DNA of 64,000 nt. It comes from Escherichia coli. Its GTDB lineage: Bacteria; Pseudomonadota; Gammaproteobacteria; Enterobacterales; Enterobacteriaceae. The position numbers and the translations under genes were made by a program. How positions within the stretch are numbered: position 1 is the first letter of the stretch; each line of letters begins with the position of its first letter. Where the stretch lies: the NCBI RefSeq assembly GCF_013122565.1, contig NZ_CP053258.1; one strand, written 5' to 3'. A model generated the notes under the pieces. The model searched no databases and was not told the DNA's origin. It saw nothing but the letters and a program-made list of their open reading frames with translations. Positions 1 through 64,000 of the stretch are shown one piece after another.

Positions 1-494
1 CGCCGCTGACCGATGGCGCAGCGGCGGTGATCCTGATGACTGAATCCCGGGCGAAAGAATTAGGGCTGGTACCGCTGGGATATCTGCGCAGCTACGCATT
101 TACCGCTATTGATGTCTGGCAGGACATGTTGCTCGGTCCGGCCTGGTCAACACCGCTGGCGCTGGAACGTGCCGGTTTGATGATGAGCGATCTGACATTG
201 ATCGATATGCACGAAGCCTTTGCAGCTCAGACACTGGCGAATATTCAGTTGCTGGGTAGTGAACGTTTTGCTCGTGAAATACTGGGGCGTGCACATGCCA
301 CTGGCGAAGTGGACGATAGCAAATTTAACGTGCTTGGCGGTTCGATTGCTTACGGGCATCCCTTCGCGGCGACCGGCGCGCGGATGATTACCCAGACATT
401 GCATGAACTTCGCCGTCGCGGCGGTGGATTTGGTTTAGTTACCGCCTGTGCTGCCGGTGGGCTTGGCGCGGCAATGGTTCTGGAGGCGGAATAA
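1..494 (+). CDS. fadI: 3-ketoacyl-CoA thiolase FadI, 3' portion (gene begins upstream of the window)
   Basis: Open frame from position 1; C-terminal thiolase sequence ([32 protein letters not shown]); stop overlaps fadJ start at 494. Confidence 0.9.
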
Positions 495-2638
495 TGGAAA
501 TGGCATCAGCGTTTACTCTTAATGTTCGTCTGGACAACATTGCCGTTATCACCATTGATGTTCCTGGTGAGAAAATGAATACCCTGAAGGCGGAATTTGC
601 CTCGCAGGTGCGCGCCATTATTAAGCAACTCCGTGAAAACAAAGAGTTGCGCGGCGTGGTGTTTGTCTCCGCTAAACCGGACAACTTTATCGCCGGAGCA
701 GACATCAACATGATCGGCAACTGCAAAACGGCGCAAGAAGCGGAAGCTCTGGCGCGGCAGGGCCAACAGTTGATGGCGGAGATTCATGCTTTGCCCATTC
801 CGGTTATTGCCGCTATTCATGGCGCTTGCCTGGGCGGTGGGCTGGAGCTGGCGCTGGCGTGCCACGGTCGCGTTTGTACTGACGATCCTAAAACGGTGCT
901 CGGTTTGCCTGAAGTACAACTTGGATTGTTACCCGGTTCAGGCGGCACCCAGCGTTTACCGCGTCTGATAGGCGTCAGTACAGCATTAGAGATGATTCTC
1001 ACCGGAAAACAATTTCGGGCGAAACAGGCATTAAAGCTGGGGCTGGTGGATGACGTCGTTCCGCACTCCATTTTGCTGGAAGCCGCTGTTGAGCTGGTAA
1101 AGCAGGATCGTCCATCTTCCCGCCCTCTACCTGTACGCGAGCGTATTCTGGCGGGGCCGTTAGGTCGTGCGTTGCTGTTCAAAATGGTCGGCAAGAAAAC
1201 AGAACACAAAACTCAAGGTAACTATCCGGCGACAGAACGCATCCTGGAGGTTGTCGAAACGGGATTAGCGCAGGGCACCAGCAGTGGCTATGACGCTGAA
1301 GCACGAGCGTTTGGCGAACTGGCGATGACGCCGCAATCGCAGGCTCTGCGTAGTATCTTTTTTGCCAGTACGGACGTGAAGAAAGATCCCGGCAGTGATG
1401 CGCCGCCTGCGCCATTAAACAGCGTGGGGATTTTAGGTGGTGGCTTGATGGGCGGCGGTATTGCTTATGTCACTGCCTGTAAAGCGGGGCTTCCGGTCAG
1501 AATTAAAGATATCAACCCGCAGGGCATAAATCATGCGCTGAAGTACAGTTGGGATCAGCTGGAGGGCAAAGTTCGCCGTCGTCATCTCAAAGCCAGCGAA
1601 CGTGACAAACAGCTGGCATTAATCTCCGGAACGACGGACTATCGCGGCTTTGCCCATCGAGATCTGATTATTGAAGCGGTGTTTGAAAATCTCGCATTAA
1701 AACAACAAATGGTGGCGGAAGTTGAGCAAAATTGCGCCGCTCATACCATCTTTGCTTCGAATACGTCATCTCTACCGATTGGTGATATCGCCGCTCACGC
1801 CGCGCGACCTGAGCAAGTTATTGGCCTGCATTTCTTCAGTCCGGTGGAAAAAATGCCGCTGGTGGAGATTATTCCTCATGCGGGTACATCGGCGAAAACA
1901 ATTGCCACTACGGTAAAACTGGCGAAAAAACAGGGCAAAACGCCAATTGTCGTGCGTGACAAAGCCGGGTTTTACGTCAATCGCATCTTAGCGCCTTACA
2001 TTAATGAAGCTATCCGCATGCTGACCGAAGGTGAACGGGTAGAGCATATTGATGCCGCTCTAGTGAAATTTGGTTTTCCGGTAGGTCCAATCCAACTTTT
2101 GGATGAGGTAGGAATCGACACCGGGACTAAAATTATTCCTGTACTGGAAGCCGCTTATGGAGAACGTTTTAGCGCGCCTGCAAATGTTGTTTCTTCAATT
2201 TTGAACGACGATCGCAAAGGCAGAAAAAATGGTCGGGGTTTCTATCTTTATGGTCAGAAAGGGCGTAAAAGCAAAAAACAGGTCGATCCCGCCATTTACC
2301 CGCTCATTGGCGCACAAGGGCAGGGGCGACTCTCCGCACCGCAGGTTGTTGAACGGTGTGTGATGTTGATGCTGAATGAAGCAGTACGTTGTGTTGACGA
2401 GCAGGTTATCCGTAGCGTGCGTGACGGGGATATTGGTGCGGTATTTGGCATTGGTTTTCCGCCATTTCTCGGTGGACCGTTCCGCTATATCGATTCTCTC
2501 GGCGCGGGCGAAGTGGTTGCAATAATGCAACGACTGGCCACGCAGTATGGTTCCCGTTTTACCCCTTGTGAGCGTTTAGTCGAGATGGGCGCACGTGGGG
2601 AAAGTTTTTGGAAAACAACTGCAACTGACCTGCAATAA
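494..2638 (+). CDS. fadJ: Fatty-acid oxidation complex alpha subunit (enoyl-CoA hydratase / 3-hydroxyacyl-CoA dehydrogenase)
   Basis: 714-aa ORF with crotonase fold and NAD-binding [13 protein letters not shown] motif; 1-nt overlap with fadI stop. Confidence 0.95.
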
Positions 2639-2840
2639 GAAGGTCAAAGCTATATGAATCCGCGCTGAATGGCGGAGTGATGGTCAAAATGTAAACGCAT
2701 ATTGACTATACTTACGCCATTGAGGTAAAAAACAGCGTTTCATTCGGTGAATGGATAAGGCACAATGCCGGCCACCGTTTTCTTTCTCTGGTTTCAGATG
2801 AAAGAAAACGGGCGAATCTGGTTAACAAAAGCGGTGCAAT

Positions 2841-3326
2841 ATGCAAGTTTTTATCATGCGTCACGGCGACGCAGCCCTCGATGCCGCCAGTGATTCGGTT
2901 CGTCCTCTGACTACTAACGGTTGTGACGAATCTCGCCTGATGGCGAACTGGCTGAAAGGTCAAAAAGTGGAAATCGAACGCGTTCTGGTGAGCCCGTTCC
3001 TGCGAGCCGAGCAAACACTGGAAGAAGTAGGGGATTGTCTGAACCTGCCTTCCAGTGCAGAAGTTCTGCCGGAGTTAACGCCCTGCGGCGATGTTGGTCT
3101 GGTCAGTGCCTATTTACAGGCGTTGACCAATGAAGGTGTTGCTTCGGTACTGGTGATCTCCCACTTACCGTTAGTCGGGTATCTGGTTGCCGAGTTATGT
3201 CCGGGCGAAACGCCGCCTATGTTTACCACCTCAGCCATTGCCAGCGTAACGCTTGATGAAAGCGGAAACGGCACATTCAACTGGCAGATGAGCCCGTGTA
3301 ATCTGAAGATGGCAAAAGCTATCTGA
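2841..3326 (+). CDS. sixA: Phosphohistidine phosphatase SixA
   Basis: 161-aa ORF starting MQVFIMRHGDA (RHG histidine phosphatase motif). Confidence 0.9.
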   Translation: MQVFIMRHGDAALDAASDSVRPLTTNGCDESRLMANWLKGQKVEIERVLVSPFLRAEQTLEEVGDCLNLPSSAEVLPELTPCGDVGLVSAYLQALTNEGVASVLVISHLPLVGYLVAELCPGETPPMFTTSAIASVTLDESGNGTFNWQMSPCNLKMAKAI

Positions 3327-3977
3327 AGCTATAGAAATATGCCCGGTGAGATCACGTCATCGGGCATCTCCTTTCGTTCCTCTTGGCTGTATTCACACAT
3401 TTTCCCATTGATTAGGCGATTATTTTTGTGGAGCTATATTTCATATTTATATGAATGGCAGGTTTTTCCGGGAATGACATATCGTGTGGCGGAGGGTTAT
3501 TTAAGGAATGCAATGACATTTATTAGAGGAGCCTGTAACAATAGGCACACGTAAATAAAATTAAAAAGGAGTTGTGTCTTGATTTATATTATATATTGTT
3601 TTTCATTAATTATCCGCAGAAAAAAACAGAAATCGCATTTTTTTGTTGTTGCTTTCTTATTACCCACTTTGTAATGTGGCCCATATGAATTTAACCGTTA
3701 TGCAATAATTACGTTCTGTATTCATAGGGAATTCCTCAAAAAACATTATCCATAGTGATATTTTAAGTTTTACTTAAAATCATTGTTAGTAAAACTAATT
3801 TGAATTCACCGTTCAAAACTCCCACTATCGCCGCACACCAAAGAATATCATCTTATGCAATCTTTTGCGGGAAGCAATGACGCATATTCGATGGTCATCT
3901 CTAAGCCGCTCACTTCAATATTAATCTGAGGTTTTCCGGCGCTTATAATTTAATTATTTATGGTTTAAGGACAAATA

Positions 3978-4544
3978 ATGAGTAAGTTTGTTAAAACTGC
4001 TATTGCAGCGGTGATGGTAATGGGTGCGTTCGCGTCAACTTCTTCCATCGCTGCCGGTAACAACGGTACCGCGCGTTTCTACGGCACCATCGAAGATTCC
4101 CCGTGCTCCATCGTGCCTGACGACCACAAACTGGAAGTTGATATGGGCGATATCGGTTCTGAAACACTGAAAGGCAGTAAATCAACCACCCCGAAAGAGT
4201 TCCAGATCCGCCTGCAGGACTGCGTGTTTGATACTCAGGCCAAGGCTTCGACTGTCTTCACCGGCACCATCTATACTGCGGTCGCCAACAGCAACAACTA
4301 CACCATTTTCAGCACCGAAACCGGTATGCCATTTGAGCATGTCAGCCTGGCGATTGGTGATGAACATGGCGCGGCATACAAAAGCGGTATGCCTATCGAA
4401 CAGGCGCTTACTATAGATTCCAGCACCACGAAAGGTAAACCTAACCAGACGCTGAACTTTAAAGCATGGCTGGTGGGTGAAAGTGAAATGCCGACCCTGG
4501 GGGCATTTGAAGCTAACACCACGTTCCAGATCACTTATCTCTGA
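3978..4544 (+). CDS. yfcV: Fimbrial major subunit of the Yfc chaperone-usher system
   Basis: 188-aa ORF with signal peptide and fimbrial-subunit features; first gene of a 7-gene chaperone-usher cluster; preceded by a 650-bp AT-rich region. Confidence 0.85.
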   Translation: MSKFVKTAIAAVMVMGAFASTSSIAAGNNGTARFYGTIEDSPCSIVPDDHKLEVDMGDIGSETLKGSKSTTPKEFQIRLQDCVFDTQAKASTVFTGTIYTAVANSNNYTIFSTETGMPFEHVSLAIGDEHGAAYKSGMPIEQALTIDSSTTKGKPNQTLNFKAWLVGESEMPTLGAFEANTTFQITYL

Positions 4545-4551
4545 TGTTTCA

Positions 4552-4581
4552 CCCCATGGCGGCAACGTCATGGGGTTTTTT
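4552..4581 (+). terminator. Intra-operon hairpin plus T-tract between yfcV and the usher gene
   Basis: CCCCATG-gcggcaacgt-CATGGGG followed by TTTTTT, just after the yfcV stop. Confidence 0.7.
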
Positions 4582-4613
4582 AATTGATTCTGACGAAATT
4601 ATAATAATCACGG

Positions 4614-7277
4614 ATGGATACGTGTATGCCAGACCATTCTCTTTTCCGTTTACGGGTGCTTCCCTGGTATATTGCGCTGGCAATATCCGGAAGCTATGCC
4701 AGTGCCTGGGCTGATGATGATATTCAGTTTGATTCCCGTTTTCTGGAATTAAAAGGCGACGCAAAAGTCGATCTGAAACGTTTTTCCAGTCAGGGCTATG
4801 TCGAGCCGGGTAAATATAATTTACAGGTTCAGGTAAATAAGCAGCCGCTCCCGGATGAGTACGATATTTTCTGGTATGCCTCTGAAAAAGATGCCGGTAA
4901 AAGTTATGCCTGCCTGACGCCCACGCTGCTCGCCCAGTTTGGTCTGAAAGAGGAGATTGTAAAAAATCTGCAATGGTCCCGCAACGGCGAATGCCTCGCG
5001 CCAGGTCAGCTGGAAGGGACAGAGATTAAGGCTGATTTAAGCCAGTCCGCGTTATTAATCTCCCTGCCACAGGCCTATCTGGAATACAGCGATATGGACT
5101 GGGACCCGCCTTCCCGCTGGGACGATGGTATTCCCGGCCTGATTGCTGACTACAGCATTAACGCCCAGACCCGCCACGATGAGCAGAGCGGCGATGACAG
5201 TAACGACATCAGCGGTAACGGCACGGTAGGGGTAAACCTCGGCCCGTGGCGTCTGCGCGCCGACTGGCAGACGGACTACCAGCATACCCGCAGCGACGAT
5301 GACGATGAATACAGCGACAGTGACGGCAACAGCACACAAAGAAACTGGGAGTGGAGCCGCTACTACGCCTGGCGCGCCCTGCCGTCATTAAAAGCCAAAC
5401 TTGCGCTCGGCGAAGATTACCTCAACTCCGATATTTTCGACGGCTTTAACTATGTCGGCGGCAGCGTCAGCACTGAAGACCAGATGTTACCGCCAAATAT
5501 GCGCGGCTACGCCCCCGATATTTCCGGGGTGGCGCACACCACGGCGAAAGTGACCGTCAGCCAGATGGGCCGCGTCATTTACGAAACCCAGGTTCCGGCG
5601 GGGCCGTTCCGCATTCAGGATTTGGGCGATTCCATCTCCGGTACGCTGCATGTGCGTATTGAAGAGCAGAACGGTCAGGTGCAGGAATATGATATCAGCA
5701 CCGCGTCGATGCCGTTCCTGACCCGTCAGGGCCAGGTGCGCTATAAAGTGATGATGGGCCGCCCGCAGGAGTGGGGGCACGATATTGCCGGCGGATTTTT
5801 CTCCGGCGGTGAAGCCTCCTGGGGGATTGCCAACGGCTGGTCGCTCTACGGCGGCGCGCTGGCGGATGAAAACTATCAGTCGGCGGCCATTGGCGTCGGG
5901 CGTGACCTGTCAATTCTTGGTGCGATGGCCTTTGACGTCACGCACTCACATGTCCGCCTGGATGACAACACTGCCTACGACAATCGTACCCTGGACGGTA
6001 ACTCGTTCCGCGTGAGCTATGCCAAAGACTTTGACGAACTCGACAGCCGCGTTACCTTCGCCGGATACCGCTTCTCTGAAAAAAACTTCATGACCATGAG
6101 CGAATATCTGGATGCGAAAGATGCGGACATGGTGCGCTCCGGCAACGATAAAGAGATGTACACGGTTACCTACAACCAGAACTTCCGGGATGCCGCGGTT
6201 TCTGTCTATCTCAACTACACCCACCGCACCTACTGGGACCGGCCGGAACAGACCAACTACAACGTGATGATGTCCCACTATTTCAATATGGGCAGCATCC
6301 GCAACATGAGCGTGTCCCTGACCGGTTACCGCTACGAATACGACAAAAGCACCGACAAAGGGATGTATATCTCGCTGAGTATGCCGTGGGGCGACAGCAG
6401 TACCGTCAGCTATAACGGCAACTACGGCAGCGGCTCAGACTCCAGCCAGGTCGGTTATTTCAGCCGTATCGACGATGCCTCGCATTACCAGATTAACGTC
6501 GGCACCAGCGAAAACCACGGCAGCGTGGATGGCTACTACAGCCATGACGGCTCGCTGGCGCAGGTGGATTTAAGTGCCAACTACCATGAAGGCGAGTATC
6601 AGTCTGCCGGGATTTCACTGCAGGGCGGCGCGACGCTGACCGCGCACGGCGGGGCGCTGCACCGCACGCAATCGCCCGGCGGGACACGTCTGCTGATTGA
6701 CGCTGACGGCGTGTCCGGCGTGCCGGTGGAAGGTAACGGTTCGCCGGTTTACACCAACATGTTTGGTAAAGCGGTCGTGGCGGATGTCAACAACTACTAC
6801 CGTAACCAGGCCTATATCGACCTGACTAAACTGCCGGAAAACGCCGAAGCCACCCAGTCGGTGGTGCAGGCCACGCTGACCGAGGGCGCGATTGGCTACC
6901 GCCAGTTTGCAGTGATCAGCGGGCAGAAAGCGATGGCGGTACTGCGCCTGAGCGACGGCAGCCATCCGCCGTTTGGTGCGGAAGTGAAAAACAGCGACGA
7001 GCAGCAGGTGGGGCTGGTTGACGATGACGGCAACGTCTATCTGGCCGGGGTGAAACCGGGCGAGCGGATGACGGTGTCGTGGAACGGTGAGACACACTGT
7101 GACATCGCGCTGCCGGACCCGTTACCGGCCGATCTGTTCAACGGCCTGTTGCTGCCCTGCCAGAACCGGGGTGCCGTCGCGCCTGCCACCTCGCCGGACG
7201 TCAAACCGGTGATTCAGGAGCAGACGCAGCAGGTGACACCAACGGAACCCCCGACTTCAATTTCAGTAAACCAGTAA
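4614..7277 (+). CDS. yfcU: Outer-membrane fimbrial usher, intact (true start may be the Met at 4626)
   Basis: 887-aa uninterrupted ORF with usher-like N-terminal signal and C-terminal domain. Confidence 0.85.
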   Translation: MDTCMPDHSLFRLRVLPWYIALAISGSYASAWADDDIQFDSRFLELKGDAKVDLKRFSSQGYVEPGKYNLQVQVNKQPLPDEYDIFWYASEKDAGKSYACLTPTLLAQFGLKEEIVKNLQWSRNGECLAPGQLEGTEIKADLSQSALLISLPQAYLEYSDMDWDPPSRWDDGIPGLIADYSINAQTRHDEQSGDDSNDISGNGTVGVNLGPWRLRADWQTDYQHTRSDDDDEYSDSDGNSTQRNWEWSRYYAWRALPSLKAKLALGEDYLNSDIFDGFNYVGGSVSTEDQMLPPNMRGYAPDISGVAHTTAKVTVSQMGRVIYETQVPAGPFRIQDLGDSISGTLHVRIEEQNGQVQEYDISTASMPFLTRQGQVRYKVMMGRPQEWGHDIAGGFFSGGEASWGIANGWSLYGGALADENYQSAAIGVGRDLSILGAMAFDVTHSHVRLDDNTAYDNRTLDGNSFRVSYAKDFDELDSRVTFAGYRFSEKNFMTMSEYLDAKDADMVRSGNDKEMYTVTYNQNFRDAAVSVYLNYTHRTYWDRPEQTNYNVMMSHYFNMGSIRNMSVSLTGYRYEYDKSTDKGMYISLSMPWGDSSTVSYNGNYGSGSDSSQVGYFSRIDDASHYQINVGTSENHGSVDGYYSHDGSLAQVDLSANYHEGEYQSAGISLQGGATLTAHGGALHRTQSPGGTRLLIDADGVSGVPVEGNGSPVYTNMFGKAVVADVNNYYRNQAYIDLTKLPENAEATQSVVQATLTEGAIGYRQFAVISGQKAMAVLRLSDGSHPPFGAEVKNSDEQQVGLVDDDGNVYLAGVKPGERMTVSWNGETHCDIALPDPLPADLFNGLLLPCQNRGAVAPATSPDVKPVIQEQTQQVTPTEPPTSISVNQ

Positions 7278-7296
7278 CGTGATTAAGGAATGATCC

Positions 7297-8040
7297 ATGT
7301 TTAATCTGACTAACACTGCAAAAACCGTTATCCCTGCGCTGGCGCTGCTGGCCAGTTTCTCCAGCCACGCCTCGGTGACACCCGACAGGACGCGGCTGGT
7401 GTTTAACGAAAGCGACAAATCCATCAGCGTCACGCTGCGCAATAATGACCCCAAACTGCCCTATCTGGCGCAGAGCTGGATAGAGGATGCAAAGGGCAAC
7501 AAAATCAGCTCGCCGCTGGCGGTGCTGCCGCCGGTACAGCGCATCGATGCGATGATGAACGGCCAGGTGAAGGTGCAGGGGCTGCCGGATATCAACAAAC
7601 TGCCAGCCGACCGCGAGAGCGTGTTCTACTTTAACGTGCGCGAGATCCCGCCGAAATCAAACAAACCGAACACGCTGCAGATTGCGCTGCAGACGCGCAT
7701 CAAGCTGTTCTGGCGACCGAAGGCGCTGGAAAACGTCAGCATGAAAAACCCGTGGCAGCACAAGGTGACGCTCACCCGCAACGGCCAGGATTTTACCGTC
7801 AATAACCCGACGCCGTACTACGTGATCATCAGCAACGCCAGCGCGAAAAAAGGCGGCAACCCGCCGGCGGGATTCACACCGCTGATGCTGGAGCCGAAAA
7901 CCTCCGCCCCGCTGAATGCGAAGATGGACAGCGTGCCGGTGCTGACCTATATCAACGACTACGGCGCGCGGATGCCGCTGTACTTCAAATGCACCGCCAA
8001 CAACTGCCAGGTGGATGAAGAGCAGAGCCGCAAAGGCTGA
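7297..8040 (+). CDS. yfcS: Periplasmic fimbrial chaperone (PapD-like)
   Basis: 247-aa ORF with signal peptide and pilus-chaperone N-terminal motif (RLVFNESDKSISVTLRNN). Confidence 0.85.
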   Translation: MFNLTNTAKTVIPALALLASFSSHASVTPDRTRLVFNESDKSISVTLRNNDPKLPYLAQSWIEDAKGNKISSPLAVLPPVQRIDAMMNGQVKVQGLPDINKLPADRESVFYFNVREIPPKSNKPNTLQIALQTRIKLFWRPKALENVSMKNPWQHKVTLTRNGQDFTVNNPTPYYVIISNASAKKGGNPPAGFTPLMLEPKTSAPLNAKMDSVPVLTYINDYGARMPLYFKCTANNCQVDEEQSRKG

Positions 8041-8055
8041 TGCCGGGAGGGACTT

Positions 8056-8553
8056 ATGAGTCACAAGTTTTTAGCGGGGGCGGGGTTGCTGGTATTCAGT
8101 CTCTGTAGTTTCCCGGTTATGGCTGGCAGTAAAACCGTAGAGTTAACTCTGCGCGTGTTAGTGGATGCGCCACCACCGTGCTCCGTGAAGGGCAGTGCGG
8201 TGGAATTTGGCAATGTGACGATCAACAAGATCGATGGCACGAATTACCGACAGGATGCGAAATACACCCTGAGCTGCGGCAATAAAGCCAGCGACGATTT
8301 ACAGATGCAGCTCAAAGGGAATACCGCCGTTATCAACGGAGAAACGGTCCTCAGTACGGATATTGCCGGCCTGGGTGTGCGGATAGAAAACGCTGCCGAT
8401 AATTCCCTGTTTGCGGTAGGTGAAAATACCTGGACGCCTTTTAACTATAACACTCAGCCACAGCTGAAAGCGGTGCTGGTAAAACAGAGCGGAGTGCAGT
8501 TAACGCCGTCGGAATTTAACGCCACTCTGACCATGGTGGTGGATTACCAATGA
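8056..8553 (+). CDS. yfcR: Fimbrial-like minor subunit
   Basis: 165-aa secreted protein ending in a typical fimbrial C-terminal strand (VVDYQ); overlaps next gene. Confidence 0.75.
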   Translation: MSHKFLAGAGLLVFSLCSFPVMAGSKTVELTLRVLVDAPPPCSVKGSAVEFGNVTINKIDGTNYRQDAKYTLSCGNKASDDLQMQLKGNTAVINGETVLSTDIAGLGVRIENAADNSLFAVGENTWTPFNYNTQPQLKAVLVKQSGVQLTPSEFNATLTMVVDYQ

Positions 8554-9038
8554 AAAGACTCACGCTGATTTTACTGTGCACCTGCTGGGGCACAGCCCAG
8601 GCCGCCGACGAGGACATCACATTTCATGGCACCCTGGCATCGCCGCCCGCCTGTAGCATCAGCGGCGGGAAAACCATTGAAGTGGAGTTTCGCGATCTCA
8701 TTATCGACAGCATTAACGGGAATTATGGCCGGCAGGAAGTTGTATATGAGCTTAGCTGCGAATCCGATGCCCGCGATCCTGGCTGGCAAATGTCCCTGAC
8801 GTGGACCGGCACGCCCACCAGCTACAACGATGCCGCCATCGAGACGGATGTGCCGGGCTTCGGGATTGAGCTTCAGCATGACGGACAGCGTTTTCTGCTC
8901 AACACGCCGCTAAACATTGACGCCACGGATTTCAGCAAGAAGCCGAAGCTGGAGGCCGTACCGGTAAAAGCGGCTGATGCGGTGCTGAGTGACACGACTT
9001 TTTCTGCTTACGCAACTTTACGGGTGGATTACCAATGA
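8550..9038 (+). CDS. yfcQ: Fimbrial-like minor subunit
   Basis: 162-aa ORF with signal peptide; C-terminal RVDYQ; 4-nt overlaps with both neighbours. Confidence 0.75.
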   Translation: MKRLTLILLCTCWGTAQAADEDITFHGTLASPPACSISGGKTIEVEFRDLIIDSINGNYGRQEVVYELSCESDARDPGWQMSLTWTGTPTSYNDAAIETDVPGFGIELQHDGQRFLLNTPLNIDATDFSKKPKLEAVPVKAADAVLSDTTFSAYATLRVDYQ

Positions 9039-9574
9039 AAATAGCACGCACTTATACGCCGGCTTACGCGCTGTTCGCGGGCCTGCTGCTGACCGCCAGC
9101 ACAGACACTTTCGCCATGGACAACAACCTGCATTTTTACGGCAACCTGCTGAGTAAATCCTGCACGCTGGTGGTGGACGGTACCAACCTGGCAGAAATTC
9201 ATTTCCCCACCGTCAGCAACCGGGATTTGATGGTCGCCGGGCAGTCCGCGCATCTGCCGGTTGTGTTTAAGCTGAAAGACTGCAAAGGGCCTGCGGGATA
9301 CAACGTCAAAGTCACGCTGAGCGGCACTGAAGACAGCGGTCAGCCGGGATTTCTGGCAATCGATGACACCTCCACCGCGCAGGGGGTGGGGATAGGGATG
9401 GAAACGCTTGACGGCAAGCGGGTGGATATTAACAACACCACCGGTGCGACCTTCGCGCTTATCAACGGTAACAATGACATTAATTTCAGGGCCTGGATCC
9501 AGGCGAAAAGCAGTCGGGATGTGACGATCGGTGAATTTACCGCCTCTTTAACTGCGACATTTGAGTACATTTAA
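9035..9574 (+). CDS. yfcP: Fimbrial-like subunit
   Basis: 179-aa ORF with signal peptide and fimbrial C-terminus (TATFEYI). Confidence 0.75.
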   Translation: MKIARTYTPAYALFAGLLLTASTDTFAMDNNLHFYGNLLSKSCTLVVDGTNLAEIHFPTVSNRDLMVAGQSAHLPVVFKLKDCKGPAGYNVKVTLSGTEDSGQPGFLAIDDTSTAQGVGIGMETLDGKRVDINNTTGATFALINGNNDINFRAWIQAKSSRDVTIGEFTASLTATFEYI

Positions 9575-10394
9575 AATGAAAATACTACGATGGTTGTTCG
9601 CTCTGGTCATGCTTATGTCTGCGACAGAAGCTCTGGCTGCCGGGCATAGCATCAAGCTTTACTACGGAATTAGCCATGATCTGCAGGCTATCACGGCTTT
9701 TAGCCTGAAAATCATGATGCCATCAGGGGTCTACGATGGAGAATATAAGAGTAGTAACTTTGCACACATAGGGGATTATCTGCAAAATATAAGCTGGAAT
9801 GGTCCGCCTCCTGCACCTTCAGTAAAGATGATAGACTACAAGCAAAAGCTCGATGAATCATTATGCCCGGGGCTACCTTCTGGGTGGCTCTGTGGGTCTC
9901 TTGAATTTGAAATTATTGTTTCTGCTGATATTGAATCTTTCTTTTCTTGCCCTTGGTTGGTTGTTATGAGTGATACCGTGACCTCTAGAGGTGTGGCTTA
10001 TAAGGGGCCGGACGGTTATGCCACACTTTGTCAAACTGTTTCTGTTCAACCTTATGATGTTTCATGGAATGAGAATTATGTCAGTAAGTCTAAACTGCTC
10101 ACTCTGCAATCGACGGGCGGTGTGGTTGAGAAAACGCTTTCAACGTATTTAATGAAAGATGGCAAATTGTGCGACAGTTCGCAGATGAATGAAGCCGGTG
10201 GTTACTGCCGCTGGGTTGCGCAGATGATAACTTTTACTGCAACGGGATGTGATAAGGCGGAAGTCACTGTCACGCCAAATCGACATCCTATAACGGACAA
10301 ACAATTACACGATATGGTCGTGCATGTTGATACCAGTAGTATGCAGCCAATCGATTCTACTTGCCGGTTCCAGTACATACTGAATGAGTTGTAG
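9561..10394 (+). CDS. yfcO: Putative fimbrial tip adhesin-like protein
   Basis: 277-aa cysteine-rich secreted ORF, last gene of the yfc cluster. Confidence 0.7.
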   Translation: MSTFKMKILRWLFALVMLMSATEALAAGHSIKLYYGISHDLQAITAFSLKIMMPSGVYDGEYKSSNFAHIGDYLQNISWNGPPPAPSVKMIDYKQKLDESLCPGLPSGWLCGSLEFEIIVSADIESFFSCPWLVVMSDTVTSRGVAYKGPDGYATLCQTVSVQPYDVSWNENYVSKSKLLTLQSTGGVVEKTLSTYLMKDGKLCDSSQMNEAGGYCRWVAQMITFTATGCDKAEVTVTPNRHPITDKQLHDMVVHVDTSSMQPIDSTCRFQYILNEL

Positions 10395-10464
10395 CCGTTA
10401 GAAACACTCAGGCAGGGGCATTCGCCCCTGCCATTACCCGCTCATGGCGCAACACTCTCCCCCC

Positions 10465-11016
10465 TCAGGGCAACTCCGGTGGCAGCCACTCTTCCACTTC
10501 AATCAACACCAACAACGCCGCATCACCGCCATACTCTTTTGGTGCCTGGTGAAACGCCATCACATGCGGATGTTGTGCCAGCCACAGCGGTGTTTGTTGC
10601 TTCAAAATATGCTTCCCGTGACCATGCATCACGCAGGCGCAAAACACATGTTCGCGGCGACAGGCGGCAATCAACGCGCCCAGTTCCTGCTTGGCCTGCA
10701 GCTGCGTCAGACCGTGTAAATCCAAAAACAATTCCGGCGAATAATCGCCACGGCGCAACTTCTTCGCCTCAAAATGACTCACATCCGGGCGAACATATTT
10801 CACCGGACCTTCGGTATTTAATAACGGCTGAAACTCATCGGAGAAATAATGGCTGGCATCAGCCTGCTCCTGAATCAAGCGTTTCACCGGTACTTCGCTG
10901 ATTTTCTTACGCTGTGGTCGGTGGACAATCGTGTCCTGCTTAATCTTGCGAGTCCCCGCCATCAACTGGCGAAACAGCGCCTGGTCCTCCTCGCTTAGTG
11001 TTGTTTTCTTTTTCAT
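10465..11016 (-). CDS. smrB: Ribosome rescue endonuclease SmrB (Smr domain)
   Basis: 183-aa [21 protein letters not shown]... with C-terminal Smr domain; divergent from prmB. Confidence 0.9.
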
Positions 11017-11181
11017 TTATGTATCTCTATTTCTAATTTTCCTACAGTTTACCCGACTCGTAGCACAATCGATCGTTTTAAACGTATTTTTCCTCACTCA
11101 CCGCGCGTGAATGCTGATTTATCGTCATCTTCATGGCAAACTAGCCGCCGAAATTATTGCGATCATGCCCTGGAGGAATAC

Positions 11182-12114
11182 GTGGATAAAATTTTCGTTG
11201 ATGAAGCAGTAAATGAGCTGCAAACCATTCAGGACATGTTGCGCTGGTCGGTGAGCCGCTTCAGCGCGGCAAATATCTGGTACGGTCACGGCACCGATAA
11301 CCCGTGGGATGAAGCCGTACAGCTGGTGTTGCCTTCGCTCTACCTGCCGCTGGATATCCCGGAAGATATGCGCACCGCGCGTCTGACCTCCAGCGAAAAA
11401 CACCGTATTGTTGAACGCGTGATCCGCCGCGTCAACGAACGCATTCCGGTGGCTTACCTGACCAACAAAGCGTGGTTCTGCGGCCATGAATTTTACGTCG
11501 ATGAACGTGTGCTGGTGCCGCGCTCGCCGATTGGTGAACTGATCAACAATAAATTTGCCGGACTTATCAGCAAGCAACCGCAGCATATTTTAGATATGTG
11601 TACTGGTAGCGGTTGCATCGCCATTGCCTGTGCTTATGCCTTCCCGGATGCGGAAGTCGACGCGGTGGATATCTCTCCCGACGCGCTGGCGGTTGCTGAA
11701 CAGAACATCGAAGAACACGGTCTGATCCACAACGTCATTCCGATTCGTTCCGATCTGTTCCGCGACTTGCCGAAAGTGCAGTACGACCTGATTGTCACTA
11801 ACCCGCCGTATGTCGATGCGGAAGATATGTCCGACCTGCCAAACGAATACCGCCACGAGCCGGAACTGGGCCTGGCATCTGGCACTGACGGCCTGAAACT
11901 GACGCGTCGCATTCTCGGTAACGCGGCAGATTACCTTGCTGATGATGGCGTGTTGATTTGTGAAGTCGGCAACAGCATGGTACATCTTATGGAACAATAT
12001 CCGGATGTTCCGTTCACCTGGCTGGAGTTTGATAACGGCGGCGATGGTGTGTTTATGCTCACCAAAGAGCAGCTTATTGCCGCACGAGAACATTTCGCGA
12101 TTTATAAAGATTAA
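11182..12114 (+). CDS. prmB: Ribosomal protein L3 glutamine N5-methyltransferase
   Basis: Match begins [10 protein letters not shown] (GTG start at 11182 preceded by GGAGG); NPPY methyltransferase motif present; the ORF track's upstream ATG at 11107 is probably not the real start. Confidence 0.9.
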
Positions 12115-12148
12115 GTAAACACGCAAACACAACAATAACGGAGCCGTG

Positions 12149-13234
12149 ATGGCTGGAAACACAATTGGACAACTCTTTCGCGTAACCACCTTCGGCGAAT
12201 CGCACGGGCTGGCGCTCGGCTGCATCGTCGATGGTGTTCCGCCAGGCATTCCGCTGACGGAAGCGGACCTGCAACATGACCTCGACCGTCGTCGCCCTGG
12301 GACATCGCGCTATACCACCCAGCGTCGTGAGCCGGATCAGGTCAAAATACTCTCCGGTGTTTTTGAAGGTGTTACTACCGGTACCAGCATCGGTTTGTTG
12401 ATCGAAAATACCGACCAGCGTTCTCAGGATTATAGTGCGATTAAGGACGTTTTCCGTCCGGGTCATGCCGATTACACTTACGAACAAAAATACGGTCTGC
12501 GCGATTATCGCGGCGGCGGACGTTCTTCCGCACGCGAAACCGCCATGCGCGTGGCGGCGGGGGCGATTGCCAAAAAATATCTCGCTGAGAAATTTGGCAT
12601 CGAAATTCGCGGCTGCCTGACCCAGATGGGTGACATTCCGCTGGAAATCAAAGACTGGTCGCTGGTTGAACAAAATCCGTTCTTCTGCCCGGACCCGGAC
12701 AAAATCGACGCGTTAGATGAACTGATGCGCGCGCTGAAAAAAGAGGGCGACTCTATTGGCGCGAAAGTCACCGTTGTTGCCAGTGGCGTCCCCGCCGGAC
12801 TTGGCGAGCCGGTCTTTGACCGTCTGGATGCCGACATCGCCCATGCGCTGATGAGCATCAACGCGGTGAAAGGCGTGGAAATTGGCGACGGTTTTGACGT
12901 GGTGGCGCTGCGCGGCAGCCAGAATCGCGACGAAATCACTAAAGACGGTTTCCAGAGCAACCATGCGGGCGGCATTCTTGGCGGTATCAGCAGCGGGCAG
13001 CAAATCATTGCTCATATGGCGCTGAAACCGACCTCCAGTATTACCGTGCCGGGGCGTACCATTAACCGCTTTGGCGAAGAAGTTGAGATGATCACCAAAG
13101 GCCGTCACGATCCTTGTGTCGGGATCCGCGCGGTGCCGATCGCTGAAGCGATGCTGGCGATCGTTTTAATGGATCACCTGCTACGGCAGCGGGCGCAAAA
13201 TGCCGATGTGAAGACTGATATTCCACGCTGGTAA
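12149..13234 (+). CDS. aroC: Chorismate synthase
   Basis: [20 protein letters not shown]... 361 aa; second Met of the ORF used. Confidence 0.95.
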
Positions 13235-13237
13235 AAA

Positions 13238-14062
13238 ATGAACAAAACCGCGATTGCGCTGCTGGCTCTGCTTGCCAGTAGCGCCAGCCTGGCAGCGACG
13301 CCGTGGCAAAAAATAACCCAACCTGTGCCGGGTAGCGCACAATCGATAGGCAGTTTTTCTAATGGTTGTATCGTCGGCGCTGACACGTTGCCGATACAGT
13401 CCGAACATTATCAGGTCATGCGTACCGATCAGCGTCGCTATTTCGGTCACCCGGACCTGGTGATGTTTATCCAGCGTCTGAGTAGCCAGGTGAGCAATCT
13501 GGGCATGGGTACGGTGCTGATTGGCGATATGGGGATGCCCGCTGGTGGGCGTTTCAACGGCGGTCACGCCAGCCACCAGACCGGACTGGATGTCGATATC
13601 TTTCTGCAACTGCCGAAAACACGCTGGACCTCCGCACAACTCTTGCGCCCGCAAGCACTGGACTTAGTATCCCGCGACGGTAAACACGTTGTCTCCACGC
13701 TGTGGAAGCCAGAAATTTTCAGCTTGATCAAACTCGCCGCCCAGGACAAAGACGTCACACGGATTTTTGTTAATCCGGCGATTAAACAACAACTTTGCCT
13801 TGATGCGGGTACCGATCGCGACTGGTTGCGCAAAGTGCGACCCTGGTTCCAGCATCGTGCGCATATGCATGTACGATTACGTTGTCCTGCCGATAGTCTG
13901 GAGTGTGAAGATCAACCTTTACCGCCACCAGGCGATGGTTGCGGGGCAGAACTGCAAAGCTGGTTTGAACCTCCAAAACCGGGAACAACAAAGCCTGAGA
14001 AGAAGACACCGCCTCCGTTGCCGCCTTCCTGCCAGGCGCTACTGGATGAGCACGTGATCTAA
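13238..14062 (+). CDS. mepA: Penicillin-insensitive murein DD-endopeptidase
   Basis: 274-aa secreted ORF immediately downstream of aroC. Confidence 0.9.
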
Positions 14063-14871
14063 TGGAAACGTTTAATAGCCTGTTTATGGTTTCCCCGCTG
14101 TTGCTGGGAGTTCTCTTTTTTGTCGCCATGCTGGCGGGATTTATTGACTCGATTGCCGGTGGCGGTGGGTTACTCACCATTCCGGCATTGATGGCAGCGG
14201 GGATGTCTCCCGCTAATGCGCTGGCAACCAATAAACTGCAAGCCTGCGGCGGCTCTATTTCCGCCACTATCTACTTTATTCGCCGCAAAGTGGTTAGTTT
14301 AAGCGATCAGAAACTCAATATCGCCATGACCTTTGTCGGCTCAATGAGCGGCGCACTGTTGGTACAGTACGTTCAGGCTGATGTCTTACGGCAGATTTTG
14401 CCCATTCTGGTAATTTGTATCGGCCTCTATTTCTTGCTGATGCCAAAGCTGGGTGAAGAAGATCGCCAGCGCCGGATGTACGGTTTACCCTTCGCGTTAA
14501 TTGCCGGTGGCTGCGTCGGTTTTTATGACGGATTCTTTGGTCCGGCAGCCGGATCGTTTTACGCGCTGGCCTTTGTTACGCTGTGCGGATTCAACCTCGC
14601 CAAAGCCACGGCTCACGCCAAATTACTCAACGCAACGTCAAATATCGGCGGTTTACTGCTGTTTATTCTCGGTGGCAAAGTGATTTGGGCGACGGGCTTT
14701 GTCATGCTGGTGGGGCAGTTCCTCGGCGCGCGCATGGGTTCACGACTGGTGTTGAGCAAAGGACAAAAGCTGATCCGCCCGATGATTGTTATCGTCTCGG
14801 CGGTGATGAGTGCCAAATTACTTTACGATAGCCACGGACAGGAGATCCTCCACTGGTTGGGGATGAACTAA
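14062..14871 (+). CDS. yfcA: TauE/SafE-family inner-membrane protein
   Basis: 269-aa polytopic membrane ORF; TAATG overlap with mepA stop. Confidence 0.85.
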   Translation: METFNSLFMVSPLLLGVLFFVAMLAGFIDSIAGGGGLLTIPALMAAGMSPANALATNKLQACGGSISATIYFIRRKVVSLSDQKLNIAMTFVGSMSGALLVQYVQADVLRQILPILVICIGLYFLLMPKLGEEDRQRRMYGLPFALIAGGCVGFYDGFFGPAAGSFYALAFVTLCGFNLAKATAHAKLLNATSNIGGLLLFILGGKVIWATGFVMLVGQFLGARMGSRLVLSKGQKLIRPMIVIVSAVMSAKLLYDSHGQEILHWLGMN

Positions 14872-15419
14872 TGAACAGTACACACCACTACGAGCAGTTG
14901 ATTGAAATTTTTAATAGCTGCTTTGCCGATGATTTTAATACCCGTCTGATTAAAGGCGACGACGAACCGATCTATCTTCCTGCTGATGCGGAAGTACCGT
15001 ATAACCGAATCGTCTTTGCTCATGGCTTTTATGCCAGCGCAATTCATGAGATTTCGCACTGGTGTATTGCCGGGAAAGCGCGCCGTGAGCTGGTTGATTT
15101 CGGCTACTGGTATTGCCCGGACGGACGCGATGCCCAGACGCAAAGCCAGTTTGAAGATGTTGAAGTGAAGCCGCAGGCGTTCGACTGGTTGTTCTGCGTG
15201 GCGGCGGGATATCCGTTTAACGTCAGTTGCGACAATCTGGAAGGCGACTTCGAACCGGACCGCGTGGTGTTTCAACGGCGAGTACATGCGCAGGTGATGG
15301 ATTATCTGACAAATGGCATTCCGGAACGCCCGGCACGTTTCATTAAAGCACTACAAAATTATTATCACACGCCGGAACTTACGGCGGAACAGTTCCCGTG
15401 GCCGGAAGCGCTCAACTGA
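14871..15419 (+). CDS. epmC: Elongation factor P hydroxylase
   Basis: 182-aa ORF MNSTHHYEQLIEIFNSCF...; start overlaps yfcA stop. Confidence 0.85.
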   Translation: MNSTHHYEQLIEIFNSCFADDFNTRLIKGDDEPIYLPADAEVPYNRIVFAHGFYASAIHEISHWCIAGKARRELVDFGYWYCPDGRDAQTQSQFEDVEVKPQAFDWLFCVAAGYPFNVSCDNLEGDFEPDRVVFQRRVHAQVMDYLTNGIPERPARFIKALQNYYHTPELTAEQFPWPEALN

Positions 15420-15452
15420 AGCCAGCGCCACGTTTTACAATGAGGAAAGAAG

Positions 15453-15731
15453 ATGATCGCGGAGTTTGAATCACGCATTCTGGCATTAATCGACGGTATG
15501 GTTGACCATGCCAGTGATGATGAGTTGTTTGCCAGTGGGTATTTGCGTGGCCACCTGACATTAGCCATCGCAGAACTGGAAAGTGGTGATGACCACTCCG
15601 CTCAGGCGGTGCATACGACCGTTAGCCAGAGTCTGGAAAAAGCCATTGGTGCTGGTGAATTGTCGCCGCGTGACCAGGCGCTGGTGACCGATATGTGGGA
15701 AAACCTGTTTCAGCAGGCGTCACAGCAGTAA
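15453..15731 (+). CDS. yfcL: Small conserved protein YfcL
   Basis: 92-aa [19 protein letters not shown]...; last core gene before the IS insertion. Confidence 0.8.
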
Positions 15732-15739
15732 GTTGCGGT

Positions 15740-15789
<50 letters not shown>

Positions 15790-15887
15790 CACGTCACACG
15801 TAGATACTGTTATGGCCTGCAAGTTTTTTTCTACCCCGGTTTCCCGGATTGCAGGCATGCCAGATACAGCGCCGTCAGGCGCTGTTG

Positions 15888-17111
<1,224 letters not shown>

Positions 17112-17129
17112 AAACACTGCGAGAGCAGA

Positions 17130-19202
<2,073 letters not shown>

Positions 19203-19294
19203 CTATTAATTGGCTGATCGGACTTGTTCGGCGTACAAGTGTACGCTATTGTGCATTCGAAACTTACTCTATGTGCGACTTACAGAGGTATTGA

Positions 19295-20515
19295 ATGAAA
19301 CGTGCAGTGATTACTGGCCTGGGCATTGTTTCCAGCATCGGTAATAACCAGCAGGAAGTCCTGGCATCTCTGCGTGAAGGACGTTCAGGGATCACTTTCT
19401 CTCAGGAGCTGAAGGATTCCGGCATGCGTAGCCACGTCTGGGGCAACGTAAAACTGGATACCACTGGCCTCATTGACCGCAAAGTTGTGCGCTTTATGAG
19501 CGACGCATCCATTTATGCATTCCTTTCTATGGAGCAGGCAATCGCTGATGCGGGCCTCTCTCCGGAAGCTTACCAGAATAACCCGCGCGTTGGCCTGATT
19601 GCAGGTTCCGGCGGCGGCTCCCCGCGTTTCCAGGTGTTCGGCGCTGACGCAATGCGCGGTCCGCGCGGCCTGAAAGCGGTTGGCCCATATGTGGTCACCA
19701 AAGCGATGGCATCCGGCGTTTCTGCATGTCTCGCCACGCCGTTTAAAATTCATGGCGTTAACTACTCCATCAGCTCCGCGTGTGCGACTTCCGCACACTG
19801 TATCGGTAACGCAGTAGAGCAGATCCAACTGGGCAAACAGGACATCGTGTTTGCTGGCGGCGGCGAAGAGCTGTGCTGGGAAATGGCTTGCGAATTCGAC
19901 GCAATGGGTGCGCTGTCTACTAAATACAACGACACCCCGGAAAAAGCCTCCCGTACTTACGATGCTCACCGTGACGGTTTCGTTATCGCTGGCGGCGGCG
20001 GTATGGTGGTGGTTGAAGAGCTGGAACACGCGCTGGCGCGTGGTGCTCACATCTATGCTGAAATCGTTGGCTACGGCGCAACCTCTGATGGCGCAGACAT
20101 GGTTGCTCCGTCTGGCGAAGGCGCAGTACGTTGTATGCAGATGGCGATGCATGGCGTTGATACCCCAATCGATTACCTGAACTCTCACGGTACTTCGACT
20201 CCGGTTGGCGACGTGAAAGAGCTGGCAGCTATCCGTGAAGTGTTCGGCGATAAGAGCCCGGCGATTTCTGCAACCAAAGCCATGACCGGTCACTCTCTGG
20301 GCGCTGCGGGTGTGCAGGAAGCTATCTACTCTCTGCTGATGCTGGAACACGGCTTTATCGCCCCGAGCATCAACATTGAAGAGCTGGACGAGCAGGCTGC
20401 GGGTCTGAACATCGTGACCGAAACGACCGATCGCGAACTGACCACTGTTATGTCTAACAGCTTCGGCTTCGGCGGCACCAACGCCACGCTGGTAATGCGC
20501 AAGCTGAAAGATTAA
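19295..20515 (+). CDS. fabB: 3-oxoacyl-ACP synthase I (KAS I)
   Basis: 406-aa [25 protein letters not shown]... Confidence 0.95.
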
Positions 20516-20520
20516 TTCGT

Positions 20521-20630
20521 AGTAGGTCGGAGTAGTCGGAGTAGGTCGGATAAGACGCGCCAGCGTCGCATCCGACGTTACGCGTCAGCGTCGCATCCGA
20601 CGTTACGCGCCAATGCGGCCTCCGGCACTA
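20521..20630. repeat. BIME / REP cluster between fabB and yfcJ
   Basis: Tandem GTAGGTCGGA(G/T)... units and repeated GCGTCGCATCCGACGTTACGCG palindromic units. Confidence 0.75.
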
Positions 20631-20637
20631 ACGCAAA

Positions 20638-20665
20638 AGGGAACCTGATGGTTCCCTTTTTCACA
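20638..20665 (+). terminator. Hairpin plus T-tract after fabB
   Basis: GGGAACC-tgat-GGTTCCC followed by TTTTT. Confidence 0.6.
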
Positions 20666-20820
20666 TCATTGACAATCGCCGCCTGTTCCAGGCAAACTTC
20701 CCGCTTTGTCGATTTCCTTCTGAAAAGACGTACGCGTTAAATCCTGCCAACGCACCGTAACCCTGAAACCAGAGAGATGAGACGGGGAAATTCCTCGCCT
20801 TGCGCTGCATTCTGGAGTAA

Positions 20821-22994
<2,174 letters not shown>

Positions 22995-23092
22995 TACGTA
23001 TCCTTATACCTGAAATCTTCGCAAGTATGCCTGGCCGCGAGATTATGGCACACTTGTCCGGTTAACTCTCGTCTCATACAGGTAACACAAAC

Positions 23093-24229
23093 GTGAAAAT
23101 CCTTGTTGATGAAAATATGCCTTATGCCCGCGACTTATTTAGCCGTTTGGGTGAGGTGATCGCGGTTCCCGGGCGTCCAATCCCCGTCGCTCAACTGGCA
23201 GACGCGGATGCGCTGATGGTGCGTTCGGTCACGAAAGTGAATGAATCTTTGCTGGCAGGAAAACCCATTAAATTTGTTGGCACTGCCACTGCGGGGACCG
23301 ACCATGTCGATGAAGCATGGTTGAAGCAGGCGGGAATTGGTTTTTCCGCTGCACCTGGCTGTAATGCGATTGCGGTGGTGGAATATGTTTTCTCCTCCCT
23401 GCTGATGCTTGCCGAACGCGATGGATTTTCACTGCACGAGCGTACCGTGGGGATCGTGGGCGTTGGTAACGTTGGTCGGCGTTTACAGGCACGACTGGAA
23501 GCGTTAGGGATTAAAACCTTACTTTGCGATCCGCCTCGCGCCGACCGTGGGGATGAGGGTGATTTCCGCTCGCTGGATGAATTAGTTCAGCATGCGGATA
23601 TTCTGACTTTCCATACGCCACTCTTCAAAGACGGGCAGTACAAAACGCTGCATCTGGCGGATGAAAAACTGATCCGCAGCCTGAAACCGGGAGCGATTCT
23701 GATTAACGCCTGCCGTGGCGCAGTCGTCGATAATACCGCGCTGCTGACCTGCCTGAACGAAGGCCAGAAGTTAAGCGTAGTGCTGGATGTCTGGGAAGGC
23801 GAACCGGAACTCAACGTCGAGCTGCTGAAAAAAGTGGATATCGGCACGCCGCATATCGCAGGCTATACCCTGGAAGGTAAAGCACGCGGTACTACGCAAG
23901 TGTTTGAAGCCTATAGCAAGTTTATTGGGCATGAACAGCACGTTGCGCTGGATACATTACTGCCCGCGCCAGAGTTTGGTCGCATTACGCTGCATGGCCC
24001 GCTCGATCAACCGACGCTGAAAAGGCTGGTGCATTTGGTGTATGATGTGCGCCGCGATGACGCACCGCTGCGTAAAGTCGCCGGGATACCGGGTGAGTTC
24101 GATAAACTGCGCAAAAACTATCTTGAGCGCCGTGAATGGTCATCTCTGTATGTAATTTGTGATGACGCCAGTGCGGCATCATTGCTGTGTAAACTGGGTT
24201 TTAACGCCGTTCATCATCCGGCACGTTAA
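23093..24229 (+). CDS. pdxB: Erythronate-4-phosphate dehydrogenase
   Basis: 378-aa ORF with D-2-hydroxyacid dehydrogenase NAD motif GIVGVGNVG. Confidence 0.9.
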
Positions 24230-24295
24230 TCTCTTCTTCATGCTCTCTGCTGTAACATTGGCAGGGAGCTTTGCTATTTCTGGAGTAAAACCACC

Positions 24296-25309
24296 ATGTC
24301 TGAAGGCTGGAACATTGCCGTCCTGGGCGCAACTGGCGCTGTGGGCGAAGCCCTGCTTGAAACGCTGGCTGAACGTCAGTTCCCGGTTGGGGAAATTTAT
24401 GCACTGGCACGTAACGAAAGCGCAGGCGAACAACTGCGCTTTGGTGGTAAGACAGTCACCGTGCAGGATGCTGCTGAATTCGACTGGACGCAGGCGCAGC
24501 TGGCATTTTTTGTCGCAGGCAAAGAAGCTACCGCAGCCTGGGTTGAAGAAGCGACCAACTCAGGTTGCCTGGTGATCGACAGCAGCGGATTGTTTGCTCT
24601 CGAACCCGACGTACCGCTGGTGGTGCCGGAAGTAAACCCGTTTGTACTGACAGATTACCGGAACCGGAATGTCATCGCCGTACCAGACAGTCTGACCAGC
24701 CAGCTGCTGGCGGCACTGAAACCGTTAATCGATCAGGGCGGTTTGTCGCGTATCAGTGTTACCAGCCTGATTTCAGCCTCCGCCCAGGGCAAAAAAGCGG
24801 TCGATGCGTTAGCGGGGCAGAGTGCGAAATTGCTCAACGGCATTCCGATTGACGAAGAAGATTTCTTCGGGCGTCAGCTGGCGTTCAACATGCTGCCGTT
24901 ACTGCCGGATAGCGAAGGTAGCGTGCGTGAAGAACGTCGTATCGTTGACGAAGTCCGCAAAATCCTGCAGGACGAAGGGCTGATGATTTCGGCAAGCGTC
25001 GTCCAGGCACCGGTATTCTACGGTCATGCCCAGATGGTCAACTTTGAAGCACTGCGTCCGCTGGCGGCAGAAGAAGCGCGTGATGCGTTTTCTCAGGGCG
25101 AAGATATTGTGCTCTCTGAAGAGAACGAATTCCCGACTCAGGTGGGGGATGCTTCTGGTACGCCGCATCTTTCTGTTGGCTGCGTGCGTAATGACTACGG
25201 TATGCCGGAGCAAGTCCAGTTCTGGTCGGTGGCTGATAACGTTCGCTTTGGCGGCGCGCTGATGGCAGTAAAAATCGCCGAGAAGCTGGTGCAGGAGTAT
25301 CTGTACTAA
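24296..25309 (+). CDS. usg: Aspartate-semialdehyde dehydrogenase homolog Usg
   Basis: 337-aa ORF with N-terminal GATGAVG Rossmann motif. Confidence 0.85.
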
Positions 25310-26121
25310 TGTCCGACCAGCAACAACCGCCAGTTTATAAAATTGCGCTGGGTATTGAGTACGACGGCAGTAGGTATTATGGCTGGCAACGGCAGAATGA
25401 AGTCCGCAGTGTGCAGGAGAAGCTGGAGAAGGCGCTCTCCCAGGTGGCGAACGAACCCATCACCGTCTTCTGCGCCGGGCGCACTGACGCAGGGGTACAC
25501 GGTACCGGGCAGGTTGTGCATTTCGAAACAACCGCGCAGCGCAAAGACGCTGCGTGGACGTTGGGCGTAAATGCGAATTTACCTGGTGACATCGCCGTGC
25601 GTTGGGTTAAAGCTGTACCTGATGATTTTCATGCCCGATTTAGCGCCACGGCTCGCCGTTATCGCTACATCATCTACAATCATCGGCTGCGCCCGGCGGT
25701 ACTGAGTAAAGGGGTAACCCATTTTTACGAACCGCTGGACGCTGAACGGATGCATCGGGCTGCGCAATGCTTGCTGGGCGAGAATGATTTCACCTCGTTC
25801 CGTGCGGTGCAGTGCCAGTCCCGAACCCCGTGGCGCAACGTTATGCATATTAATGTCACGCGTCACGGTCCTTATGTGGTGGTTGATATCAAAGCGAATG
25901 CCTTTGTACATCATATGGTCAGGAATATTGTCGGCAGCCTGATGGAAGTCGGTGCCCACAACCAGCCGGAGAGCTGGATAGCAGAGTTGCTGGCGGCAAA
26001 GGACAGAACGCTGGCGGCAGCAACGGCAAAAGCGGAAGGGCTGTATCTGGTCGCGGTGGATTACCCTGACCGGTATGATCTTCCAAAACCGCCAATGGGC
26101 CCGCTATTTCTGGCGGACTAA
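25309..26121 (+). CDS. truA: tRNA pseudouridine(38-40) synthase
   Basis: 270-aa ORF with [10 protein letters not shown] catalytic motif; start overlaps usg stop. Confidence 0.9.
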
Positions 26122-26203
26122 CGAGAATAATGCTCGGAACATTTCAGGCTGTAGCCAACGTAGTTACAGCCTGAAAGATGACGAGTACAAGGCATAGGCA
26201 AAT

Positions 26204-26863
26204 ATGGACCTGATTTATTTCCTCATCGATTTTATCCTGCACATTGACGTGCATCTGGCAGAGCTGGTCGCGGAGTACGGCGTCTGGGTTTATGCCATTT
26301 TGTTCTTAATTTTGTTCTGTGAAACCGGTCTGGTGGTAACGCCGTTTTTACCGGGTGATTCATTGCTGTTTGTTGCCGGAGCGTTGGCATCACTGGAAAC
26401 CAACGATCTCAACGTCCATATGATGGTGGTGCTGATGCTGATCGCCGCGATTGTGGGTGACGCGGTCAATTACACTATCGGGCGGTTGTTCGGTGAAAAG
26501 TTATTCAGTAATCCCAATTCGAAAATTTTCCGTCGCAGTTATCTCGACAAAACCCATCAGTTTTATGAGAAACATGGCGGCAAAACGATTATTCTCGCCC
26601 GTTTTGTGCCGATCGTCAGAACGTTCGCCCCGTTTGTTGCGGGAATGGGCCACATGTCGTACCGTCATTTCGCCGCTTATAACGTGATCGGCGCACTGTT
26701 GTGGGTACTGCTTTTTACCTACGCAGGCTATTTCTTCGGTACAATCCCGATGGTTCAGGATAACCTTAAGCTGCTGATCGTCGGGATTATTGTGGTGTCT
26801 ATTTTGCCGGGCGTCATCGAAATAATCCGTCACAAACGCGCTGCGGCACGCGCCGCAAAATAA
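26204..26863 (+). CDS. dedA: DedA-family inner-membrane protein
   Basis: 219-aa membrane ORF. Confidence 0.85.
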
Positions 26864-27018
26864 AAAGTAACTCCGCGGTTCGACCACTTTTTTATCCAAA
26901 GTTTCGGGCTGTTATGTTTTAATGTGCAACATTCATGGTCTGTTGGGGGCAAAAATGGCATTATGCGTCCCCAAAGATAAAACTGGCATCGAACCAGGTT
27001 CAGACAGAAAGGTCCCTA

Positions 27019-27933
27019 ATGAGCTGGATTGAACGAATTAAAAGCAACATTACTCCCACCCGCAAGGCGAGCATTCCTGAAGGGGTGTGGACTAAGTGTG
27101 ATAGCTGCGGTCAGGTTTTATACCGCGCTGAGCTGGAACGTAATCTTGAGGTCTGTCCGAAGTGTGACCATCACATGCGTATGACAGCGCGTAATCGCCT
27201 GCATAGCCTGTTAGATGAAGGAAGCCTTGTGGAGCTGGGTAGCGAGCTTGAGCCGAAAGATGTGCTGAAGTTTCGTGACTCCAAGAAGTATAAAGACCGT
27301 CTGGCATCTGCGCAGAAAGAAACCGGCGAAAAAGATGCGCTTGTGGTGATGAAAGGCACTCTGTATGGAATGCCGGTTGTCGCTGCGGCATTCGAGTTCG
27401 CCTTTATGGGCGGTTCAATGGGGTCTGTTGTGGGTGCACGTTTCGTGCGTGCCGTTGAGCAGGCGCTGGAAGATAACTGCCCGCTGATCTGCTTCTCCGC
27501 CTCTGGTGGCGCACGTATGCAGGAAGCACTGATGTCGCTGATGCAGATGGCGAAAACCTCTGCGGCACTGGCAAAAATGCAGGAGCGCGGCTTGCCGTAC
27601 ATCTCCGTGCTGACCGACCCGACGATGGGCGGTGTTTCTGCAAGTTTCGCCATGCTGGGCGATCTCAACATCGCTGAACCGAAAGCGTTAATCGGCTTTG
27701 CCGGTCCGCGTGTTATCGAACAGACCGTTCGCGAAAAACTGCCGCCAGGATTCCAGCGCAGTGAATTCCTGATCGAGAAAGGCGCGATCGACATGATCGT
27801 CCGTCGTCCGGAAATGCGCCTGAAACTGGCGAGCATTCTGGCGAAGTTGATGAATCTGCCAGCGCCGAATCCTGAAGCGCCGCGTGAAGGCGTAGTGGTA
27901 CCCCCGGTACCGGATCAGGAACCTGAGGCCTGA
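27019..27933 (+). CDS. accD: Acetyl-CoA carboxylase carboxyltransferase beta subunit
   Basis: Match begins [10 protein letters not shown]...; N-terminal Cys4 zinc finger (CDSCG...CPKCDHH); the ORF track's upstream Met at 26935 is not used. Confidence 0.95.
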
Positions 27934-27942
27934 TAACTGATA

Positions 27943-27971
27943 AGGGCAGGGCCACTGGCTCTGCCCTTTTG
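27943..27971 (+). terminator. Hairpin plus T-tract after accD
   Basis: AGGGCAG...CTGCCCT followed by TTTT. Confidence 0.55.
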
Positions 27972-28002
27972 CTATTCTCACCGTAACGAATCAGCGGATA
28001 CC

Positions 28003-29271
28003 ATGATTATCAAACGCACTCCTCAAGCCGCGTCGCCTCTGGCTTCGTGGCTTTCTTATCTGGAAAACCTGCACAGTAAAACTATCGATCTCGGCCTTGA
28101 GCGCGTGAGCCAGGTCGCGGCGCGTCTTGGCGTTCTGAAACCAGCGCCCTTTGTGTTTACCGTTGCGGGTACGAATGGCAAAGGCACCACCTGCCGTACG
28201 CTGGAGTCGATTCTGATGGCGGCAGGGTACAAAGTGGGCGTCTACAGTTCGCCTCATCTGGTGCGTTATACCGAGCGCGTACGTGTGCAGGGTCAGGAAT
28301 TGCCGGAATCGGCCCACACCGCCTCTTTTGCGGAGATTGAATCGGCACGCGGTGATATTTCCCTGACCTATTTCGAGTACGGTACGCTGTCGGCGTTGTG
28401 GCTGTTCAAACAGGCACAACTTGACGTGGTGATTCTGGAAGTAGGGCTGGGTGGTCGTCTGGACGCAACCAATATTGTCGATGCCGATGTCGCGGTAGTA
28501 ACCAGTATTGCGCTTGATCATACCGACTGGCTGGGGCCAGATCGTGAAAGTATTGGTCGCGAGAAAGCAGGCATCTTTCGTAGCGAAAAACCGGCAATTG
28601 TCGGTGAGCCGGAAATGCCTTCTACTATTGCTGATGTGGCGCAGGAAAAAGGTGCACTGTTACAACGTCGGGGCGTTGAGTGGAACTATTCCGTCACCGA
28701 TCATGACTGGACGTTTAGCGATGCTCACGGCACGCTGGAAAACCTGCCGTTGCCGCTTGTCCCGCAACCGAATGCCGCAACGGCGCTGGCGGCACTGCGT
28801 GCCAGCGGGCTGGAGGTCAGTGAAAATGCCATTCGCGACGGGATTGCCAGCGCAATTTTGCCGGGACGTTTCCAGATTGTGAGCGAGTCGCCACGCGTTA
28901 TTTTTGATGTCGCGCATAATCCACATGCGGCGGAATATCTTACCGGGCGTATGAAAGCGCTACCGAAAAACGGGCGCGTGCTGGCGGTTATCGGTATGCT
29001 ACATGATAAAGATATTGCCGGAACTCTGGCCTGGTTGAAAAGCGTGGTTGATGACTGGTATTGTGCGCCACTGGAAGGGCCGCGCGGTGCCACGGCAGAA
29101 CAACTGCTTGAGCATTTGGGTAACGGCAAATCATTTGATAGCGTGGCGCAGGCATGGGATGCCGCAATGGCGGACGCTAAAGCGGAAGATACCGTGCTGG
29201 TGTGTGGTTCGTTCCACACGGTCGCACATGTCATGGAAGTGATTGACGCGAGGAGAAGCGGTGGCAAGTAA
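28003..29271 (+). CDS. folC: Dihydrofolate synthase / folylpolyglutamate synthase
   Basis: 422-aa ORF with Mur-ligase P-loop GTNGKGTT. Confidence 0.95.
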   Translation: MIIKRTPQAASPLASWLSYLENLHSKTIDLGLERVSQVAARLGVLKPAPFVFTVAGTNGKGTTCRTLESILMAAGYKVGVYSSPHLVRYTERVRVQGQELPESAHTASFAEIESARGDISLTYFEYGTLSALWLFKQAQLDVVILEVGLGGRLDATNIVDADVAVVTSIALDHTDWLGPDRESIGREKAGIFRSEKPAIVGEPEMPSTIADVAQEKGALLQRRGVEWNYSVTDHDWTFSDAHGTLENLPLPLVPQPNAATALAALRASGLEVSENAIRDGIASAILPGRFQIVSESPRVIFDVAHNPHAAEYLTGRMKALPKNGRVLAVIGMLHDKDIAGTLAWLKSVVDDWYCAPLEGPRGATAEQLLEHLGNGKSFDSVAQAWDAAMADAKAEDTVLVCGSFHTVAHVMEVIDARRSGGK

Positions 29272-29923
29272 GTTTCAGAATCGGTTAGTGGGCACGATCG
29301 TGCTGGTGGCGCTGGGGGTGATTGTACTTCCAGGGCTGCTGGACGGGCAGAAAAAACATTATCAGGATGAGTTCGCGGCTATCCCGCTGGTGCCGAAAGC
29401 GGGCGATCGTGATGAGCCTGATATGATGCCAGCCGCTACCCAGGCGTTGCCGACGCAACCGCCGGAAGGTGCAGCGGAAGAGGTGCGGGCAGGTGATGCC
29501 GCAGCACCGTCGCTCGATCCGGCCACTATTGCAGCCAATAACACCGAGTTTGAACCGGAACCTGCACCGGTCGTCCCACCGAAGCCGAAACCGGTGGAGC
29601 CGCCTAAGCCGAAGGTTGAAGCACCACCTGCGCCGAAGCCAGAACAGAAGCCGGTCGTGGAAGAAAAAGCAGCGCCAACGGGTAAAGCCTATGTTGTGCA
29701 ACTGGGCGCGCTGAAAAATGCCGATAAAGTGAATGAGATTGTCGGTAAGCTGCGCGGTGCCGGTTATCGGGTTTATACGTCGCCATCCACGCCAGTGCAG
29801 GGTAAAATTACCCGTATTCTGGTTGGGCCGGATGCCTCGAAAGATAAGCTGAAAGGTTCGCTGGGTGAGTTGAAGCAACTTTCTGGCTTAAGTGGTGTGG
29901 TAATGGGCTATACGCCGAATTAA
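29261..29923 (+). CDS. dedD: Cell-division protein DedD (SPOR domain)
   Basis: Match begins VASKFQNRLVG (GTG start at 29261, overlapping folC 3' end); Pro/Lys/Glu-rich linker and C-terminal SPOR domain. Confidence 0.8.
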   Translation: MASKFQNRLVGTIVLVALGVIVLPGLLDGQKKHYQDEFAAIPLVPKAGDRDEPDMMPAATQALPTQPPEGAAEEVRAGDAAAPSLDPATIAANNTEFEPEPAPVVPPKPKPVEPPKPKVEAPPAPKPEQKPVVEEKAAPTGKAYVVQLGALKNADKVNEIVGKLRGAGYRVYTSPSTPVQGKITRILVGPDASKDKLKGSLGELKQLSGLSGVVMGYTPN

Positions 29924-29932
29924 TACGGTCTT

Positions 29933-30008
29933 GCCTGATGCGACGCTGGCGCGTCTTATCAGACCTGTGCAGGGGTAGAACCGTAGGTCGGATAAGGCGT
30001 TTACGCCG
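29933..30008. repeat. BIME (two inverted REP units) between dedD and cvpA
   Basis: GCCTGATGCGACGCTGGCGCGTCTTATCAGACC and GTAGGTCGGATAAGGCGTTTACGCCGCATCCGAC. Confidence 0.8.
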
Positions 30009-30108
30009 CATCCGACACGCATTGCACGATGCCGCAAAGGCATAAAAAGTCGATGGCGTTGAATATTTTTTCAGCGCCATTTTTATTGATGCGCGGGAAG
30101 GAAATCCC

Positions 30109-30124
30109 TACGCAAACGTTTTCT
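30109..30124 (+). promoter_or_regulatory. PUR box (PurR operator) upstream of the cvpA-purF operon
   Basis: tACGCAAACGTTTTCt matches the PurR operator consensus, ~60 bp upstream of cvpA. Confidence 0.7.
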
Positions 30125-30181
30125 TTTTCTGTTAGAATGCGCCCCGAACAGGATGACAGGGCGTAAAATCGTGGGACACAT

Positions 30182-30670
30182 ATGGTCTGGATTGATTACG
30201 CCATAATCGCGGTGATTGCTTTTTCCTCTCTGGTTAGCCTGATCCGCGGCTTTGTTCGTGAAACGTTATCGCTGGTGACATGGGGGTGTGCTTTCTTTGT
30301 TGCCAGTCATTACTACACTTACCTGTCAGTCTGGTTTACGGGCTTTGAAGACGAACTGGTTCGAAATGGGATTGCCATCGCGGTACTGTTTATCGCTACC
30401 CTGATCGTTGGCGCAATCGTCAACTTCGTGATAGGTCAGCTGGTAGAGAAAACCCATCTGACGGGCACCGATCGGGTGCTGGGCGTCTGTTTCGGTGCGT
30501 TGCGCGGTGTGTTGATTGTTGCCGCCATTCTCTTCTTTCTCGACTCCTTTACCGGGGTGTCGAAAAGCGAAGACTGGAGCAAATCACAGCTGATCCCGCA
30601 GTTCAGTTTTATCATCAGATGGTTTTTTGATTATCTGCAAAGCTCGTCAAGTTTCTTGCCCAGAGCGTAA
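30182..30670 (+). CDS. cvpA: Colicin V production membrane protein
   Basis: 162-aa membrane ORF immediately upstream of purF. Confidence 0.9.
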   Translation: MVWIDYAIIAVIAFSSLVSLIRGFVRETLSLVTWGCAFFVASHYYTYLSVWFTGFEDELVRNGIAIAVLFIATLIVGAIVNFVIGQLVEKTHLTGTDRVLGVCFGALRGVLIVAAILFFLDSFTGVSKSEDWSKSQLIPQFSFIIRWFFDYLQSSSSFLPRA

Positions 30671-30706
30671 GTGCTCTGAGATGTGGCTTAACGAGGAAAA
30701 AGACGT

Positions 30707-32224
30707 ATGTGCGGTATTGTCGGTATCGCCGGTGTTATGCCGGTTAACCAGTCGATTTATGATGCCTTAACGGTGCTTCAGCATCGCGGTCAGGATGCCG
30801 CCGGCATCATCACCATAGATGCCAATAACTGCTTCCGTTTGCGTAAAGCGAACGGGCTGGTGAGCGATGTATTTGAAGCTCGTCATATGCAGCGTTTGCA
30901 GGGCAATATGGGCATTGGTCATGTGCGTTACCCCACGGCTGGCAGCTCCAGCGCCTCTGAAGCGCAGCCGTTTTACGTTAACTCTCCGTATGGTATTACG
31001 CTTGCCCACAACGGCAATCTGACCAACGCGCATGAGTTACGTAAAAAACTGTTTGAAGAAAAACGCCGCCACATCAACACCACTTCCGACTCGGAAATTC
31101 TGCTTAATATCTTCGCCAGCGAGCTGGACAACTTCCGCCACTACCCGCTGGAAGCCGACAATATTTTCGCTGCCATTGCTGCCACAAACCGCTTAATCCG
31201 CGGCGCGTATGCCTGCGTGGCGATGATTATCGGCCATGGTATGGTTGCTTTCCGCGATCCAAACGGCATTCGTCCGCTGGTGTTGGGGAAACGTGATATT
31301 GACGAGAACCGTACAGAATATATGGTCGCTTCCGAAAGCGTAGCGCTCGATACGCTGGGCTTTGATTTCCTGCGTGACGTCGCGCCGGGCGAAGCGATTT
31401 ACATCACTGAAGAAGGGCAGTTGTTTACCCGTCAATGTGCTGACAATCCGGTCAGCAATCCGTGCCTGTTTGAGTATGTATACTTTGCTCGCCCGGACTC
31501 GTTCATCGACAAAATTTCCGTTTACAGCGCGCGTGTGAATATGGGCACGAAACTGGGCGAGAAAATTGCCCGCGAATGGGAAGATCTGGATATCGATGTG
31601 GTGATCCCGATCCCGGAAACCTCGTGTGATATCGCGCTGGAAATTGCGCGTATTCTGGGCAAACCGTACCGCCAGGGCTTCGTTAAAAACCGCTATGTTG
31701 GCCGCACCTTCATCATGCCGGGTCAGCAGCTGCGTCGTAAGTCCGTGCGCCGTAAACTGAACGCCAACCGCGCCGAGTTCCGCGATAAAAACGTCCTGCT
31801 GGTCGACGACTCCATCGTCCGTGGCACCACTTCTGAGCAGATTATCGAGATGGCACGCGAAGCCGGAGCGAAGAAAGTGTACCTCGCTTCTGCGGCACCG
31901 GAAATTCGCTTCCCGAACGTTTATGGTATTGATATGCCGAGCGCCACGGAGCTTATCGCCCACGGTCGTGAAGTGGATGAAATTCGCCAGATCATCGGTG
32001 CTGACGGGTTGATTTTCCAGGATCTGAACGATCTGATCGAAGCCGTTCGCGCTGAAAACCCGGATATCCAGCAGTTTGAATGCTCGGTGTTCAACGGCGT
32101 CTACGTCACCAAAGATGTTGATCAGAGCTACCTCGATTTCCTCGATACGTTACGTAATGACGACGCCAAAGCAGTGCAACGTCAGAACGAAGTGGAAAAT
32201 CTCGAAATGCATAACGAAGGATGA
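30707..32224 (+). CDS. purF: Amidophosphoribosyltransferase
   Basis: 505-aa ORF starting MCGIVGIAG (N-terminal nucleophile Cys). Confidence 0.95.
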
Positions 32225-32318
32225 TGCCTTCGCTCAGGGTGCCGGTCTGGCACCCTGACTTGCAACTCCCGCCGAAATCCTGCAAAGTCTGCCTGCAAGT
32301 CTGACAGGGCAACTATTT

Positions 32319-32888
32319 ATGAAACGACTCATTGTAGGCATCAGCGGTGCCAGCGGCGCGATTTATGGCGTGCGCTTATTACAGGTTCTGCGCGATGTCA
32401 CAGATATCGAAACGCATCTGGTGATGAGCCAGGCGGCGCGCCAGACCTTATCCCTCGAAACGGATTTTTCCCTGCGCGAAGTGCAGGCATTAGCCGATGT
32501 CACGCACGATGCGCGCGATATTGCCGCCAGCATTTCTTCTGGTTCTTTCCAGACACTGGGGATGGTGATTTTACCCTGTTCAATCAAAACCCTTTCCGGC
32601 ATTGTCCATAGCTATACCGATGGTTTACTGACCCGTGCGGCAGATGTGGTGCTGAAAGAGCGTCGCCCGTTGGTGCTCTGCGTGCGTGAAACACCATTGC
32701 ACTTAGGCCATCTGCGTTTAATGACGCAGGCAGCAGAAATCGGTGCGGTGATTATGCCTCCCGTTCCGGCGTTTTATCATCGCCCGCAATCCCTTGATGA
32801 TGTGATAAATCAGACGGTTAATCGTGTTCTTGACCAGTTTGCGATAACCCTTCCTGAAGATCTCTTTGCCCGCTGGCAGGGCGCATAA
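32319..32888 (+). CDS. ubiX: Flavin prenyltransferase UbiX
   Basis: 189-aa ORF MKRLIVGISGASGAIYGVRLL... Confidence 0.9.
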   Translation: MKRLIVGISGASGAIYGVRLLQVLRDVTDIETHLVMSQAARQTLSLETDFSLREVQALADVTHDARDIAASISSGSFQTLGMVILPCSIKTLSGIVHSYTDGLLTRAADVVLKERRPLVLCVRETPLHLGHLRLMTQAAEIGAVIMPPVPAFYHRPQSLDDVINQTVNRVLDQFAITLPEDLFARWQGA

Positions 32889-32896
32889 CTCCGCTG

Positions 32897-32920
32897 TTGC
32901 CCTGTTTCAGGGCAATTTTG
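32897..32920 (+). terminator. Hairpin plus T-tract after ubiX
   Basis: TTGCCCTG-tttc-CAGGGCAA followed by TTTT. Confidence 0.6.
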
Positions 32921-33068
32921 CAACCGCGATCAAATCCTCGACATTTTGTTTCTGCCATTCAATCGAAACGCTGCGATTCAACCGCTATACCTGCTATCTT
33001 CAACTTCAGGACAATAATGCAACGTCTTATTAACATATTTAACGTTGAATGTTACTGTTGTCGTCAAG

Positions 33069-33084
33069 ATGGCATAAGACCTGC
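33069..33084 (+). promoter_or_regulatory. Candidate sigma54 (-24/-12) promoter upstream of argT
   Basis: TGGCATAAGACCTGCA fits TGGCAC-N5-TTGCA spacing, ~70 bp upstream of argT. Confidence 0.5.
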
Positions 33085-33153
33085 ATGAAAGAGCCTGCAA
33101 ACACACAACACAATACACAACATAAAAAAGCCATTTTCACTTGAGGGTTATGT

Positions 33154-33936
33154 ATGAAGAAGTCGATTCTCGCTCTGTCTTTGTTAGTCGGTCTCTCCGC
33201 AGCGGCTTCCAGCTATGCGGCGCTACCGGAGACGGTACGTATCGGAACCGATACCACCTACGCACCGTTCTCATCGAAAGATGCTAAAGGTGATTTTGTT
33301 GGCTTTGATATCGATCTCGGTAACGAGATGTGCAAACGGATGCAGGTGAAATGTACCTGGGTTGCCAGTGACTTTGACGCGCTGATCCCCTCACTGAAAG
33401 CGAAAAAAATCGACGCCATTATTTCGTCGCTCTCCATTACCGATAAACGTCAGCAGGAGATTGCTTTCTCCGACAAGTTGTACGCCGCAGATTCTCGTTT
33501 GATTGCCGCCAAAGGTTCGCCGATTCAGCCAACGCTGGATTCACTGAAAGGTAAACATGTTGGTGTGCTGCAGGGATCAACCCAGGAAGCTTACGCTAAC
33601 GAGACCTGGCGTAGCAAAGGCGTGGATGTGGTGGCCTATGCCAACCAGGATTTGGTTTATTCCGATCTGGCTGCAGGACGTCTGGATGCTGCGTTACAAG
33701 ATGAAGTTGCTGCCAGCGAAGGATTCCTCAAGCAACCTGCTGGTAAAGACTTCGCCTTTGCTGGCTCATCAGTGAAAGACAAAAAATACTTCGGTGATGG
33801 CACCGGTGTAGGGCTACGTAAAGATGATGCTGAACTGACGGCTGCCTTCAATAAGGCGCTTGGCGAGCTGCGTCAGGACGGCACCTACGACAAGATGGCG
33901 AAAAAGTATTTCGACTTTAATGTCTACGGTGACTGA
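33154..33936 (+). CDS. argT: Lysine/arginine/ornithine periplasmic binding protein
   Basis: 260-aa secreted ORF, paralog of the adjacent hisJ. Confidence 0.85.
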
Positions 33937-34156
33937 TACGTCGCAGGGAAGCTGTACCTGATGGAATGATCATCATGGTACACGCCAGGTTTGTTGCACT
34001 ATCGTGGTGCATTGAAATGCATACTTAAGCATTTTTAATGAAAAATAATACGTCTAACGGGGCGGGATATTTTGCCTTGATGGTCAATTTTATGGCACGA
34101 TAAGTGTAACAAACCTGTAAATATTCCCTATAAAAAGACTGTCAGTTGAGGACATT

Positions 34157-34939
34157 ATGAAAAAACTGGTGCTATCGCTCTCTCTGGTTCTGGCCTTCTC
34201 CAGTGCAACTGTGGCGTTTGCTGCGATTCCGCAAAACATCCGCATCGGTACCGACCCGACCTATGCGCCATTTGAATCAAAAAATTCACAAGGCGAACTG
34301 GTTGGTTTCGATATCGATCTGGCGAAGGAGTTGTGCAAGCGCATCAATACGCAATGTACGTTTGTCGAAAACCCGCTGGATGCGTTAATCCCGTCCTTAA
34401 AAGCGAAGAAGATTGACGCCATCATGTCATCGCTTTCCATTACGGAAAAACGTCAGCAAGAAATTGCCTTCACCGACAAACTGTACGCTGCCGATTCTCG
34501 TCTGGTGGTGGCGAAAAATTCCGACATTCAGCCGACAGTCGAATCGCTGAAAGGCAAGCGGGTAGGCGTATTGCAGGGCACCACCCAGGAGACGTTCGGT
34601 AACGAACACTGGGCACCAAAAGGCATTGAAATCGTCTCGTATCAGGGGCAGGACAACATTTATTCTGACCTGACTGCCGGACGTATTGATGCCGCGTTCC
34701 AGGATGAGGTCGCTGCCAGTGAAGGTTTCCTCAAACAACCCGTCGGTAAAGATTACAAATTCGGTGGCCCGTCTGTAAAAGATGAAAAACTGTTTGGCGT
34801 AGGGACCGGCATGGGCCTGCGTAAAGAAGATAACGAACTGCGCGAGGCACTGAACAAAGCCTTTGCCGAAATGCGCGCTGACGGTACTTACGAGAAATTA
34901 GCGAAAAAGTACTTCGATTTTGATGTTTATGGTGGTTAA
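34157..34939 (+). CDS. hisJ: Histidine periplasmic binding protein
   Basis: 260-aa secreted ORF upstream of hisQMP. Confidence 0.85.
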
Positions 34940-35028
34940 TCGCCATCGGTGAAAGAAAGCCCGCTCCCTTCGGGTAACCGGAGGGAGACAAGAGGCGGTA
35001 ATTCACCACACACGACAGGACAGGCAGC

Positions 35029-35715
35029 ATGTTGTATGGGTTTTCAGGTGTTATTTTACAGGGTGCGCTCGTCACGCTGGAGCTGGCTATCAGCTCTGTA
35101 GTGCTCGCTGTAATCATCGGTTTAATTGGCGCTGGCGGTAAGCTCTCGCAAAATCGGCTTTCGGGGCTGATTTTCGAAGGGTACACCACGCTGATTCGAG
35201 GCGTGCCGGACTTGGTGTTGATGCTGCTGATTTTCTACGGTTTGCAGATTGCACTAAACACGGTGACGGAGGCGATGGGCGTCGGGCAGATTGATATCGA
35301 TCCGATGGTCGCTGGTATTATTACTCTCGGTTTTATCTACGGTGCTTATTTTACCGAAACGTTCCGTGGTGCTTTTATGGCAGTGCCGAAAGGACATATA
35401 GAGGCGGCGACGGCGTTCGGTTTTACTCGTGGGCAAGTGTTTCGGCGGATCATGTTTCCGGCGATGATGCGTTACGCCCTGCCAGGCATTGGCAACAACT
35501 GGCAGGTGATCCTCAAATCTACCGCACTGGTTTCGTTACTCGGCCTGGAAGATGTGGTCAAAGCCACGCAGCTGGCAGGCAAAAGTACCTGGGAACCGTT
35601 CTATTTCGCCATCGTCTGTGGCGTGATTTACCTGGTTTTCACCACCGTTTCCAATGGTGTGCTGCTGTTCCTTGAGCGCCGCTACTCTGTGGGTGTGAAG
35701 AGGGCTGACCTGTGA
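35029..35715 (+). CDS. hisQ: Histidine/LAO ABC transporter permease
   Basis: 228-aa permease ORF. Confidence 0.9.
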   Translation: MLYGFSGVILQGALVTLELAISSVVLAVIIGLIGAGGKLSQNRLSGLIFEGYTTLIRGVPDLVLMLLIFYGLQIALNTVTEAMGVGQIDIDPMVAGIITLGFIYGAYFTETFRGAFMAVPKGHIEAATAFGFTRGQVFRRIMFPAMMRYALPGIGNNWQVILKSTALVSLLGLEDVVKATQLAGKSTWEPFYFAIVCGVIYLVFTTVSNGVLLFLERRYSVGVKRADL

Positions 35716-36428
35716 TCGAAATCTTACATGAATACTGGAAACCGCTGCTGTGGACCGACGGTTATCGCTTTACTGGTGTGGCGATCACTCTGTGGCTGCT
35801 TATTTTGTCGGTAGTGATAGGCGGAGTCCTGGCGCTGTTTCTGGCGATTGGTCGTGTCTCCAGTAATAAATACATCCAGTTTCCAATCTGGTTATTTACC
35901 TATATTTTTCGCGGTACGCCGCTGTATGTTCAGTTGCTGGTGTTCTATTCCGGCATGTATACGCTGGAGATTGTTAAGGGGACCGAGTTTCTTAACGCCT
36001 TTTTCCGCAGTGGCCTGAACTGTACCGTGCTGGCGCTGACGCTTAACACCTGCGCTTACACTACCGAGATTTTTGCTGGGGCAATCCGTTCGGTTCCGCA
36101 TGGGGAAATTGAAGCCGCCAGAGCCTATGGTTTCTCGACCTTTAAAATGTATCGCTGCATTATTTTGCCTTCTGCGCTGCGTATTGCGTTACCGGCATAC
36201 AGCAACGAAGTGATCCTGATGCTGCACTCTACTGCGCTGGCATTTACTGCCACGGTGCCGGATCTGCTGAAAATAGCCCGCGATATTAACGCCGCCACGT
36301 ATCAACCTTTTACTGCCTTCGGCATTGCCGCGGTGCTCTATTTAATTATCTCTTATGTCCTGATCAGCCTCTTTCGCAGAGCGGAAAAACGCTGGTTGCA
36401 GCATGTGAAACCTTCTTCAACGCACTGA
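35712..36428 (+). CDS. hisM: Histidine/LAO ABC transporter permease
   Basis: 238-aa permease ORF; ATGA overlap with hisQ. Confidence 0.9.
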
Positions 36429-36435
36429 GAATACG

Positions 36436-37209
36436 ATGTCCGAGAATAAATTAAACGTTATCGATTTGCACAAACGCTACGGCGAACATGAAGTGCTGAA
36501 AGGGGTATCACTGCAAGCGAATGCCGGAGATGTAATAAGCATCATCGGATCGTCGGGATCGGGGAAAAGTACCTTTCTGCGCTGCATTAACTTCCTCGAA
36601 AAACCGAGTGAAGGGTCGATCGTGGTCAATGGCCAGACGATCAATCTGGTGCGCGACAAAGACGGTCAACTCAAAGTCGCCGATAAAAATCAGCTGCGCT
36701 TACTGCGCACACGCCTGACGATGGTATTCCAGCACTTCAATCTCTGGAGCCATATGACGGTGCTGGAAAACGTCATGGAAGCGCCGATTCAGGTGTTGGG
36801 CCTGAGCAAGCAGGAAGCGCGCGAGCGGGCGGTGAAGTATCTGGCAAAAGTCGGGATAGACGAACGTGCACAGGGGAAATATCCGGTGCATCTTTCCGGC
36901 GGTCAGCAACAGCGTGTTTCTATCGCGCGGGCGCTGGCGATGGAACCGGAAGTTTTACTGTTTGATGAACCTACCTCGGCGCTCGATCCTGAACTGGTAG
37001 GCGAAGTGTTGCGCATTATGCAGCAACTGGCAGAAGAGGGGAAAACCATGGTGGTAGTGACCCACGAAATGGGCTTTGCTCGCCATGTTTCTACTCACGT
37101 CATTTTCCTCCATCAGGGGAAAATAGAAGAAGAGGGCGCGCCGGAGCAGTTATTTGGCAACCCGCAAAGTCCTCGTCTGCAACAGTTCCTTAAAGGTTCG
37201 CTGAAATAA
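36436..37209 (+). CDS. hisP: Histidine/LAO ABC transporter ATP-binding subunit
   Basis: 257-aa ORF with Walker [10 protein letters not shown] and ABC signature LSGGQQQR. Confidence 0.9.
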
Positions 37210-37214
37210 TTTCC

Positions 37215-37246
37215 TCTCCGGTGGCTAACGCTGCCGGAGTATTTTC
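37215..37246 (+). terminator. Hairpin plus T-rich tract after hisP
   Basis: CTCCGG...CCGGAG followed by TATTTT. Confidence 0.5.
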
Positions 37247-37405
37247 AAGGGGAATTTGCGAGTCCGCTTCCGCTGAAATGTAAAAGTTGCAGTCCGCTAA
37301 AAATAGTTCTGAATTCGCTGTCCAAAGATAAAAACTGACTGCTGCATTGGGTGTAAATCGTGGTTATTGTCGCGTCATCTTAAATTTGAGGGGTGACGGA
37401 ACGCC

Positions 37406-38296
37406 ATGACAATATCGACAACTTCCACGCCGCATGATGCGGTATTTAAATCTTTTTTACGCCATCCAGACACCGCGCGGGATTTTATTGATATTCATCT
37501 TCCCGCGCCGCTGCGCAAACTGTGTGATTTAACAACGCTTAAACTGGAACCAAACAGTTTTATTGATGAAGACCTGCGGCAATATTATTCCGACCTCTTG
37601 TGGTCTGTGAAAACGCAGGAGGGAGCGGGTTATATTTATGTAGTGATAGAGCACCAAAGTAAGCCGGAAGAATTAATGGCTTTTCGCATGATGCGCTATT
37701 CCATTGCGGCGATGCAAAACCATCTTGATGCAGGCTATAAAGAGCTTCCATTGGTGATCCCGATGCTGTTTTATCATGGTTGCAGAAGCCCTTATCCATA
37801 TTCACTCTGCTGGCTTGATGAATTTGCCGAGCCTGCGATTGCCCGCAAAATTTATTCATCGGCTTTTCCGCTGGTGGATATTACCGTGGTGCCGGATGAC
37901 GAGATTATGCAACATCGCAAAATGGCGCTGTTGGAGTTAATTCAGAAACATATTCGTCAGCGCGATCTGTTGGGATTAGTCGACCAAATTGTTTCGCTGC
38001 TAGTTACAGGGAACACTAATGACAGACAGCTAAAAGCCCTGTTTAATTACGTATTACAAACGGGGGATGCCCAGCGTTTCCGTGCATTTATTGGTGAGAT
38101 AGCGGAACGCGCACCACAAGAAAAGGAGAAACTGATGACCATTGCTGACAGATTACGTGAAGAAGGCGCAATGCAGGGCAAACACGAAGAAGCCCTGCGT
38201 ATTGCTCAGGAGATGCTGGAAAAAGGATTTGACTACGAAGTCATCCTGACGCTGACCCGACTTTCGCCAGACGATCTTATCGCGCAAAGCCACTAA
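37406..38296 (+). CDS. rpnB: Recombination-promoting nuclease RpnB (YhgA / transposase_31-like)
   Basis: 296-aa [21 protein letters not shown]...; recognised as YfcI/RpnB. Confidence 0.8.
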
Positions 38297-38343
38297 TCCT
38301 GTAACACCGGGAGTTAACTGGCGGATGTTTGCAGTAAACCACA

Positions 38344-39237
38344 TCAGCGAACGACATCCGCCAGCGCCTCTTCTAAATCGTACCAGCGAAACGCAAAACC
38401 CGCTTCTTCCAGCCGTTTAGGCAGCGCGCGTTGTCCACCTAATACCAGTACTGAAGATTCGCCCATTAACAGCCGAATGGCGGTTGCGGGGACGCGCAAA
38501 ATAGCCGGGCGATGCAGCGCATGACCGAGCGCATGGGCAAATTGTTCATGGCGTATCGGGTAGGGCGAAACCATATTAAATGGCCCGCGCAGCTCGTTAT
38601 CCAGCAGCCAGAGAATGCCGTTGACCATATCATCAATATGAATCCAGGCCAGATACTGCCGACCGGAACCAATCGGCCCGCCCAGGCCAAGACGAAACGG
38701 CGGCAGCATTTTACCGAGAATACCACCGTCTGGTGCCAGCACTACGCCGGTACGCAGCAGGCACACTCGCGTTTTGTCACTTTGTGCCCGACAGGCAATT
38801 TCTTCCCAGCGGGCGCAGAGTTTATGGGTAAATTCGTTATGCGGCGGTTCCTCTTCGGTAACCACCACTTCACCTAAGTCGCCATAAAAGCCCGTTGCCG
38901 AGCCGGAAATGAGTACCGACGGTGGCGTGTCGCTGGCATTAATCAAATCGACCAGTTTTTGCGTGATATTCCAGCGGCTTTGGCAGAGACGCTCTTTTTG
39001 CTCGTGAGTCCAGCGTTTATCAGCAATCGGTTCTCCGGCCAGGTTGATTACCGCATCAACGCCGTTGAGGTTGCTTTGATCGGCAAGCCCTTGCCATAGT
39101 GTCACCTGCGGCCCGAGCACGGAACTGGCTTTCTGCGGGTTACGCGTCACTACCGTGATTTTATGGCCCAGATCCAGCAAACGCGGAATCAAATGGCGAC
39201 CAATTAATCCCGTCCCTCCGGTGATCACTATGTTCAT
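38344..39237 (-). CDS. yfcH: NAD-dependent epimerase/dehydratase family protein
   Basis: 297-aa ORF with N-terminal GGTGLIG Rossmann motif. Confidence 0.8.
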
Positions 39238-39257
39238 GCAGCCTCCCGATATGGCGG

Positions 39258-39620
39258 TTAACGCTGCCAGCTTAAGGTCATGGATACCGAATCAGCGTAG
39301 CGCAGCGCGTGCAGTTTATCGATCTCCACTTCAGCATACGTCACCCAGTGATGTTCACGTGCGATATCGAGCACATCCTGAGTTAATTTTTCCAGCAAAG
39401 AGAAACGGTTATTCTCTACATGCTGAATAATGTTTTTCGTTACGGTGCGATAATTCAGCGCATCGTTGATATCTTCGCTGGTGCGCGCTTTATCGGCGGG
39501 GTAGTGGATCGTCACATTGATAACAATATCCTGACGGTTGTTAATTTCTTCTTCCTTAATTCCGATAAACGTACGTAAACGAAGGTTCTTTATACGAATA
39601 ATAGCGGCAGGTTGTGCCAT
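39258..39620 (-). CDS. folX: Dihydroneopterin triphosphate 2'-epimerase
   Basis: 120-aa [23 protein letters not shown]... Confidence 0.9.
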
Positions 39621-39676
39621 TGCAGGTTCTCCGTTGTTTTACTTAGGATGAAATAATACACGAGAACCTGTTTCTG

Positions 39677-41153
<1,477 letters not shown>

Positions 41154-41156
41154 TGA

Positions 41157-41711
41157 GTGATGAAACTGATGTTTGCATCGGACATTCATGGGTCGTTACC
41201 GGCGACGGAACGTGTTCTGGAGTTGTTTGCCCAAAGCGGTGCCCACTGGCTGGTGATCCTTGGCGACGTGTTGAATCACGGCCCGCGTAATGCTTTACCG
41301 GAGGGTTACGCGCCAGCCAAAGTCGCTGAACGGCTTAATGAAGTGGCACATAAGGTTATCGCTGTGCGCGGCAACTGCGACAGCGAAGTGGATCAAATGC
41401 TGCTGCATTTCCCAATAACCGCGCCGTGGCAACAGGTATTACTGGAAAAACAACGTCTGTTTTTGACGCATGGTCATCTTTTTGGCCCGGAAAATCTGCC
41501 TGCTTTAAACCAGAACGATGTGCTGGTGTACGGCCATACCCATCTGCCAGTGGCAGAACAGCGGGGGGAGATTTTCCACTTCAACCCCGGCTCGGTGAGT
41601 ATTCCGAAAGGCGGTAATCCGGCGAGTTATGGCATGCTGGATAATGACGTACTTAGTGTAATCGCACTCAATGATCAAAGTATCATTGCGCAGGTCGCGA
41701 TTAATCCGTAA
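41157..41711 (+). CDS. yfcE: Metallophosphoesterase (phosphodiesterase)
   Basis: 184-aa ORF with DxH...GD...GNxD calcineurin-like motifs. Confidence 0.85.
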   Translation: MMKLMFASDIHGSLPATERVLELFAQSGAHWLVILGDVLNHGPRNALPEGYAPAKVAERLNEVAHKVIAVRGNCDSEVDQMLLHFPITAPWQQVLLEKQRLFLTHGHLFGPENLPALNQNDVLVYGHTHLPVAEQRGEIFHFNPGSVSIPKGGNPASYGMLDNDVLSVIALNDQSIIAQVAINP

Positions 41712-41768
41712 TTTACCCACAACTCAAAATGCGCCGTAAGAGCGCCAGAAAAAGAAGGTTTCCTGATA

Positions 41769-42311
41769 ATGGAACAGCGTCGTTTGGCAAGTACTGAATG
41801 GGTGGATATTGTCAATGAAGAGAACGAAGTCATTGCACAAGCCAGCCGGGAACAAATGCGGGCACAGTGTCTGCGTCATCGTGCAACTTACATCGTCGTG
41901 CATGATGGCATGGGCAAAATTCTGGTCCAGCGTCGTACCGAGACAAAAGACTTTTTACCCGGCATGTTAGATGCGACCGCAGGCGGTGTAGTCCAGGCCG
42001 ATGAGCAACTGCTGGAATCCGCGCGTCGCGAAGCGGAAGAAGAGTTGGGCATTGCCGGTGTCCCCTTTGCCGAGCACGGGCAGTTCTATTTCGAAGATAA
42101 AAATTGCCGTGTCTGGGGCGCGTTGTTCAGTTGCGTCTCTCACGGTCCCTTCGCCCTACAGGAAGATGAAGTCAGTGAAGTTTGCTGGCTGACGCCGGAA
42201 GAAATCACCGCACGCTGCGATGAGTTCACTCCAGACTCGCTGAAAGCGCTGGCGTTGTGGATGAAGCGCAATGCCAAAAATGAAGCCGTAGAGACTGAAA
42301 CGGCAGAATGA
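41769..42311 (+). CDS. yfcD: Nudix hydrolase
   Basis: 180-aa ORF with Nudix box ([23 protein letters not shown]). Confidence 0.8.
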
Positions 42312-42313
42312 AA

Positions 42314-42346
42314 AAAGAGCCGCAATTGCGGCTCTTAACATTTTTA
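42314..42346. terminator. Bidirectional hairpin between convergent yfcD and yfcC
   Basis: AAAAAAGAGCCGCAATTGCGGCTCTT flanked by A-tract and T-tract. Confidence 0.65.
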
Positions 42347-43864
42347 GTGGTAGCCCATCAACTGAGCGCCGATCACTACGACGCTGGACATAATAAACAG
42401 CAGTCCAAGCAGGGTCGCGCCCACCTTCAGCCAGTTACGGAAGTCCACCCGGCACACACCGAGCGTTGCCATTAACGAAGCTGAGGTTGGGTAAATGATG
42501 TGGCTGAAGCCATCACCAAACTGGAACGCCAGCACGGTAACCTGACGGTTAACACCGACCAGATCGCCAAGCGGTGCCAGTAACGGCATAGTTAACGCCG
42601 CCTGACCAGAACCGGACGTCACGAAGAAATTAAATACTGCCTGGAAGAGCAACATAAACCAGGCCGCGACCGCATTGTCCAGACCGCTAATGGCATTGGC
42701 AATGCTGTTGAGGATGGTATTTAACACGCTGGCATCACCCGCTTCACCATTACCGACCAGCAGCAAAATCCCTTTGGCGAAACCCACCAGCAGGGCAGGG
42801 GCGATCATCATTCGCGCCCCTTCGGTAAAGGATGAAGCCATGGTATTAACCGTCATGCCGTTAAGGCGGAAAACAACGCCGATGATGCCAATCACCAGAC
42901 CCATGGTGAAGAACTGGCTGGCAATTTCAGGAATAAACCAGGCATTAACGATCACGCCCCAAATCACCCAGACCATTACGGCGGTCAGGACAATTAATAC
43001 CAGCCAGTCACCAAAGGTAAACGGACGTTGTTCAACATCCGCCTGCTTTTCACGAAAGAAGCGGTCGGACTCATGCACGCGTGACAGAAGAGGATTCTTT
43101 TTCACACGTGAGGCGTACACCATGGTAAAGATCAGGCCAATCAGAGTGGCGATAACCCACACCACGATGCGCAACCCGGAGCCAGAAAGCACCGGAACGC
43201 CGGCAATCCCCTGAGCAACGACCACACAAAACGGGTTCATCCACGAACTGGCAAAACCGATTTGCGTGGCGATATAGGTCACCAGGACGGTGGTAATACT
43301 GTCATAGCCCAGCCGGACCATTAGCGGTGCGATGATAATGGCAAAGGCGACGGCCTCTTCTCCCATACCAAATACCGCGCCGCCAAGTGAAAACAGGATA
43401 AAGAGCGCAGGAATAAAGAGAATTTCATTCCCACGGGTATGGCGAATAAGCGCCAGGATACCGTTATCAATGGTTCCTGTACGCATCACAATGCCAAACG
43501 CGCCGCCAATCACCAGCATAAACATGATGATGCCAACGGCTGTCCCGTATTTCGATCCTGAGGTTAACCCTTCAAACGGGAAGTTCATCAGGCCCGGGCG
43601 TTCATCGCCCGTCGTGAACAGCTGTACGCGGTGATACTCAGGTTCGCCTGCTTCGTTAGTCAGAATGCGAAATGAGTGTGGATCTACGACTTTGCGTGTT
43701 TTTGTTTGACCATCAACCTGATACTGCACTTCCTGACTGTCAAACATCCCCACCGGAACTACCCAGGTGGCAAGACTGGTTAAAATGGCAACAAAAAAGA
43801 TAATCACCAACGTATCGGGCATTGCCCATCTTCTGGTTGGTTTGGATTCAGTGATTGCGGACAT
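42344..43864 (-). CDS. yfcC: Inner-membrane transporter (YfcC family)
   Basis: Large polytopic membrane ORF; start placed at internal Met (MSAITESKP...) rather than the ORF-track Met at 43885. Confidence 0.8.
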   Translation of the reverse strand: MSAITESKPTRRWAMPDTLVIIFFVAILTSLATWVVPVGMFDSQEVQYQVDGQTKTRKVVDPHSFRILTNEAGEPEYHRVQLFTTGDERPGLMNFPFEGLTSGSKYGTAVGIIMFMLVIGGAFGIVMRTGTIDNGILALIRHTRGNEILFIPALFILFSLGGAVFGMGEEAVAFAIIIAPLMVRLGYDSITTVLVTYIATQIGFASSWMNPFCVVVAQGIAGVPVLSGSGLRIVVWVIATLIGLIFTMVYASRVKKNPLLSRVHESDRFFREKQADVEQRPFTFGDWLVLIVLTAVMVWVIWGVIVNAWFIPEIASQFFTMGLVIGIIGVVFRLNGMTVNTMASSFTEGARMMIAPALLVGFAKGILLLVGNGEAGDASVLNTILNSIANAISGLDNAVAAWFMLLFQAVFNFFVTSGSGQAALTMPLLAPLGDLVGVNRQVTVLAFQFGDGFSHIIYPTSASLMATLGVCRVDFRNWLKVGATLLGLLFIMSSVVVIGAQLMGYH

Positions 43865-43982
43865 AGCGCAAATATTCCCTTGCACAAAACAAAGTGGTAA
43901 GTATGCAAAGTGAGATGGCGCAATTCATTGATGCAGCGCAGTTAAGCAAGATAATCAGAAAGGATTAATGCAAATTAAGAGA

Positions 43983-44012
43983 ATAAAAAACCGGAAATAG
44001 TCACTATTTCCG
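43983..44012 (-). terminator. Hairpin plus T-tract after pta
   Basis: Minus-strand AACCGGAAATAGTGACTATTTCCGGTTTTTT downstream of the pta stop. Confidence 0.65.
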
Positions 44013-44053
44013 GTTCCGATATCCGCAGCGCAAAGCTGCGGATGATGACGAGA

Positions 44054-46198
44054 TTACTGCTGCTGTGCAGACTGAATCGCAGTCAGCGCGATGGTGTAGA
44101 CGATATCGTCAACCAGTGCGCCACGGGACAGGTCGTTAACCGGCTTGCGCATACCCTGCAGCATCGGCCCGATGGAGATCAGGTCGGCAGAACGCTGTAC
44201 CGCTTTGTAGGTGGTGTTACCGGTGTTCAGATCCGGGAAGATGAACACGGTAGCGCGACCTGCAACCGGAGAGTTCGGCGCTTTGGATTTCGCAACGTCA
44301 GCCATTACTGCAGCGTCGTACTGCAGCGGACCGTCGATCATCAGGTCAGGACGTTTTTCCTGCGCCAGACGAGTTGCTTCGCGAACTTTTTCTACATCGC
44401 TACCTGCACCAGAAGTCCCGGTGGAGTAGGAGAGCATAGCAACGCGCGGTTCGATACCGAAGGCCGCAGCGGAATCAGCGGACTGAATCGCGATTTCTGC
44501 CAGCTGTTCTGCGGTCGGATCCGGGTTGATCGCACAGTCACCGTAAACGTAAACCTGTTCCGGCAGCAGCATGAAGAACACGGAAGATACCAGGGAGCTG
44601 CCCGGTGCAGTTTTGATCAGCTGCAGCGGCGGACGGATGGTGTTTGCGGTAGTGTGAACAGCACCGGAAACCAGACCATCAACTTCATCCTGTTCCAGCA
44701 TCAGCGTACCGAGAACCACGTTATCTTCCAGCTGTTCGCGGGCAACGGTTTCGGTCATGCCTTTGTTCTTACGCAGCTCGACCAGACGACCAACATAGCT
44801 TTCGCGAACCACTTCTGGATCAACGATTTCAATGCCTGCACCCAGTTCTACACCCTGAGACGCTGCAACACGATTGATCTCTGCCGGATTACCCAGCAGT
44901 ACGCAAGTTGCGATACCACGTTCAGCACAGATAGCGGCTGCTTTAACGGTACGCGGTTCGTCACCTTCCGGCAGAACGATACGTTTGCCCGCTTTGCGCG
45001 CAAGTTCAGTCAGCTGATAACGGAACGCTGGCGGAGACAGACGACGGCTGCGCTCAGAAGTGGCAGTCAGAGACTCGATCCAGTCAGCGTTGATGTAGTT
45101 AGCAACGTACTCCTGAACTTTCTCGATACGCTCGTGATCGTCAACCGGAACTTCCAGGTTGAAGCTCTGCAGGCTCAGAGAAGTCTGCCAGGTGTTGGTG
45201 TTCACCATAAATACCGGCAGGCCGGTAGCGAAAGCACGTTCGCACAGTTTAGAAATGCGCGCGTCCATTTCGTAGCCGCCAGTCAGCAGCAGGGCACCGA
45301 TTTCTACGCCGTTCATGGCAGCCAGGCAAGCGGCAACCAGCACGTCAGGGCGGTCTGCGGAAGTCACCAGCAGAGAACCGGCACGGAAGTGCTCCAGCAT
45401 GTGCGGAATGCTGCGTGCGCAGAAAGTGACGGATTTAACGCGGCGAGTATTGATGTCGCCTTCGTTGATGATGGTCGCATTCAGGTGGCGAGCCATATCG
45501 ATCGCACGAGTCGCGATCAGGTCAAAGCTCCACGGCACAGCGCCGAGAACCGGCAGCGGGCTGGATTCTTGCAGCTTCGCCGGATCAACATTGTTTACTT
45601 TAGCTTTGGAAGAGTCGTCGAAAATCTCAGACAGATCCGGGCGAGTACGACCCTGTTCATCAACCGGTGCGTTCAGTTTGTTAACGATAACGCCGGTGAT
45701 GTTGGTGTTTTTGGCACCGCCGAAGCTGTTGCGGGTCAGTTCGATACGCTCTTTCAGCTGTTCCGGGGTGTCAGTGCCCTGAGACATAACGAAGACGATT
45801 TCCGCATTCAGCGTTTTAGCGATTTCGTAGTTCAGAGACTGGGCAAACTGGTGCTTACGTGTCGGGACCAGACCTTCAACCAGAACGACTTCAGCGTCTT
45901 TGGTGTTAGCGTGGTAGTTTGCGACGATCTCTTCCATCAGCACATCTTTCTGATTGCTGGAAAGCAGACCTTCAACGTAACTCATTTTCAGCGGTTCAGC
46001 GGCCGTCGTGGTGGAAGAGTTCGCACGCACGATAGTGGTAGTCTGATCGGGCGCATCGCCACCGGTACGCGGCTGAGCGATAGGTTTGAAAACGCTCAGA
46101 CGAACGCCTTTGCGTTCCATTGCACGGATCACGCCAAGGCTGACGCTGGTCAGACCGACGCTGGTTCCGGTAGGGATCAGCATAATAATACGGGACAC
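44054..46198 (-). CDS. pta: Phosphate acetyltransferase
   Basis: 714-aa [25 protein letters not shown]... Confidence 0.95.
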
Positions 46199-46272
46199 GG
46201 TTTATCCTCTTTCGTTACCGCCGATTTGGCGGGTTACAAAACAGCACCGCCAGCTGAGCTGGCGGTGTGAAA

Positions 46273-47475
46273 TCAGGCAGTCAGGCGGCTCGCGTCTTGC
46301 GCGATAACCAGTTCTTCGTTGGTTGGGATAACCACCGCAGGACGGGTACCTTCTTTGTTGATGAAACCAGATTTGCCGAAACGTGCAGCCAGGTTGCGTT
46401 CATGATCAACTTCAAAGCCCAGCACGCCCAGTTTGCCCAGAGACAGTTCACGAACCATCGCGGCATTTTCACCGATACCACCAGTGAATACAACAGCGTC
46501 CAGACGACCATCCATCAGCGCAGTGTAGGCACCGATGTATTTCGCCAAGCGGTGGCAGTAAACGTCCATTGCGCGCTTCGCGTCTTCTTTCGTCGCGTAG
46601 TTGTCTTCAACATAGCGGCAGTCGCTGGTCACTTCGGTCAGACCCAGCAGGCCAGACTCTTTGGTCAGCAGTTTGTTGATTGCGTCAACGCTCATGCCCA
46701 GGGTGTCGTGCAGGTGGAAGATGATCGCCGGATCGATATCACCAGAACGGGTACCCATGACCAGACCTTCCAGCGGGGTCAGGCCCATAGAGGTGTCAAC
46801 GCATTTACCGTTGCGGATAGCAGAAACGGAACCACCATTGCCCAGGTGGCAGGTGATGATGTTCAGTTCTTCTACCGGTTTGTTCAGCATTTTTGCCGCT
46901 TCCTGGGTTACATAGAAGTGGCTGGTGCCGTGCGCGCCGTAACGACGGATGCCGTGCTCTTTGTACAGGTTGTACGGCAGGGCATAGAGGTAAGACTCTT
47001 CCGGCATAGTCTGGTGGAACGCGGTGTCAAATACAGCAACGTTTTTGTCTTTCAGCTGCGGGAAAGATTTCAGAGCTTCTTCGATACCGATCAGGTGAGC
47101 CGGGTTGTGCAGCGGTGCAAAAGAAGCTGCATCTTTGATACCCTGAATAACAGACTCATCGATCACTACGGAGCTGGTATACTTTTCGCCGCCGTGTACG
47201 ATACGGTGACCGATAGCAGTCAGCTGCGCAGACAGTTCTGGTTTTTGTGCCAGAATAGTATTAACGATAAAGTTGAGCGCTTCGCTGTGAGCGGCGCCTG
47301 CACCTAAAGCCGCTTCCTGTTTATTGCCGTCCATTTTCCATTTGATACGTGCTTCGGGCAGGTGGAAACATTCGGCTAAACCAGAAAGGTACTCTTCACC
47401 ATTTACTGCATCGATGATGGCAAATTTCAGTGAAGAACTACCGCAGTTCAGAACCAGTACTAACTTACTCGACAT
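46273..47475 (-). CDS. ackA: Acetate kinase
   Basis: 400-aa [23 protein letters not shown]...; upstream of pta in the same operon. Confidence 0.95.
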
Positions 47476-47812
47476 GGAAGTACCTATAATTGATACGTGG
47501 CTAAAAAAACGTCAGGGAGCCATAGAGCGTAGCGCATGATGACACCGACATTTATGATTAACATCATGCACTGCAAATTTTTTTTGCATGATGGAAGAAA
47601 TATCTTGAGTCTATGCCATTTTGCGTAATTTTCAGCCAATGGCATAATGTATATGAATTTGACGACTCAATGAATATGTACTACTTAGGCCTTCAGGCTG
47701 CTAAAGGATACCTGATAGTGGGTATGGAAGACAAAATGTTTTGAACGTTGTCCCGCTGAGTTGTGAATTTGCACAAATTTTTGAATCTTTATATGTGAAG
47801 TTGAGGTGAAGC

Positions 47813-48268
47813 ATGTCAACGCCGGATAATCGTTCTGTTAATTTTTTTAGCTTGTTTCGCCGGGGACAGCATTACTCAAAGACGTGGCCGCTGGAAAAAC
47901 GCCTTGCCCCGGTCTTTGTCGAAAATCGCGTTATCAAGATGACGCGTTATGCGATCCGTTTTATGCCGCCGATCGCCGTATTTACTCTCTGCTGGCAGAT
48001 TGCCCTGGGCGGTCAGCTTGGGCCGGCAGTTGCCACTGCGCTGTTCGCCTTAAGTTTACCCATGCAGGGATTGTGGTGGCTGGGCAAGCGTTCTGTCACG
48101 CCATTACCCCCTGCAATCCTCAACTGGTTTTATGAAGTTCGCGGTAAATTACAGGAGTCTGGACAGGTGTTGGCACCCGTTGAAGGCAAGCCTGATTACC
48201 AGGCATTAGCTGACACGCTTAAGCGTGCCTTCAAACAACTGGATAAAACTTTCCTTGATGATTTGTAA
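47813..48268 (+). CDS. yfbV: UPF0208 inner-membrane protein
   Basis: 151-aa ORF divergent from ackA. Confidence 0.8.
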
Positions 48269-48272
48269 TTGA

Positions 48273-48845
<573 letters not shown>

Positions 48846-48855
48846 GGAGGCCCGC

Positions 48856-49506
48856 GTGCGGTGCAAAGGTTTTCTGTTTGATCTTGATGGAACGCTGGTG
48901 GATTCCCTGCCTGCGGTAGAACGGGCGTGGAGCAACTGGGCCAGACGTCATGGGTTAGCGCCGGAAGAGGTGCTGGCTTTCATTCACGGTAAACAGGCGA
49001 TCACCTCTCTGCGCCATTTTATGGCGGGCAAATCCGAGGCAGACATTGCCGCCGAGTTTACGCGTCTGGAGCACATCGAGGCCACGGAAACCGAAGGTAT
49101 TACCGCGCTTCCCGGGGCAATCGCCTTACTCAATCATTTGAATAAAGCAGGTATTCCGTGGGCCATTGTGACTTCTGGCTCCATGCCGGTAGCGCGAGCG
49201 CGCCATAAAATAGCGGGGCTTCCCGCACCAGAGGTGTTTGTAACCGCTGAGCGAGTGAAGCGCGGAAAACCAGAACCTGATGCGTATCTGTTAGGCGCGC
49301 AGCTGCTGGGGCTTGCGCCGCAGGAGTGTGTGGTGGTGGAAGATGCTCCTGCTGGCGTGCTTTCTGGCCTGGCGGCGGGTTGCCATGTCATTGCGGTTAA
49401 CGCTCCGGCAGATACCCCACGCCTGAATGAGGTCGATTTGGTCCTCCACAGTCTGGAGCAAATTACTGTGACCAAACAGCCAAATGGCGATGTTATTATT
49501 CAGTGA
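48856..49506 (+). CDS. yfbT: HAD-family sugar phosphatase
   Basis: 216-aa ORF with HAD motif I FDLDGTLVDS; GTG start. Confidence 0.8.
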   Translation: MRCKGFLFDLDGTLVDSLPAVERAWSNWARRHGLAPEEVLAFIHGKQAITSLRHFMAGKSEADIAAEFTRLEHIEATETEGITALPGAIALLNHLNKAGIPWAIVTSGSMPVARARHKIAGLPAPEVFVTAERVKRGKPEPDAYLLGAQLLGLAPQECVVVEDAPAGVLSGLAAGCHVIAVNAPADTPRLNEVDLVLHSLEQITVTKQPNGDVIIQ

Positions 49507-49524
49507 AACACCTGATCATGATTT

Positions 49525-49550
49525 AGCCCCGTCTCGTCGGGGCTTTTTTA
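49525..49550 (+). terminator. Hairpin plus T-tract after yfbT
   Basis: AGCCCCG-tctcgt-CGGGGCT followed by TTTTTT. Confidence 0.7.
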
Positions 49551-49592
49551 TGGCAGAATCAAGTCATCCCCCTCAATTAACAAGGATAAGTT

Positions 49593-51425
49593 GTGAACGG
49601 TGAATTGATTTGGGTTCTTTCATTACTGGCCGTTGCCATCGTCTTGTTTGCGACGGGCAGAGTGCGTATGGATGCGGTCGCTTTGTTTGTTATTGTCGCG
49701 TTTGCATTAAGCGGAACGCTGACGGTCCCCGAAGTATTTTCCGGCTTTTCTGATCCTAACGTTGTCCTGATTGCCGCCTTGTTTATTATTGGCGATGGTT
49801 TGGTCCGTACCGGTGTTGCCACCGTAATGGGAACATGGCTGGTCAAAGTGGCGGGCAACAGTGAAATCAAAATGTTGGTTTTGTTGATGCTGACCGTCGC
49901 GGGGCTTGGCGCGTTTATGAGTTCAACCGGCGTTGTCGCTATCTTTATTCCCGTGGTGTTAAGCGTTGCCATGCGTATGCAAACTTCGCCGTCGCGCCTG
50001 ATGATGCCGTTGAGTTTTGCCGGGCTGATAAGCGGCATGATGACGCTGGTGGCGACGCCGCCAAACCTTGTAGTCAACAGTGAATTGCTGCGTGAAGGCT
50101 ATCATGGTTTTAGTTTCTTTAGCGTAACACCTATTGGCCTGGTCGTGCTGGTGCTGGGTATTTTGTATATGTTAGTGATGCGTTTCATGCTGAAAGGGGA
50201 TACCCAGACCCCGCAGCGCGAAGGCTGGACGCGTCGAACCTTTCGCGATCTTATCCGTGAATATCGACTGACCGGGCGTGCGCGACGTCTGGCTATTCGC
50301 CCCGGATCGCCAATGATTGGTCAACGGCTGGACGATCTCAAATTACGTGAGCGTTATGGCGCTAACGTCATCGGTGTTGAACGCTGGCGGCGTTTTCGTC
50401 GCGTTATCGTGAACGTTAATGGGGTTTCTGAATTTCGCGCGCGTGACGTTTTGCTTATTGATATGTCTGCGGCTGATGTCGATCTCCGGCAATTTTGTAG
50501 TGAGCAATTGCTGGAGCCGATGGTACTGCGCGGCGAGTATTTTTCTGACCAGGCCCTTGATGTGGGTATGGCAGAGATTTCATTAATTCCTGAGTCAGAA
50601 CTGATTGGTAAATCGGTGCGCGAAATTGGTTTTCGTACCCGCTACGGACTGAATGTGGTGGGGCTAAAGCGCAATGGCGTGGCGCTGGAAGGTTCGCTGG
50701 CGGATGAGCCTCTGCTGCTGGGCGATATCATCCTGGTTGTGGGTAACTGGAAACTGATCGGTATGCTGGCCAAACAGGGCCGCGACTTCGTAGCGCTGAA
50801 CTTACCGGAAGAGGTGAGTGAAGCATCGCCCGCGCACAGCCAGGCCCCCCATGCCATTTTCTGTCTGGTGCTAATGGTGGCGTTAATGCTGACCGATGAA
50901 ATTCCTAATCCTGTTGCCGCTATCATCGCCTGCCTGCTGATGGGGAAATTCCGCTGTATAGATGCTGAAAGCGCCTATAAATCCATTCACTGGCCGAGCA
51001 TTATTTTGATCGTTGGGATGATGCCGTTTGCTGTGGCATTACAGAAAACGGGAGGTGTCGCGCTGGCGGTGAAAGGGCTGATGGACATTGGCGGCGGTTA
51101 CGGGCCACATATGATGCTGGGTTGTTTGTTTGTCTTGTCGGCGGTTATTGGGCTGTTTATCTCTAATACCGCGACGGCGGTGTTGATGGCTCCGATTGCG
51201 CTGGCTGCTGCCAAAACGATGGGTGTGTCGCCTTATCCGTTCGCGATGGTCGTGGCGATGGCAGCATCCGCCGCCTTTATGACGCCGGTTTCTTCACCTG
51301 TTAACACACTGGTTTTAGGTCCGGGAAATTACAGCTTCAGTGACTTTGTGAAGTTGGGGGTACCGTTCACCATTATCGTGATGGCGGTTTGTGTGGTGAT
51401 GATCCCGATGCTGTTTCCGTTTTGA
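49593..51425 (+). CDS. yfbS: SLC13/DASS-type anion transporter with central TrkA-C (RCK_C) domains
   Basis: 610-aa ORF with two membrane halves separated by a soluble region; GTG start. Confidence 0.85.
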
Positions 51426-51436
51426 CAAGAGTCTGA

Positions 51437-51470
51437 TGTCGCATCCGGCACTTATTGCCTGATGCGACGC
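51437..51470. repeat. REP-like palindromic unit between yfbS and yfbR
   Basis: GATGTCGCATCCGGCACTTATTGCCTGATGCGACGC. Confidence 0.6.
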
Positions 51471-51483
51471 AGACTCCGGATGC

Positions 51484-52083
51484 TTACAGCGGTGAATCCT
51501 GGCTAATCTCATCGAGCGAAAGATGGAAGCTGGGAACAAATACTTCCATGAAGTAGTCCATCTCCTGGCTGCGACGCGCTTCAAGCGTCGCTTCCAGTCG
51601 CGTTTTTGCCAGCAAGAATTCATTATTTCCGGCCGCGAGTTCTTCCAGACATTTCAGATATGCACACAGTGCATCTGCCTGTTTCACCAGCGATTTTTCT
51701 TCATCGCTATATGCATGCTCGTCAATTAACGGCGCAAAGATATCCTGCAGCTCTTCCGGAACCATATCGACCAGTTTTTGCTGAGCGATTTTTTCAATAG
51801 CCTTGTACTCCTGAGCGATTTGCGAATTGAAGTATTTCACCGGAGTAGGGAGATCGCCGGTGAGCACTTCTGAGGCATCGTGGTACATCGCCAGTAAAGC
51901 GATACGTTCGGCGTTGACATTACCGCCAAATTTACGATTTTTGATAGCGGCCAGCGCATGGGCGACCATCGCTACCTGCAAACTGTGTTCGGACACATTT
52001 TCCGTCCGCACGTTGCGCATTAGCGGCCAGCGGTTAATGAGTTTCAGGCGGGAGAGATGGGCAAAAAAATGGCTCTGTTTCAT
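51484..52083 (-). CDS. yfbR: 5'-deoxynucleotidase (HD domain)
   Basis: 199-aa ORF with HD motif (AMYHDASE). Confidence 0.9.
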
Positions 52084-52166
52084 AGTGACCTTACGTATGA
52101 TGACATCATCAGGTCATTGTGGCGGCATAACACTGCCGGATGCAATCTCCGGCAGTGAAATTAAGA

Positions 52167-53384
52167 TTACAGCTGATGATAACCAGAAAGGAAACGCGCG
52201 AACTTGCTCAAAGACAGCTCGATATCATCGACACGCGGTAGCGTGACAATGCGGAAGTGATCCGGCCACGGCCAGTTGAATGCCGTCCCTTGCACCAACA
52301 GAACTTTTTCCTGCAACAGGAAATCCAACACCATTTTCTGATCGTCGTGAATGTTAAAGCGTTTGGCGTCGATTTTCGGGAACATATACAGCGCACCACG
52401 AGGTTTCACGCAGGAAACGCCCGGAATATCGTTGATCAATTCCCATGCGCGGTTACGCTGCTCATAAAGACGACCGCCAGGGGTAATAAATTCACTGATG
52501 CTCTGATAACCACCCAGCGCGGTCTGAATGGCGTGTTGCGCAGGAACGTTAGCACACAGGCGCATTGAAGCCAGCATTTCCAGACCTTCGATGTAGCCTT
52601 TGGCGTGTTTTTTCGGCCCGTTCAACACCATCCACCCCTGACGGAAGCCTGCAACGCGGTACGTTTTCGACAGGCCGTTAAAGGTAATGGTCAGCAGGTC
52701 AGGTGCCAACGGCGCAATTGAGTGATGCTCAGCGTCGTCGTAGAGAATTTTGTCATAAATTTCATCGGCGAAGATAATGAGATTATGCTGACGTGCAATC
52801 TCCACAATCTCCATTAAAAGCTCTTTGGAATATACCGCGCCGGTTGGGTTATTTGGGTTGATAATAACAATCCCACGCGTACGAGGCGTAATTTTAGCGC
52901 GAATATCATCGAGGTCCGGGAACCAGTCAGAGGATTCATCGCAAAGATAATGTACTGCTTTACCGCTGGAGAGCGAAACCGCCGCGGTCCATAGTGGGTA
53001 ATCAGGTGCAGGAACTAACATTTCGTCCCCGCTGTTCAGCAATGCCTGCATTGCCTGAACGATAAGCTCCGATACACCATTGCCGATGTAAATATCTTCC
53101 ACGGTAACATCACGCATGCCACGAGCCTGGTAGTGCTGCATGATGGCTTTACGCGCGGAGTAAAGCCCTTTGGAATCGCAATACCCTTGAGCGGTAGGCA
53201 GGTTGCGTATCACATCAACGAGGATTTCATCTGGCGCGTCAAAACCGAATGGGGCTGGGTTGCCGATGTTCAGTTTCAGTACCTTGTTACCTTCTTCTTC
53301 CAGGCGTTTTGCTTCTTTCAGCACCGGACCACGGATGTCATAACAGACATTCTCTAATTTGCTGGATTTTTCAATGGGGGACAT
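52167..53384 (-). CDS. alaA: Glutamate-pyruvate aminotransferase
   Basis: 405-aa PLP-dependent aminotransferase ORF MSPIEKSSKLENVCYDIRGP... Confidence 0.9.
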   Translation of the reverse strand: MSPIEKSSKLENVCYDIRGPVLKEAKRLEEEGNKVLKLNIGNPAPFGFDAPDEILVDVIRNLPTAQGYCDSKGLYSARKAIMQHYQARGMRDVTVEDIYIGNGVSELIVQAMQALLNSGDEMLVPAPDYPLWTAAVSLSSGKAVHYLCDESSDWFPDLDDIRAKITPRTRGIVIINPNNPTGAVYSKELLMEIVEIARQHNLIIFADEIYDKILYDDAEHHSIAPLAPDLLTITFNGLSKTYRVAGFRQGWMVLNGPKKHAKGYIEGLEMLASMRLCANVPAQHAIQTALGGYQSISEFITPGGRLYEQRNRAWELINDIPGVSCVKPRGALYMFPKIDAKRFNIHDDQKMVLDFLLQEKVLLVQGTAFNWPWPDHFRIVTLPRVDDIELSLSKFARFLSGYHQL

Positions 53385-54299
53385 GAATCTTGACCTTTTT
53401 TGCTGTTATCGCCACTCCCTGCCGTGGAAGTCAGCTTAGAACAATGTACTCCCCCAGGACGGTGTTTTGAAGGTCTGCAGAATAAGATTTTGCCAGAGGG
53501 GAAAGCTCGATTGTGCTGTTAATAACTTAATAATGGTAAAATAATGAGGTGTATATGCTTAATAAGTAATGTTATATAGTGAATTATTCTGATTGTTAAT
53601 TGTAAATGTGGTTTTTTTATCTGTAAGATAATTGTGTGAAAATGCCTCGTTTAAGAATTCACTACTGAATCGCGATGATGATATTTCCGCATTACGGAGA
53701 GTTTAACAGCGTGATGATTTCCGAGGTGTCGCAATGGGTTAAGGTGTGAAACTATTGTTAAGCGGAATTAATGAATGAGGATGATGCTAATTAATTATTA
53801 TTTAATATTCAAAAAGGTTTTGTTGTGCTTATTAATAATAGAAGATTACTTTGCCTAACATAACATAACTTTGCATCAGATAATTCGCAATGACCCTTAT
53901 AAATAAAAGGTTTTTGGGGTAAAATGCTCGGATAAATGACGGATCCCTGCTCTTGATGCCGCCTCACCATTGCTGTTTGTACGTGTTCGCGTATGACCAG
54001 CGATGCTGCACGAGAGTGGAACAAGGACTTACATTTACATTTATACAAACACGCGCATGTCATAAATAGAAAAGAGTGAGTAACTTAATAGATATGCGAT
54101 CCCTGAAGATATATTCTGTGGTCTACTTCAGGCATTATAACGGAACAATGTGAGTCGCTTTTTTAGTGCAACTCATATGCATTTTTACTTTCGTCCGGGT
54201 TCCGGATGAAACTGCCAGGGAGGCACATTACAAATGGAATTGCTTGTTTGTGTGTGCACAGCATTAACCAGCTCAGTATGAGCCGCCAGTAAGTGATAA

Positions 54300-55241
<942 letters not shown>

Positions 55242-55285
55242 TCGACGAACCATAGATAATTCCTGGAACAATAGTGTAAAAACGA

Positions 55286-55323
55286 GCCGCTGGGGGTGTT
55301 TTATACCCCAGCGGCTTTTTTTT
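55286..55323 (+). terminator. Hairpin plus T-tract after lrhA
   Basis: GCCGCTGGGG-tgttttata-CCCCAGCGGC followed by TTTTTTTT. Confidence 0.75.
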
Positions 55324-55870
55324 AGTAAAAATCCTTCCTCGCATAGTGCAGAACGTACAAAACTGTTCATTTTTCAATCACCAGAGATTCACACCCCGTA
55401 CGCACAAATAATCGCTTGAAAAAAATCACCTGCTACAATGATGTTAAAAAATACGTAAATTTGTTGCTGCGTTTTTGTTATGGAATGACAAAAGCGTGTC
55501 ACAGATCAAGAAAATACTCTCTTTTGGGGGGAGGAATCGACACAAATTCCTGTCAAAATAGACCCGTATTTTTTCCATTGCTTCACAACGGACACGATTC
55601 AACAACATCTAATTATCCTGGAGTCGTCAAGGATCTGGGATGAAAGGGCATTAAATGCTAATGCTGTTGATATTATGTAAACTAATGTGAAGAAACTTTT
55701 GTTAAAGTTGACAAAAGGTTATAGAAAGGAGTAAAAGACCACATCAATTAGCTGTATAAAAGAGTTTCTACAGTAATTGTAAGGTTTTTTTTATTCCTCC
55801 CCATGAATCGATGTGGCGTCCATCTGCCGTGAAGAGCAGTGAATCTGGCGCTACTTTTGATGAGTAAGCA

Positions 55871-56314
55871 ATGAGTATGTCAACATCCACTGAAGTCATC
55901 GCTCATCACTGGGCATTCGCTATCTTTCTTATCGTTGCCATTGGCCTGTGTTGCCTGATGCTGGTAGGCGGTTGGTTTTTAGGCGGTCGCGCACGCGCGA
56001 GGTCGAAAAACGTGCCGTTTGAATCCGGTATCGACTCGGTCGGCTCCGCCCGCTTACGCCTGTCCGCCAAGTTTTATCTGGTGGCCATGTTCTTCGTTAT
56101 CTTCGACGTTGAAGCGCTGTATCTGTTCGCATGGTCAACCTCTATCCGCGAAAGCGGCTGGGTAGGCTTTGTGGAAGCTGCAATTTTTATTTTTGTGTTA
56201 CTGGCAGGTCTGGTTTATCTGGTGCGTATTGGCGCGCTGGACTGGACGCCCGCGCGTTCACGCCGCGAGCGTATGAACCCGGAAACGAACAGTATCGCTA
56301 ATCGTCAACGCTAA
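55871..56314 (+). CDS. nuoA: NADH:quinone oxidoreductase subunit A
   Basis: 147-aa membrane ORF, first gene of the nuo operon. Confidence 0.95.
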
Positions 56315-56329
56315 CCGCGAGGCATTAAG

Positions 56330-56992
56330 ATGGATTATACGCTCACCCGCATAGATCCCAACGGTGAGAACGACCGTTACCCCCTGCAAAAGCAGGAGAT
56401 CGTAACCGACCCTCTGGAGCAAGAAGTTAACAAAAACGTGTTTATGGGCAAGCTCAATGACATGGTTAACTGGGGTCGTAAAAACTCAATTTGGCCGTAT
56501 AACTTCGGTCTTTCCTGCTGTTACGTTGAGATGGTGACTTCGTTTACCGCGGTGCATGACGTGGCGCGTTTTGGCGCAGAAGTATTGCGTGCTTCGCCGC
56601 GTCAGGCTGACCTGATGGTCGTTGCAGGAACCTGCTTTACCAAAATGGCACCGGTTATTCAGCGTCTGTATGACCAGATGCTGGAACCAAAATGGGTTAT
56701 CTCAATGGGTGCCTGTGCCAACTCTGGTGGTATGTACGATATTTATTCCGTTGTGCAGGGCGTCGATAAATTCATCCCGGTTGATGTGTATATCCCGGGC
56801 TGCCCGCCGCGTCCTGAAGCGTACATGCAGGCACTGATGCTGTTGCAGGAATCCATCGGCAAAGAACGTCGTCCGCTCTCCTGGGTGGTTGGCGATCAGG
56901 GCGTTTATCGCGCCAATATGCAATCAGAGCGCGAACGCAAGCGCGGTGAACGCATTGCCGTAACCAACCTGCGTACACCTGACGAGATTTAA
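56330..56992 (+). CDS. nuoB: NADH:quinone oxidoreductase subunit B
   Basis: 220-aa ORF with Fe-S ligand motifs (CCYVEM, GCPP). Confidence 0.95.
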
Positions 56993-57097
56993 TTTGCGCC
57001 TGTCGGCAAAGGGATTTTTCTTCGCTTATTCCTAAATCTATTTCGCGAAGCTTACTGCGCCGACAGTCACCACGGACCATTTGCAATGGTGAACAAT

Positions 57098-58888
57098 ATG
57101 ACCGACTTAACCGCGCAAGAACCCGCCTGGCAGACCCGCGATCATCTTGATGATCCGGTGATTGGCGAACTGCGCAACCGTTTTGGGCCGGATGCCTTTA
57201 CTGTTCAGGCGACTCGCACCGGGGTTCCCGTTGTGTGGATCAAGCGTGAACAATTACTGGAAGTTGGCGATTTCTTAAAGAAACTGCCGAAACCTTACGT
57301 CATGCTGTTTGACTTACACGGCATGGACGAACGTCTGCGCACACACCGCGAAGGGTTACCTGCCGCGGATTTTTCCGTTTTCTACCATCTGATTTCTATC
57401 GATCGTAACCGCGACATCATGCTGAAGGTGGCGCTGGCAGAAAACGACCTGCACGTACCGACCTTCACCAAACTGTTCCCGAACGCTAACTGGTATGAGC
57501 GTGAGACCTGGGATCTGTTTGGCATTACTTTCGACGGTCACCCGAACCTGCGCCGCATCATGATGCCGCAAACCTGGAAAGGTCACCCGCTGCGTAAAGA
57601 TTACCCGGCGCGCGCTACCGAATTCTCGCCGTTTGAGCTGACTAAAGCCAAACAGGATCTGGAGATGGAAGCCCTGACCTTCAAACCGGAAGAGTGGGGG
57701 ATGAAGCGCGGCACCGAAAACGAGGACTTCATGTTCCTCAACCTCGGCCCGAACCACCCGTCGGCGCACGGGGCTTTCCGTATCGTTTTACAACTCGACG
57801 GCGAAGAGATTGTCGACTGCGTACCAGACATCGGCTACCACCACCGTGGTGCGGAGAAAATGGGCGAGCGCCAGTCCTGGCACAGCTACATTCCGTATAC
57901 CGACCGTATCGAATACCTCGGCGGCTGCGTTAACGAAATGCCTTACGTGCTGGCGGTAGAGAAACTGGCCGGGATCACCGTGCCGGATCGCGTTAACGTC
58001 ATTCGCGTTATGCTCTCCGAACTGTTCCGTATCAACAGCCACCTGCTGTACATCTCGACCTTTATTCAGGACGTCGGCGCAATGACGCCAGTGTTCTTCG
58101 CCTTTACCGATCGTCAGAAAATTTACGATCTGGTGGAAGCGATCACGGGTTTCCGTATGCACCCGGCGTGGTTCCGTATTGGCGGCGTAGCGCACGACCT
58201 GCCGCGCGGCTGGGATCGTCTGCTGCGTGAGTTCCTCGACTGGATGCCGAAACGTCTGGCGTCTTACGAGAAAGCGGCGCTGCAAAACACCATTCTGAAA
58301 GGTCGTTCCCAGGGCGTTGCCGCCTATGGCGCGAAAGAGGCGCTGGAGTGGGGCACCACTGGCGCGGGCCTGCGTGCTACCGGGATCGACTTCGACGTGC
58401 GTAAGGCGCGTCCTTATTCTGGCTATGAAAACTTCGACTTTGAAATCCCGGTGGGTGGTGGCGTTTCTGACTGCTACACCCGCGTAATGCTGAAAGTGGA
58501 AGAGCTGCGCCAGAGTCTGCGCATTCTTGAGCAGTGCCTCAACAACATGCCGGAAGGCCCGTTCAAAGCGGATCACCCGCTGACCACGCCGCCGCCGAAA
58601 GAGCGCACGCTGCAACATATCGAAACCCTGATCACCCACTTCCTGCAAGTGTCGTGGGGTCCGGTGATGCCTGCCAATGAATCCTTCCAGATGATTGAGG
58701 CGACCAAAGGGATCAACAGTTACTACCTGACCAGCGACGGCAGCACCATGAGTTACCGCACCCGTGTTCGTACCCCGAGCTTTGCGCATTTGCAGCAAAT
58801 TCCGGCGGCGATCCGCGGCAGCCTGGTGTCTGACCTGATTGTTTATCTGGGCAGTATCGATTTTGTTATGTCAGATGTGGACCGCTAA
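57098..58888 (+). CDS. nuoC: NADH:quinone oxidoreductase fused subunit C/D
   Basis: Match begins [13 protein letters not shown]... (596 aa); ORF track extends 4 codons upstream. Confidence 0.95.
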
Positions 58889-58890
58889 TT

Positions 58891-59391
58891 ATGCACGAGA
58901 ATCAACAACCACAAACCGAGGCTTTTGAGCTGAGTGCGGCAGAGCGTGAAGCGATCGAGCACGAGATGCACCACTACGAAGACCCGCGTGCGGCGTCCAT
59001 TGAAGCGCTGAAAATCGTTCAGAAGCAGCGTGGCTGGGTGCCGGATGGCGCGATCCACGCGATCGCCGATGTGCTGGGTATTCCGGCAAGCGACGTCGAA
59101 GGCGTGGCAACGTTCTACAGCCAGATCTTCCGCCAGCCGGTTGGCCGCCATGTGATCCGTTATTGCGACAGCGTGGTCTGTCATATCAATGGTTACCAGG
59201 GCATCCAGGCGGCGCTCGAGAAAAAGCTGAACATCAAACCAGGGCAAACGACATTTGATGGCCGCTTTACGCTGCTGCCAACTTGCTGCCTGGGGAACTG
59301 TGATAAAGGGCCAAACATGATGATCGATGAGGACACTCACGCGCATCTGACCCCAGAAGCGATCCCTGAACTGCTGGAGCGGTATAAATGA
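58891..59391 (+). CDS. nuoE: NADH:quinone oxidoreductase subunit E
   Basis: 166-aa ORF with 2Fe-2S cysteine pattern. Confidence 0.95.
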
Positions 59392-60725
59392 AAAACATTA
59401 TCCGTACTCCCGAAACGCATCCGCTGACCTGGCGTCTGCGCGATGACAAACAGCCAGTGTGGCTGGACGAATACCGCAGCAAAAATGGTTACGAAGGGGC
59501 GCGTAAGGCGCTGACTGGGCTGTCTCCGGACGAAATCGTTAATCAGGTAAAAGACGCTGGTCTGAAAGGGCGCGGCGGCGCGGGCTTTTCGACTGGCCTG
59601 AAGTGGAGCCTGATGCCGAAAGACGAATCCATGAACATCCGTTACCTGCTGTGTAACGCCGATGAAATGGAGCCGGGCACCTATAAAGACCGCCTGTTGA
59701 TGGAGCAACTGCCGCACCTGCTGGTAGAAGGTATGCTCATCTCCGCGTTTGCGCTGAAAGCTTACCGTGGCTACATCTTCCTGCGTGGCGAATATATCGA
59801 AGCGGCAGTTAATCTGCGCCGTGCCATTGCCGAAGCCACCGAAGCGGGTCTGCTTGGCAAAAACATTATGGGAACAGGTTTTGACTTCGAACTGTTCGTC
59901 CATACCGGGGCAGGGCGCTACATCTGCGGGGAAGAAACAGCGTTAATCAACTCCCTGGAAGGGCGTCGCGCTAACCCGCGCTCGAAACCCCCCTTCCCGG
60001 CAACCTCCGGCGTATGGGGCAAACCGACCTGTGTCAACAACGTCGAAACCCTGTGTAACGTTCCGGCGATCCTCGCTAACGGCGTGGAGTGGTATCAGAA
60101 CATCTCGAAAAGTAAAGATGCTGGCACCAAGCTGATGGGCTTCTCCGGTCGGGTGAAAAATCCGGGCCTGTGGGAACTGCCGTTCGGCACCACCGCACGC
60201 GAGATCCTCGAAGATTACGCCGGTGGTATGCGTGACGGTCTGAAATTCAAAGCCTGGCAGCCAGGCGGCGCGGGCACCGACTTCCTGACCGAAGCGCACC
60301 TTGATCTGCCGATGGAATTCGAAAGTATCGGTAAAGCGGGAAGCCGTCTGGGTACGGCGCTGGCGATGGCGGTTGACCATGAGATCAACATGGTGTCGCT
60401 GGTGCGTAACCTGGAAGAGTTTTTCGCCCGTGAGTCCTGCGGCTGGTGTACGCCGTGCCGCGACGGTCTGCCGTGGAGCGTGAAAATTCTGCGTGCGCTG
60501 GAGCGTGGTGAAGGTCAGCCGGGCGATATCGAAACACTTGAGCAACTGTGTCGATTCTTAGGCCCGGGTAAAACTTTCTGTGCCCACGCACCTGGTGCAG
60601 TGGAGCCGTTACAGAGCGCCATCAAATATTTCCGCGAAGAATTTGAGGCGGGAATCAAACAGCCGTTCAGCAATACCCATTTGATTAATGGGATTCAGCC
60701 GAACCTGCTGAAAGAGCGCTGGTAA
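59388..60725 (+). CDS. nuoF: NADH:quinone oxidoreductase subunit F
   Basis: 445-aa ORF with NADH/FMN-binding and 4Fe-4S motifs. Confidence 0.95.
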
Positions 60726-60777
60726 CCGAATTTCGATTAACGCTCAGTCTCTGACTGAGAAAACTGGAAGCATGCTA

Positions 60778-63504
60778 ATGGCTACAATTCATGTAGACGG
60801 CAAAGAATACGAGGTCAACGGAGCGGACAACCTGCTGGAAGCTTGTCTGTCTCTGGGCCTTGATATTCCTTACTTTTGCTGGCATCCGGCGCTGGGAAGC
60901 GTCGGTGCTTGCCGCCAGTGTGCGGTGAAGCAATACCAAAACGCGGAAGACACGCGTGGTCGCCTGGTGATGTCCTGTATGACACCGGCTTCCGATGGCA
61001 CCTTTATTTCCATTGACGACGAAGAAGCGAAACAGTTCCGTGAAAGTGTGGTCGAGTGGTTAATGACCAACCACCCGCACGACTGTCCGGTATGTGAAGA
61101 AGGCGGTAACTGCCATCTTCAGGATATGACCGTGATGACCGGACACAGTTTCCGTCGCTACCGTTTCACCAAACGTACCCACCGTAATCAGGATTTGGGG
61201 CCATTCATCTCTCACGAAATGAACCGCTGCATCGCCTGCTACCGCTGTGTGCGTTACTACAAAGATTACGCTGACGGTACAGATCTGGGCGTTTACGGTG
61301 CGCACGACAACGTCTACTTCGGTCGCCCGGAAGACGGCACGCTGGAAAGCGAATTTTCCGGTAACCTGGTCGAAATTTGCCCGACCGGCGTATTTACCGA
61401 CAAAACGCACTCCGAGCGTTACAACCGTAAATGGGATATGCAGTTTGCGCCGAGCATCTGCCAGCAATGTTCCATCGGCTGTAACATCAGCCCCGGTGAA
61501 CGTTACGGCGAACTGCGTCGTATCGAAAACCGTTACAACGGTACGGTAAACCACTACTTCCTCTGCGACCGTGGTCGTTTCGGTTACGGTTACGTCAACC
61601 TGAAGGATCGTCCGCGTCAGCCAGTACAGCGTCGTGGCGATGATTTCATTACCCTCAACGCCGAACAGGCAATGCAGGGCGCGGCAGATATTCTGCGTCA
61701 GTCGAAGAAAGTGATCGGTATTGGTTCTCCGCGTGCCAGCGTGGAAAGCAACTTTGCGCTGCGTGAACTGGTGGGCGAAGAAAACTTCTACACCGGTATC
61801 GCTCACGGTGAGCAGGAACGTCTGCAACTGGCGCTGAAAGTGCTGCGTGAAGGCGGCATTTATACTCCGGCTCTGCGCGAAATCGAATCTTACGATGCGG
61901 TACTGGTGCTGGGCGAAGACGTTACCCAGACCGGCGCGCGCGTCGCGCTGGCAGTGCGTCAGGCGGTGAAAGGTAAAGCGCGCGAAATGGCGGCAGCACA
62001 GAAAGTGGCTGACTGGCAGATTGCGGCAATCCTCAACATCGGTCAACGTGCGAAGCATCCGCTGTTTGTTACCAACGTTGATGACACCCGTCTGGATGAT
62101 ATTGCGGCGTGGACTTACCGTGCACCGGTTGAAGATCAGGCGCGTTTAGGTTTTGCCATCGCCCATGCGCTGGATAACTCTGCGCCAGCGGTTGACGGTA
62201 TCGAACCTGAGCTGCAAAGCAAAATCGATGTCATCGTGCAGGCACTGGCTGGTGCGAAGAAACCGTTGATTATCTCCGGGACGAACGCCGGTAGCTTAGA
62301 GGTGATTCAGGCGGCGGCTAACGTCGCGAAAGCCCTGAAAGGTCGCGGCGCTGACGTTGGTATCACTATGATTGCTCGCTCTGTAAACAGCATGGGGCTG
62401 GGCATTATGGGGGGCGGTTCGCTTGAAGAAGCGTTGACCGAACTGGAAACCGGACGCGCCGACGCGGTGGTGGTGCTGGAAAACGATCTGCATCGTCACG
62501 CTTCCGCTACCCGCGTGAATGCTGCGCTGGCTAAAGCGCCGCTGGTGATGGTGGTTGATCATCAACGTACAGCGATCATGGAAAACGCCCATCTGGTACT
62601 TTCTGCTGCCAGCTTTGCTGAAAGCGACGGTACGGTGATCAACAACGAAGGCCGCGCCCAACGTTTCTTCCAGGTTTACGATCCGGCTTATTACGACAGC
62701 AAAACTGTCATGCTGGAAAGCTGGCGCTGGTTACACTCGCTGCACAGCACTCTGCTGAGCCGTGAAGTGGACTGGACGCAGCTCGACCATGTAATTGACG
62801 CTGTTGTGGCGAAAATCCCGGAACTGGCGGGTATCAAAGATGCTGCGCCGGATGCGACATTCCGTATTCGTGGGCAGAAACTGGCCCGTGAACCGCACCG
62901 TTACAGCGGTCGTACCGCCATGCGCGCCAATATCAGCGTTCATGAGCCGCGTCAGCCGCAGGATATTGACACCATGTTCACCTTCTCGATGGAAGGTAAC
63001 AACCAGCCGACCGCACACCGTTCGCAAGTGCCGTTTGCCTGGGCACCGGGCTGGAACTCCCCGCAGGCGTGGAACAAATTCCAGGACGAAGTGGGCGGCA
63101 AACTGCGCTTTGGCGATCCGGGCGTGCGTCTGTTTGAAACCAGCGAGAATGGTCTGGATTACTTCACCAGCGTACCGGCACGCTTCCAGCCGCAGGACGG
63201 GAAATGGCGTATTGCGCCGTATTACCACCTGTTTGGCAGCGATGAATTGTCACAGCGTGCTCCGGTCTTCCAGAGCCGTATGCCGCAGCCGTACATCAAA
63301 CTCAACCCAGCGGATGCCGCGAAGTTGGGTGTAAACGCAGGTACACGCGTCTCCTTTAGTTACGATGGCAACACGGTCACGCTGCCGGTTGAAATCGCCG
63401 AAGGGCTGACGGCAGGGCAGGTGGGCTTGCCGATGGGTATGTCCGGCATTGCTCCGGTGCTGGCTGGCGCGCATCTTGAGGATCTCAAGGAGGCACAACA
63501 ATGA
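60778..63504 (+). CDS. nuoG: NADH:quinone oxidoreductase subunit G
   Basis: Match begins [13 protein letters not shown]... (908 aa), with N-terminal Fe-S cysteine clusters. Confidence 0.95.
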
Positions 63505-64000
63505 GTTGGATATCACCGGAACTGATTGAGATCCTGCTGACCATCCTCAAAGCGGTGGTGATCCTGCTGGTGGTTGTCACCTGCGGGGCATTCATGAGCT
63601 TTGGCGAACGTCGCCTGCTGGGTCTGTTCCAGAACCGTTACGGACCTAACCGTGTTGGCTGGGGCGGTTCGCTCCAGTTGGTTGCGGATATGATCAAAAT
63701 GTTCTTTAAAGAAGACTGGATCCCGAAATTCTCGGATCGCGTCATCTTTACCTTGGCACCGATGATTGCCTTTACCTCGCTGCTGCTGGCCTTTGCGATT
63801 GTGCCAGTCAGTCCGGGTTGGGTGGTTGCCGACCTGAACATCGGGATTTTGTTCTTCCTGATGATGGCCGGTCTGGCGGTTTACGCGGTGCTGTTTGCGG
63901 GCTGGTCAAGTAACAACAAATACTCGCTGCTGGGTGCGATGCGTGCTTCTGCGCAGACTCTGAGCTACGAAGTGTTCCTCGGGCTTTCCCTGATGGGCGT
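63501..64000 (+). CDS. nuoH: NADH:quinone oxidoreductase subunit H, 5' portion (runs off the window)
   Basis: ATG at 63501 overlapping nuoG stop; [20 protein letters not shown]... membrane protein, open to window end. Confidence 0.9.

What the first reader, a model, noticed from the sequence alone, without database searches (positions are those of the whole stretch)
3327..3977. 650-bp AT-rich region upstream of the fimbrial operon, with a short perfect inverted repeat
This is an unusually long, strongly AT-rich non-coding region for a compact chromosome, typical of H-NS-silenced cryptic fimbrial promoters. It contains a perfect 8-bp inverted repeat TTTTAAGT-ttt-ACTTAAAA (about 3755-3775) that could be a regulator site. 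I saw no flanking inverted repeats suggestive of an invertible phase switch.
Basis: seen in the sequence. Interest (0 to 1): 0.3.

Follow-up and report, generated by a model that had tools for sequence, protein, structure and literature searches.

The report
Upstream control region of yfc fimbriae
This is the AT-rich spacer between sixA and yfcV that carries the promoter of the cryptic E. coli Yfc fimbrial operon; it is an ordinary, probably H-NS-silenced control region in a rare sequence variant, and the small inverted repeat in it is no more than chance would give.

Summary
Positions 3327-3977 are a 651-bp non-coding spacer between sixA and yfcV, the first gene of the seven-gene yfc fimbrial operon. 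Its GC is 34% against 52% for the window. It is chance-level (7-21% of shuffles) and lies in a stretch of baseline conservation.

For the K-12 counterpart, published work reports an H-NS-bound "promoter island" with RNA polymerase binding. Silencing of this allele is inferred from composition and position only, and no H-NS high-affinity motif is present.

Three things are new:
- This is a rare, deeply diverged allele, found in 13 of 5426 complete E. coli genomes and about 48% identical to K-12.
- Its part from 3419 to 3977 travels with the operon, because it also heads a paralogous operon between yoaB and yoaC in some strains.
- Across allele families only a few islands are conserved: TTGAAT-17-CACTAT (3800-3828), two complementary blocks (3837-3848 and 3884-3895) that could form a leader stem, and the 30 nt up to and including the ATG.

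There is no invertible switch, no Dam/Lrp switch, and no regulator or recombinase gene. Interest is low.

The parts
2841..3326 (+). sixA (phosphohistidine phosphatase), the upstream neighbour; its stop codon sets the left edge of the spacer
   Evidence: ORF. Annotated as sixA in the syntenic loci. 97-99% identical to E. coli.
3339..3367 (+). Hairpin just after sixA, terminator-like but without a clear U-run
   Evidence: 11-bp stem, -18.5 kcal/mol, z = -3.7, and 0 of 200 shuffles fold as well. The stem is kept in K-12 through changes on both arms: GCCCGGTGA/TCATCGGGC against GCCCAATGA/TCATTGGGC. The consensus terminator scan found none. It holds the only GATC of the spacer.
3368..3418 (.). Junction segment specific to this allele at the sixA locus
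   Evidence: Homology to other Escherichia sixA loci ends at about 3367-3375. Homology to the yoaB-yoaC copy starts at 3419.
3419..3977 (+). Operon-associated AT-rich upstream region, which travels with the fimbrial genes
   Evidence: 93-98% identical to the region upstream of a paralogous seven-gene operon between yoaB and yoaC in strains ET201 and LHM10-1. GC is about 33%.
3760..3780 (.).
   Evidence: I8. Chance-level. Conservation between allele families is at baseline, 0.52-0.62. It lies at about -75 to -55 of the predicted start site (inference).
3785..3799 (+). Conserved AT-rich block GTTAGTAAAACTAAT just upstream of the candidate -35 (UP-element-like)
   Evidence: TTAGTAAA is kept in at least 6 of 7 allele representatives.
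3800..3828 (+). Candidate core promoter: -35 TTGAAT (3800-3805), 17-nt spacer, -10 CACTAT (3823-3828)
   Evidence: The hexamers and the exact 17-nt spacing are kept in all seven distinct Escherichia spacer sequences examined, while the spacer sequence varies. The same layout occurs in the Citrobacter FP75 (TTTACA-17-AATACT) and Enterobacter RIT418 (TTGATA-17-AATACT) homologous operons. It is a weak match to consensus and was not picked up by the generic scan. No transcript data exist.
3833..3837 (+). Predicted transcription start (A3835 is 7 nt after the -10)
   Evidence: Inference from the promoter geometry only.
3837..3848 (+). Conserved block ACCAAAGAATAT, the 5' arm of the candidate leader stem
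   Evidence: Conservation. Pairing with 3884-3895.
3884..3895 (+). Conserved block ATATTCGATGGT, the 3' arm of the candidate leader stem
   Evidence: 86.5% of cells paired against 24-38% when the partner is slid. Four pairs change on both sides. Covariation score is 0.194 against 0.109 in shuffles, reached by 0 of 500.
3944..3949 (+). Perfect TATAAT (TATATT in other alleles); a possible second, proximal promoter
   Evidence: Read from the sequence. TTATA is kept in at least 6 of 7 allele representatives. The -35 is poor (TTAATC). Not tested.
3951..3980 (+). Near-invariant translation initiation region, with Shine-Dalgarno AAGGA (3967-3971) and the ATG (3978-3980)
   Evidence: Kept in at least 6 of 7 allele representatives as one continuous run. 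Nearly identical in Pseudocitrobacter.
3978..4544 (+). yfcV-type major fimbrial subunit, the first gene of the seven-gene operon that runs to about 10394
   Evidence: Pfam Fimbrial PF00419, E = 8e-15. Synteny with K-12 yfcV-yfcO. The last gene is a DUF2544 (YfcO) protein.

Best explanation
The region is the cis-regulatory region of the yfc chaperone-usher fimbrial operon, in a rare allele. It has three parts.

- The first 40-90 bp belong to sixA: a terminator-like hairpin and a short junction segment.
- The remaining roughly 560 bp (3419-3977) belong to the fimbrial gene cluster and move with it.
- Within that part, transcription most likely starts from a weak sigma-70-type promoter (TTGAAT-17-CACTAT, 3800-3828). 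This would give a leader of about 143 nt whose first bases can pair with a conserved block about 50 nt downstream to form a 5' stem-loop.

The roughly 380 bp of very AT-rich, fast-evolving DNA upstream of the promoter, together with the AT-rich leader, most likely serves as a platform for H-NS-type silencing. That would keep the operon cryptic until counter-silencers act. The 9-bp inverted repeat is most likely a by-product of the AT-rich composition.

What is shown: the anatomy, the composition, the synteny, the conservation pattern, and the sharing of 3419-3977 between two loci. What is inferred: H-NS binding to this allele, the promoter assignment, the start site, and the function of the stem.
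For: - Locus identity and synteny with K-12 fadJ-sixA-yfcVUSRQPO-smrB.
- GC is 34% against 52%, the lowest of the window. TpA steps are 9.4 per 100 nt against 4.1.
- Published data for the K-12 spacer: an H-NS-interacting promoter island (PMC3661553); an RpoD holoenzyme SELEX peak flagged HNS (PMC3946193); an RpoS holoenzyme peak (PMC5493296).
- Published expression data: yfcV rises on Rho inhibition by bicyclomycin (PMC10980228), on TosR overproduction in CFT073 (PMC5956150) and on BolA overproduction (PMC4337573). Yfc is described as core-associated and cryptic (PMC3559732).
- All allele families, and the homologous operons in Citrobacter, Enterobacter and Klebsiella, have a long AT-rich gene-free upstream region of 27-35% GC. 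It is 648-686 bp in the Escherichia spacers measured and about 1 kb in Citrobacter and Klebsiella.
- The conserved islands coincide with a -35/17/-10 layout, a start region, a complementary block pair and the ribosome-binding region.
- Positions 3419-3977 are shared at 93-98% with the yoaB-yoaC paralogous operon.
Against: - There are no expression, start-site or binding data for this allele. Its sequence is not alignable to the K-12 spacer over 3368-3942, so the K-12 data transfer only by position and composition.
- There is no match to the H-NS high-affinity motif tCGATAAATT at up to 2 mismatches, where 2.1 were expected in shuffles.
- The candidate -10 is weak (3 of 6), and the generic promoter scan found no more sites than in shuffles (3 against 3.3).
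- The promoter that Shimada et al. proposed for K-12 (TTGAAA-17-TATAGT, about 390 nt upstream of the ATG) lies elsewhere and is not conserved in this allele.
- The leader of this allele does not fold better than shuffles (z = -0.93), and its outer stem pairs are broken.
Confidence: 0.72

Rival explanations
1. The inverted repeat at 3760-3780, or the overlapping palindrome at 3766-3796, is the operator of a dedicated dimeric regulator. That regulator would switch the operon on or off from a position at about -75 to -55 of the promoter.
For: The arms are 9 nt perfect with a 3-nt loop. The right end of the overlapping palindrome runs into the conserved block GTTAGTAAA. The position would suit a class I activator (inference).
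Against: The repeat is expected by chance in 7-21% of shuffles. The left arm and the repeat as a whole are not kept in other allele families, where conservation is at baseline. No regulator gene lies in or next to the operon.
Confidence: 0.08
2. The region is a phase-variation switch. It would be either an invertible promoter element like fimS or a Dam/Lrp methylation switch like pap.
For: Many fimbrial operons are phase-variable (established knowledge). Short AT-only inverted repeats flank segments of 135 and 239 nt (I5 and I9).
Against: - No recombinase gene lies in the locus.
- The flanking repeats are 8-11 nt and made of A and T only.
- Every full-length match at the sixA locus aligned as one collinear piece, as did the ET201 copy at yoaB-yoaC. 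The other yoaB-yoaC copies were seen only in part, and the LHM10-1 copy is split by an IS1. The listed K-12-type hits were collinear too, apart from one IS1 insertion.
- There is no GATC in 3419-3977, and only one in the whole spacer, inside the sixA hairpin.
- No PapI- or PapB-like ORF is present.
Confidence: 0.03
3. The main promoter is not the conserved TTGAAT-17-CACTAT. It would be either the proximal TATAAT (3944-3949, giving a leader of about 22 nt) or one of the distal promoter-like sites, as proposed for K-12. In that case the conserved blocks at 3837-3895 act as DNA sites, for example for a repressor, not as RNA.
For: There is a perfect TATAAT inside the near-invariant proximal block. 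The K-12 SELEX-based prediction is distal. The generic scan lists TTAAAA-18-TATATT at 3561-3590 and ATGACA-18-AACAAT at 3513-3542. The K-12 spacer is a 'promoter island' with many competing sites.
Against: The -35 for the proximal -10 is poor. The distal sites are not conserved between allele families. The fixed 17-nt spacing with a variable spacer is specific to 3800-3828.
Confidence: 0.25
4. Most of the spacer (3419-3780) is functionless. It would be decayed remains of former genes, or filler carried along with the operon, and its AT-richness would reflect mutation bias and not selection for silencing.
For: The distal part is hypervariable, at 45-57% identity between allele families. It has no conserved blocks and no ORF with a family match.
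Against: Length (648-686 bp) and AT content (27.5-35% GC) are kept across allele families that are otherwise unalignable. They are also kept in other genera at other chromosomal sites. The K-12 counterpart binds H-NS and RNA polymerase.
Confidence: 0.12

Closest known systems
sixA-yfcV spacer of E. coli K-12, listed as an H-NS-interacting 'promoter island' (Panyukov and Ozoline 2013, PMC3661553) and as an RpoD/RpoS holoenzyme SELEX target (Shimada et al. 2014 and 2017, PMC3946193 and PMC5493296)
   Same: It has the same flanking genes and orientation, nearly the same length (680 against 651 bp) and the same AT-richness (32% against 34% GC). It shares the TTGAAT-17-CACTAT layout, the block pair and the 30-nt translation initiation region.
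   Different: Overall identity is about 48%, and blastn finds no alignment over 3368-3942. The distal promoter proposed for K-12 is absent here. The operon behind it is only about 75-85% identical.
H-NS-repressed cryptic chaperone-usher fimbrial operons of E. coli K-12 (Korea et al. 2010, as cited in PMC3559732)
   Same: It is an AT-rich upstream region in front of a fimbrial operon that is silent in laboratory culture. Yfc is named among the cryptic but functional types.
   Different: Repression of this allele was not measured. I could not read the primary paper in the library, so its content is taken from the citing review.
fimS invertible element of type 1 fimbriae
   Same: It is a regulatory region upstream of a major fimbrial subunit gene.
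   Different: There are no 9-bp GC-containing inverted repeats flanking a roughly 300-bp promoter segment, no fimB/fimE-type recombinase, and only one orientation in all copies seen.
pap regulatory region (Dam/Lrp/PapI switch)
   Same: It is a long AT-rich upstream region in front of a major fimbrial subunit gene.
   Different: There is no pair of GATC sites and no papI/papB-like gene.

Membership tests
H-NS (xenogeneic) silenced promoter region | AT content well above the genome average over several hundred bp | tested here: met
   GC is 34.4% against 52.4%. It is the lowest-GC 651-nt stretch of the window, and TpA steps are about 2.3-fold enriched.
H-NS (xenogeneic) silenced promoter region | Association with a variable or horizontally exchanged gene cluster | tested here: met
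   The operon and its upstream region occur at two chromosomal sites. They exist as deeply diverged alleles between near-identical flanks.
H-NS (xenogeneic) silenced promoter region | Presence of a high-affinity nucleation motif (tCGATAAATT; motif recalled from Lang et al. 2007, not checked in the library) | tested here: not met
   There are 0 matches at up to 2 mismatches, where 2.1 +/- 1.5 were expected in shuffles. The motif is not obligatory for H-NS binding (established knowledge).
H-NS (xenogeneic) silenced promoter region | H-NS occupancy in vivo and de-repression in an hns mutant | not testable with these tools
   Reported only for the K-12 spacer (PMC3661553, PMC3946193), which is not alignable to this allele over most of its length.
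Sigma-70 promoter | -35 and -10 hexamers 16-18 bp apart, with A at position 2 and T at position 6 of the -10 | tested here: met
   TTGAAT-17-CACTAT at 3800-3828. The layout is kept in seven distinct Escherichia spacer sequences and two other genera. It is weak: 4 of 6 and 3 of 6.
Sigma-70 promoter | A mapped transcription start | not testable with these tools
   No transcript data for this allele. No start-site report for yfcV was found in the library.
fim-type invertible switch | Inverted repeats flanking a promoter-bearing segment, plus adjacent site-specific recombinase gene(s) | tested here: not met
   Only AT-only repeats of 8-11 nt are present. There is no recombinase between fadJ and prmB.
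fim-type invertible switch | Both orientations found among genomes | tested here: not met
   All full-length matches of this allele aligned as one collinear piece, at the sixA locus and in the ET201 yoaB-yoaC copy. The other yoaB-yoaC copies were seen only in part.
pap-type Dam/Lrp methylation switch | Two GATC sites about 100 bp apart in the regulatory region | tested here: not met
   The spacer has a single GATC (3349-3352), inside the sixA hairpin, and none in 3419-3977.
pap-type Dam/Lrp methylation switch | PapI- and PapB-type regulator genes upstream of the major subunit gene | tested here: not met
   No ORF of the spacer matches any Pfam family at E <= 1.
Known RNA families (Rfam 15) | A covariance-model match at or near the gathering score | tested here: not met
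   Only two far sub-threshold matches: 14.5 and 22.3 bits against cut-offs of 65 and 39.
Intrinsic terminator (for sixA) | A GC-rich hairpin followed by a U-run | tested here: inconclusive
   A stable, covarying hairpin is present at 3339-3367, but it is followed by CTCCTTTCGTTCC and not a clean U-run. The scan reports none.

The most novel reading that the evidence does not exclude
The yfc-type operons may carry a portable control module made of two parts.

- The first is a silencer of about 650 bp that is constrained in length and composition but free in sequence.
- The second is a conserved core: a weak promoter followed by a 5'-terminal leader stem-loop (3837-3848 paired with 3884-3895) that sets mRNA stability or translation of the major subunit.

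The whole module would be exchanged together with the structural genes between the sixA and yoaB-yoaC loci by recombination. That would make the leader stem a new cis-regulatory RNA element of this fimbrial family.
Probability: 0.2. Interest if true: 0.4.

Novelty: new member of a known kind. Interest (0 to 1): 0.2.

Why it matters
yfcV is widely used as a marker gene for uropathogenic E. coli, yet how the operon is switched on is unknown. This analysis shows three things about the upstream region. It is hypervariable except for a small promoter-and-leader core. It exists in at least five deeply diverged forms. It moves with the operon between two chromosomal sites. Together these give a short list of bases to mutate (3785-3828, 3837-3848, 3884-3895, 3944-3980). 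They also warn that regulatory data from K-12 cannot be transferred base by base to other strains. Beyond that, the region is an ordinary example of an AT-rich, probably H-NS-silenced fimbrial promoter.

Tried and rejected
- **Significance of the inverted repeat.** Dinucleotide shuffles show it is not beyond chance.
- **Second copy inside the window.** None was found.
- **Rfam scan at a permissive threshold.** Nothing credible.
- **Coding remnants.** No ORF of the spacer has a Pfam match. The 31-aa ORF at 3579-3674 is cut by a stop codon in the MB53 and ET201 copies (reading). The 24-codon upstream ORF at 3855-3929 has no Shine-Dalgarno sequence, and its ATG is missing in K-12.
- **H-NS high-affinity motif.** Absent.
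- **AA/TT periodicity for intrinsic curvature.** No clear 10-11 bp peak.
- **Generic promoter and terminator scan.** No enrichment over shuffles.
- **Plasmid origin.** The only hits were chromosome-type yfcV matches, several in chromosome-sized records filed in the plasmid collection.
- **Source species for this allele.** Among 100,044 species representatives, the closest major subunit is only 74% identical, in E. whittamii, so the source is unknown.
- **Leader folding, single sequence.** Not better than shuffles (z = -0.93).
- **Slipped-strand tracts.** The A7 and T7 runs at 3620-3626 and 3638-3644 do not vary in length among relatives. The A7/A6 difference is a substitution.
- **Primary paper on H-NS repression of cryptic K-12 fimbriae.** It was not in the library, so it is cited only through PMC3559732.

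Full report
**1. What is there**

The window begins with fadJ (494-2638) and sixA (2841-3326). After the 651-bp spacer at 3327-3977 come seven genes:
- a fimbrial major subunit (3978-4544; Pfam Fimbrial, E = 8e-15);
- an usher (4614-7277);
- a chaperone (7297-8040);
- three minor subunits;
- a DUF2544/YfcO-type adhesin (9561-10394).

smrB and prmB follow. This is the order of E. coli K-12 b2341 to b2330 read on the opposite strand, that is fadJ-sixA-yfcVUSRQPO-smrB-prmB. fadJ-sixA is 96-98.7% identical to 5425 of 5426 complete E. coli genomes, so the window is E. coli and the spacer is the sixA-yfcV intergenic region.

**2. The observation**

- The spacer has 34.4% GC against 52.4% for the window, and it contains the lowest-GC 651-nt stretch of the 64 kb.
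- The inverted repeat is real: ATTTTAAGT (3760-3768), ttt, ACTTAAAAT (3772-3780).
- In 1000 dinucleotide-preserving shuffles, 20.8% contain a perfect repeat with arms of at least 8 nt and 6.9% one with arms of at least 9 nt. The repeat is what AT-rich DNA gives by chance.
- Rfam finds nothing.
- No ORF of the spacer has a Pfam match. The 31-aa ORF behind a good Shine-Dalgarno sequence (3579-3674) is cut by a stop codon in the nearest relatives.

**3. A rare, deeply diverged allele**

- The spacer matches only 13 of 5426 complete E. coli genomes, at 92-95.5% identity, even with sensitive blastn.
- The K-12 spacer family is found in 3529 genomes.
- Against K-12 the flanks are 97% identical up to 3367. 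Nothing aligns from 3368 to 3942, and the operon is about 65-89% identical in 200-nt bins.
- I collected spacers from other strains and Escherichia species and found at least five families: window/MB53; K-12/PSS-13/MOD1-EC7003; O157/E1V33/SCU-316 with E. whittamii; E69; and O102/EC21Z-151. They are only 45-57% identical to each other.
- All of them are 648-686 bp long with 27.5-35% GC.
- Homologous operons in Citrobacter, Enterobacter and Klebsiella are also AT-rich upstream (28-30% GC over the last 600 nt). In Citrobacter and Klebsiella, which sit at other chromosomal sites, the gene-free upstream region is about 1 kb.
- So length and composition are kept, while sequence is not.

**4. The upstream region travels with the operon**

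Ten of the 13 genomes had a second match, and I traced it.
- It lies upstream of a paralogous seven-gene operon inserted between yoaB and yoaC, which are neighbours in K-12.
- Strain ET201 has the window-type upstream region only at that site.
- From window position 3419 to the ATG, the two loci are nearly identical.
- Homology continues to about 9589, the end of the sixth gene, and the adhesin gene differs.
- The same major-subunit protein accession (WP_040062845.1) is annotated at the sixA locus of MB53 and at the yoaB locus of ET201.
- In LHM10-1 an IS1 sits in the yoaB copy of the upstream region.

The spacer is therefore a mosaic. Positions 3327-3367 hold the sixA hairpin (-18.5 kcal/mol, z = -3.7), whose stem is kept in K-12 by changes on both arms. 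Positions 3368-3418 are a locus-specific junction. Positions 3419-3977 are operon-associated. No plasmid copy was found.

**5. What is conserved, and the likely mechanism**

Across allele families conservation is at baseline (0.4-0.6) except for four islands.

- **First island.** GTTAGTAAA-TTAA-TTGnAT at 3785-3805, followed after exactly 17 variable bases by CAnnAT at 3823-3828.
  - In the window this reads TTGAAT-17-CACTAT.
  - The same geometry holds in all seven distinct Escherichia spacer sequences examined.
  - It also holds in Citrobacter FP75 (TTTACA-17-AATACT) and Enterobacter RIT418 (TTGATA-17-AATACT).
  - Conserved hexamers at fixed spacing around a free spacer are the signature of a sigma-70-type promoter, here a weak one. 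I infer a start at about 3835 and a leader of about 143 nt.
- **Second and third islands.** ACCAAAGAATAT (3837-3848) and ATATTCGATGGT (3884-3895) are complementary.
  - On nine sequences the stem is paired in 86.5% of cells against 24-38% when the partner is slid.
  - Four pairs change on both sides.
  - The covariation score is 0.194 against 0.109 in shuffles, reached by 0 of 500.
  - The sample is small, the structure was derived from these same sequences, and the window's own leader folds no better than shuffles (z = -0.93). This is a lead, not a finding.
  - If it is real, it would be a stem-loop at the very 5' end of the transcript. Such structures often protect mRNAs from decay (established knowledge).
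- **Fourth island.** Positions 3943-3980 hold a TATAAT, the Shine-Dalgarno AAGGA and the ATG, and are almost invariant.

**6. Comparison with what is known**

For the K-12 spacer the literature reports:
- an H-NS-interacting "promoter island" (PMC3661553);
- an RpoD-holoenzyme SELEX peak flagged HNS, with a proposed TTGAAA-17-TATAGT (PMC3946193);
- an RpoS-holoenzyme peak (PMC5493296);
- a rise of yfcV after Rho inhibition (PMC10980228), after TosR overproduction in CFT073 (PMC5956150) and after BolA overproduction (PMC4337573).

Yfc is described as core-associated and cryptic, and many cryptic fimbriae of commensal strains as H-NS-repressed (PMC3559732). They transfer to this allele only by position and composition, because the proposed K-12 promoter is not conserved here and no H-NS high-affinity motif is present.

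Switch models fail their defining tests:
- There is no recombinase.
- Only one orientation was seen: every full-length match, at the sixA locus and in the ET201 yoaB-yoaC copy, aligned as one collinear piece.
- There is no GATC in 3419-3977.
- There is no PapI/PapB-like ORF.

**7. Verdict**

This is a real but ordinary feature: the AT-rich control region of the yfc fimbrial operon, probably silenced by H-NS, in a rare allele. The inverted repeat is incidental. The by-products are more interesting than the original finding, but none is surprising for a fimbrial locus. They are the allele diversity with conserved length, the sharing of the upstream region between two chromosomal sites, and the promoter-plus-leader-stem core.

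Scores: interest 0.2; novelty, new member of a known kind.

Noticed in passing
L014 8890-16353 (E. coli ET201) and L015 (LHM10-1); homologous to window 3419-9589: Some E. coli carry a second yfc-like seven-gene fimbrial operon inserted between yoaB and yoaC. Its upstream region and first six genes are 93-98% identical to the window's sixA-locus operon, but its adhesin gene is different. I found no mention of this locus in the fimbrial survey PMC3559732, and no paper in the library held the terms yoaB, yoaC and fimbrial together.
   Followed up: partly
window 3327-3977 and its counterparts in L003, L004, L005, L011, L017-L021: The sixA-yfcV spacer exists in at least five allele families that are only 45-57% identical to each other. 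All are 648-686 bp long with 27.5-35% GC, and they sit between flanks that are 97-99% identical. Length and composition look constrained, while sequence does not.
   Followed up: partly
window 3884-3895 and 4086-4097: The conserved leader block ATATTCGATGGT is also 92% complementary to ACCATCGAAGAT inside yfcV (the GTIED codons), 190 nt downstream (I2). This could be an alternative long-range pairing, or a coincidence with a conserved protein motif.
   Followed up: no
leader apical region of other alleles (alignment A5, columns 52-58); absent from window 3870-3880: Four of seven allele families have a single GATC (GGATC or AGATC) in the variable loop of the candidate leader stem. The window allele and the O102 type lack it.
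   Followed up: no
window 53226-54251: This is the only other stretch of the window with GC below 38%. It is the 919-bp spacer between alaA (52167-53384, minus strand) and lrhA (54303-55241), another long AT-rich regulatory spacer. The genes were named from their translations and my own knowledge.
   Followed up: partly
window 5100-7200: The usher gene reaches 60-67% GC in 200-nt windows. That is well above the window mean of 52% and contrasts sharply with its 34% GC upstream region.
   Followed up: no
L015 9148-9845 and hit H39 (NZ_CP068041.1): IS1 insertions occur inside the upstream region in two places: the yoaB-yoaC copy of LHM10-1, and the K-12-type sixA-yfcV spacer of strain XJW9B277.
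   Followed up: no
L008 and L009: Contigs filed under a Collinsella MAG and under Stappia sp. BW2 carry E. coli-type yfcV sequence. The Collinsella contig also carries the end of sixA. These are most likely contamination in those assemblies.
   Followed up: no

Follow-up and report, generated by a model that had tools for sequence, protein, structure and literature searches.

Is the fimbrial operon next to sixA in this Escherichia coli genome the yfc operon of K-12 with an unbroken usher, or a different version of that locus? The window, by which we mean the whole 64,000-nt stretch of contig NZ_CP053258.1 that was analysed, carries seven intact, uninterrupted, co-directional ORFs between sixA and smrB, in the order yfcV-usher-chaperone-yfcR-yfcQ-yfcP-yfcO (Table 1). 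Because the neighbouring genes are fadJ and sixA on one side and smrB, prmB and aroC on the other, the operon occupies the canonical yfc site of K-12. Positions 3978-10394 thus hold a complete and apparently working Yfc chaperone-usher fimbrial operon at its usual E. coli chromosomal site, and the completeness that a preliminary description had claimed for it is borne out by the seven open frames on the plus strand. The same description had called the genes tightly overlapping, which applies to yfcR through yfcO, where yfcR/yfcQ and yfcQ/yfcP each overlap by 4 bp and yfcP and yfcO are 1 nt apart, but not to the first part of the operon, where gaps of 81 nt (yfcV-usher, containing a conserved hairpin), 19 nt (usher-chaperone) and 15 nt (chaperone-yfcR) separate the genes.

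Table 1. Features of the yfc operon and its borders, in window coordinates.
Feature	Position	Strand	Description
sixA-yfcV intergenic region	3327-3977	+	presumed promoter/regulatory region, AT-rich
yfcV	3978-4544	+	major (rod) fimbrial subunit, 188 aa
intercistronic hairpin and T-run	4551-4576	+	proposed partial terminator or mRNA-stabilising stem-loop
usher (yfcU ortholog)	4626-7277	+	outer-membrane usher, 883 aa, intact
chaperone (yfcS ortholog)	7297-8040	+	PapD-like periplasmic chaperone, 247 aa
yfcR	8056-8553	+	minor/tip fimbrial subunit, 165 aa
yfcQ	8550-9038	+	minor/tip fibrillum subunit, 162 aa, rare variant
yfcP	9035-9574	+	FimF-like tip-to-rod adaptor subunit, 179 aa
yfcO	9576-10394	+	StfH/YfcO-family (DUF2544) putative two-domain tip adhesin, 272 aa
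terminator-like stem-loop	10410-10427	-	weak, low confidence; between convergent yfcO and smrB; consensus scan only, 5 pairs, 3 GC

The usher frame is open from position 4614 (887 aa), but the exact protein on record (QJU27574.1 / WP_171460554.1) begins at 4626 (883 aa), the same start as in its relatives, and we have corrected the start to that codon. All three Pfam domains are full length, with PapC_N at residues 34-180 (model positions 1-146 of 146), Usher at 198-761 (3-549 of 549) and PapC_C at 772-828, and the protein scores 1805.7 bits against NCBIfam PRK15284 (cutoff 972). Neither the ORF scan nor the alignment to K-12 found an internal stop in the window usher. The K-12 gene yfcU (b4661) is annotated as a pseudogene, as had been stated, and the alignment located its sole lesion at codon 579, an in-frame TAG opposite Tyr581 (TAT) of the window usher; every other allele has Tyr at this position. 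A frameshift or a yfcT/yfcU split as the K-12 lesion was ruled out, since the alignment stays in frame 0 and shows one nonsense codon. Korea and colleagues (2010) had seen no fimbriae from K-12 yfc.

An unbroken usher, however, does not single out this strain in the way that had been proposed, since intact is the usual state. Intact ushers are found in MB53, SBF45, CFT073, EA13 and X14-3, and the K-12-type allele has an intact usher in strains other than K-12; among the sampled strains, an internal stop occurs in K-12 and DLI.5a only. The same was reported by Wurpel and colleagues in 2013, who found yfc intact in all genomes they examined (PMC3559732). Yfc is among the core-associated fimbriae of E. 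coli and is normally unbroken; an intact copy as such matters little.

The remaining products have the domains expected of such an operon. The chaperone carries PapD_N and PapD_C (PF00345 and PF02753), and YfcR, YfcQ and YfcP carry the Fimbrial domain (PF00419), according to Pfam records on a contig 100% identical to the window; YfcV lies outside the loci with such records and is identified as a pilin by its NCBIfam fimbrial-subunit matches. YfcV (exact protein QJU27573.1) has a signal-peptide-like N-terminus, a Cys43-Cys82 pair and a penultimate Tyr, YfcR has a Cys42-Cys74 pair and ends in VDYQ, and all four pilins keep a Cys pair and a characteristic C-terminus (TYL, DYQ, DYQ and EYI). YfcV is the rod subunit in the AlphaFold tip-to-rod model of a YfcQ:YfcP:YfcV assembly, in which YfcQ is distal to YfcP and YfcP is aligned with the FimF/PapK adaptors (PMC12122975).

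What does distinguish this operon is that it is a rare mosaic allele. It had been implied that this is the operon of K-12 with its usher mended, yet nucleotide identity to K-12 is about 79% (78.6-78.8%), too low across the operon for the K-12-type allele class, while the flanks are 96.6-100% identical. In 200-nt bins from yfcV to yfcP the identity ranges from 66 to 88%, and the proteins are 73-85% identical. Synonymous divergence from K-12 is 0.85-1.6 in the operon vs 0.03-0.24 in the flanks. Over 24 kb of core genome the closest E. coli match reaches 98.4% identity, and the fall to about 70-85% is restricted to 3327-10000. Another Escherichia species as the source of the window, which would have made the divergence simple orthology, was ruled out by the identity of the flanks to K-12. 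The best E. coli match to the operon, at 92-93% nucleotide identity, occurs in 13 of 5,426 complete genomes, none of which is closer, and the exact window proteins are present on 2-3 contigs only.

At least three modules, each with its own history, make up the mosaic, namely yfcV-usher-chaperone, yfcR/Q/P and the yfcO N-terminal domain, and apparent breakpoints lie near 3800, 8000, 9600 and 10000. When identities were arranged in a module matrix, the three reassorted independently. The clearest case is the 5' module, which is 89-91% identical at the nucleotide level and 90-94% at the protein level to that of a Pseudocitrobacter sp. (GCA_965231605.1), nearer than any E. coli class except that of MB53. 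The dS between the two is 0.32-0.39 in this module against a housekeeping background of 0.9-1.9. The Pseudocitrobacter operon has seven genes in the same order, but it lies between sspB and nanR instead of sixA and smrB, and its YfcR/Q/P proteins are only 65-68% identical to those of the window while 91% identical to those of E. whittamii. Its distal upstream region is also unrelated: the window sequence at 3327-3800 has the MB53-class allele as its sole match (86-96%), with no alignment to K-12 or Pseudocitrobacter, and from about 3800 on the upstream region matches Pseudocitrobacter as well, at 86%. The yfcV-usher-chaperone module was probably traded with Pseudocitrobacter once the two genera had split. 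A scan of species-representative genomes for a source of the allele returned 5 loci only, all with at most 85% usher identity.

The divergent allele could instead be an ancient polymorphism at sixA-smrB, maintained within Escherichia by balancing or diversifying selection with no recent transfer between genera, in which case the Pseudocitrobacter likeness would reflect a single old export or a mislabelled genome. The operon is indeed at the same site in all Escherichia species sampled, E. coli itself contains several classes that diverged deeply, and a 2011 paper already noted alternative clusters here (PMC3032704). The ordinary flank genes of the Pseudocitrobacter genome, however, are 77-84% identical to K-12 at the nucleotide level, which rules out an Escherichia genome. 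Nor does a single export sit easily with the two Pseudocitrobacter genomes, in both of which the operon adjoins nanR: in the 5' module each comes close to a different E. coli allele (93-94% and 92% aa identity), compared with only 83% to the other, implying more than one exchange. We regard this alternative as rather unlikely. It overlaps with cassette exchange between the genera, in that polymorphism and transfer can both hold and the direction alone differs.

Variation is greatest in YfcO, whose N-terminal domain is hypervariable and the most divergent part of the operon, while its C-terminal domain is conserved. Relative to MB53, the N-terminal domain is 76-80% identical in nucleotides with a dN/dS of 0.62, and the C-terminal domain 94-97% with a dN/dS of 0.12; the protein as a whole is 83% identical. 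The mechanically called ORF begins at a TTG at 9561, and the deposited 272-aa protein (QJU27579.1, RefSeq name 'fimbrial adhesin YfcO') at the ATG at 9576. It belongs to Pfam PF11245 (DUF2544) and to a 90% cluster of 2 members, and all eight of its Cys are invariant in 53 homologs. An AlphaFold2 model (pLDDT 83) contains two beta-sandwich domains, at about residues 23-163 and 183-269. A search of PDB sequences with the YfcO family profile returned nothing at E <= 1, and YfcO matched no NCBIfam model. Salmonella StfH is an adhesin supported by allele-swap experiments, with its variation concentrated in the N-terminal half (PMC5343171), and from these experiments we infer an adhesin role for YfcO. 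For Stf, the operon had been cloned behind an inducible promoter in a host lacking fimbriae.

Against MB53, dN/dS is 0.04-0.18 in six genes (0.04 in the chaperone), whose dS is 0.16-0.63, and 0.48 in yfcO; against K-12 it is 0.08-0.17 for five genes, at near-saturated dS, and 0.29 for yfcO, with yfcQ not computable. Such low ratios over these synonymous distances place the genes under long-term purifying selection. The potentially functional Yfc fimbria that had been suggested is thus supported by the complete operon, the full set of usher domains and purifying selection on all seven genes. Surface fimbriation and adhesion would be its functions, judging from that selection and from the Stf experiments.

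Expression is another matter. GC content falls to 0.316 in 3501-4000, compared with about 0.5 in the flanks, and chaperone-usher operons like this one remain cryptic when cells are cultured (PMC3559732), which together suggest that the yfc operon is silenced by H-NS; given that AT-rich upstream region, it is probably cryptic in laboratory culture. Our promoter scan gave no convincing promoter, with 7 matches where 7.1 were expected by chance, and the sigma-70-like matches at 3513-3542 and 3561-3590 are therefore no commoner than chance. An Rfam scan of 2600-11200 likewise gave no family reaching its gathering threshold.

The hairpin after yfcV has a stem of 11 bp with 7 GC pairs, plus TTTTTAATTG, and was predicted in all six alleles that were folded. 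Over 11 alleles, 95.4% of cells are paired, and compensatory double changes occur in 5 of the 11 pairs. This level of pairing was reached by none of 500 shuffles, and controls slid along the sequence were 39-47% paired. By analogy with the pap and fim operons, the hairpin probably limits readthrough or makes the yfcV transcript more stable, raising the ratio of major subunit to machinery. The preserved pairing also bears on whether the operon, intact by its ORFs, could nonetheless have lost its function or be losing it, as a relic silenced not long ago whose frames mutation has yet to reach. The crypticity of such operons in culture and the result of the promoter scan would fit, but we consider this improbable, given the dN/dS values in six of the seven genes against MB53 and in five against K-12, the retention of all invariant Cys and pilin motifs, and the compensatory changes in the hairpin.

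We then considered yfcV, which had been put forward as a marker of extraintestinal pathogenic strains. The marker at issue is the UPEC/ExPEC allele of yfcV in the Spurbeck predictor set and in VirulenceFinder. YfcV of the window is 94.7% identical to that of MB53, 72.9% to that of K-12 and 67.7% to that of CFT073, and at the nucleotide level its gene shares 69.5% with CFT073 yfcV. Using what we take to be the marker primers, both of which match CFT073 yfcV exactly with an amplicon of ~292 bp, we counted 0 mismatches in CFT073 and 7 and 6 in the window. The gene is one of four UPEC predictors, but the marker is allele-specific, variants less than 85% identical to the primer-bearing alleles having been deliberately left out (PMC7512150). 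At this identity and with these mismatches, the window yfcV lacks both the 85% identity and the primer sites of the marker, so the strain would score negative and the gene does not serve as an ExPEC marker here. That the operon is essentially K-12 yfc with an unbroken usher, its yfcV flagging the strain as ExPEC/UPEC, is accordingly very improbable: locus and gene order are shared, the usher is intact where that of K-12 is a pseudogene and yfcV is a predictor gene, but an intact usher is the usual state, the operon is near synonymous saturation with K-12 and yfcV falls below the marker threshold. More generally, "yfcV present" in a genome is no ExPEC signal without allele typing, and the window is an example of a full-length yfcV that is invisible to the marker.

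If the operon is expressed, family knowledge predicts how its products would act. Exported by Sec and captured by the PapD-like chaperone YfcS, the subunits would pass through the usher and polymerise there, by donor-strand exchange and in a set sequence. YfcO would come first, as a two-domain tip adhesin binding its receptor with the N-terminal domain, followed by the tip subunits YfcR and YfcQ, the FimF-like adaptor YfcP and then many copies of YfcV forming the rod, with the hairpin after yfcV probably securing an excess of the major subunit. As a tentative proposal, three cassettes (rod and machinery, tip subunits, and the receptor-binding domain of the adhesin) reassort independently and cross between Escherichia and Pseudocitrobacter in spite of the differing chromosomal sites; the window would carry a rare combination, and its YfcO N-terminal domain may confer a receptor or host range other than those of the K-12 and UPEC types. 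The locus shows clearly, in a natural setting, how alleles of a fimbrial operon are replaced in cassette fashion: at least one module is common to two genera, and variation is centred on the N-terminal domain of the adhesin. Cassette exchange of this kind could partly account for the host or niche tropism of commensal and environmental E. coli, comparable to the StfH alleles of Salmonella Newport.

Among known systems, the nearest relative is the MB53 class (MB53, OW1E2, E41, PT62 and others, the 13 of 5,426 complete genomes mentioned above), which has the same site, all genes intact and 92-93% nucleotide identity that includes the upstream region. It differs from the window in yfcQ (84%) and, as described above, in the yfcO N-terminal domain; the window YfcQ and YfcO fall into their own 90% clusters, that of YfcQ also having 2 members. 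K-12 Yfc (b2339-b2332) shares the sixA-smrB site, gene order, gene sizes and domain content, and the C-terminal half of its YfcO is 89-94% identical at the nucleotide level, but its upstream regulatory region is not alignable to the window and the GC content of its operon is 49.5%, as against 54.3%. The Yfc operon of CFT073, source of the UPEC predictor yfcV, has the same site, seven-gene architecture and an intact usher, but is 58-77% identical per gene in nucleotides, with a YfcO at 56.8% aa. A different seven-gene pi-type cluster, 'eso/epo' (ECs3222-ECs3216), has been described at the sixA-yfcN site of E. coli W and O157:H7 (PMC3032704). In O157 strains the match to the window, at about 80%, is confined to the first 58% of the query, indicating yet another allele class.

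A further comparison is with Stf of Salmonella enterica (StfA, usher, StfD, E, F, G and H). The best NCBIfam matches of the window proteins are the corresponding Stf components in the same order, namely StfA for YfcV (118.3 bits, equivalog cutoff 267), StfD for the chaperone (323.9, 447), StfE for YfcR (165.5, 264), StfF for YfcQ (134.5, 253) and StfG for YfcP (148.6, 253), with a weaker FimF match for YfcP. These scores lie well below their cutoffs, marking the proteins as relatives and not equivalogs of Stf; the usher alone passes a curated cutoff, that of its subfamily model. The yfc operon has been described as the stf ortholog (PMC5343171), and Yfc is absent from the list of fimbrial types sharing a locus with Salmonella given by Wurpel and colleagues (PMC3559732). 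The window has the V-U-S-R-Q-P-O gene order at the sixA-smrB(yfcN) locus, an uninterrupted three-domain usher, a two-domain chaperone, pilins and a terminal DUF2544 gene, and the cluster at the sixA site has been assigned to the pi type (PMC3032704). We therefore consider it highly likely that these genes make up an intact chaperone-usher fimbrial operon of the pi type, belonging with Yfc of E. coli and Stf of Salmonella, in the form of a rare mosaic allele. Its exact proteins are already deposited and automatically annotated: the system is a known one, and the allele is rare and uncharacterised.

Seven co-directional ORFs run without interruption through positions 3978-10394 of the window (see the table), flanked by fadJ/sixA on one side and smrB/prmB/aroC on the other, the same site that yfc occupies in K-12 MG1655. 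The preliminary description of a complete operon with an unbroken usher is borne out by these ORFs and by full-length usher domains, with two adjustments to its details. The usher, given there as 4614-7277 and 887 aa, is indeed open from 4614, but its deposited start at 4626 makes it 883 aa as annotated; the subunit genes are intact but not tightly overlapping throughout, true overlaps being confined to yfcR/yfcQ and yfcQ/yfcP (4 bp each). All seven exact proteins are already in GenBank/RefSeq (QJU27573-QJU27579 / WP_171460553-59), under generic names ('fimbrial protein', 'usher', 'chaperone', 'fimbrial adhesin YfcO'), and the yfc system of the window is of a known kind and was annotated before. 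A 71-aa ORF in the AT-rich sixA-yfcV spacer (3339-3554, + strand) has no gene support and is probably spurious.

Features of the yfc operon in the window
Feature	Position	Strand	Basis or remark
yfcV	3978-4544	+	ORF
hairpin (11-bp GC-rich stem + T-run)	4551-4576		directly 3' of yfcV; present in all alleles examined
usher (yfcU ortholog)	open from 4614, deposited start 4626	+	ORF and database record
chaperone (yfcS ortholog)	7297-8040	+	ORF
yfcR	8056-8553	+	ORF
yfcQ	8550-9038	+	ORF
yfcP	9035-9574	+	ORF
yfcO	deposited start 9576; mechanical ORF from TTG 9561	+	ORF and database record

That the K-12 usher is a disrupted pseudogene, as the preliminary description stated, agrees with the RefSeq annotation of yfcU (b4661), and alignment located the lesion. 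The window usher matches K-12 yfcU end to end in frame 1 (tblastn, 84% identity), and translation of the latter gives one reading frame throughout with a sole internal stop, an in-frame TAG at codon 579. The counterpart codon is TAT in the window and in MB53, the strain with the nearest allele, and TAC in E. coli SBF45 and the uropathogen CFT073, all encoding Tyr. This residue (581 of the window usher) lies within the Pfam Usher barrel domain (198-761), so about one third of the barrel, along with the C-terminal domains, would be missing from the K-12 product. The lesion is limited to certain lineages: K-12-type alleles with an intact usher occur in strains EA13 and X14-3, the 'internal stop' is common to DLI.5a and K-12, and the usher is intact in every non-K-12 comparator examined except DLI.5a. 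Yfc has been described as core-associated and as the only cluster intact across all genomes examined (Wurpel et al. 2013, PMC3559732). An intact yfc usher is therefore normal and not remarkable, and the distinctiveness first attached to it falls away. Separately, E. coli genome matches revealed an IS1 insertion inside the operon in many genomes with K-12-class alleles and an ISApl1 insertion in VE-T9 (MB53 class), so that inactivation of yfc by insertion sequences is common in some lineages, besides the K-12 nonsense codon.

Several features suggest that the window operon is a maintained, working unit. PapC_N, Usher and PapC_C are each full length in the usher (Pfam), a Logan contig 100% identical to window 6576-13394 has chaperone, pilin and DUF2544 domains on record, and all four pilins carry a signal-peptide-like N-terminus, a Cys pair and a penultimate Tyr. 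Relative to MB53, dN/dS is 0.04-0.18 in six of the seven genes and 0.48 in yfcO. Across 11 alleles, 95% of cells in the hairpin stem are paired, with compensatory double changes in 5 of 11 pairs; none of 500 shuffles reached the observed pairing and compensation, and slid controls were 39-47% paired. The hairpin is probably the usual attenuator or stabiliser that follows the major subunit in fimbrial operons. The 650 nt upstream of the operon are AT-rich (GC 0.316 in 3501-4000). A promoter scan gave 7 hits, about as many as the 7.1 expected by chance, and an Rfam search of the region returned no family. Cryptic chaperone-usher operons in commensal E. coli are H-NS-repressed according to the passage of PMC3559732 citing Korea 2010; H-NS may likewise silence the window operon.

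The window operon is not the K-12 allele, a difference that the preliminary description missed. Identity to K-12 is 96.9% over fadJ-sixA and 96-100% in smrB-prmB, whereas it is 66-88% per 200-nt bin across yfcV-yfcP, with a return to ~90% confined to the yfcO 3' half; dS against K-12 rises from 0.03-0.24 in the flanks to 0.85-1.6 within the operon. A search of 5,426 complete E. coli genomes gave operon matches of at most 92-93%, in 13 genomes of mixed animal, water and human sources, followed by classes at 82.8%, 78.6% (K-12) and ~75% (CFT073). The host is an unremarkable E. coli, 24 kb of its core genome having 98.4% identity to the best E. coli match. In 2011 the sixA-yfcN site was noted to hold different pi-type seven-gene clusters by strain (E. 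coli W, O157; PMC3032704). In the flank stretches compared (494-2638, fadJ; 10465-13234, smrB, prmB and aroC), identity to reference strains is patchy (to K-12, prmB 99.2%, aroC 94.8% and smrB 96.6%; to CFT073, smrB 91.7%), suggesting that recombination tracts around the locus reach into adjoining core genes.

A scan of species-representative genomes for the source of the allele gave nothing above 85%. A protein of an unclassified Pseudocitrobacter falls in the 90% cluster of the window usher, and the Pseudocitrobacter sp. locus (GCA_965231605.1; L009 6352-12770) holds a complete seven-gene yfc-type operon where K-12 has dcuD. A seven-gene yfc-type operon also adjoins nanR in P. vendiensis (L013 168-6617), at a locus that ends short of the region upstream of yfcV. 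Flanking housekeeping genes of Pseudocitrobacter sp. are 77-84% identical to K-12 (nt), with dS of 0.9-1.9 for nanA, nanR, nanT, sspB, zapE and yhcB, confirming a different genus. Between the window and Pseudocitrobacter sp., yfcV, usher and chaperone are 89-91% identical (nt, dS 0.32-0.39), yfcR, yfcQ and yfcP 67-68% (dS 1.3-2.2), and yfcO has a dS of 1.1; the common tract extends from ~3800 (~180 nt upstream of yfcV) to ~8000, the chaperone end.

We compared 11 alleles module by module. For yfcV-usher-chaperone, the window groups with MB53 and Pseudocitrobacter sp., K-12 with SBF45 and MOD1, and P. vendiensis with E. coli E69, CFT073 standing alone. For yfcR/yfcQ/yfcP the groups are window and MB53, K-12 and MOD1, Pseudocitrobacter sp. 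and E. whittamii, P. vendiensis and E69, and SBF45 alone; YfcO gives a third partition. The two Pseudocitrobacter operons are 83, 63 and 46% identical (aa) by module in that order, each closer to Escherichia alleles (MB53/window and E69, respectively) than to the other. These differing groupings indicate that each module reassorts on its own and that the 5' module, at least, has crossed between the genera since they split, in one direction or the other. In SBF45 (L002 5448-11877) the 5' module is of K-12 type (96% aa), and the minor subunits (52-53% aa) and adhesin (48% aa) are unrelated to those of K-12; its YfcO is nearest that of P. vendiensis (69%). Both prmB and aroC of this strain match the window at 99.9%, though its operon is of a different class.

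The putative tip adhesin YfcO belongs to the highly polymorphic StfH/YfcO (DUF2544) family, with homologs in dozens of 90% clusters at 42-85% identity to the window protein, which shares its cluster with a single further member. Each of the eight Cys is invariant in 53 homologs, and conservation lies mostly in the C-terminal half. No part of the operon diverges more than the YfcO N-terminal domain, even from MB53 (76-80% nt, dN/dS 0.62, against 94-97% and 0.12 for the C-terminal domain). One study (PMC12122975) aligned YfcP with FimF-type adaptors and gave YfcV the place of the rod in its model.

Two further elements lie elsewhere in the window. Between yfcL and mnmC, a 326-aa ORF (15908-16888, - strand) matches the NCBIfam 'IS110 family RNA-guided transposase' (252.6 against a cutoff of 140 bits); compared with SBF45 and CFT073, it is an insertion. 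Just 96% of window 10465-16000 aligns with most E. coli genomes, the match ending near 15803, and up to 28 matching places in some genomes suggest a multicopy element. The second, in the hisP-yfcH interval (37406-38296, + strand), encodes a 296-aa protein of the Rpn family (recombination-promoting nuclease/putative transposase) that scores above the TIGR01784 cutoff and below the RpnA and ISNCY equivalog cutoffs; it is missing from that interval in CFT073, and we take it to be, probably, the ordinary K-12-type gene of that position.

The preliminary description had also noted yfcV as a marker of extraintestinal pathogenic strains, a link that does not hold for this allele. Identity between the window gene and its CFT073 counterpart is 69.5% (nt) and 67.7% (aa). 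Primers that we take to be the published marker pair match CFT073 yfcV with 0 mismatches each (amplicon ~292 bp), validating the pair, and have 7 and 6 mismatches at their best window sites; the strain would score yfcV-negative. So as to avoid cryptic K-12-type yfcV, the VirulenceFinder authors set a lower bound of 85% identity to yfcV sequences that carry the primer sites (PMC7512150); the window gene, at 69.5% to that of CFT073, lies under it. The predictor of uropathogenic E. coli is allele-specific.

The window allele is rare and mosaic, with an inter-genus connection, and is of modest specialist interest. The Pseudocitrobacter operon has seven genes like the window's but lies between sspB and nanR rather than sixA and smrB. 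Only the usher exceeds a curated NCBIfam cutoff (PRK15284); the other components, apart from YfcO, which hits no NCBIfam model, each match best to the corresponding Salmonella Stf protein, at scores below the equivalog cutoffs.

Follow-up and report, generated by a model that had tools for sequence, protein, structure and literature searches.

Does the hairpin which separates the major-subunit gene yfcV from the usher gene of the Yfc pilus operon work as a partial terminator, and could it account for an excess of rod subunit over the assembly machinery? This question is raised by a stretch of 64,000 nucleotides of Escherichia coli DNA (contig NZ_CP053258.1), which was analysed at its full length and is called the window here. 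It carries an allele of yfcV, a gene which serves as a marker for uropathogenic E. coli, together with the other genes of a chaperone-usher operon. An earlier, sequence-only reading of this DNA had described a strong stem followed by T6 directly after yfcV and before the usher gene. It had compared the layout with that of pap/fim-type operons, where partial termination is used to over-produce the major pilin. A literature search found no paper addressing a yfcV terminator. The coordinates of all features of the locus are collected in Table 1.

Table 1. Features of the yfc locus in the window (positions are those of the window)
Feature	Position	Strand	Details
yfcV allele, major (rod) subunit of the Yfc chaperone-usher pilus	3978..4544	+	Pfam Fimbrial, E = 8e-15
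Stop-to-stem gap, TGTTTC	4545..4550	+	sequence reading
Hairpin of terminator type	4551..4576	+	11-pair stem, 4551-4561 with 4566-4576; GCAA tetraloop 4562-4565
U-tract, T6	4576..4581	+	followed by AATT; T6 counts the paired T4576
Usher-gene leader, A/T-rich	4582..4625	+	TATAAT 4600-4605; GGA motifs 4612-4614 and 4616-4618
Usher gene, yfcU homologue	4626..7277	+	Pfam PapC_N, Usher (E = 4e-184), PapC_C
PapD-type chaperone gene	7297-8040	+	operon continuation
Three minor-subunit genes, Fimbrial-domain	8056-9574	+	operon continuation
YfcO-type adhesin gene, DUF2544/YfcO	9561-10394	+	operon end

The hairpin is composed of the arms ACCCCATGGCG and CGTCATGGGGT with the loop GCAA between them, as seen by direct reading and confirmed by an inverted-repeat finder. 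Seven of the 11 pairs are G-C and one is a G·U pair (4559·4568). The sequence-only reading had given the stem as CCCCATG/CATGGGG, which is correct for the core and falls short of the full length. The U-tract abuts the GC-rich base of the stem directly (tail TTTTTAATTG in the terminator scan). The yfcV reading frame ends with ATC ACT TAT CTC and the stop codon TGA (4542-4544). The stem begins 6 nt past this stop, and the end of the hairpin is 50 nt from the usher start at 4626. A segment of 34 nt folds with -20.8 kcal/mol against -7.0 +/- 2.2 for its dinucleotide shuffles (z = -6.2), and none of 200 shuffles was as stable. Direct reading, scan and fold thus all bear out the strong stem with T6 between the two genes.

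The terminator scan ranked the yfcV hairpin as the best-scoring terminator-like site of positions 1-12000. In stability it was third among the 302 T-tailed hairpins found on both strands of the whole 64-kb window. The two more stable ones are located at 55284-55317 (+), with -25.5 kcal/mol and T7 following, and at 27942-27968 (+), with -21.6 kcal/mol. On the reverse strand the yfcV hairpin has a weaker fold (-15.3 kcal/mol) with an internal mismatch and no T-run after it. The hairpin is expected to work in one direction only, since an upstream A-tract is absent. A stable GC-rich stem-loop, an adjacent U-rich tract and a strand-specific place 3' of a gene, three marks of an intrinsic terminator, are all present at this site. 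The hairpin sequence occurs once in the 64-kb window, where none is expected by chance. A REP-like repeat element was considered and rejected, the sequence being unique in the window and single-copy in E. coli genomes.

The identity of the flanking genes is supported by Pfam and RefSeq. The yfcV product has 188 aa and is 73% identical to YfcV of K-12, and the gene order fadJ, sixA, yfcV, usher is the same in RefSeq genomes. The hairpin has the major-subunit gene on its 5' side and another gene of the same operon, the usher gene, on its 3' side. The ATG at 4614 had been taken as the usher start in the sequence-only reading, with a spacer of 69 nt. The start is most likely the ATG at 4626, because the RefSeq homologues use its equivalent and the K-12 and E. 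whittamii alleles possess no upstream in-frame ATG corresponding to 4614. The yfcV-usher spacer is therefore 81 nt long instead of 69. It is the sole junction of more than 19 nt in the operon; all others are of 19 nt or less, or overlap. The sequence between the T-run and the usher ATG is AATTGATTCTGACGAAATTATAATAATCACGGATGGATACGTGT, and its block ACGGATGGATACGTGTATG is highly conserved among yfc alleles. The GGA at 4616-4618, situated 7 nt before the ATG, is likely a weak Shine-Dalgarno element, and a weak ribosome-binding site at this place would lower usher output further. A stem-loop CACG-GATGGATA-CGTG is also found at 4609-4625, just 5' of the usher start; it bears both GGA motifs and resembles a CsrA site. 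A CsrA-type site at 4609-4624 was rejected, as the stem is not retained in the K-12 or SCU-105 alleles.

To compare the hairpin between alleles, the spacers of E. coli K-12, O157, MB53, SCU-105, P15-25 and E69 were aligned with that of the window. Spacers of E. whittamii, two unnamed Escherichia lineages, two E. albertii alleles, two Pseudocitrobacter species and one unassigned contig were also compared. The divergent spacers were gathered through protein homologues and their contigs; a contig search with the usher protein gave only 5 loci. All 12 distinct yfc alleles have the hairpin in this position, and the core stem of the other alleles folds with -14.5 to -20 kcal/mol. The core stem was isolated by the scan in 13 yfc-type loci, and in these it starts 6-9 nt past the stop codon. 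Standard pairing was observed in 93% of the cells of the 12-allele alignment, against 37-46% when the 3' partners were slid by 1-3 columns. Six of the 11 pairs are changed on both sides among the 12 distinct alleles, and none of 500 shuffles reached the observed values of pairing, double change or covariation. Strain E69, for example, has a T-A pair in place of the C-G found in others. The loop varies freely (GCAA, ACAC, UUCG, GAAA, TTA and ATCGC). G·U pairs occur in several alleles and would turn into A·C mismatches if the opposite strand were the one to fold, so what is constrained is the RNA of the + strand. Conservation is higher in the hairpin than in the yfcV coding sequence, the YfcV proteins being 59-73% identical between alleles, and synonymous sites vary at the 3' end of yfcV.

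From these comparisons, structural selection on the hairpin across Escherichia and Pseudocitrobacter is clear, and the element is real, conserved, strand-specific and of terminator type. The covariation and the gene identities both favour the earlier description of a terminator-like hairpin between the major-subunit gene and the usher gene. The arms also form an inverted repeat in the DNA, so a protein-binding site at the DNA level or a chance palindrome, in either case with no function in RNA, was considered. The probability of this is next to negligible. A chance palindrome is opposed by the fold statistics (z = -6.2, 0/200 shuffles folding equally well) and by unrelated sequences of the same shape which occupy the same place in stf operons. 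A DNA site is opposed by covariation which keeps the pairing, including G·U pairs valid only in the + strand RNA, and by the fact that the sequence is not a repeated element.

The same layout is widespread in chaperone-usher operons. In K-12 MG1655, a stable hairpin follows the major-subunit gene in nine of ten such operons, namely after yfcV, fimA, sfmA, yadN, elfA, ybgD, yraH, ygiL and ecpA. The 34-nt spacer after yehD is the sole one of the ten in which no hairpin was found. Clean T-runs follow the hairpins of yadN and yraH; those of ygiL and fimA in K-12 have none. The comparison with pap/fim-type operons made in the sequence-only reading is upheld by these hairpins, by one in the pap operon of CFT073 and by a Term-seq end in the fimA-fimI spacer.

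In pap, partial termination between papA and papH considerably lowers the downstream transcripts, as stated in a review (PMC6524683) which cites Baga et al. 1985. The papA-papH spacer of CFT073 contains AAACAGCGGAA-ATA-TTCCGCTGTTT followed by ATTTCT, directly after the rod-subunit gene and before the assembly genes, and the order usher then chaperone is common to pap and yfc. The two hairpins, however, show no sequence similarity. The next gene is papH, encoding the rod terminator/anchor subunit, in pap and the usher gene in yfc. In pap, papA comes after a regulator gene, papB, and RNase E processes the transcript between them. The distance from stop to hairpin is about 20 nt in pap against 6 nt in yfc.

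In stf operons of Salmonella, Citrobacter and Enterobacter, the major-subunit gene is followed by the usher gene as in yfc, and a hairpin lies within about 12 nt of the stop. Loci with the hairpin were found in S. enterica subsp. salamae, Citrobacter and Enterobacter, and their StfA-type proteins are about 40% identical to YfcV. The stems of the stfA-stfC spacers are GC-rich (-18 to -27 kcal/mol). They differ from the yfc stem in being unrelated in sequence, for example ACCCTGCGGCA-TGA-TGCCGCAGGGT, and in having T/A-mixed tails (TTATCATAATT) with no clean U-run. The Enterobacter stf locus (positions 2061-2193 of that locus sequence) possesses two successive hairpins in the stfA-usher spacer, the second being ATCCGGAACCA...TGGTTCCGGAT followed by TTTTAC. 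This double hairpin suggests tandem attenuators in some relatives.

The fim operon also has a stable stem-loop directly after the major-subunit gene, in the fimA-fimI spacer, where it marks a strong RNA 3' end. The K-12 Term-seq tables give a primary 3' end at 4543708 in this spacer, and it coincides with the 3' end of the ncRNA fimR2 (b4838), annotated by RefSeq at 4543674-4543708 of K-12 MG1655. FimR2 is a functional sRNA which is made by RNase E cleavage and binds CsrA (PMC9723502). The fim hairpin differs from that of yfc in having no U-tract where yfc has a canonical U6. FimR2 works in trans, by binding CsrA and by base pairing, and the yfc hairpin possesses no GGA loop motif. The gene order is also different, with fimI, chaperone and usher following in fim. 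Judging by the fimA-fimI case, a hairpin after a pilin gene can itself be a functional RNA.

By analogy, the 3' UTR of yfcV might yield a FimR2-like small regulatory RNA, of which the hairpin would be the stabilising and protein-binding module. Among the speculative alternatives this is the main one. An annotated, functional, RNase E-generated and CsrA-binding RNA at the equivalent fim position speaks for this reading, as do the better conservation of the hairpin than of the yfcV coding sequence and a U6 tail which would suit Hfq binding. Against it, just 6 nt of 3' UTR precede the stem and the synonymous sites at the yfcV 3' end vary. The loop varies freely, and neither a conserved single-stranded seed nor a GGA loop motif as in FimR2 was found among the alleles. 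No Rfam family was matched either: a scan of 3300-5000 at a permissive E-value gave as its best match a sub-threshold NsiR1 (22.3 bits against a gathering score of 39, E = 0.14). This match over the hairpin was rejected as generic terminator shape. We therefore regard a small RNA of this kind as very improbable. A slightly broader version, in which the last coding part of yfcV with the hairpin and U6 would release a stable RNA that binds Hfq or ProQ and cross-regulates adhesins or motility, is a long shot on the same analogy. If it were true, chaperone-usher operons would in general give rise to regulatory RNAs, through the hairpins after their pilin genes.

The U-tract is far less conserved than the stem among the yfc alleles compared. 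The sequence after the stem is T6 in the window, MB53 and E69, and T5 in O157, E1V33 and L023. It is TTTTAT in one E. albertii allele and CTCAAT in the other, TATTT in K-12, ATTT in E. whittamii, ATTTT in P. vendiensis, TTTATAA in SCU-105, TTATAA in P15-25 and TGTATAA in P. corydidari. Most alleles keep 2-3 U's just after the stem, and the window has the most canonical U-tract of those compared. A d'Aubenton-Carafa-type score was +34 for the window allele and -9 for K-12; it serves as a ranking aid only. The automatic hairpin picker used for this score over-extended several stems (pap, ecp, yadN and stf). The strength of termination probably differs among alleles, the one in the window being the most terminator-like and that of K-12 weak.

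As the U-tract is poorly and the stem strongly conserved, the selected role may include protection of the 3' end of the yfcV message. The hairpin may be the main target of selection, with stability or processing as the benefit, and termination may be weak or absent in some alleles. Taken to its full extent, this would make the hairpin mainly a stabiliser of the mRNA 3' end or a processing boundary, where endonucleases cut the spacer, exonucleases halt at the hairpin and the distal part decays. It is consistent with a stem which covaries and is kept beside a U-tract which is often poor or absent, and the A/U-rich spacer 3' of the hairpin would suit RNase E. The fimA-fimI hairpin marks a strong 3' end even with no U-tract, its RNA arising from RNase E cleavage, and pap too has RNase E processing for differential stability, as described in the same review (PMC6524683). 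Nevertheless, a canonical U6 right beside a GC-rich stem base is the signature of intrinsic termination, and most alleles retain their 2-3 U's. The two functions are moreover not exclusive, as a terminated RNA would also be capped by the hairpin. A role mainly in stabilisation or processing is judged unlikely, but has to be taken seriously as a partner of termination or an alternative to it.

The reading we prefer, with a probability of about 0.72, is that the yfc hairpin acts within the pilus operon as a leaky (attenuating) Rho-independent terminator and at the same time caps the yfcV message at its 3' end. With canonical E. coli Rho-independent terminators it shares a GC-rich 11-pair stem, a GNRA-type tetraloop and six adjacent U's, and its stability is comparable to that of the best end-of-operon terminators of the window. 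It differs from them in being placed inside an operon, 6 nt past a stop codon, where ribosomes repress termination. In the proposed mechanism, transcription would begin at a point upstream of yfcV. Once RNA polymerase passes the end of this gene, the emerging transcript would fold into the 11-pair hairpin directly before UUUUUU, and a share of the polymerases would terminate at about 4577-4583. This would give a short yfcV mRNA, monocistronic and shielded at its 3' end by that hairpin against 3' exonucleases. Polymerases that read through would go on to transcribe the genes for usher, chaperone, minor subunits and adhesin, and the rod subunit would far outnumber the assembly machinery.

The leak itself would depend on translation. 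With a gap of only 6 nt between stop and stem, the ribosome that ends translation of yfcV would sit over the foot of the 5' arm and prevent folding when translation tracks the polymerase closely. A polymerase with a close ribosome would thus read through and an uncoupled one would terminate. A precedent exists in the tR2 terminator, where shifting the stop codon's position from 28 to 5 bp upstream lowered termination from ~90% to <10% (Li et al., PMC4824070). A few bp after a translated gene, tR2 was almost fully repressed by the terminating ribosome (PMC4824070). By this precedent, read-through at the yfc hairpin is probably helped by the very short distance from the stop, and termination could be minor if occlusion by ribosomes is as strong as in the tR2 experiments. 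We infer that polymerases terminate here, that only a share of them do so and that the leak is set by how near the ribosome is. Two expression studies (microarray and RNA-seq) list yfcV, but none of the downstream yfc genes, among the induced fimbrial genes. These reports fit a leaky terminator as circumstantial evidence and prove nothing. The K-12 Term-seq tables (Adams et al. 2021) contain no entry for yfcV or yfcU, presumably owing to the silence of the operon in that strain, and are thus uninformative on this point.

The promoter scan reported no sigma-70-like site in the yfcV-usher spacer, and the usher and later genes should therefore need read-through. A perfect TATAAT 20 nt upstream of the usher ATG and 19 nt 3' of the T-run nevertheless leaves room for an internal promoter and counts against pure read-through. 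It is kept in the window, MB53, O157, E1V33, both E. albertii alleles, L023 and both Pseudocitrobacter species. The hairpin with U6 also looks strong, and it is conceivable that an efficient terminator closes a monocistronic yfcV unit and that the genes from the usher onward are expressed from their own weak promoter with this hexamer as its -10 element. However, no acceptable -35 element exists at 16-18 nt (TTTTTA or TTTTAA, with 3/6 matches) and no TG extension is present, and the hexamer itself was not among the sites reported by the scan. In K-12, E. whittamii and E69 the hexamer is degenerate (AAGAAT, TTTAAA). A transcript starting from it would have a leader of only ~13 nt, and the A/T richness could equally represent a translation-enhancing leader. 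A separate downstream unit is thus quite improbable.

If the yfc hairpin is a leaky terminator, it would explain how many rod subunits per usher are obtained from a single promoter. It would then be an ordinary example of a well-known kind, an intra-operon attenuator after a major pilin gene, and unsurprising to a specialist. Mildly new are the variation of the U-tract between alleles against an invariant stem and the conserved distance of 6-9 nt from the stop, by which pilin translation could set the rate of read-through. The element would be useful mainly for annotation, and for engineering or measuring the expression of cryptic pilus operons.

The operon as a whole also showed some features of its own. 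The locus is carried by roughly 4,100 E. coli genomes. The stretch 3978-10394 is a rare divergent allele of it, with no more than 75-84% identity to most E. coli. Its closest match is E. coli MB53, with 95% identity in the yfcV region and 92.7% in the rest of the operon. The adjoining fadJ and sixA are 98.7% identical to E. coli, and a divergent operon beside such neighbours points to an old polymorphism or an allelic replacement at a core-genome pilus locus. The usher gene has been inactivated repeatedly: E. coli 2018-05-2CC has an IS3-family insertion 84 nt into the usher gene along with a frameshifted yfcV, and yfcU of K-12 has an internal stop. Upstream of the operon, the sixA-yfcV interval (3327-3977) comprises 650 nt of non-coding DNA, with a GC content of 32% in 3501-4000 against ~50-60% in the flanks, and presumably represents a silenced (H-NS-type) promoter region of the operon.

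Follow-up and report, generated by a model that had tools for sequence, protein, structure and literature searches.

The cvpA-purF operator of Escherichia coli is the prototype that defined the PurR regulon and the crystal structures of PurR bound to DNA. The original work on this operator in strain K-12, where it is known as the purF operator, is said to be that of Makaroff & Zalkin in 1985, Rolfes & Zalkin in 1988 and Schumacher et al. in 1994. Many PurR structures have been solved and were retrieved by a structure search (e.g. 1pnr, 1wet and 1qpz). PurR is a dimeric repressor of the LacI/GalR family that uses hypoxanthine and guanine as corepressors, and it opens the minor groove of the purF operator, bends it and blocks the access of RNA polymerase (PMC10912719; PMC6245113). 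The ChIP-chip survey of Cho et al. (2011; PMC3159470, Table 1) placed the motif AAGAAAACGTTTGCGT inside the region bound in vivo by PurR at the transcription unit named cvpA-purF-ubiX, of which ubiX is the third gene. That survey classed the region as a PurR target characterised earlier and found it occupied by PurR only upon addition of adenine (PMC3159470). In the same survey PurR motifs were often found between the -35 and -10 elements, a position that was read as control of transcription initiation (Cho et al., 2011; PMC3159470). A cvpA-purF regulatory fragment was also shifted by PurR in an electrophoretic mobility shift assay (EMSA; Robertson et al., 2018; PMC5829826).

The feature analysed here, located in a 64-kb stretch of E. 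coli DNA (the window), is this already known prototype PurR operator. The 16-mer ACGCAAACGTTTTCTT is the reverse complement of the ChIP-chip motif AAGAAAACGTTTGCGT of Cho et al. (2011), and alignment with K-12 MG1655 (NC_000913.3) shows 100% identity over 30052-30260, a segment that reaches 80 nt into cvpA. The features of the locus are as follows:

29261-29923: dedD (NCBIfam)
30052-30081, + strand: terminator-like hairpin and T run 3' of dedD (terminator scan; 12 pairs, loop of 6, tail TTTATTGATG)
30110-30125, + strand: PUR box ACGCAAACGTTTTCTT, the PurR operator of cvpA-purF-ubiX (exact consensus match, position weight matrix, K-12 identity and conservation)
30130-30138, + strand: putative extended -10 element of the cvpA promoter, TGTTAGAAT (read from the sequence; conservation)
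30182-30670, + strand: cvpA, colicin V production protein, 162 aa (NCBIfam NF008100 equivalog, 331 bits versus a cutoff of 264; RefSeq annotation of matching records)
30707-32224, + strand: purF, amidophosphoribosyltransferase, 505 aa (TIGR01134 equivalog, 542 bits versus a cutoff of 350)
32319-32888, + strand: ubiX, flavin prenyltransferase, 189 aa (NF004685, 310 bits)

A sequence-only reading of the window had described a close match to the PurR operator consensus just upstream of cvpA, and both parts of this description held, the 16-mer in fact fitting the consensus ACGCAAACGTTTTCNT exactly and ending 56 nt before the cvpA ATG (30182). The coordinates given at the time (30109-30124) did point to the element and were displaced by a single base on either side, thus including an extra T at the 5' side and missing the last T; the string then quoted, ACGCAAACGTTTTCT, is found at 30110-30124, and the complete 16-bp operator spans 30110-30125. 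The element, which fits the motif ACGCAAACGTTTTCNT or ACGNAAACGTTTGCNT with a central CG, forms an imperfect palindrome centred on the CG at 30117-30118, with half-sites ACGCAAAC and AAGAAAAC that are identical at six of eight positions. The consensus ACGCAAACGTTTTCNT was matched exactly once in the 64-kb window and never in 100 dinucleotide-preserving shuffles. When up to three mismatches were allowed, the window gave three matches versus 2.49 expected, an uninformative result at chance level, so that the weight is carried by the exact match only.

A position weight matrix (PWM) was built from 26 PurR ChIP-chip motifs of Cho et al. (2011; PMC3159470, Table 1) after excluding from training the cvpA and fabB sites, both of which would fall within the window. 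The cvpA PUR box scored 21.9 bits, the maximum of the window over both strands, compared with 12.1-24.8 bits (median 20.3) for the training sites. In 30 shuffled windows the top score was 14.9 bits on average and 21.3 bits at most, hence never 21.9. The next candidates in the window were:

46100-46115: second-best PWM site, ACGAACGCCTTTGCGT, 13.3 bits, also a three-mismatch consensus match
57172-57187: PWM candidate, 12.6 bits
3855-3870: PWM candidate, 12.5 bits

All three were rejected as PurR sites, their scores lying inside the range of the shuffle maxima, and the site at 46100-46115, which scores less than the shuffle maxima did on average (14.9 bits), is probably a chance match. Elsewhere in the window, the sequence ACCAAAGCGATGGCAT at 19697-19712 (+ strand) reproduces exactly the PurR ChIP-chip motif given for 'fabB-mnmC' (Cho et al., 2011; PMC3159470, Table 1). 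It lies approximately 400 nt into an open reading frame of 406 aa (19295-20515), a frame that corresponds to fabB in size and position, and the PWM score of the copy is just 10.2 bits, well inside the chance range.

The genes downstream of the box are arranged as an operon headed by cvpA, with cvpA, purF and ubiX following each other in this order on one strand. Only 36 nt separate the cvpA stop from the purF start, and the terminator scan detected no terminator-like site in this gap. De novo purine synthesis has its first committed step in the reaction catalysed by PurF, and the box lies in or beside the promoter of a purine-synthesis operon, this promoter being assigned from sequence and conservation. 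In matching E. coli records the annotated neighbourhood reads truA, dedA, accD, folC, dedD, cvpA, purF, ubiX, argT and hisJ.

The promoter itself was assigned by eye. A two-hexamer scan of 29850-30300 returned no sigma-70 promoter because no -35 element there reaches four of six matches, and with no recognisable -35 the promoter was read as one of the extended -10 type, an assignment backed by conservation. The putative extended -10 element, TGTTAGAAT, consists of TGn followed by TAGAAT (five of six matches to TATAAT) and begins 4 nt after the end of the PUR box. At a spacing of 17 bp the -35 position falls on 30110-30115, where the hexamer ACGCAA matches TTGACA at two of six positions and coincides with the left half of the PUR box. 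Transcription would start at about 30145-30147, which would put the box at roughly -36 to -21.

Conservation was analysed by a scan with the CvpA protein, using one genome per species, from which the 80 closest loci were taken. All of these belonged to the Enterobacteriaceae, the genera including Escherichia, Salmonella, Citrobacter, Enterobacter, Klebsiella and Raoultella as well as Kosakonia, Cedecea, Trabulsiella, Mangrovibacter and Atlantibacter, and 79 of them had enough upstream sequence for the box to be tested. An identical 16-mer was found in 78 of these 79 loci, at a distance of 54-59 nt from the cvpA ATG. The sole variant, ACGCAATCGTTTTCTT, carries a single change that is compatible with the motif, and its AATCG core is also found in the PurR sites of tsx and glyA (motifs of Cho et al., 2011; PMC3159470). 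All of the 80 closest loci have purF after cvpA in the same orientation, and 77 have dedD ahead of cvpA, at a dedD-cvpA distance that ranges from about 157 to 808 nt. Given that the distance to the ATG is nearly constant despite this variable spacer, the register of the box is tied to cvpA and not to dedD. Across 70 distinct upstream sequences, mean conservation was 0.999 for the box, 1.0 for the following four bases and 0.997 for TGTTAGAAT, falling to 0.91 in the leader and 0.79 further upstream. Between genera hardly any position of 30095-30145 varies, spacer bases beyond the box included, so that conservation alone cannot separate constraint on an operator from constraint on a promoter.

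Taken together, we consider it close to certain (probability of about 0.97) that the 16-mer is a PurR operator through which purines repress cvpA-purF-ubiX by occlusion of the promoter. The sequence, its K-12 identity, the genes and the conservation were observed here, and binding, corepressors and DNA distortion are taken from the literature. Purine repression of cvpA-purF had also been proposed in the sequence-only reading and is supported by the gene content, the identity to K-12, the published ChIP-chip data (PMC3159470) and the EMSA (PMC5829826). PurR binding would extend to the present locus through its identity to the K-12 sequence, where both of these experiments show binding. When purines are abundant, hypoxanthine or guanine would bind the PurR dimer as corepressor, and the liganded dimer would then bind the 16-bp imperfect palindrome, with its helix-turn-helix motifs contacting both half-sites in the major groove and its hinge helices opening the minor groove at the central CpG and bending the DNA. 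As the box would occupy the -35 position of a promoter dependent on the extended -10 element TGTTAGAAT, bound PurR is predicted to keep RNA polymerase off this promoter, and the outcome would be reduced transcription of cvpA, purF and ubiX.

Three other explanations of the 16-mer were weighed against this reading. The sequence might be kept as core promoter (the -35 region and spacer) and not act as an operator in this strain, e.g. if purR were lost or inactive, and both the near-invariance of 30095-30145, which takes in bases outside the box, and the failure of tblastn to find a PurR-like open reading frame anywhere in the window (best E = 0.78) are in line with such a scenario. We nevertheless judge it extremely unlikely, considering that purR is established as an E. 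coli core gene, that ACGCAA makes a poor -35 element and a promoter role alone leaves a perfect PUR box unexplained, and that PurR binds both in vivo and in vitro at the K-12 site, which has the identical sequence. In K-12 coordinates, the purR site lies at around 1.74 Mb and the cvpA site at around 2.43 Mb (PMC3159470).

Another LacI/GalR paralogue, such as RbsR, could alternatively be the main or an additional binder of the box. Of the PurR paralogues with a solved structure, RbsR is the closest (322 bits), and it has been reported to repress purHD (review PMC10912719); the literature examined contained no report of RbsR at cvpA-purF, however, and it is PurR itself that was found at this site by ChIP and EMSA (PMC3159470; PMC5829826), making a leading or supplementary role of such a paralogue very unlikely. 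As for a consensus match that arose by chance and has no function, the chance-level count of three-mismatch matches and the one shuffle in 30 that scored 21.3 bits could be taken in its favour, but exact matches were absent from all 100 shuffles, the site lies within the promoter of a purine biosynthesis operon and is identical in nearly all the species loci tested, and the 16-mer is the published experimental site (PMC3159470). Shuffles, K-12 identity, published site and conservation thus effectively refute the chance reading, to which we attach a negligible probability.

Upstream of the PurR operator, the hairpin at 30052-30081 forms the boundary of the cvpA control region and closes the dedD unit. 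From this hairpin through the 28 nt leading up to the box (30052-30109), most positions are at least 90% conserved in the 70 distinct Enterobacteriaceae sequences, a level that appears to be above expectation for a plain terminator and spacer. In an in vitro study, a transcript of reverse orientation has also been listed for the intergenic region that precedes cvpA (PMC3141248). Because conservation extends approximately 50 nt upstream of the box (30058-30109) and because of this opposite-direction transcript, the control region might hold a second, undescribed element beside the PurR operator, such as a site for another factor or a divergent or antisense transcript, a suggestion that we regard as improbable.

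Further upstream, the DNA that follows the dedD stop carries repeats of the REP/BIME type (approximately 29897-30030) ahead of the cvpA control region, and this stretch contains the few differences from K-12 that were found in the spacer. Evidence for these repeats came from sub-threshold matches to the REP-derived Rfam family naRNA4 on both strands (29897-30020) and from an 801-bp query around the site, which matched a median of eight places per E. coli genome. The Rfam search (29850-30750) gave no match over the operator or the leader, the sub-threshold naRNA4 hits over the REP-like repeats being the only ones obtained.

At the level of the strain, the 801 bases around the site were found at approximately 98% identity, with annotated dedD and cvpA, in 5425 of 5426 complete E. 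coli genomes. Over larger segments (26000-46000 and 27001-33700) the window was 98.1-98.6% identical to the E. coli genomes listed, identities of at least 99% being seen in only two of about 5430 records, and identity was 96.0% with Escherichia sp. MOD1-EC7003 and about 95% with E. whittamii. An uncommon lineage of E. coli, or a close relative such as Shigella, is the probable source of the window. The record NZ_JAATUR010000041.1, labelled Escherichia coli SCPM-O-B-8794, showed 93% identity to the window over 5.5 kb, compared with about 98% for K-12 and AH04, and probably does not represent E. coli in the strict sense, judging from this divergence.

As a discovery the site is minor. Its use is as an annotation anchor, which indicates that the window carries an intact K-12-like purF control region, and as a positive control showing that a real operator can be recognised from sequence alone.

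The closest described system is the prototype PUR box of K-12, the purF (cvpA-purF-ubiX) operator, which has the same 16-mer within 200 bp of identical surrounding sequence, the same flanking genes (dedD, cvpA, purF and ubiX) and an equal distance to the cvpA ATG; the control region shows no differences, and the window as a whole is approximately 98% identical and thus derives from a different E. coli-like strain. Other PUR boxes (purT, purHD, purL, purMN, purC, purEK, pyrD and others) share the 16-bp palindromic ACGNAAACGTTTGCNT with its central CG, and many of them overlap the -35 to -10 region of their promoter, as the cvpA box does (PMC3159470). The right half-site of the cvpA box, GTTTTCTT, differs from the symmetric GTTTGCGT at two positions, and these departures make it less symmetric than the boxes of purT or purHD. 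Unlike the cvpA box, those of purB and purR are intragenic and act as roadblocks, and that of carAB lies far upstream (PMC3159470; PMC6245113). LacI with the lac operator and other LacI/GalR pairs use the same arrangement of a dimer with helix-turn-helix motifs and hinge helices on a pseudo-palindromic operator over the promoter (PMC5829826; PMC10912719), whereas the ligand acts in opposite ways, hypoxanthine or guanine being a corepressor that promotes DNA binding by PurR and the ligand of LacI an inducer that releases the protein (PMC10912719).

Follow-up and report, generated by a model that had tools for sequence, protein, structure and literature searches.

The -24/-12 element upstream of argT in Escherichia coli is very probably the core of the known sigma-54 promoter argTp

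Positions 33070-33085 of the window, the whole 64-kb stretch of Escherichia coli DNA that was analysed, very probably (at roughly 0.93) form the core of argTp, the sigma-54 (RpoN) promoter of argT, which would work by a nitrogen-controlled mechanism involving NtrC. The promoter is already documented and its identification is therefore not new; it is the same promoter as argTp of E. coli K-12 and not merely a relative of it. The product of the gene, ArgT, is the periplasmic binding protein for lysine, arginine and ornithine and works together with the HisQMP transporter. The promoter core and the gene are arranged as follows:

33070..33085, plus strand: sigma-54 core promoter argTp, with -24 TGGCAT and -12 CTGCA in GG-N10-GC arrangement
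33143..33156, plus strand: Shine-Dalgarno sequence GAGGG and ATG of argT, from the ORF list
33154-33936, plus strand: argT coding sequence, a 260-codon ORF; RefSeq annotates the matching E. coli locus as lysine/arginine/ornithine ABC transporter substrate-binding protein

In an exact-string search, TGGCATAAGACCTGCA occurred a single time in the window, at 33070-33085 on the plus strand. It lies within the 265-bp spacer between ubiX and argT, in sense orientation to argT, and is laid out as TGGCAT, five bases (AAGAC) and CTGCA. The initial annotation had reported a sigma-54 element of the form TGGCAT-N6-CTGCA at 33069-33084. The element and both of its boxes are indeed present, but the coordinates were one base too far to the left and the gap is N5 rather than N6. 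The GG-N10-GC spacing typical of RpoN promoters had been given correctly, as GG occupies 33071-72 and GC 33083-84 with exactly 10 bases between them, and the distance of about 70 bp to argT agrees well with the 68 nt that separate the 3' end of the element from the ATG at 33154. Compared with the consensus TGGCAC-N5-TTGCW, argTp shows two deviations, C to T and T to C, both of which are common among real sigma-54 sites (site list in PMC4591121).

The strength of the motif was evaluated in several ways. The degenerate pattern TGGCAYN5YTGCW was searched over the 64-kb window and compared with 100 shuffles, yielding two matches versus 0.52 expected, a number reached by 13 of the 100 shuffles. A consensus search allowing two mismatches (19 matches versus 27.6 expected) was uninformative, and a weight matrix was used instead. 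This was a leave-one-out matrix built from the 41 other published E. coli intergenic sigma-54 ChIP-seq sites, with argT excluded (Bonocora et al., 2015; PMC4591121). With 14.9 bits, argTp has the highest score in the window on either strand and exceeds 14 of the 41 training sites. Markov simulations gave 1.22 equal or better matrix matches per 64 kb. Because about 1.2 such matches are expected by chance in a stretch of this length, the motif match by itself is not beyond chance and proves nothing. Taking position and orientation within the argT spacer into account (1.22 x 265/128000) leads to a value of about 0.003, which is a rough, post-hoc estimate. The significance of argTp comes from its position, its conservation and experiment, not from the motif score. 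Three further matrix matches were noticed on the minus strand, at 10565-10581, 22732-22748 and 52693-52709, with 14.0, 13.3 and 12.2 bits, respectively. The first of them overlaps long ORFs on both strands (10465-11016, minus; 10479-10901, plus). None of the three is present in the published high-stringency sigma-54 ChIP-seq tables, and they are probably chance resemblances.

The region was found in 5425 of 5426 complete E. coli genomes with a best identity of 98.9%, and the gene order is folC-dedD-cvpA-purF-ubiX-argT-hisJQMP. The ubiX-argT spacer (32889-33153) is 100% identical to that of K-12 strains, for example RP437 and C600, and published K-12 experiments therefore apply to the DNA of the window. 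The spacer is covered to at least 80% in 5423 of the 5426 genomes, and identity reaches 95% or more in nearly every matching record. When the window was compared with K-12, 96 mismatches were counted in 5265 bp (1.8%), all of them in flanking genes. A continuous stretch of 466 bp (32733-33198), running from the end of ubiX through the entire spacer into the beginning of argT, has zero differences to K-12 where about eight would be expected; either purifying selection acting on the regulatory region or a patch exchanged by recombination could be the cause. A single genome of the 5426, that of E. coli B27 (NZ_AP027424.1), is without ubiX and carries unrelated sequence up to the -12 element. Its match to the window begins only at 33084 and the replaced part corresponds to about 32320-33083, so the argT sigma-54 promoter has been lost in that strain.

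Between ubiX and argTp, the following structure was found:

32895..32920, plus strand: terminator-like hairpin after ubiX, UUGCCCUG-UUU-CAGGGCAA, then UUUUG

RNA folding gave -15.1 kcal/mol for the hairpin at 32895-32916 (z = -4.15), and none of 200 shuffles was as stable. The hairpin is conserved in the alignment, where Pseudocitrobacter and one Enterobacteriaceae genome carry compensatory changes in it. A simple terminator scan of 32800-34200 missed it, as the threshold was too strict for the short T-run. The hairpin implies that argT is separated from the upstream operon, and argT therefore needs a promoter of its own.

Binding of sigma-54 to this DNA is documented in the literature. Bonocora et al. 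(2015) list the 17-mer ATGGCATAAGACCTGCA as intergenic sigma-54 ChIP-seq site OS22 for argT with a FAT value of 12 (PMC4591121, Table 1), at a time when the status of the E. coli argT sigma-54 promoter in EcoCyc was only 'predicted'. Window positions 33069-33085 are the same 17-mer, which, together with the K-12 identity of the spacer, bears out the initial annotation in its assignment of the element to RpoN. An RpoN-holoenzyme gSELEX peak in the argT/ubiX spacer (61%) was reported by Shimada et al. (2021; PMC8743547). For Salmonella, Samuels et al. (2013) give TGGCATAAGACCTGCATG, i.e., the argTp 16-mer extended by TG, at argT, which is among four operons experimentally known to be sigma-54 dependent. 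In that organism, argT was bound in ChIP-chip and the WT/rpoN expression ratio was 3.5-fold in the presence of a constitutively active enhancer-binding protein (PMC3844500).

Nitrogen regulation of argT through NtrC, likewise put forward in the initial annotation, is established in the literature. In N-starved cells, Brown et al. (2014) detected an NtrC ChIP-seq peak at argT (2425861-2425941), which converts to about 33026-33106 of the window and lies over argTp. The peak is weak (5.4-fold) and was added by visual inspection (PMC4066584). The same work has argT as a known member of the NtrC regulon with a transcription unit that is up-regulated in N starvation (PMC4066584), and it is explicitly stated in the literature that argT uses an NtrC-activated sigma-54 promoter. 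Expression data and the weak ChIP peak together show that argT responds to nitrogen and to NtrC. Ma et al. (2020) cloned argTp as an engineering part for nitrogen-responsive expression and found it to be the strongest of the sigma-54 promoters compared (PMC7045595). Their primers map to a 197-bp fragment, positions 32899-33095 of the window. The strong reporter activity of this fragment could stem from a sigma-70 promoter, because the fragment contains the one described below. Control of argTp by ArgR was also considered and was rejected, as argT is apparently not ArgR-regulated according to the literature.

For the analysis of conservation, orthologous loci were fetched with a degenerate pattern that encodes an 11-residue peptide of ArgT and is blind to the promoter. 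This resulted in 38 loci, which belong to six named genera (Escherichia, Citrobacter, Salmonella, Kluyvera, Pseudocitrobacter and a 'Klebsiella' sp.). Across the aligned upstream regions, TGGCA (33070-74) and TGC (33082-84) are invariant in all 38 loci and no indel occurs between them. The seven bases between the two elements have only 14-29% identity in Kluyvera (e.g., TGGCACAGAAGATGCA), the remaining spacer has 40-58% identity in distant genera, and the bases just upstream of argTp, 33061-33065 and 33068, are poorly conserved. The distance from the first base of the element to the ATG is 81-90 nt in 37 of the 38 loci; in E. albertii it is 71 nt because of a deletion in the leader. Judged from the alignment, such an invariant core amid diverged surroundings is the footprint to be expected of a -24/-12 promoter. 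In the supplementary conservation table of Bonocora et al., scores are likewise similar from species to species (PMC4591121). Elsewhere in the spacer, strongly conserved blocks were noted at 32919-32940, 32964-32984, 32991-33001 and 33028-33045. The sequence CTG-TATCTT (32991-33000) is invariant in all 39 sequences, the most divergent included, with the exception of one variable base, and the conserved block TTATTAACATATTTAACG includes the candidate sigma-70 -35 element. These blocks could be sites for NtrC, IHF or another regulator.

The geometry of the promoter predicts a transcription start and a leader with the following properties:

33096 (within about 2 nt), plus strand: predicted sigma-54 transcription start, 12 nt after the C of the -12 GC
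33096..33122, plus strand: C/A-rich 5' leader TGCAAACACACAACACAATACACAACA, target of the R1 seed of the small RNA GcvB

The motif centre at 33077 plus 19 bp leads to the same start, 58 nt before the ATG at 33154. Table 1 of Bonocora et al. likewise has the predicted argT start 58 nt from the gene, with the start taken 19 bp after the motif centre (PMC4591121). A mapped sigma-54 start for E. coli argT was not found in the literature. The G/U-rich R1 region of K-12 GcvB (L042, 1060-1265; Rfam RF00022) is complementary to the leader at 33096-33122, and pairing begins exactly at the predicted sigma-54 start. The C/A-rich block is conserved across genera in the alignment. In Salmonella, argT is a verified GcvB target, and in E. 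coli it is classed as 'Conserved' with supporting interaction counts. An Rfam scan of 32500-34500 returned no RNA family, and the conserved leader is therefore not a catalogued riboswitch or leader.

A published sigma-70 promoter overlaps argTp, with the following candidate elements:

33030..33058, plus strand: candidate sigma-70 promoter, with -35 TTAACA at 33030-35, a 17-bp spacer, TG at 33050-51, -10 TACTGT at 33053-58 and a start at about 33064

The hexamers are our own reading, made from the start position given by Schaefer et al. (2015), in whose data the sigma-54 motif spans +6 to +22 relative to an active sigma-70 start (PMC4551910, Table S3). These authors found that in nitrogen-replete E. 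coli argT expression with rpoN was 23% of that without rpoN and that sigma-54 decreased sigma-70 abortive initiation on an argT fragment by 10-60% in vitro (PMC4551910). Because rpoN deletion raises argT expression in replete cells, much of the steady-state argT transcript under these conditions can originate from the sigma-70 promoter. In the alignment, the candidate -10 is poorly conserved, even within Escherichia. A simple sigma-70 scan of 32800-34200 yielded no promoter, its thresholds being too strict for the TTAACA/TACTGT pair.

From these data, the following sequence of events is proposed for argTp. RNA polymerase carrying sigma-54 would sit on the -24 GG and the -12 GC as an inactive closed complex; binding is taken from the published ChIP-seq and in-vitro selection with identical DNA, and the closed state is what we infer. 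Upon nitrogen limitation, phosphorylated NtrC would loop to the closed complex and open it with ATP. Transcription starting near 33096 would produce an mRNA with a 58-nt leader, the C/A-rich 5' end of which is the target of GcvB, so that the transcript would be induced by nitrogen limitation and, in addition, be subject to post-transcriptional repression in cells well supplied with amino acids. With nitrogen in sufficient supply, the sigma-54 holoenzyme, bound but inactive, would lower the overlapping sigma-70 transcription that starts about 30 nt upstream, as suggested by the published RNA-seq and in-vitro competition.

The position from which NtrC acts was approached by scoring candidate sites against the consensus TGCACCA-N3-TGGTGCA (14 scored positions) and a relaxed box, GCAnnAnnnTnnTGC (8 key positions). 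Two candidates were retained:

33006..33020: TCAGGACAATAATGC, a weak candidate for an NtrC box with its centre at about -83 relative to the predicted start; 7/8 in the relaxed comparison and 9/14 in the full one (33005-33021)
33995..34011: TGCACTATCGTGGTGCA, a strong match to the NtrC consensus that lies between argT and hisJ, about 907 bp further downstream than the argT start

No NtrC match better than 9/14 exists in the ubiX-argT spacer of Escherichia. The weak box is conserved in three genera (Escherichia, Citrobacter, Salmonella) and is not conserved in Kluyvera or Pseudocitrobacter. Relative to the weak NtrC ChIP peak (about 33026-33106), it is located slightly beyond the nominal 5' boundary. 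Inspection by eye revealed nothing convincing as an IHF site between enhancer and promoter. A Salmonella deletion study by Schmitz et al. from 1988 reportedly dealt with the sites essential for nitrogen regulation in that organism. In genera other than Escherichia, about 30 extra bases are present between the ubiX stop codon and the terminator hairpin, which are absent from the window at 32889-32896. In the three Pseudocitrobacter loci, this extra segment holds TGCACCAGTGTGGTGCT, which matches the NtrC consensus almost perfectly (13/14) and is separated from the argT ATG by about 292 nt, and Kluyvera sichuanensis has a 12/14 match at the same place; Escherichia is without the segment.

The site TGCACTATCGTGGTGCA is the best NtrC-consensus match of the 64-kb window (13/14 full, 8/8 relaxed) and the only one of consensus grade. 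It falls inside a strong NtrC ChIP-seq peak assigned to hisJQMP (fold 23.7; PMC4066584). Its counterpart scores 11-14 of 14 in 29 of the 33 loci with enough sequence. The remaining four, at 9/14, are E. albertii, Citrobacter NCU1, BIGb0407 with the weaker class of site that the window itself has, and a further divergent locus. A second dyad is located just upstream, at about 33951-33984, and reads TGTACC...GGTACA here and TGCACC...GGTGCA in Citrobacter. TGCACTATCGTGGTGCA may possibly serve as a remote enhancer of argTp.

A sigma-54-like element, ATGGCACGATAAGTGTA, was also observed upstream of hisJ, at 34092-34108 on the plus strand and 49 nt before the hisJ ATG at 34157; its matrix score of 12.8 is the fourth-best in the window. 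TGCACTATCGTGGTGCA lies about 116 bp upstream of the start predicted for this element. The corresponding sequence is TGGCACGATAACTGCA/T or TGGCACGATAACCGCT in Citrobacter, Kluyvera and Pseudocitrobacter and TGGCACGATAGCCGCA in Salmonella, all of which keep the -12 GC. In the window and in all five other aligned Escherichia loci, the -12 is GTGTA (GC to GT). A sigma-54 ChIP peak at hisJ is reported neither for E. coli (text and supplements of PMC4591121) nor for Salmonella (PMC3844500), and binding of sigma-54 at this look-alike was rejected on account of its absence from the Bonocora and Salmonella datasets. A comparison of the genera suggests that a hisJ sigma-54 promoter may have undergone lineage-specific decay.

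Three other readings of the argT element have to be weighed against an NtrC-activated sigma-54 promoter. It could bear a functionless chance resemblance to the sigma-54 consensus, with argT expressed from other promoters only. A matrix score of this height is expected about once per 64 kb, and other high scorers of the window (10565-10581 and 22732-22748) are missing from the high-stringency ChIP-seq tables. However, sigma-54 binds the exact sequence in vivo and in vitro (PMC4591121, PMC8743547), core bases and spacing are invariant in 38/38 loci while their surroundings have diverged, and both orientation and distance to argT are correct. We consider a chance match extremely improbable. The element could also function as a repressor: bound over +6 to +22 of the sigma-70 promoter, the closed complex would obstruct sigma-70 RNA polymerase or compete with it, and little initiation would be driven by sigma-54 itself. 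This is what the 23% expression level with rpoN and the 10-60% loss of sigma-70 abortive initiation would suggest (PMC4551910), and a plausible TTAACA-N17-TG-n-TACTGT is present at 33030-33058. Against it stand the induction of argT by N starvation, the binding of NtrC and the classification of argT as NtrC/sigma-54-activated in both E. coli and Salmonella. Moreover, argT expression rose 3.5-fold with a constitutively active enhancer-binding protein, an effect that depended on rpoN (PMC3844500), and conservation of the candidate sigma-70 -10 is poor even among Escherichia loci, in contrast to the -24/-12, which does not vary in any of the six named genera. In this form, repression is very unlikely. 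The two roles are not mutually exclusive, and argTp probably acts as an activating site during starvation and lowers sigma-70 transcription when nitrogen is plentiful.

The third reading leaves the sigma-54 promoter in place and concerns its enhancer. NtrC bound at the argT-hisJ site or sites, about 900 bp downstream, would loop back to the promoter, and a classical upstream enhancer (-100 to -150) would play no part. The sole consensus-grade NtrC site of the window, 33995-34011 (13/14), lies within a strong NtrC ChIP peak, nothing above 9/14 is found in the upstream spacer, and the weak NtrC signal seen at argTp is in keeping with cross-linking by way of a loop. That NtrC sites can work from afar is established knowledge for glnAp2. 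On the other side, the 197-bp fragment without the downstream site was strongly expressed, possibly from the sigma-70 promoter (PMC7045595), and the weak box at -83 (7/8 relaxed) is conserved in Escherichia, Citrobacter and Salmonella. We regard activation from the remote site as unlikely. Rather doubtful is the more detailed scenario in which Escherichia argTp, devoid of a classical upstream enhancer, would be fired by NtrC at the site or sites about 900 bp downstream and this enhancer would first have served the hisJ sigma-54 promoter, the -12 of which would since have decayed in Escherichia from CTGCA to GTGTA. If true, this would provide an example from nature of an enhancer that has been re-assigned to the promoter on its other side or is shared with it. 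The assignment of 33070-33085 to an NtrC-dependent argTp remains our preferred reading.

As a discovery, argTp matters little. It is a catalogued promoter that both sigma-54 ChIP-seq and in-vitro selection have mapped, and it already serves as an engineering part (PMC7045595). The case serves as a check that a real sigma-54 promoter is recognisable from sequence alone. Modest interest attaches to the route by which NtrC reaches argTp in Escherichia and to the apparent decay of the neighbouring hisJ sigma-54 element.

Among known systems, argTp of E. coli K-12 (OS22; in EcoCyc/RegulonDB as a sigma-54 promoter) agrees with the window in the 17-mer, the 265-bp spacer, the orientation and the 58-nt distance. 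No difference exists in the promoter region, and the window differs in flanking genes only. The argT promoter of Salmonella Typhimurium shares the core TGGCATAAGACCTGCATG, the gene and the regulator assignment (NtrC/sigma-54). This promoter is the argTr of the older literature (Ames & Nikaido 1985; Schmitz et al. 1988). In the two Salmonella subspecies that we aligned, the element is identical and its distance to the ATG is 81-83 nt. Their spacer differs from that of the window by about 30 extra bases between the ubiX stop codon and the terminator, and the rest is about 76-80% identical.

The textbook NtrC-activated sigma-54 promoter is glnAp2, with strong NtrC sites at about -108 and -140 that still work when moved far away, upstream or downstream. 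Like argTp, glnAp2 has a GG-N10-GC core, is induced through NtrC under nitrogen limitation and lies near a sigma-70 promoter. Unlike glnAp2, the Escherichia argT spacer is without a consensus-grade upstream NtrC site. With promoters of the glmY/glmZ type, argTp has in common that a sigma-54 site overlaps a sigma-70 promoter and that the two holoenzymes compete. It differs from them in that the argT sigma-54 site is situated downstream of the sigma-70 start, at +6 to +22, and does not fully overlap with the sigma-70 promoter.

Follow-up and report, generated by a model that had tools for sequence, protein, structure and literature searches.

The 547 bp between lrhA and nuoA in this stretch of Escherichia coli DNA (64,000 nucleotides in all, hereafter the window) very probably represent, taken as a whole, the cis-regulatory DNA of the nuoA-N (NADH dehydrogenase I) operon together with the operon's 5' leader. 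The leader also carries a hairpin that covariation across species shows to be a conserved structured RNA element, maintained by compensatory substitutions. The coding sequence of lrhA occupies 54303-55241 and that of nuoA 55871-56314, both on the plus strand and with nuoB and nuoC downstream, and the spacer (55324-55870) extends from the first base past the lrhA T-run to the base preceding the nuoA ATG. lrhA and nuoA are annotated on the matching stretch in 5,423 of the 5,426 complete E. coli genomes in RefSeq; the best identity to these genomes is 98.1% over 701 bases around the spacer. The spacer has a GC content of 0.375, compared with 0.524 for the whole window, and only 1.4% of 547-bp windows are equally AT-rich, at three places: this spacer, the alaA-lrhA spacer and 3215-4132. 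No Pfam family matches the open reading frames inside it (75, 54 and 43 aa), which indels disrupt in related genomes, and the K-12 annotation places no feature between lrhA and nuoA. There is no credible open reading frame in 55324-55870, and an earlier note on this DNA, which had described about 550 bp of non-coding, AT-rich sequence from the lrhA terminator to nuoA, was right on this point. As a control region the spacer brings nothing new: it is a textbook multi-regulator promoter region that was already known.

How is the spacer organised? The occupancy and start sites given here are published K-12 maps moved onto the near-identical sequence of the window, with no indel to offset the K-12 coordinates from 55330 to 55900. 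The comparison with published maps that the earlier note had advised could thus be made, and the nuo start sites, the ArcA operators and the FNR and sigma-70 ChIP peaks all find a place on the window. A by-product is a coordinate-level map which reconciles several published data sets on the window sequence. Its features are the following (coordinates of the window; positions relative to the start site count from 55743).

55284-55323, plus strand: terminator-like hairpin of lrhA, stem 55284-55295 with 55306-55317 (12 bp), 10-nt loop
55316-55323, plus strand: T8 run of the lrhA terminator, just outside the spacer and setting its left edge
55324-55437, no strand: unconstrained spacer, 114 bp after the lrhA terminator
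55442-55484, plus strand: distal ArcA operator 'nuoA2' at -301 to -259, made of three direct repeats
55485-55519, no strand: block C, ATGACAAAAGCGTGTCACAGATCAAGAAAATACTC, ultra-conserved and under the FNR ChIP peak
55524-55561, 55590-55607 and 55644-55663 (GGGCATTAAATGCTA, Fis-like), no strand: conserved blocks in the alignments, predicted protein sites
55664-55694, plus strand: proximal ArcA operator 'nuoA1' at -79 to -49, made of three direct repeats at 11-bp intervals
55694-55746, plus strand: core sigma-70 promoter, from an A/T-rich tract (55694-55707) through the start sites
55708-55713, plus strand: -35 hexamer TTGACA, 6/6 consensus, with an 18-bp spacer downstream
55732-55737, plus strand: -10 hexamer TAAAAG, 4/6 consensus, without the final T
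55743 and 55746, plus strand: start sites A55743 (major) and A55746 (Kim 2012)
55745-55779, plus strand: 5'-proximal leader stem-loop, variable in sequence, pairing recurs
55785-55812, plus strand: pyrimidine-rich tract, UUUUUUUUAUUCCUCCCC then AUGAAUCGAU, predicted single-stranded
55813-55854, plus strand: conserved leader hairpin, 42 nt, RNAalifold consensus
55813-55820 with 55847-55854, plus strand: outer helix of the hairpin, 8 bp
55824-55828 with 55834 and 55836-55839, plus strand: inner helix of the hairpin, 5 bp
55855-55861, plus strand: U-tract UUUU and RNA 3' ends at 55857 and 55861 (Term-seq, Adams 2021)
55862-55879, plus strand: nuoA translation initiation region, in-frame ATGs at 55871 and 55877

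Simple terminator and promoter scans made no call in the spacer region. They miss the lrhA terminator because its 10-nt loop falls outside the scan rules, and the nuo promoter because the scan demands a T at position 6 of the -10, which is absent here. The lrhA hairpin folds at -29.3 kcal/mol (z = -5.75); in the Term-seq data of Adams 2021 the lrhA 3' end lies at about 55271-55272, 12 nt ahead of the hairpin and not in the T-run.

Transcription most likely starts from a single dominant aerobic sigma-70 promoter, at A55743/A55746. The genome-wide mapping of Kim 2012 gave two starts for nuoA, at 2403222 (4,218 reads, 128-nt UTR; 55743 here) and at 2403219 (1,744 reads, 125-nt UTR; 55746 here). 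These are the only ones upstream of the gene, with 5,962 reads together, and a 40-read start just inside the nuoA coding sequence was assigned to nuoB. Genomic SELEX with RpoD selected TTGACA-18-TAAAAA for nuo in K-12 (Shimada 2014), and the sigma-70 ChIP peak of Myers 2013 at 55734 is about 8-fold stronger aerobically (2886 versus 373). The features expected of a sigma-70 promoter are therefore all found: hexamers at 18-bp spacing (16-18 bp being expected), a mapped start in K-12 within the expected 5-9 nt past the -10, and sigma-70 occupancy. The alignments show 55697-55736 to be almost invariant across families. The weak -10 would be offset by the consensus -35, the A/T-rich DNA upstream and activators.

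The nuoA-N promoter region of K-12 is reportedly the subject of Bongaerts et al. 1995 and Wackwitz et al. 1999. It is the same locus, about 97-98% identical to the window over 55200-55900, and the window has its promoter hexamers, start sites and ArcA operators as well as the DNA beneath its FNR peak. Across the promoter the window equals K-12 except for one -10 base (TAAAAA in K-12, TAAAAG here), and a second difference, G in K-12 against C in the window, is found at 55664, the first base of the proximal ArcA site. These single-base differences leave the architecture unchanged.

Which regulators act on the DNA upstream? Park 2013 reported two ArcA ChIP-seq regions at nuo, a 2.7-fold de-repression in an arcA mutant and a reduced anaerobic sigma-70 occupancy. 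The distal operator, TGTTAAAAAATACGTAAATTTGTTGCTGCGTTTTTGTTATGGA, is identical to the site with a ChIP-seq peak in Table S4 of that work, and its first repeat, GATGTTAAAAAA, is invariant in Enterobacteriaceae; the proximal operator is the published site GTGTTGATATTATGTAAACTAATGTGAAGAA apart from the C for G at its first base. An operator for ArcA-P was taken to have at least two direct repeats (core TGTTA) at a centre-to-centre distance of 11 or 22 bp, together with occupancy in vivo, and both published operators have these. The repeat cores TGTTG, TGTAA and TGTGA are retained even in a divergent E. coli allele. ArcA-P bound at the proximal and distal operators would lower anaerobic polymerase occupancy, and at -79 to -49 it would probably repress because it keeps RNA polymerase from making its upstream contacts.

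The FNR ChIP peak of Myers 2013 (2403450 in U00096.2, 55515 here, near -228 from the start site) was found by every peak caller, with a PWM ln p of -8.77. It lies over block C, which is near-invariant in 36 Enterobacteriaceae and largely kept in Yersinia, Serratia, Erwinia, Pantoea, Dickeya and Pectobacterium. Block C contains a TTGAT half-site on the minus strand (55505-55509); the best FNR-like 14-mer (55496-55509) has one perfect half-site and three mismatches to TTGAT-N4-ATCAA, and shuffled sequence yields matches of this kind at least as often. IHF, ArcA, NarL and Fis are listed as known regulators of nuoA by Myers 2013, and this list and the FNR peak bear out the earlier note, which had named these factors for a nuo control region. 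CpxR sites in the nuo promoter region have also been reported (PMC8831704); a CpxR-like GTAAA-N5-GTGAA, one mismatch from GTAAA-N5-GTAAA, overlaps the proximal ArcA operator at 55677-55691, with a match count not clearly above shuffled sequence. A Fis-like match in GGGCATTAAATGCTA (55646-55660, one mismatch) is not above chance either. More generally, consensus scans of the region for FNR, NarL, IHF, Fis, CpxR, CRP, Cra, Lrp and PdhR gave about as many matches as shuffled sequence (the patterns included TACYYMT heptamers for NarL, WATCAANNNNTTR for IHF, GNNYAWWWWWTRNNC for Fis and GTAAA-N5-GTAAA for CpxR). For this reason most conserved blocks are not assignable to factors from sequence alone. 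We infer that the remaining conserved upstream blocks are protein-binding sites, and FNR, NarL, IHF, Fis and CpxR would act on conserved upstream blocks.

Conservation sets the limits of the functional sequence. We collected 80 Enterobacteriaceae loci via NuoA: lrhA precedes nuoA in all 80, and the gap measures 627-637 bp in most genera. In an alignment of 37 species, identity between the window and 34 non-Escherichia Enterobacteriaceae averages 0.29 for the first part of the spacer (55324-55437), 0.68 for the upstream part (55438-55663), 0.83 for the promoter (55664-55743) and 0.74 for the leader (55744-55870), compared with 0.59 for the fourfold-degenerate sites of nuoA and nuoB. This alignment shows purifying selection on about 430 bp (55438-55870), since identity exceeds that of the fourfold sites there, and its absence from the first 114 bp, which fall below them. 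Thus the whole 547 bp cannot count as control DNA, as the earlier note had it: the first 114 bp are without constraint and the last 128 nt are transcribed as leader, and the description holds for the approximately 305 bp in between. This upstream control module is conserved in blocks, partly also in three further families. Ten further loci were examined, from Yersinia, Serratia, Erwinia, Pantoea, Mixta, Dickeya, Pectobacterium, Brenneria and Lonsdalea, and a LysR-family gene lies ahead of nuoA in all ten of these Yersiniaceae, Erwiniaceae and Pectobacteriaceae contigs. Leminorella, with one Budviciaceae contig, has other genes upstream, no LysR-family neighbour among them, and a different leader. 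The whole spacer was aligned for six of the ten (Yersinia, Serratia, Erwinia, Pantoea, Dickeya and Pectobacterium). All six genera retain GATCAAGAAAATAC, in the block under the FNR peak, GGAA-N8-ATTCCTG, ACGGACACGATTCAAC, GCATTAAATGCTAA and the proximal ArcA/CpxR-like TGTAAA-N-TAATGTG, and the core promoter is almost unchanged in four of them (Yersinia, Serratia, Erwinia and Pantoea).

The earlier note had seen nothing anomalous in the spacer, and here it has to be amended: the conserved, covarying hairpin of the leader coincides with a mapped RNA 3' end. Folds of individual species return a recurrent hairpin just ahead of the ribosome-binding site. The RNAalifold consensus was built from 65 distinct Enterobacteriaceae leaders, to which ten sequences from three further families were added, making 75. 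Among the 65 leaders, 98.7% of cells are paired, compared with 16-51% when the partner is slid, and 46 cells are compensatory, compared with 9.6 in shuffles; for the 75 sequences from four families the values are 97.2% versus 17-50% and 61 versus 13.7. Six of the eight pairs of the outer helix have changed on both sides (GC to AU, CG to UA, UA to CG), and none of 500 shuffles of the 75 sequences attains the observed number of both-sided pairs. G-U intermediates are frequent, which indicates that the constraint is on the sense-strand RNA and not on DNA. The hairpin measures 41-46 nt across the 75 sequences, with energies of -10 to -17.5 kcal/mol; in the window it folds at -15.3 kcal/mol, and with its flanks (55806-55862) at -19.9 kcal/mol (z = -2.6). 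The inner stem (CUGCC...GAGCAG) is almost invariant in sequence. The same applies to the tract UUAUUCCUCCCCAUGAAUCGAU upstream of the hairpin: the pyrimidine-rich stretch is near-invariant in Enterobacteriaceae, reads UCCUUCCCUUGAAUCGAU in the other families and stays unpaired in folds. Such invariance of inner stem and tract suggests recognition by some partner. Rfam has no match to the leader, and its three matches elsewhere are at chance level (E 0.2-0.7, far below the gathering score). A full-text search returned no specific description of a nuoA leader hairpin in the papers that it covered. As a lead beyond the known control region the hairpin is modest, and it is deeply conserved.

What happens to the RNA at this hairpin? 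Adams 2021 mapped a 3' end at 2405086 (55857 here) in LB at OD 0.4, with 282,730 reads, and a second one at 2405082 (55861 here), with 475,924 and 124,622 reads in other conditions; both are classed as 'orphan'. The end at 2405086 has a Rho score of 0.82, marked 'No' (not significant), and an intrinsic terminator score of 11.56, with a threshold of 3.0. Read counts at the two ends are above most others in the table parts compared. No characterised element is recorded for the end at 2405086, and nuoA is absent from the main text of that work. The two ends lie 3 and 7 nt past the stem, the usual place for intrinsic termination, and the hairpin with its U-tract, which makes up the 3' half of the leader, lies 10-14 nt ahead of the nuoA start codon. 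UUUU follows the stem directly in 52 of 75 sequences, and at least four U occur within the next 8 nt in 72 of 75. In the window the hairpin is followed by UUUUGAUG; a canonical terminator would be stronger, and the simple scan makes no call there. The features of an intrinsic terminator are nonetheless found, namely a stable hairpin with a U-rich tract and a Rho-independent 3' end in the U-tract.

Beyond the 3' ends the nuoA initiation region begins. The second nuoA ATG (55877) is invariant; Serratia, Erwinia, Dickeya and others lack the first. Eight nucleotides at the first one, AAGCAAUG (55867-55874), are complementary to RyhB, using the K-12 RyhB sequence; the duplexfold energy of RyhB with nuoA is uninformative (shuffle fraction 0.198). 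One study counts nuo among the known or predicted RyhB-regulated operons, and another inferred nuoA as a novel RyhB target.

Is the hairpin a terminator? It may be a partial intrinsic terminator (attenuator), a reading to which we give slightly less than even credence: hairpin and U-tract would end a fraction of the transcripts at +115 to +119, leaving a leader RNA of about 115-119 nt. Termination cannot be efficient, because nuo is well expressed. With only 4 U the U-tract is short, and some genera have it in degraded form; 3' ends just ahead of start codons are also common in the Adams 2021 data, and both points count against an attenuator. They bring up a different role, somewhat doubtful in our view, in which the hairpin does not terminate transcription: it would block 3'-to-5' exonucleases after an endonucleolytic cleavage in the A/U-rich ribosome-binding region. 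The ends at 55857 and 55861 would then be decay intermediates, and the hairpin would serve mRNA stability or the presentation of a weak ribosome-binding site. Many 3' ends in the Adams 2021 data lie 5-14 nt ahead of start codons, a few genera have CACU, UAAU or UAAA in place of UUUU and yet keep the hairpin, nuoA has no strong Shine-Dalgarno, and RyhB, being complementary to the sequence at the start codon, would bring about cleavage shortly downstream. This is countered by an intrinsic score well over the threshold with no Rho dependence, and by the position of the ends immediately after the stem with UUUU following it directly in most sequences. An antiterminator was also looked for, and neither folds nor alignments show a conserved alternative pairing with either arm of the hairpin, a further point against an attenuator. 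Going further, the nuoA leader (55743 to about 55861) could conceivably be a conserved riboregulator, either as a partial intrinsic terminator whose read-through is set by a factor recognising the tract, the inner stem-loop or both, or through its abundant terminated product, a trans-acting, 5'-UTR-derived sRNA of about 115-119 nt; we consider this unlikely. As for features of a candidate Hfq-dependent trans-acting sRNA, the conserved single-stranded tract 55785-55812 is present and the U-tail is short. Complex I is costly in iron and responds to oxygen, nitrate, growth phase, envelope stress and iron. If the leader were a riboregulator, the synthesis of complex I would have a post-initiation layer of control across Enterobacterales; if the hairpin modulates read-through or RNA stability, it would be an overlooked control point for the largest enterobacterial respiratory enzyme.

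The putative partial terminator has its closest counterparts among the premature 3' ends and 5'-UTR-derived RNAs of Adams 2021, with which it shares a strong end at a hairpin and U-tract in the 5' UTR, Rho independence and a high intrinsic score; the nuoA end differs in being a table row only, with no regulatory element recorded, and no ligand, sRNA, uORF or antiterminator was assignable to it. The leader-peptide attenuators of trp, his and pheA and riboswitch terminators also place a terminator-like leader hairpin near the first gene. Unlike them, the nuoA leader has no conserved leader peptide, no antiterminator helix that was found and no Rfam match. We would class the leader element as an uncharacterised 5'-UTR terminator/attenuator, a type of element that is already known.

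The reading of the spacer as control region and leader has rivals of its own, one of which concerns the number of promoters. Several nuo promoters of comparable weight, as in the older primer-extension map, would lie upstream at about 55576-55620 and downstream at about 55781-55793, which would turn some of the upstream module and some of the leader into promoter DNA. Two nuo starts from earlier mapping, 173 bp apart, are cited by Park 2013. With a precision of about 12 nt they fall on the window at roughly 55608-55620 and 55781-55793, and they do not coincide with the genome-wide start site at 55743/55746. Myers 2013 lists two nuoA promoters and has a second sigma-70 ChIP peak at 2403389 (55576 here) that is stronger anaerobically (aerobic 1576, anaerobic 2485). 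The upstream older start is compatible with this peak, and a second, anaerobically favoured sigma-70 entry site may exist near 55576. Candidate hexamers exist as well, TCTAAT at 55608-55613 and TACAGT at 55769-55774. Against this, genome-wide mapping yields nothing besides the start pair and the weak site assigned to nuoB, conservation within the module is lowest at about 55608-55640, a segment missing outside Enterobacteriaceae in the aligned families, and compensatory changes show the conserved sequence downstream to be constrained as RNA. Promoters of comparable weight are rather improbable on this evidence, and the multi-promoter control suggested by the earlier note is backed by the two sigma-70 ChIP peaks, whereas one dominant promoter emerges from start-site mapping.

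Could the conservation instead come from an unannotated small protein gene, for example a 9-codon uORF at 55803 or the 75-aa and 54-aa frames? An ATG or GTG stands at the uORF position in 59 of 65 leaders, and in 18 of those 59 a 23-codon frame overlaps nuoA at its end through an ATGA. The uORF lacks a Shine-Dalgarno, however, it ranges from 9 to more than 27 codons and changes frame, so that the peptides are frameshifted, its start is lost in 6 of 65, and the substitutions in the stem are compensatory for pairing, not synonymous; the larger frames, without Pfam match, are broken by indels. Such a gene is very improbable, and as a leader peptide the uORF at 55803, which overlaps the hairpin, was rejected, being not conserved as a leader-peptide attenuator needs. 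Hardly credible at all is the idea that the AT-rich stretch is neutral or horizontally acquired filler (e.g. H-NS-silenced) with a minimal promoter only. It draws on the low GC content and on the unconstrained first 114 bp, and for 55324-55437 it is a fair description. For 55438-55870 it is refuted by conservation above that of synonymous sites in the 34 non-Escherichia genomes; spacer length is also steady to within a few bp in most genera, and the ChIP-mapped ArcA, FNR and sigma-70 sites are present.

Among known promoters, cyoABCDE and pdhR-aceEF-lpdA (Park 2013) resemble nuo in that a distal ArcA region is paired with a promoter-proximal one, several direct repeats occur at intervals of 11 or 22 bp, and sigma-70 occupancy is lowered anaerobically. 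At nuo, in contrast to these, the effect of ArcA is weak, and the proximal site stops at -49 and does not overlap the -35 and -10 hexamers.

Several other candidate elements were tried and discarded. The palindrome AGGAAT-N8-ATTCCT (55530-55549) is not kept, and most species have an A at the key T position. A 10-nt inverted repeat, GGGGAGGAAT (55526-55535) and ATTCCTCCCC (55792-55801), is without covariation: species that change the downstream arm ATTCCTCCCC retain the upstream arm GGGGAGGAAT, which lies outside the transcript. An outer AUCGA/UUGAU helix extending the hairpin is specific to certain lineages, and a sigma-54-like TGGCGT-N5-TGC in the leader has its spacing off by one and consists of bases that covary as RNA pairs. 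Not among the discarded elements, the 5'-proximal stem-loop recurs in most of 71 leaders with differing stems, and its thermodynamic signal is weak (mean z -0.92), so the folds are only suggestive of a real structure. Finally, Ravcheev 2007 reported no candidate FNR, ArcA or NarP sites ahead of nuo in Yersinia, whereas the proximal ArcA-like repeat is still recognisable in the Yersinia sequence.

Where does translation of nuoA begin? Two in-frame ATG codons lie within 55871-55879, and the annotated start is the first of them (55871). Some Kluyvera have TTG in place of this codon, and it is missing from Serratia, Erwinia, Pantoea, Dickeya, Pectobacterium and Brenneria. All 75 sequences compared, 65 leaders from Enterobacteriaceae and ten from three further families, share the second one (55877, ATGTCA) without change. 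Because the second ATG is unchanging and the first is variable or missing, the comparison suggests that the true nuoA start may be 55877. Both codons fall within a stretch with complementarity to the small RNA RyhB (55867-55881): AAGCAAUG, which spans the first AUG, is a perfect complement of RyhB CAUUGCUU, and RyhB also has a complement, GACAU, for the AUGUC at the second AUG. The RyhB-complementary 8-mer is kept in Enterobacteriaceae and not in Serratia, Erwinia or Dickeya. Published work lists nuo with operons whose regulation by RyhB is known or predicted, and infers nuoA to be a RyhB target.

Upstream of the leader, the control region differs between families. Compared with Enterobacteriaceae, six genomes of Yersiniaceae, Erwiniaceae and Pectobacteriaceae (Yersinia, Serratia, Erwinia, Pantoea, Dickeya and Pectobacterium) have an insertion of about 37 bp near 55571 and are missing about 33 bp at 55604-55636, so the distance from the upstream blocks to the promoter is roughly preserved. 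At the edge of the most conserved block of the region (55485-55519), positions 55484-55490 read GGAATGACAAAAG in the window and in K-12; E. albertii and the other aligned genera have two changes there (A to T and G to A), giving ...TTAACAAAAG. From the alignment, this looks like a substitution pair specific to E. coli.

Within E. coli, differences also reach the promoter and the proximal ArcA operator. The -10 hexamer ends in G (55737) in the window, as in two further E. coli strains, giving TAAAAG; in K-12 and nearly all other genera it ends in A (TAAAAA). The proximal ArcA site begins (55664) with C in the window and with G in K-12. Across E. coli genomes the lrhA-nuoA spacer falls into two identity bands, one at 95-99% (n=4,380) and a divergent one at 90-95% (n=1,043). 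In strain ZLWT, the one genome of the divergent band that was aligned, about 14 differences cluster over 55630-55700, a span that includes the proximal ArcA operator, and the operator's repeat cores TGTTG, TGTAA and TGTGA are retained. This divergence within E. coli is noted for 55616-55700.

On the lrhA side, the Term-seq entries available from the published tables (Adams 2021) place the primary lrhA 3' end at K-12 2405672/2405673 (window ~55272/55271), 12 nt 5' of a strong hairpin followed by T8 (55284-55323), and those entries contain no 3' end at the T-run itself. Because an A-run is also present on the 5' side of the hairpin, this structure could work in both directions.

Long AT-rich sequence is also found elsewhere in the window. 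The alaA-lrhA spacer (53385-54302) is a second such region, of 918 bp and GC 0.378, with a published FNR ChIP-chip peak and a published anaerobic sigma-70 peak (Myers 2013). The lrhA 5' UTR measures 371 nt from its published start site (window ~53932), and the available Term-seq entries include 3' ends within it, one at ~54011 and one at 54253, which is 50 nt upstream of the lrhA ATG. Over 547 bp, a single other part of the 64 kb is as AT-rich as the nuo and lrhA upstream regions: 3215-4132.
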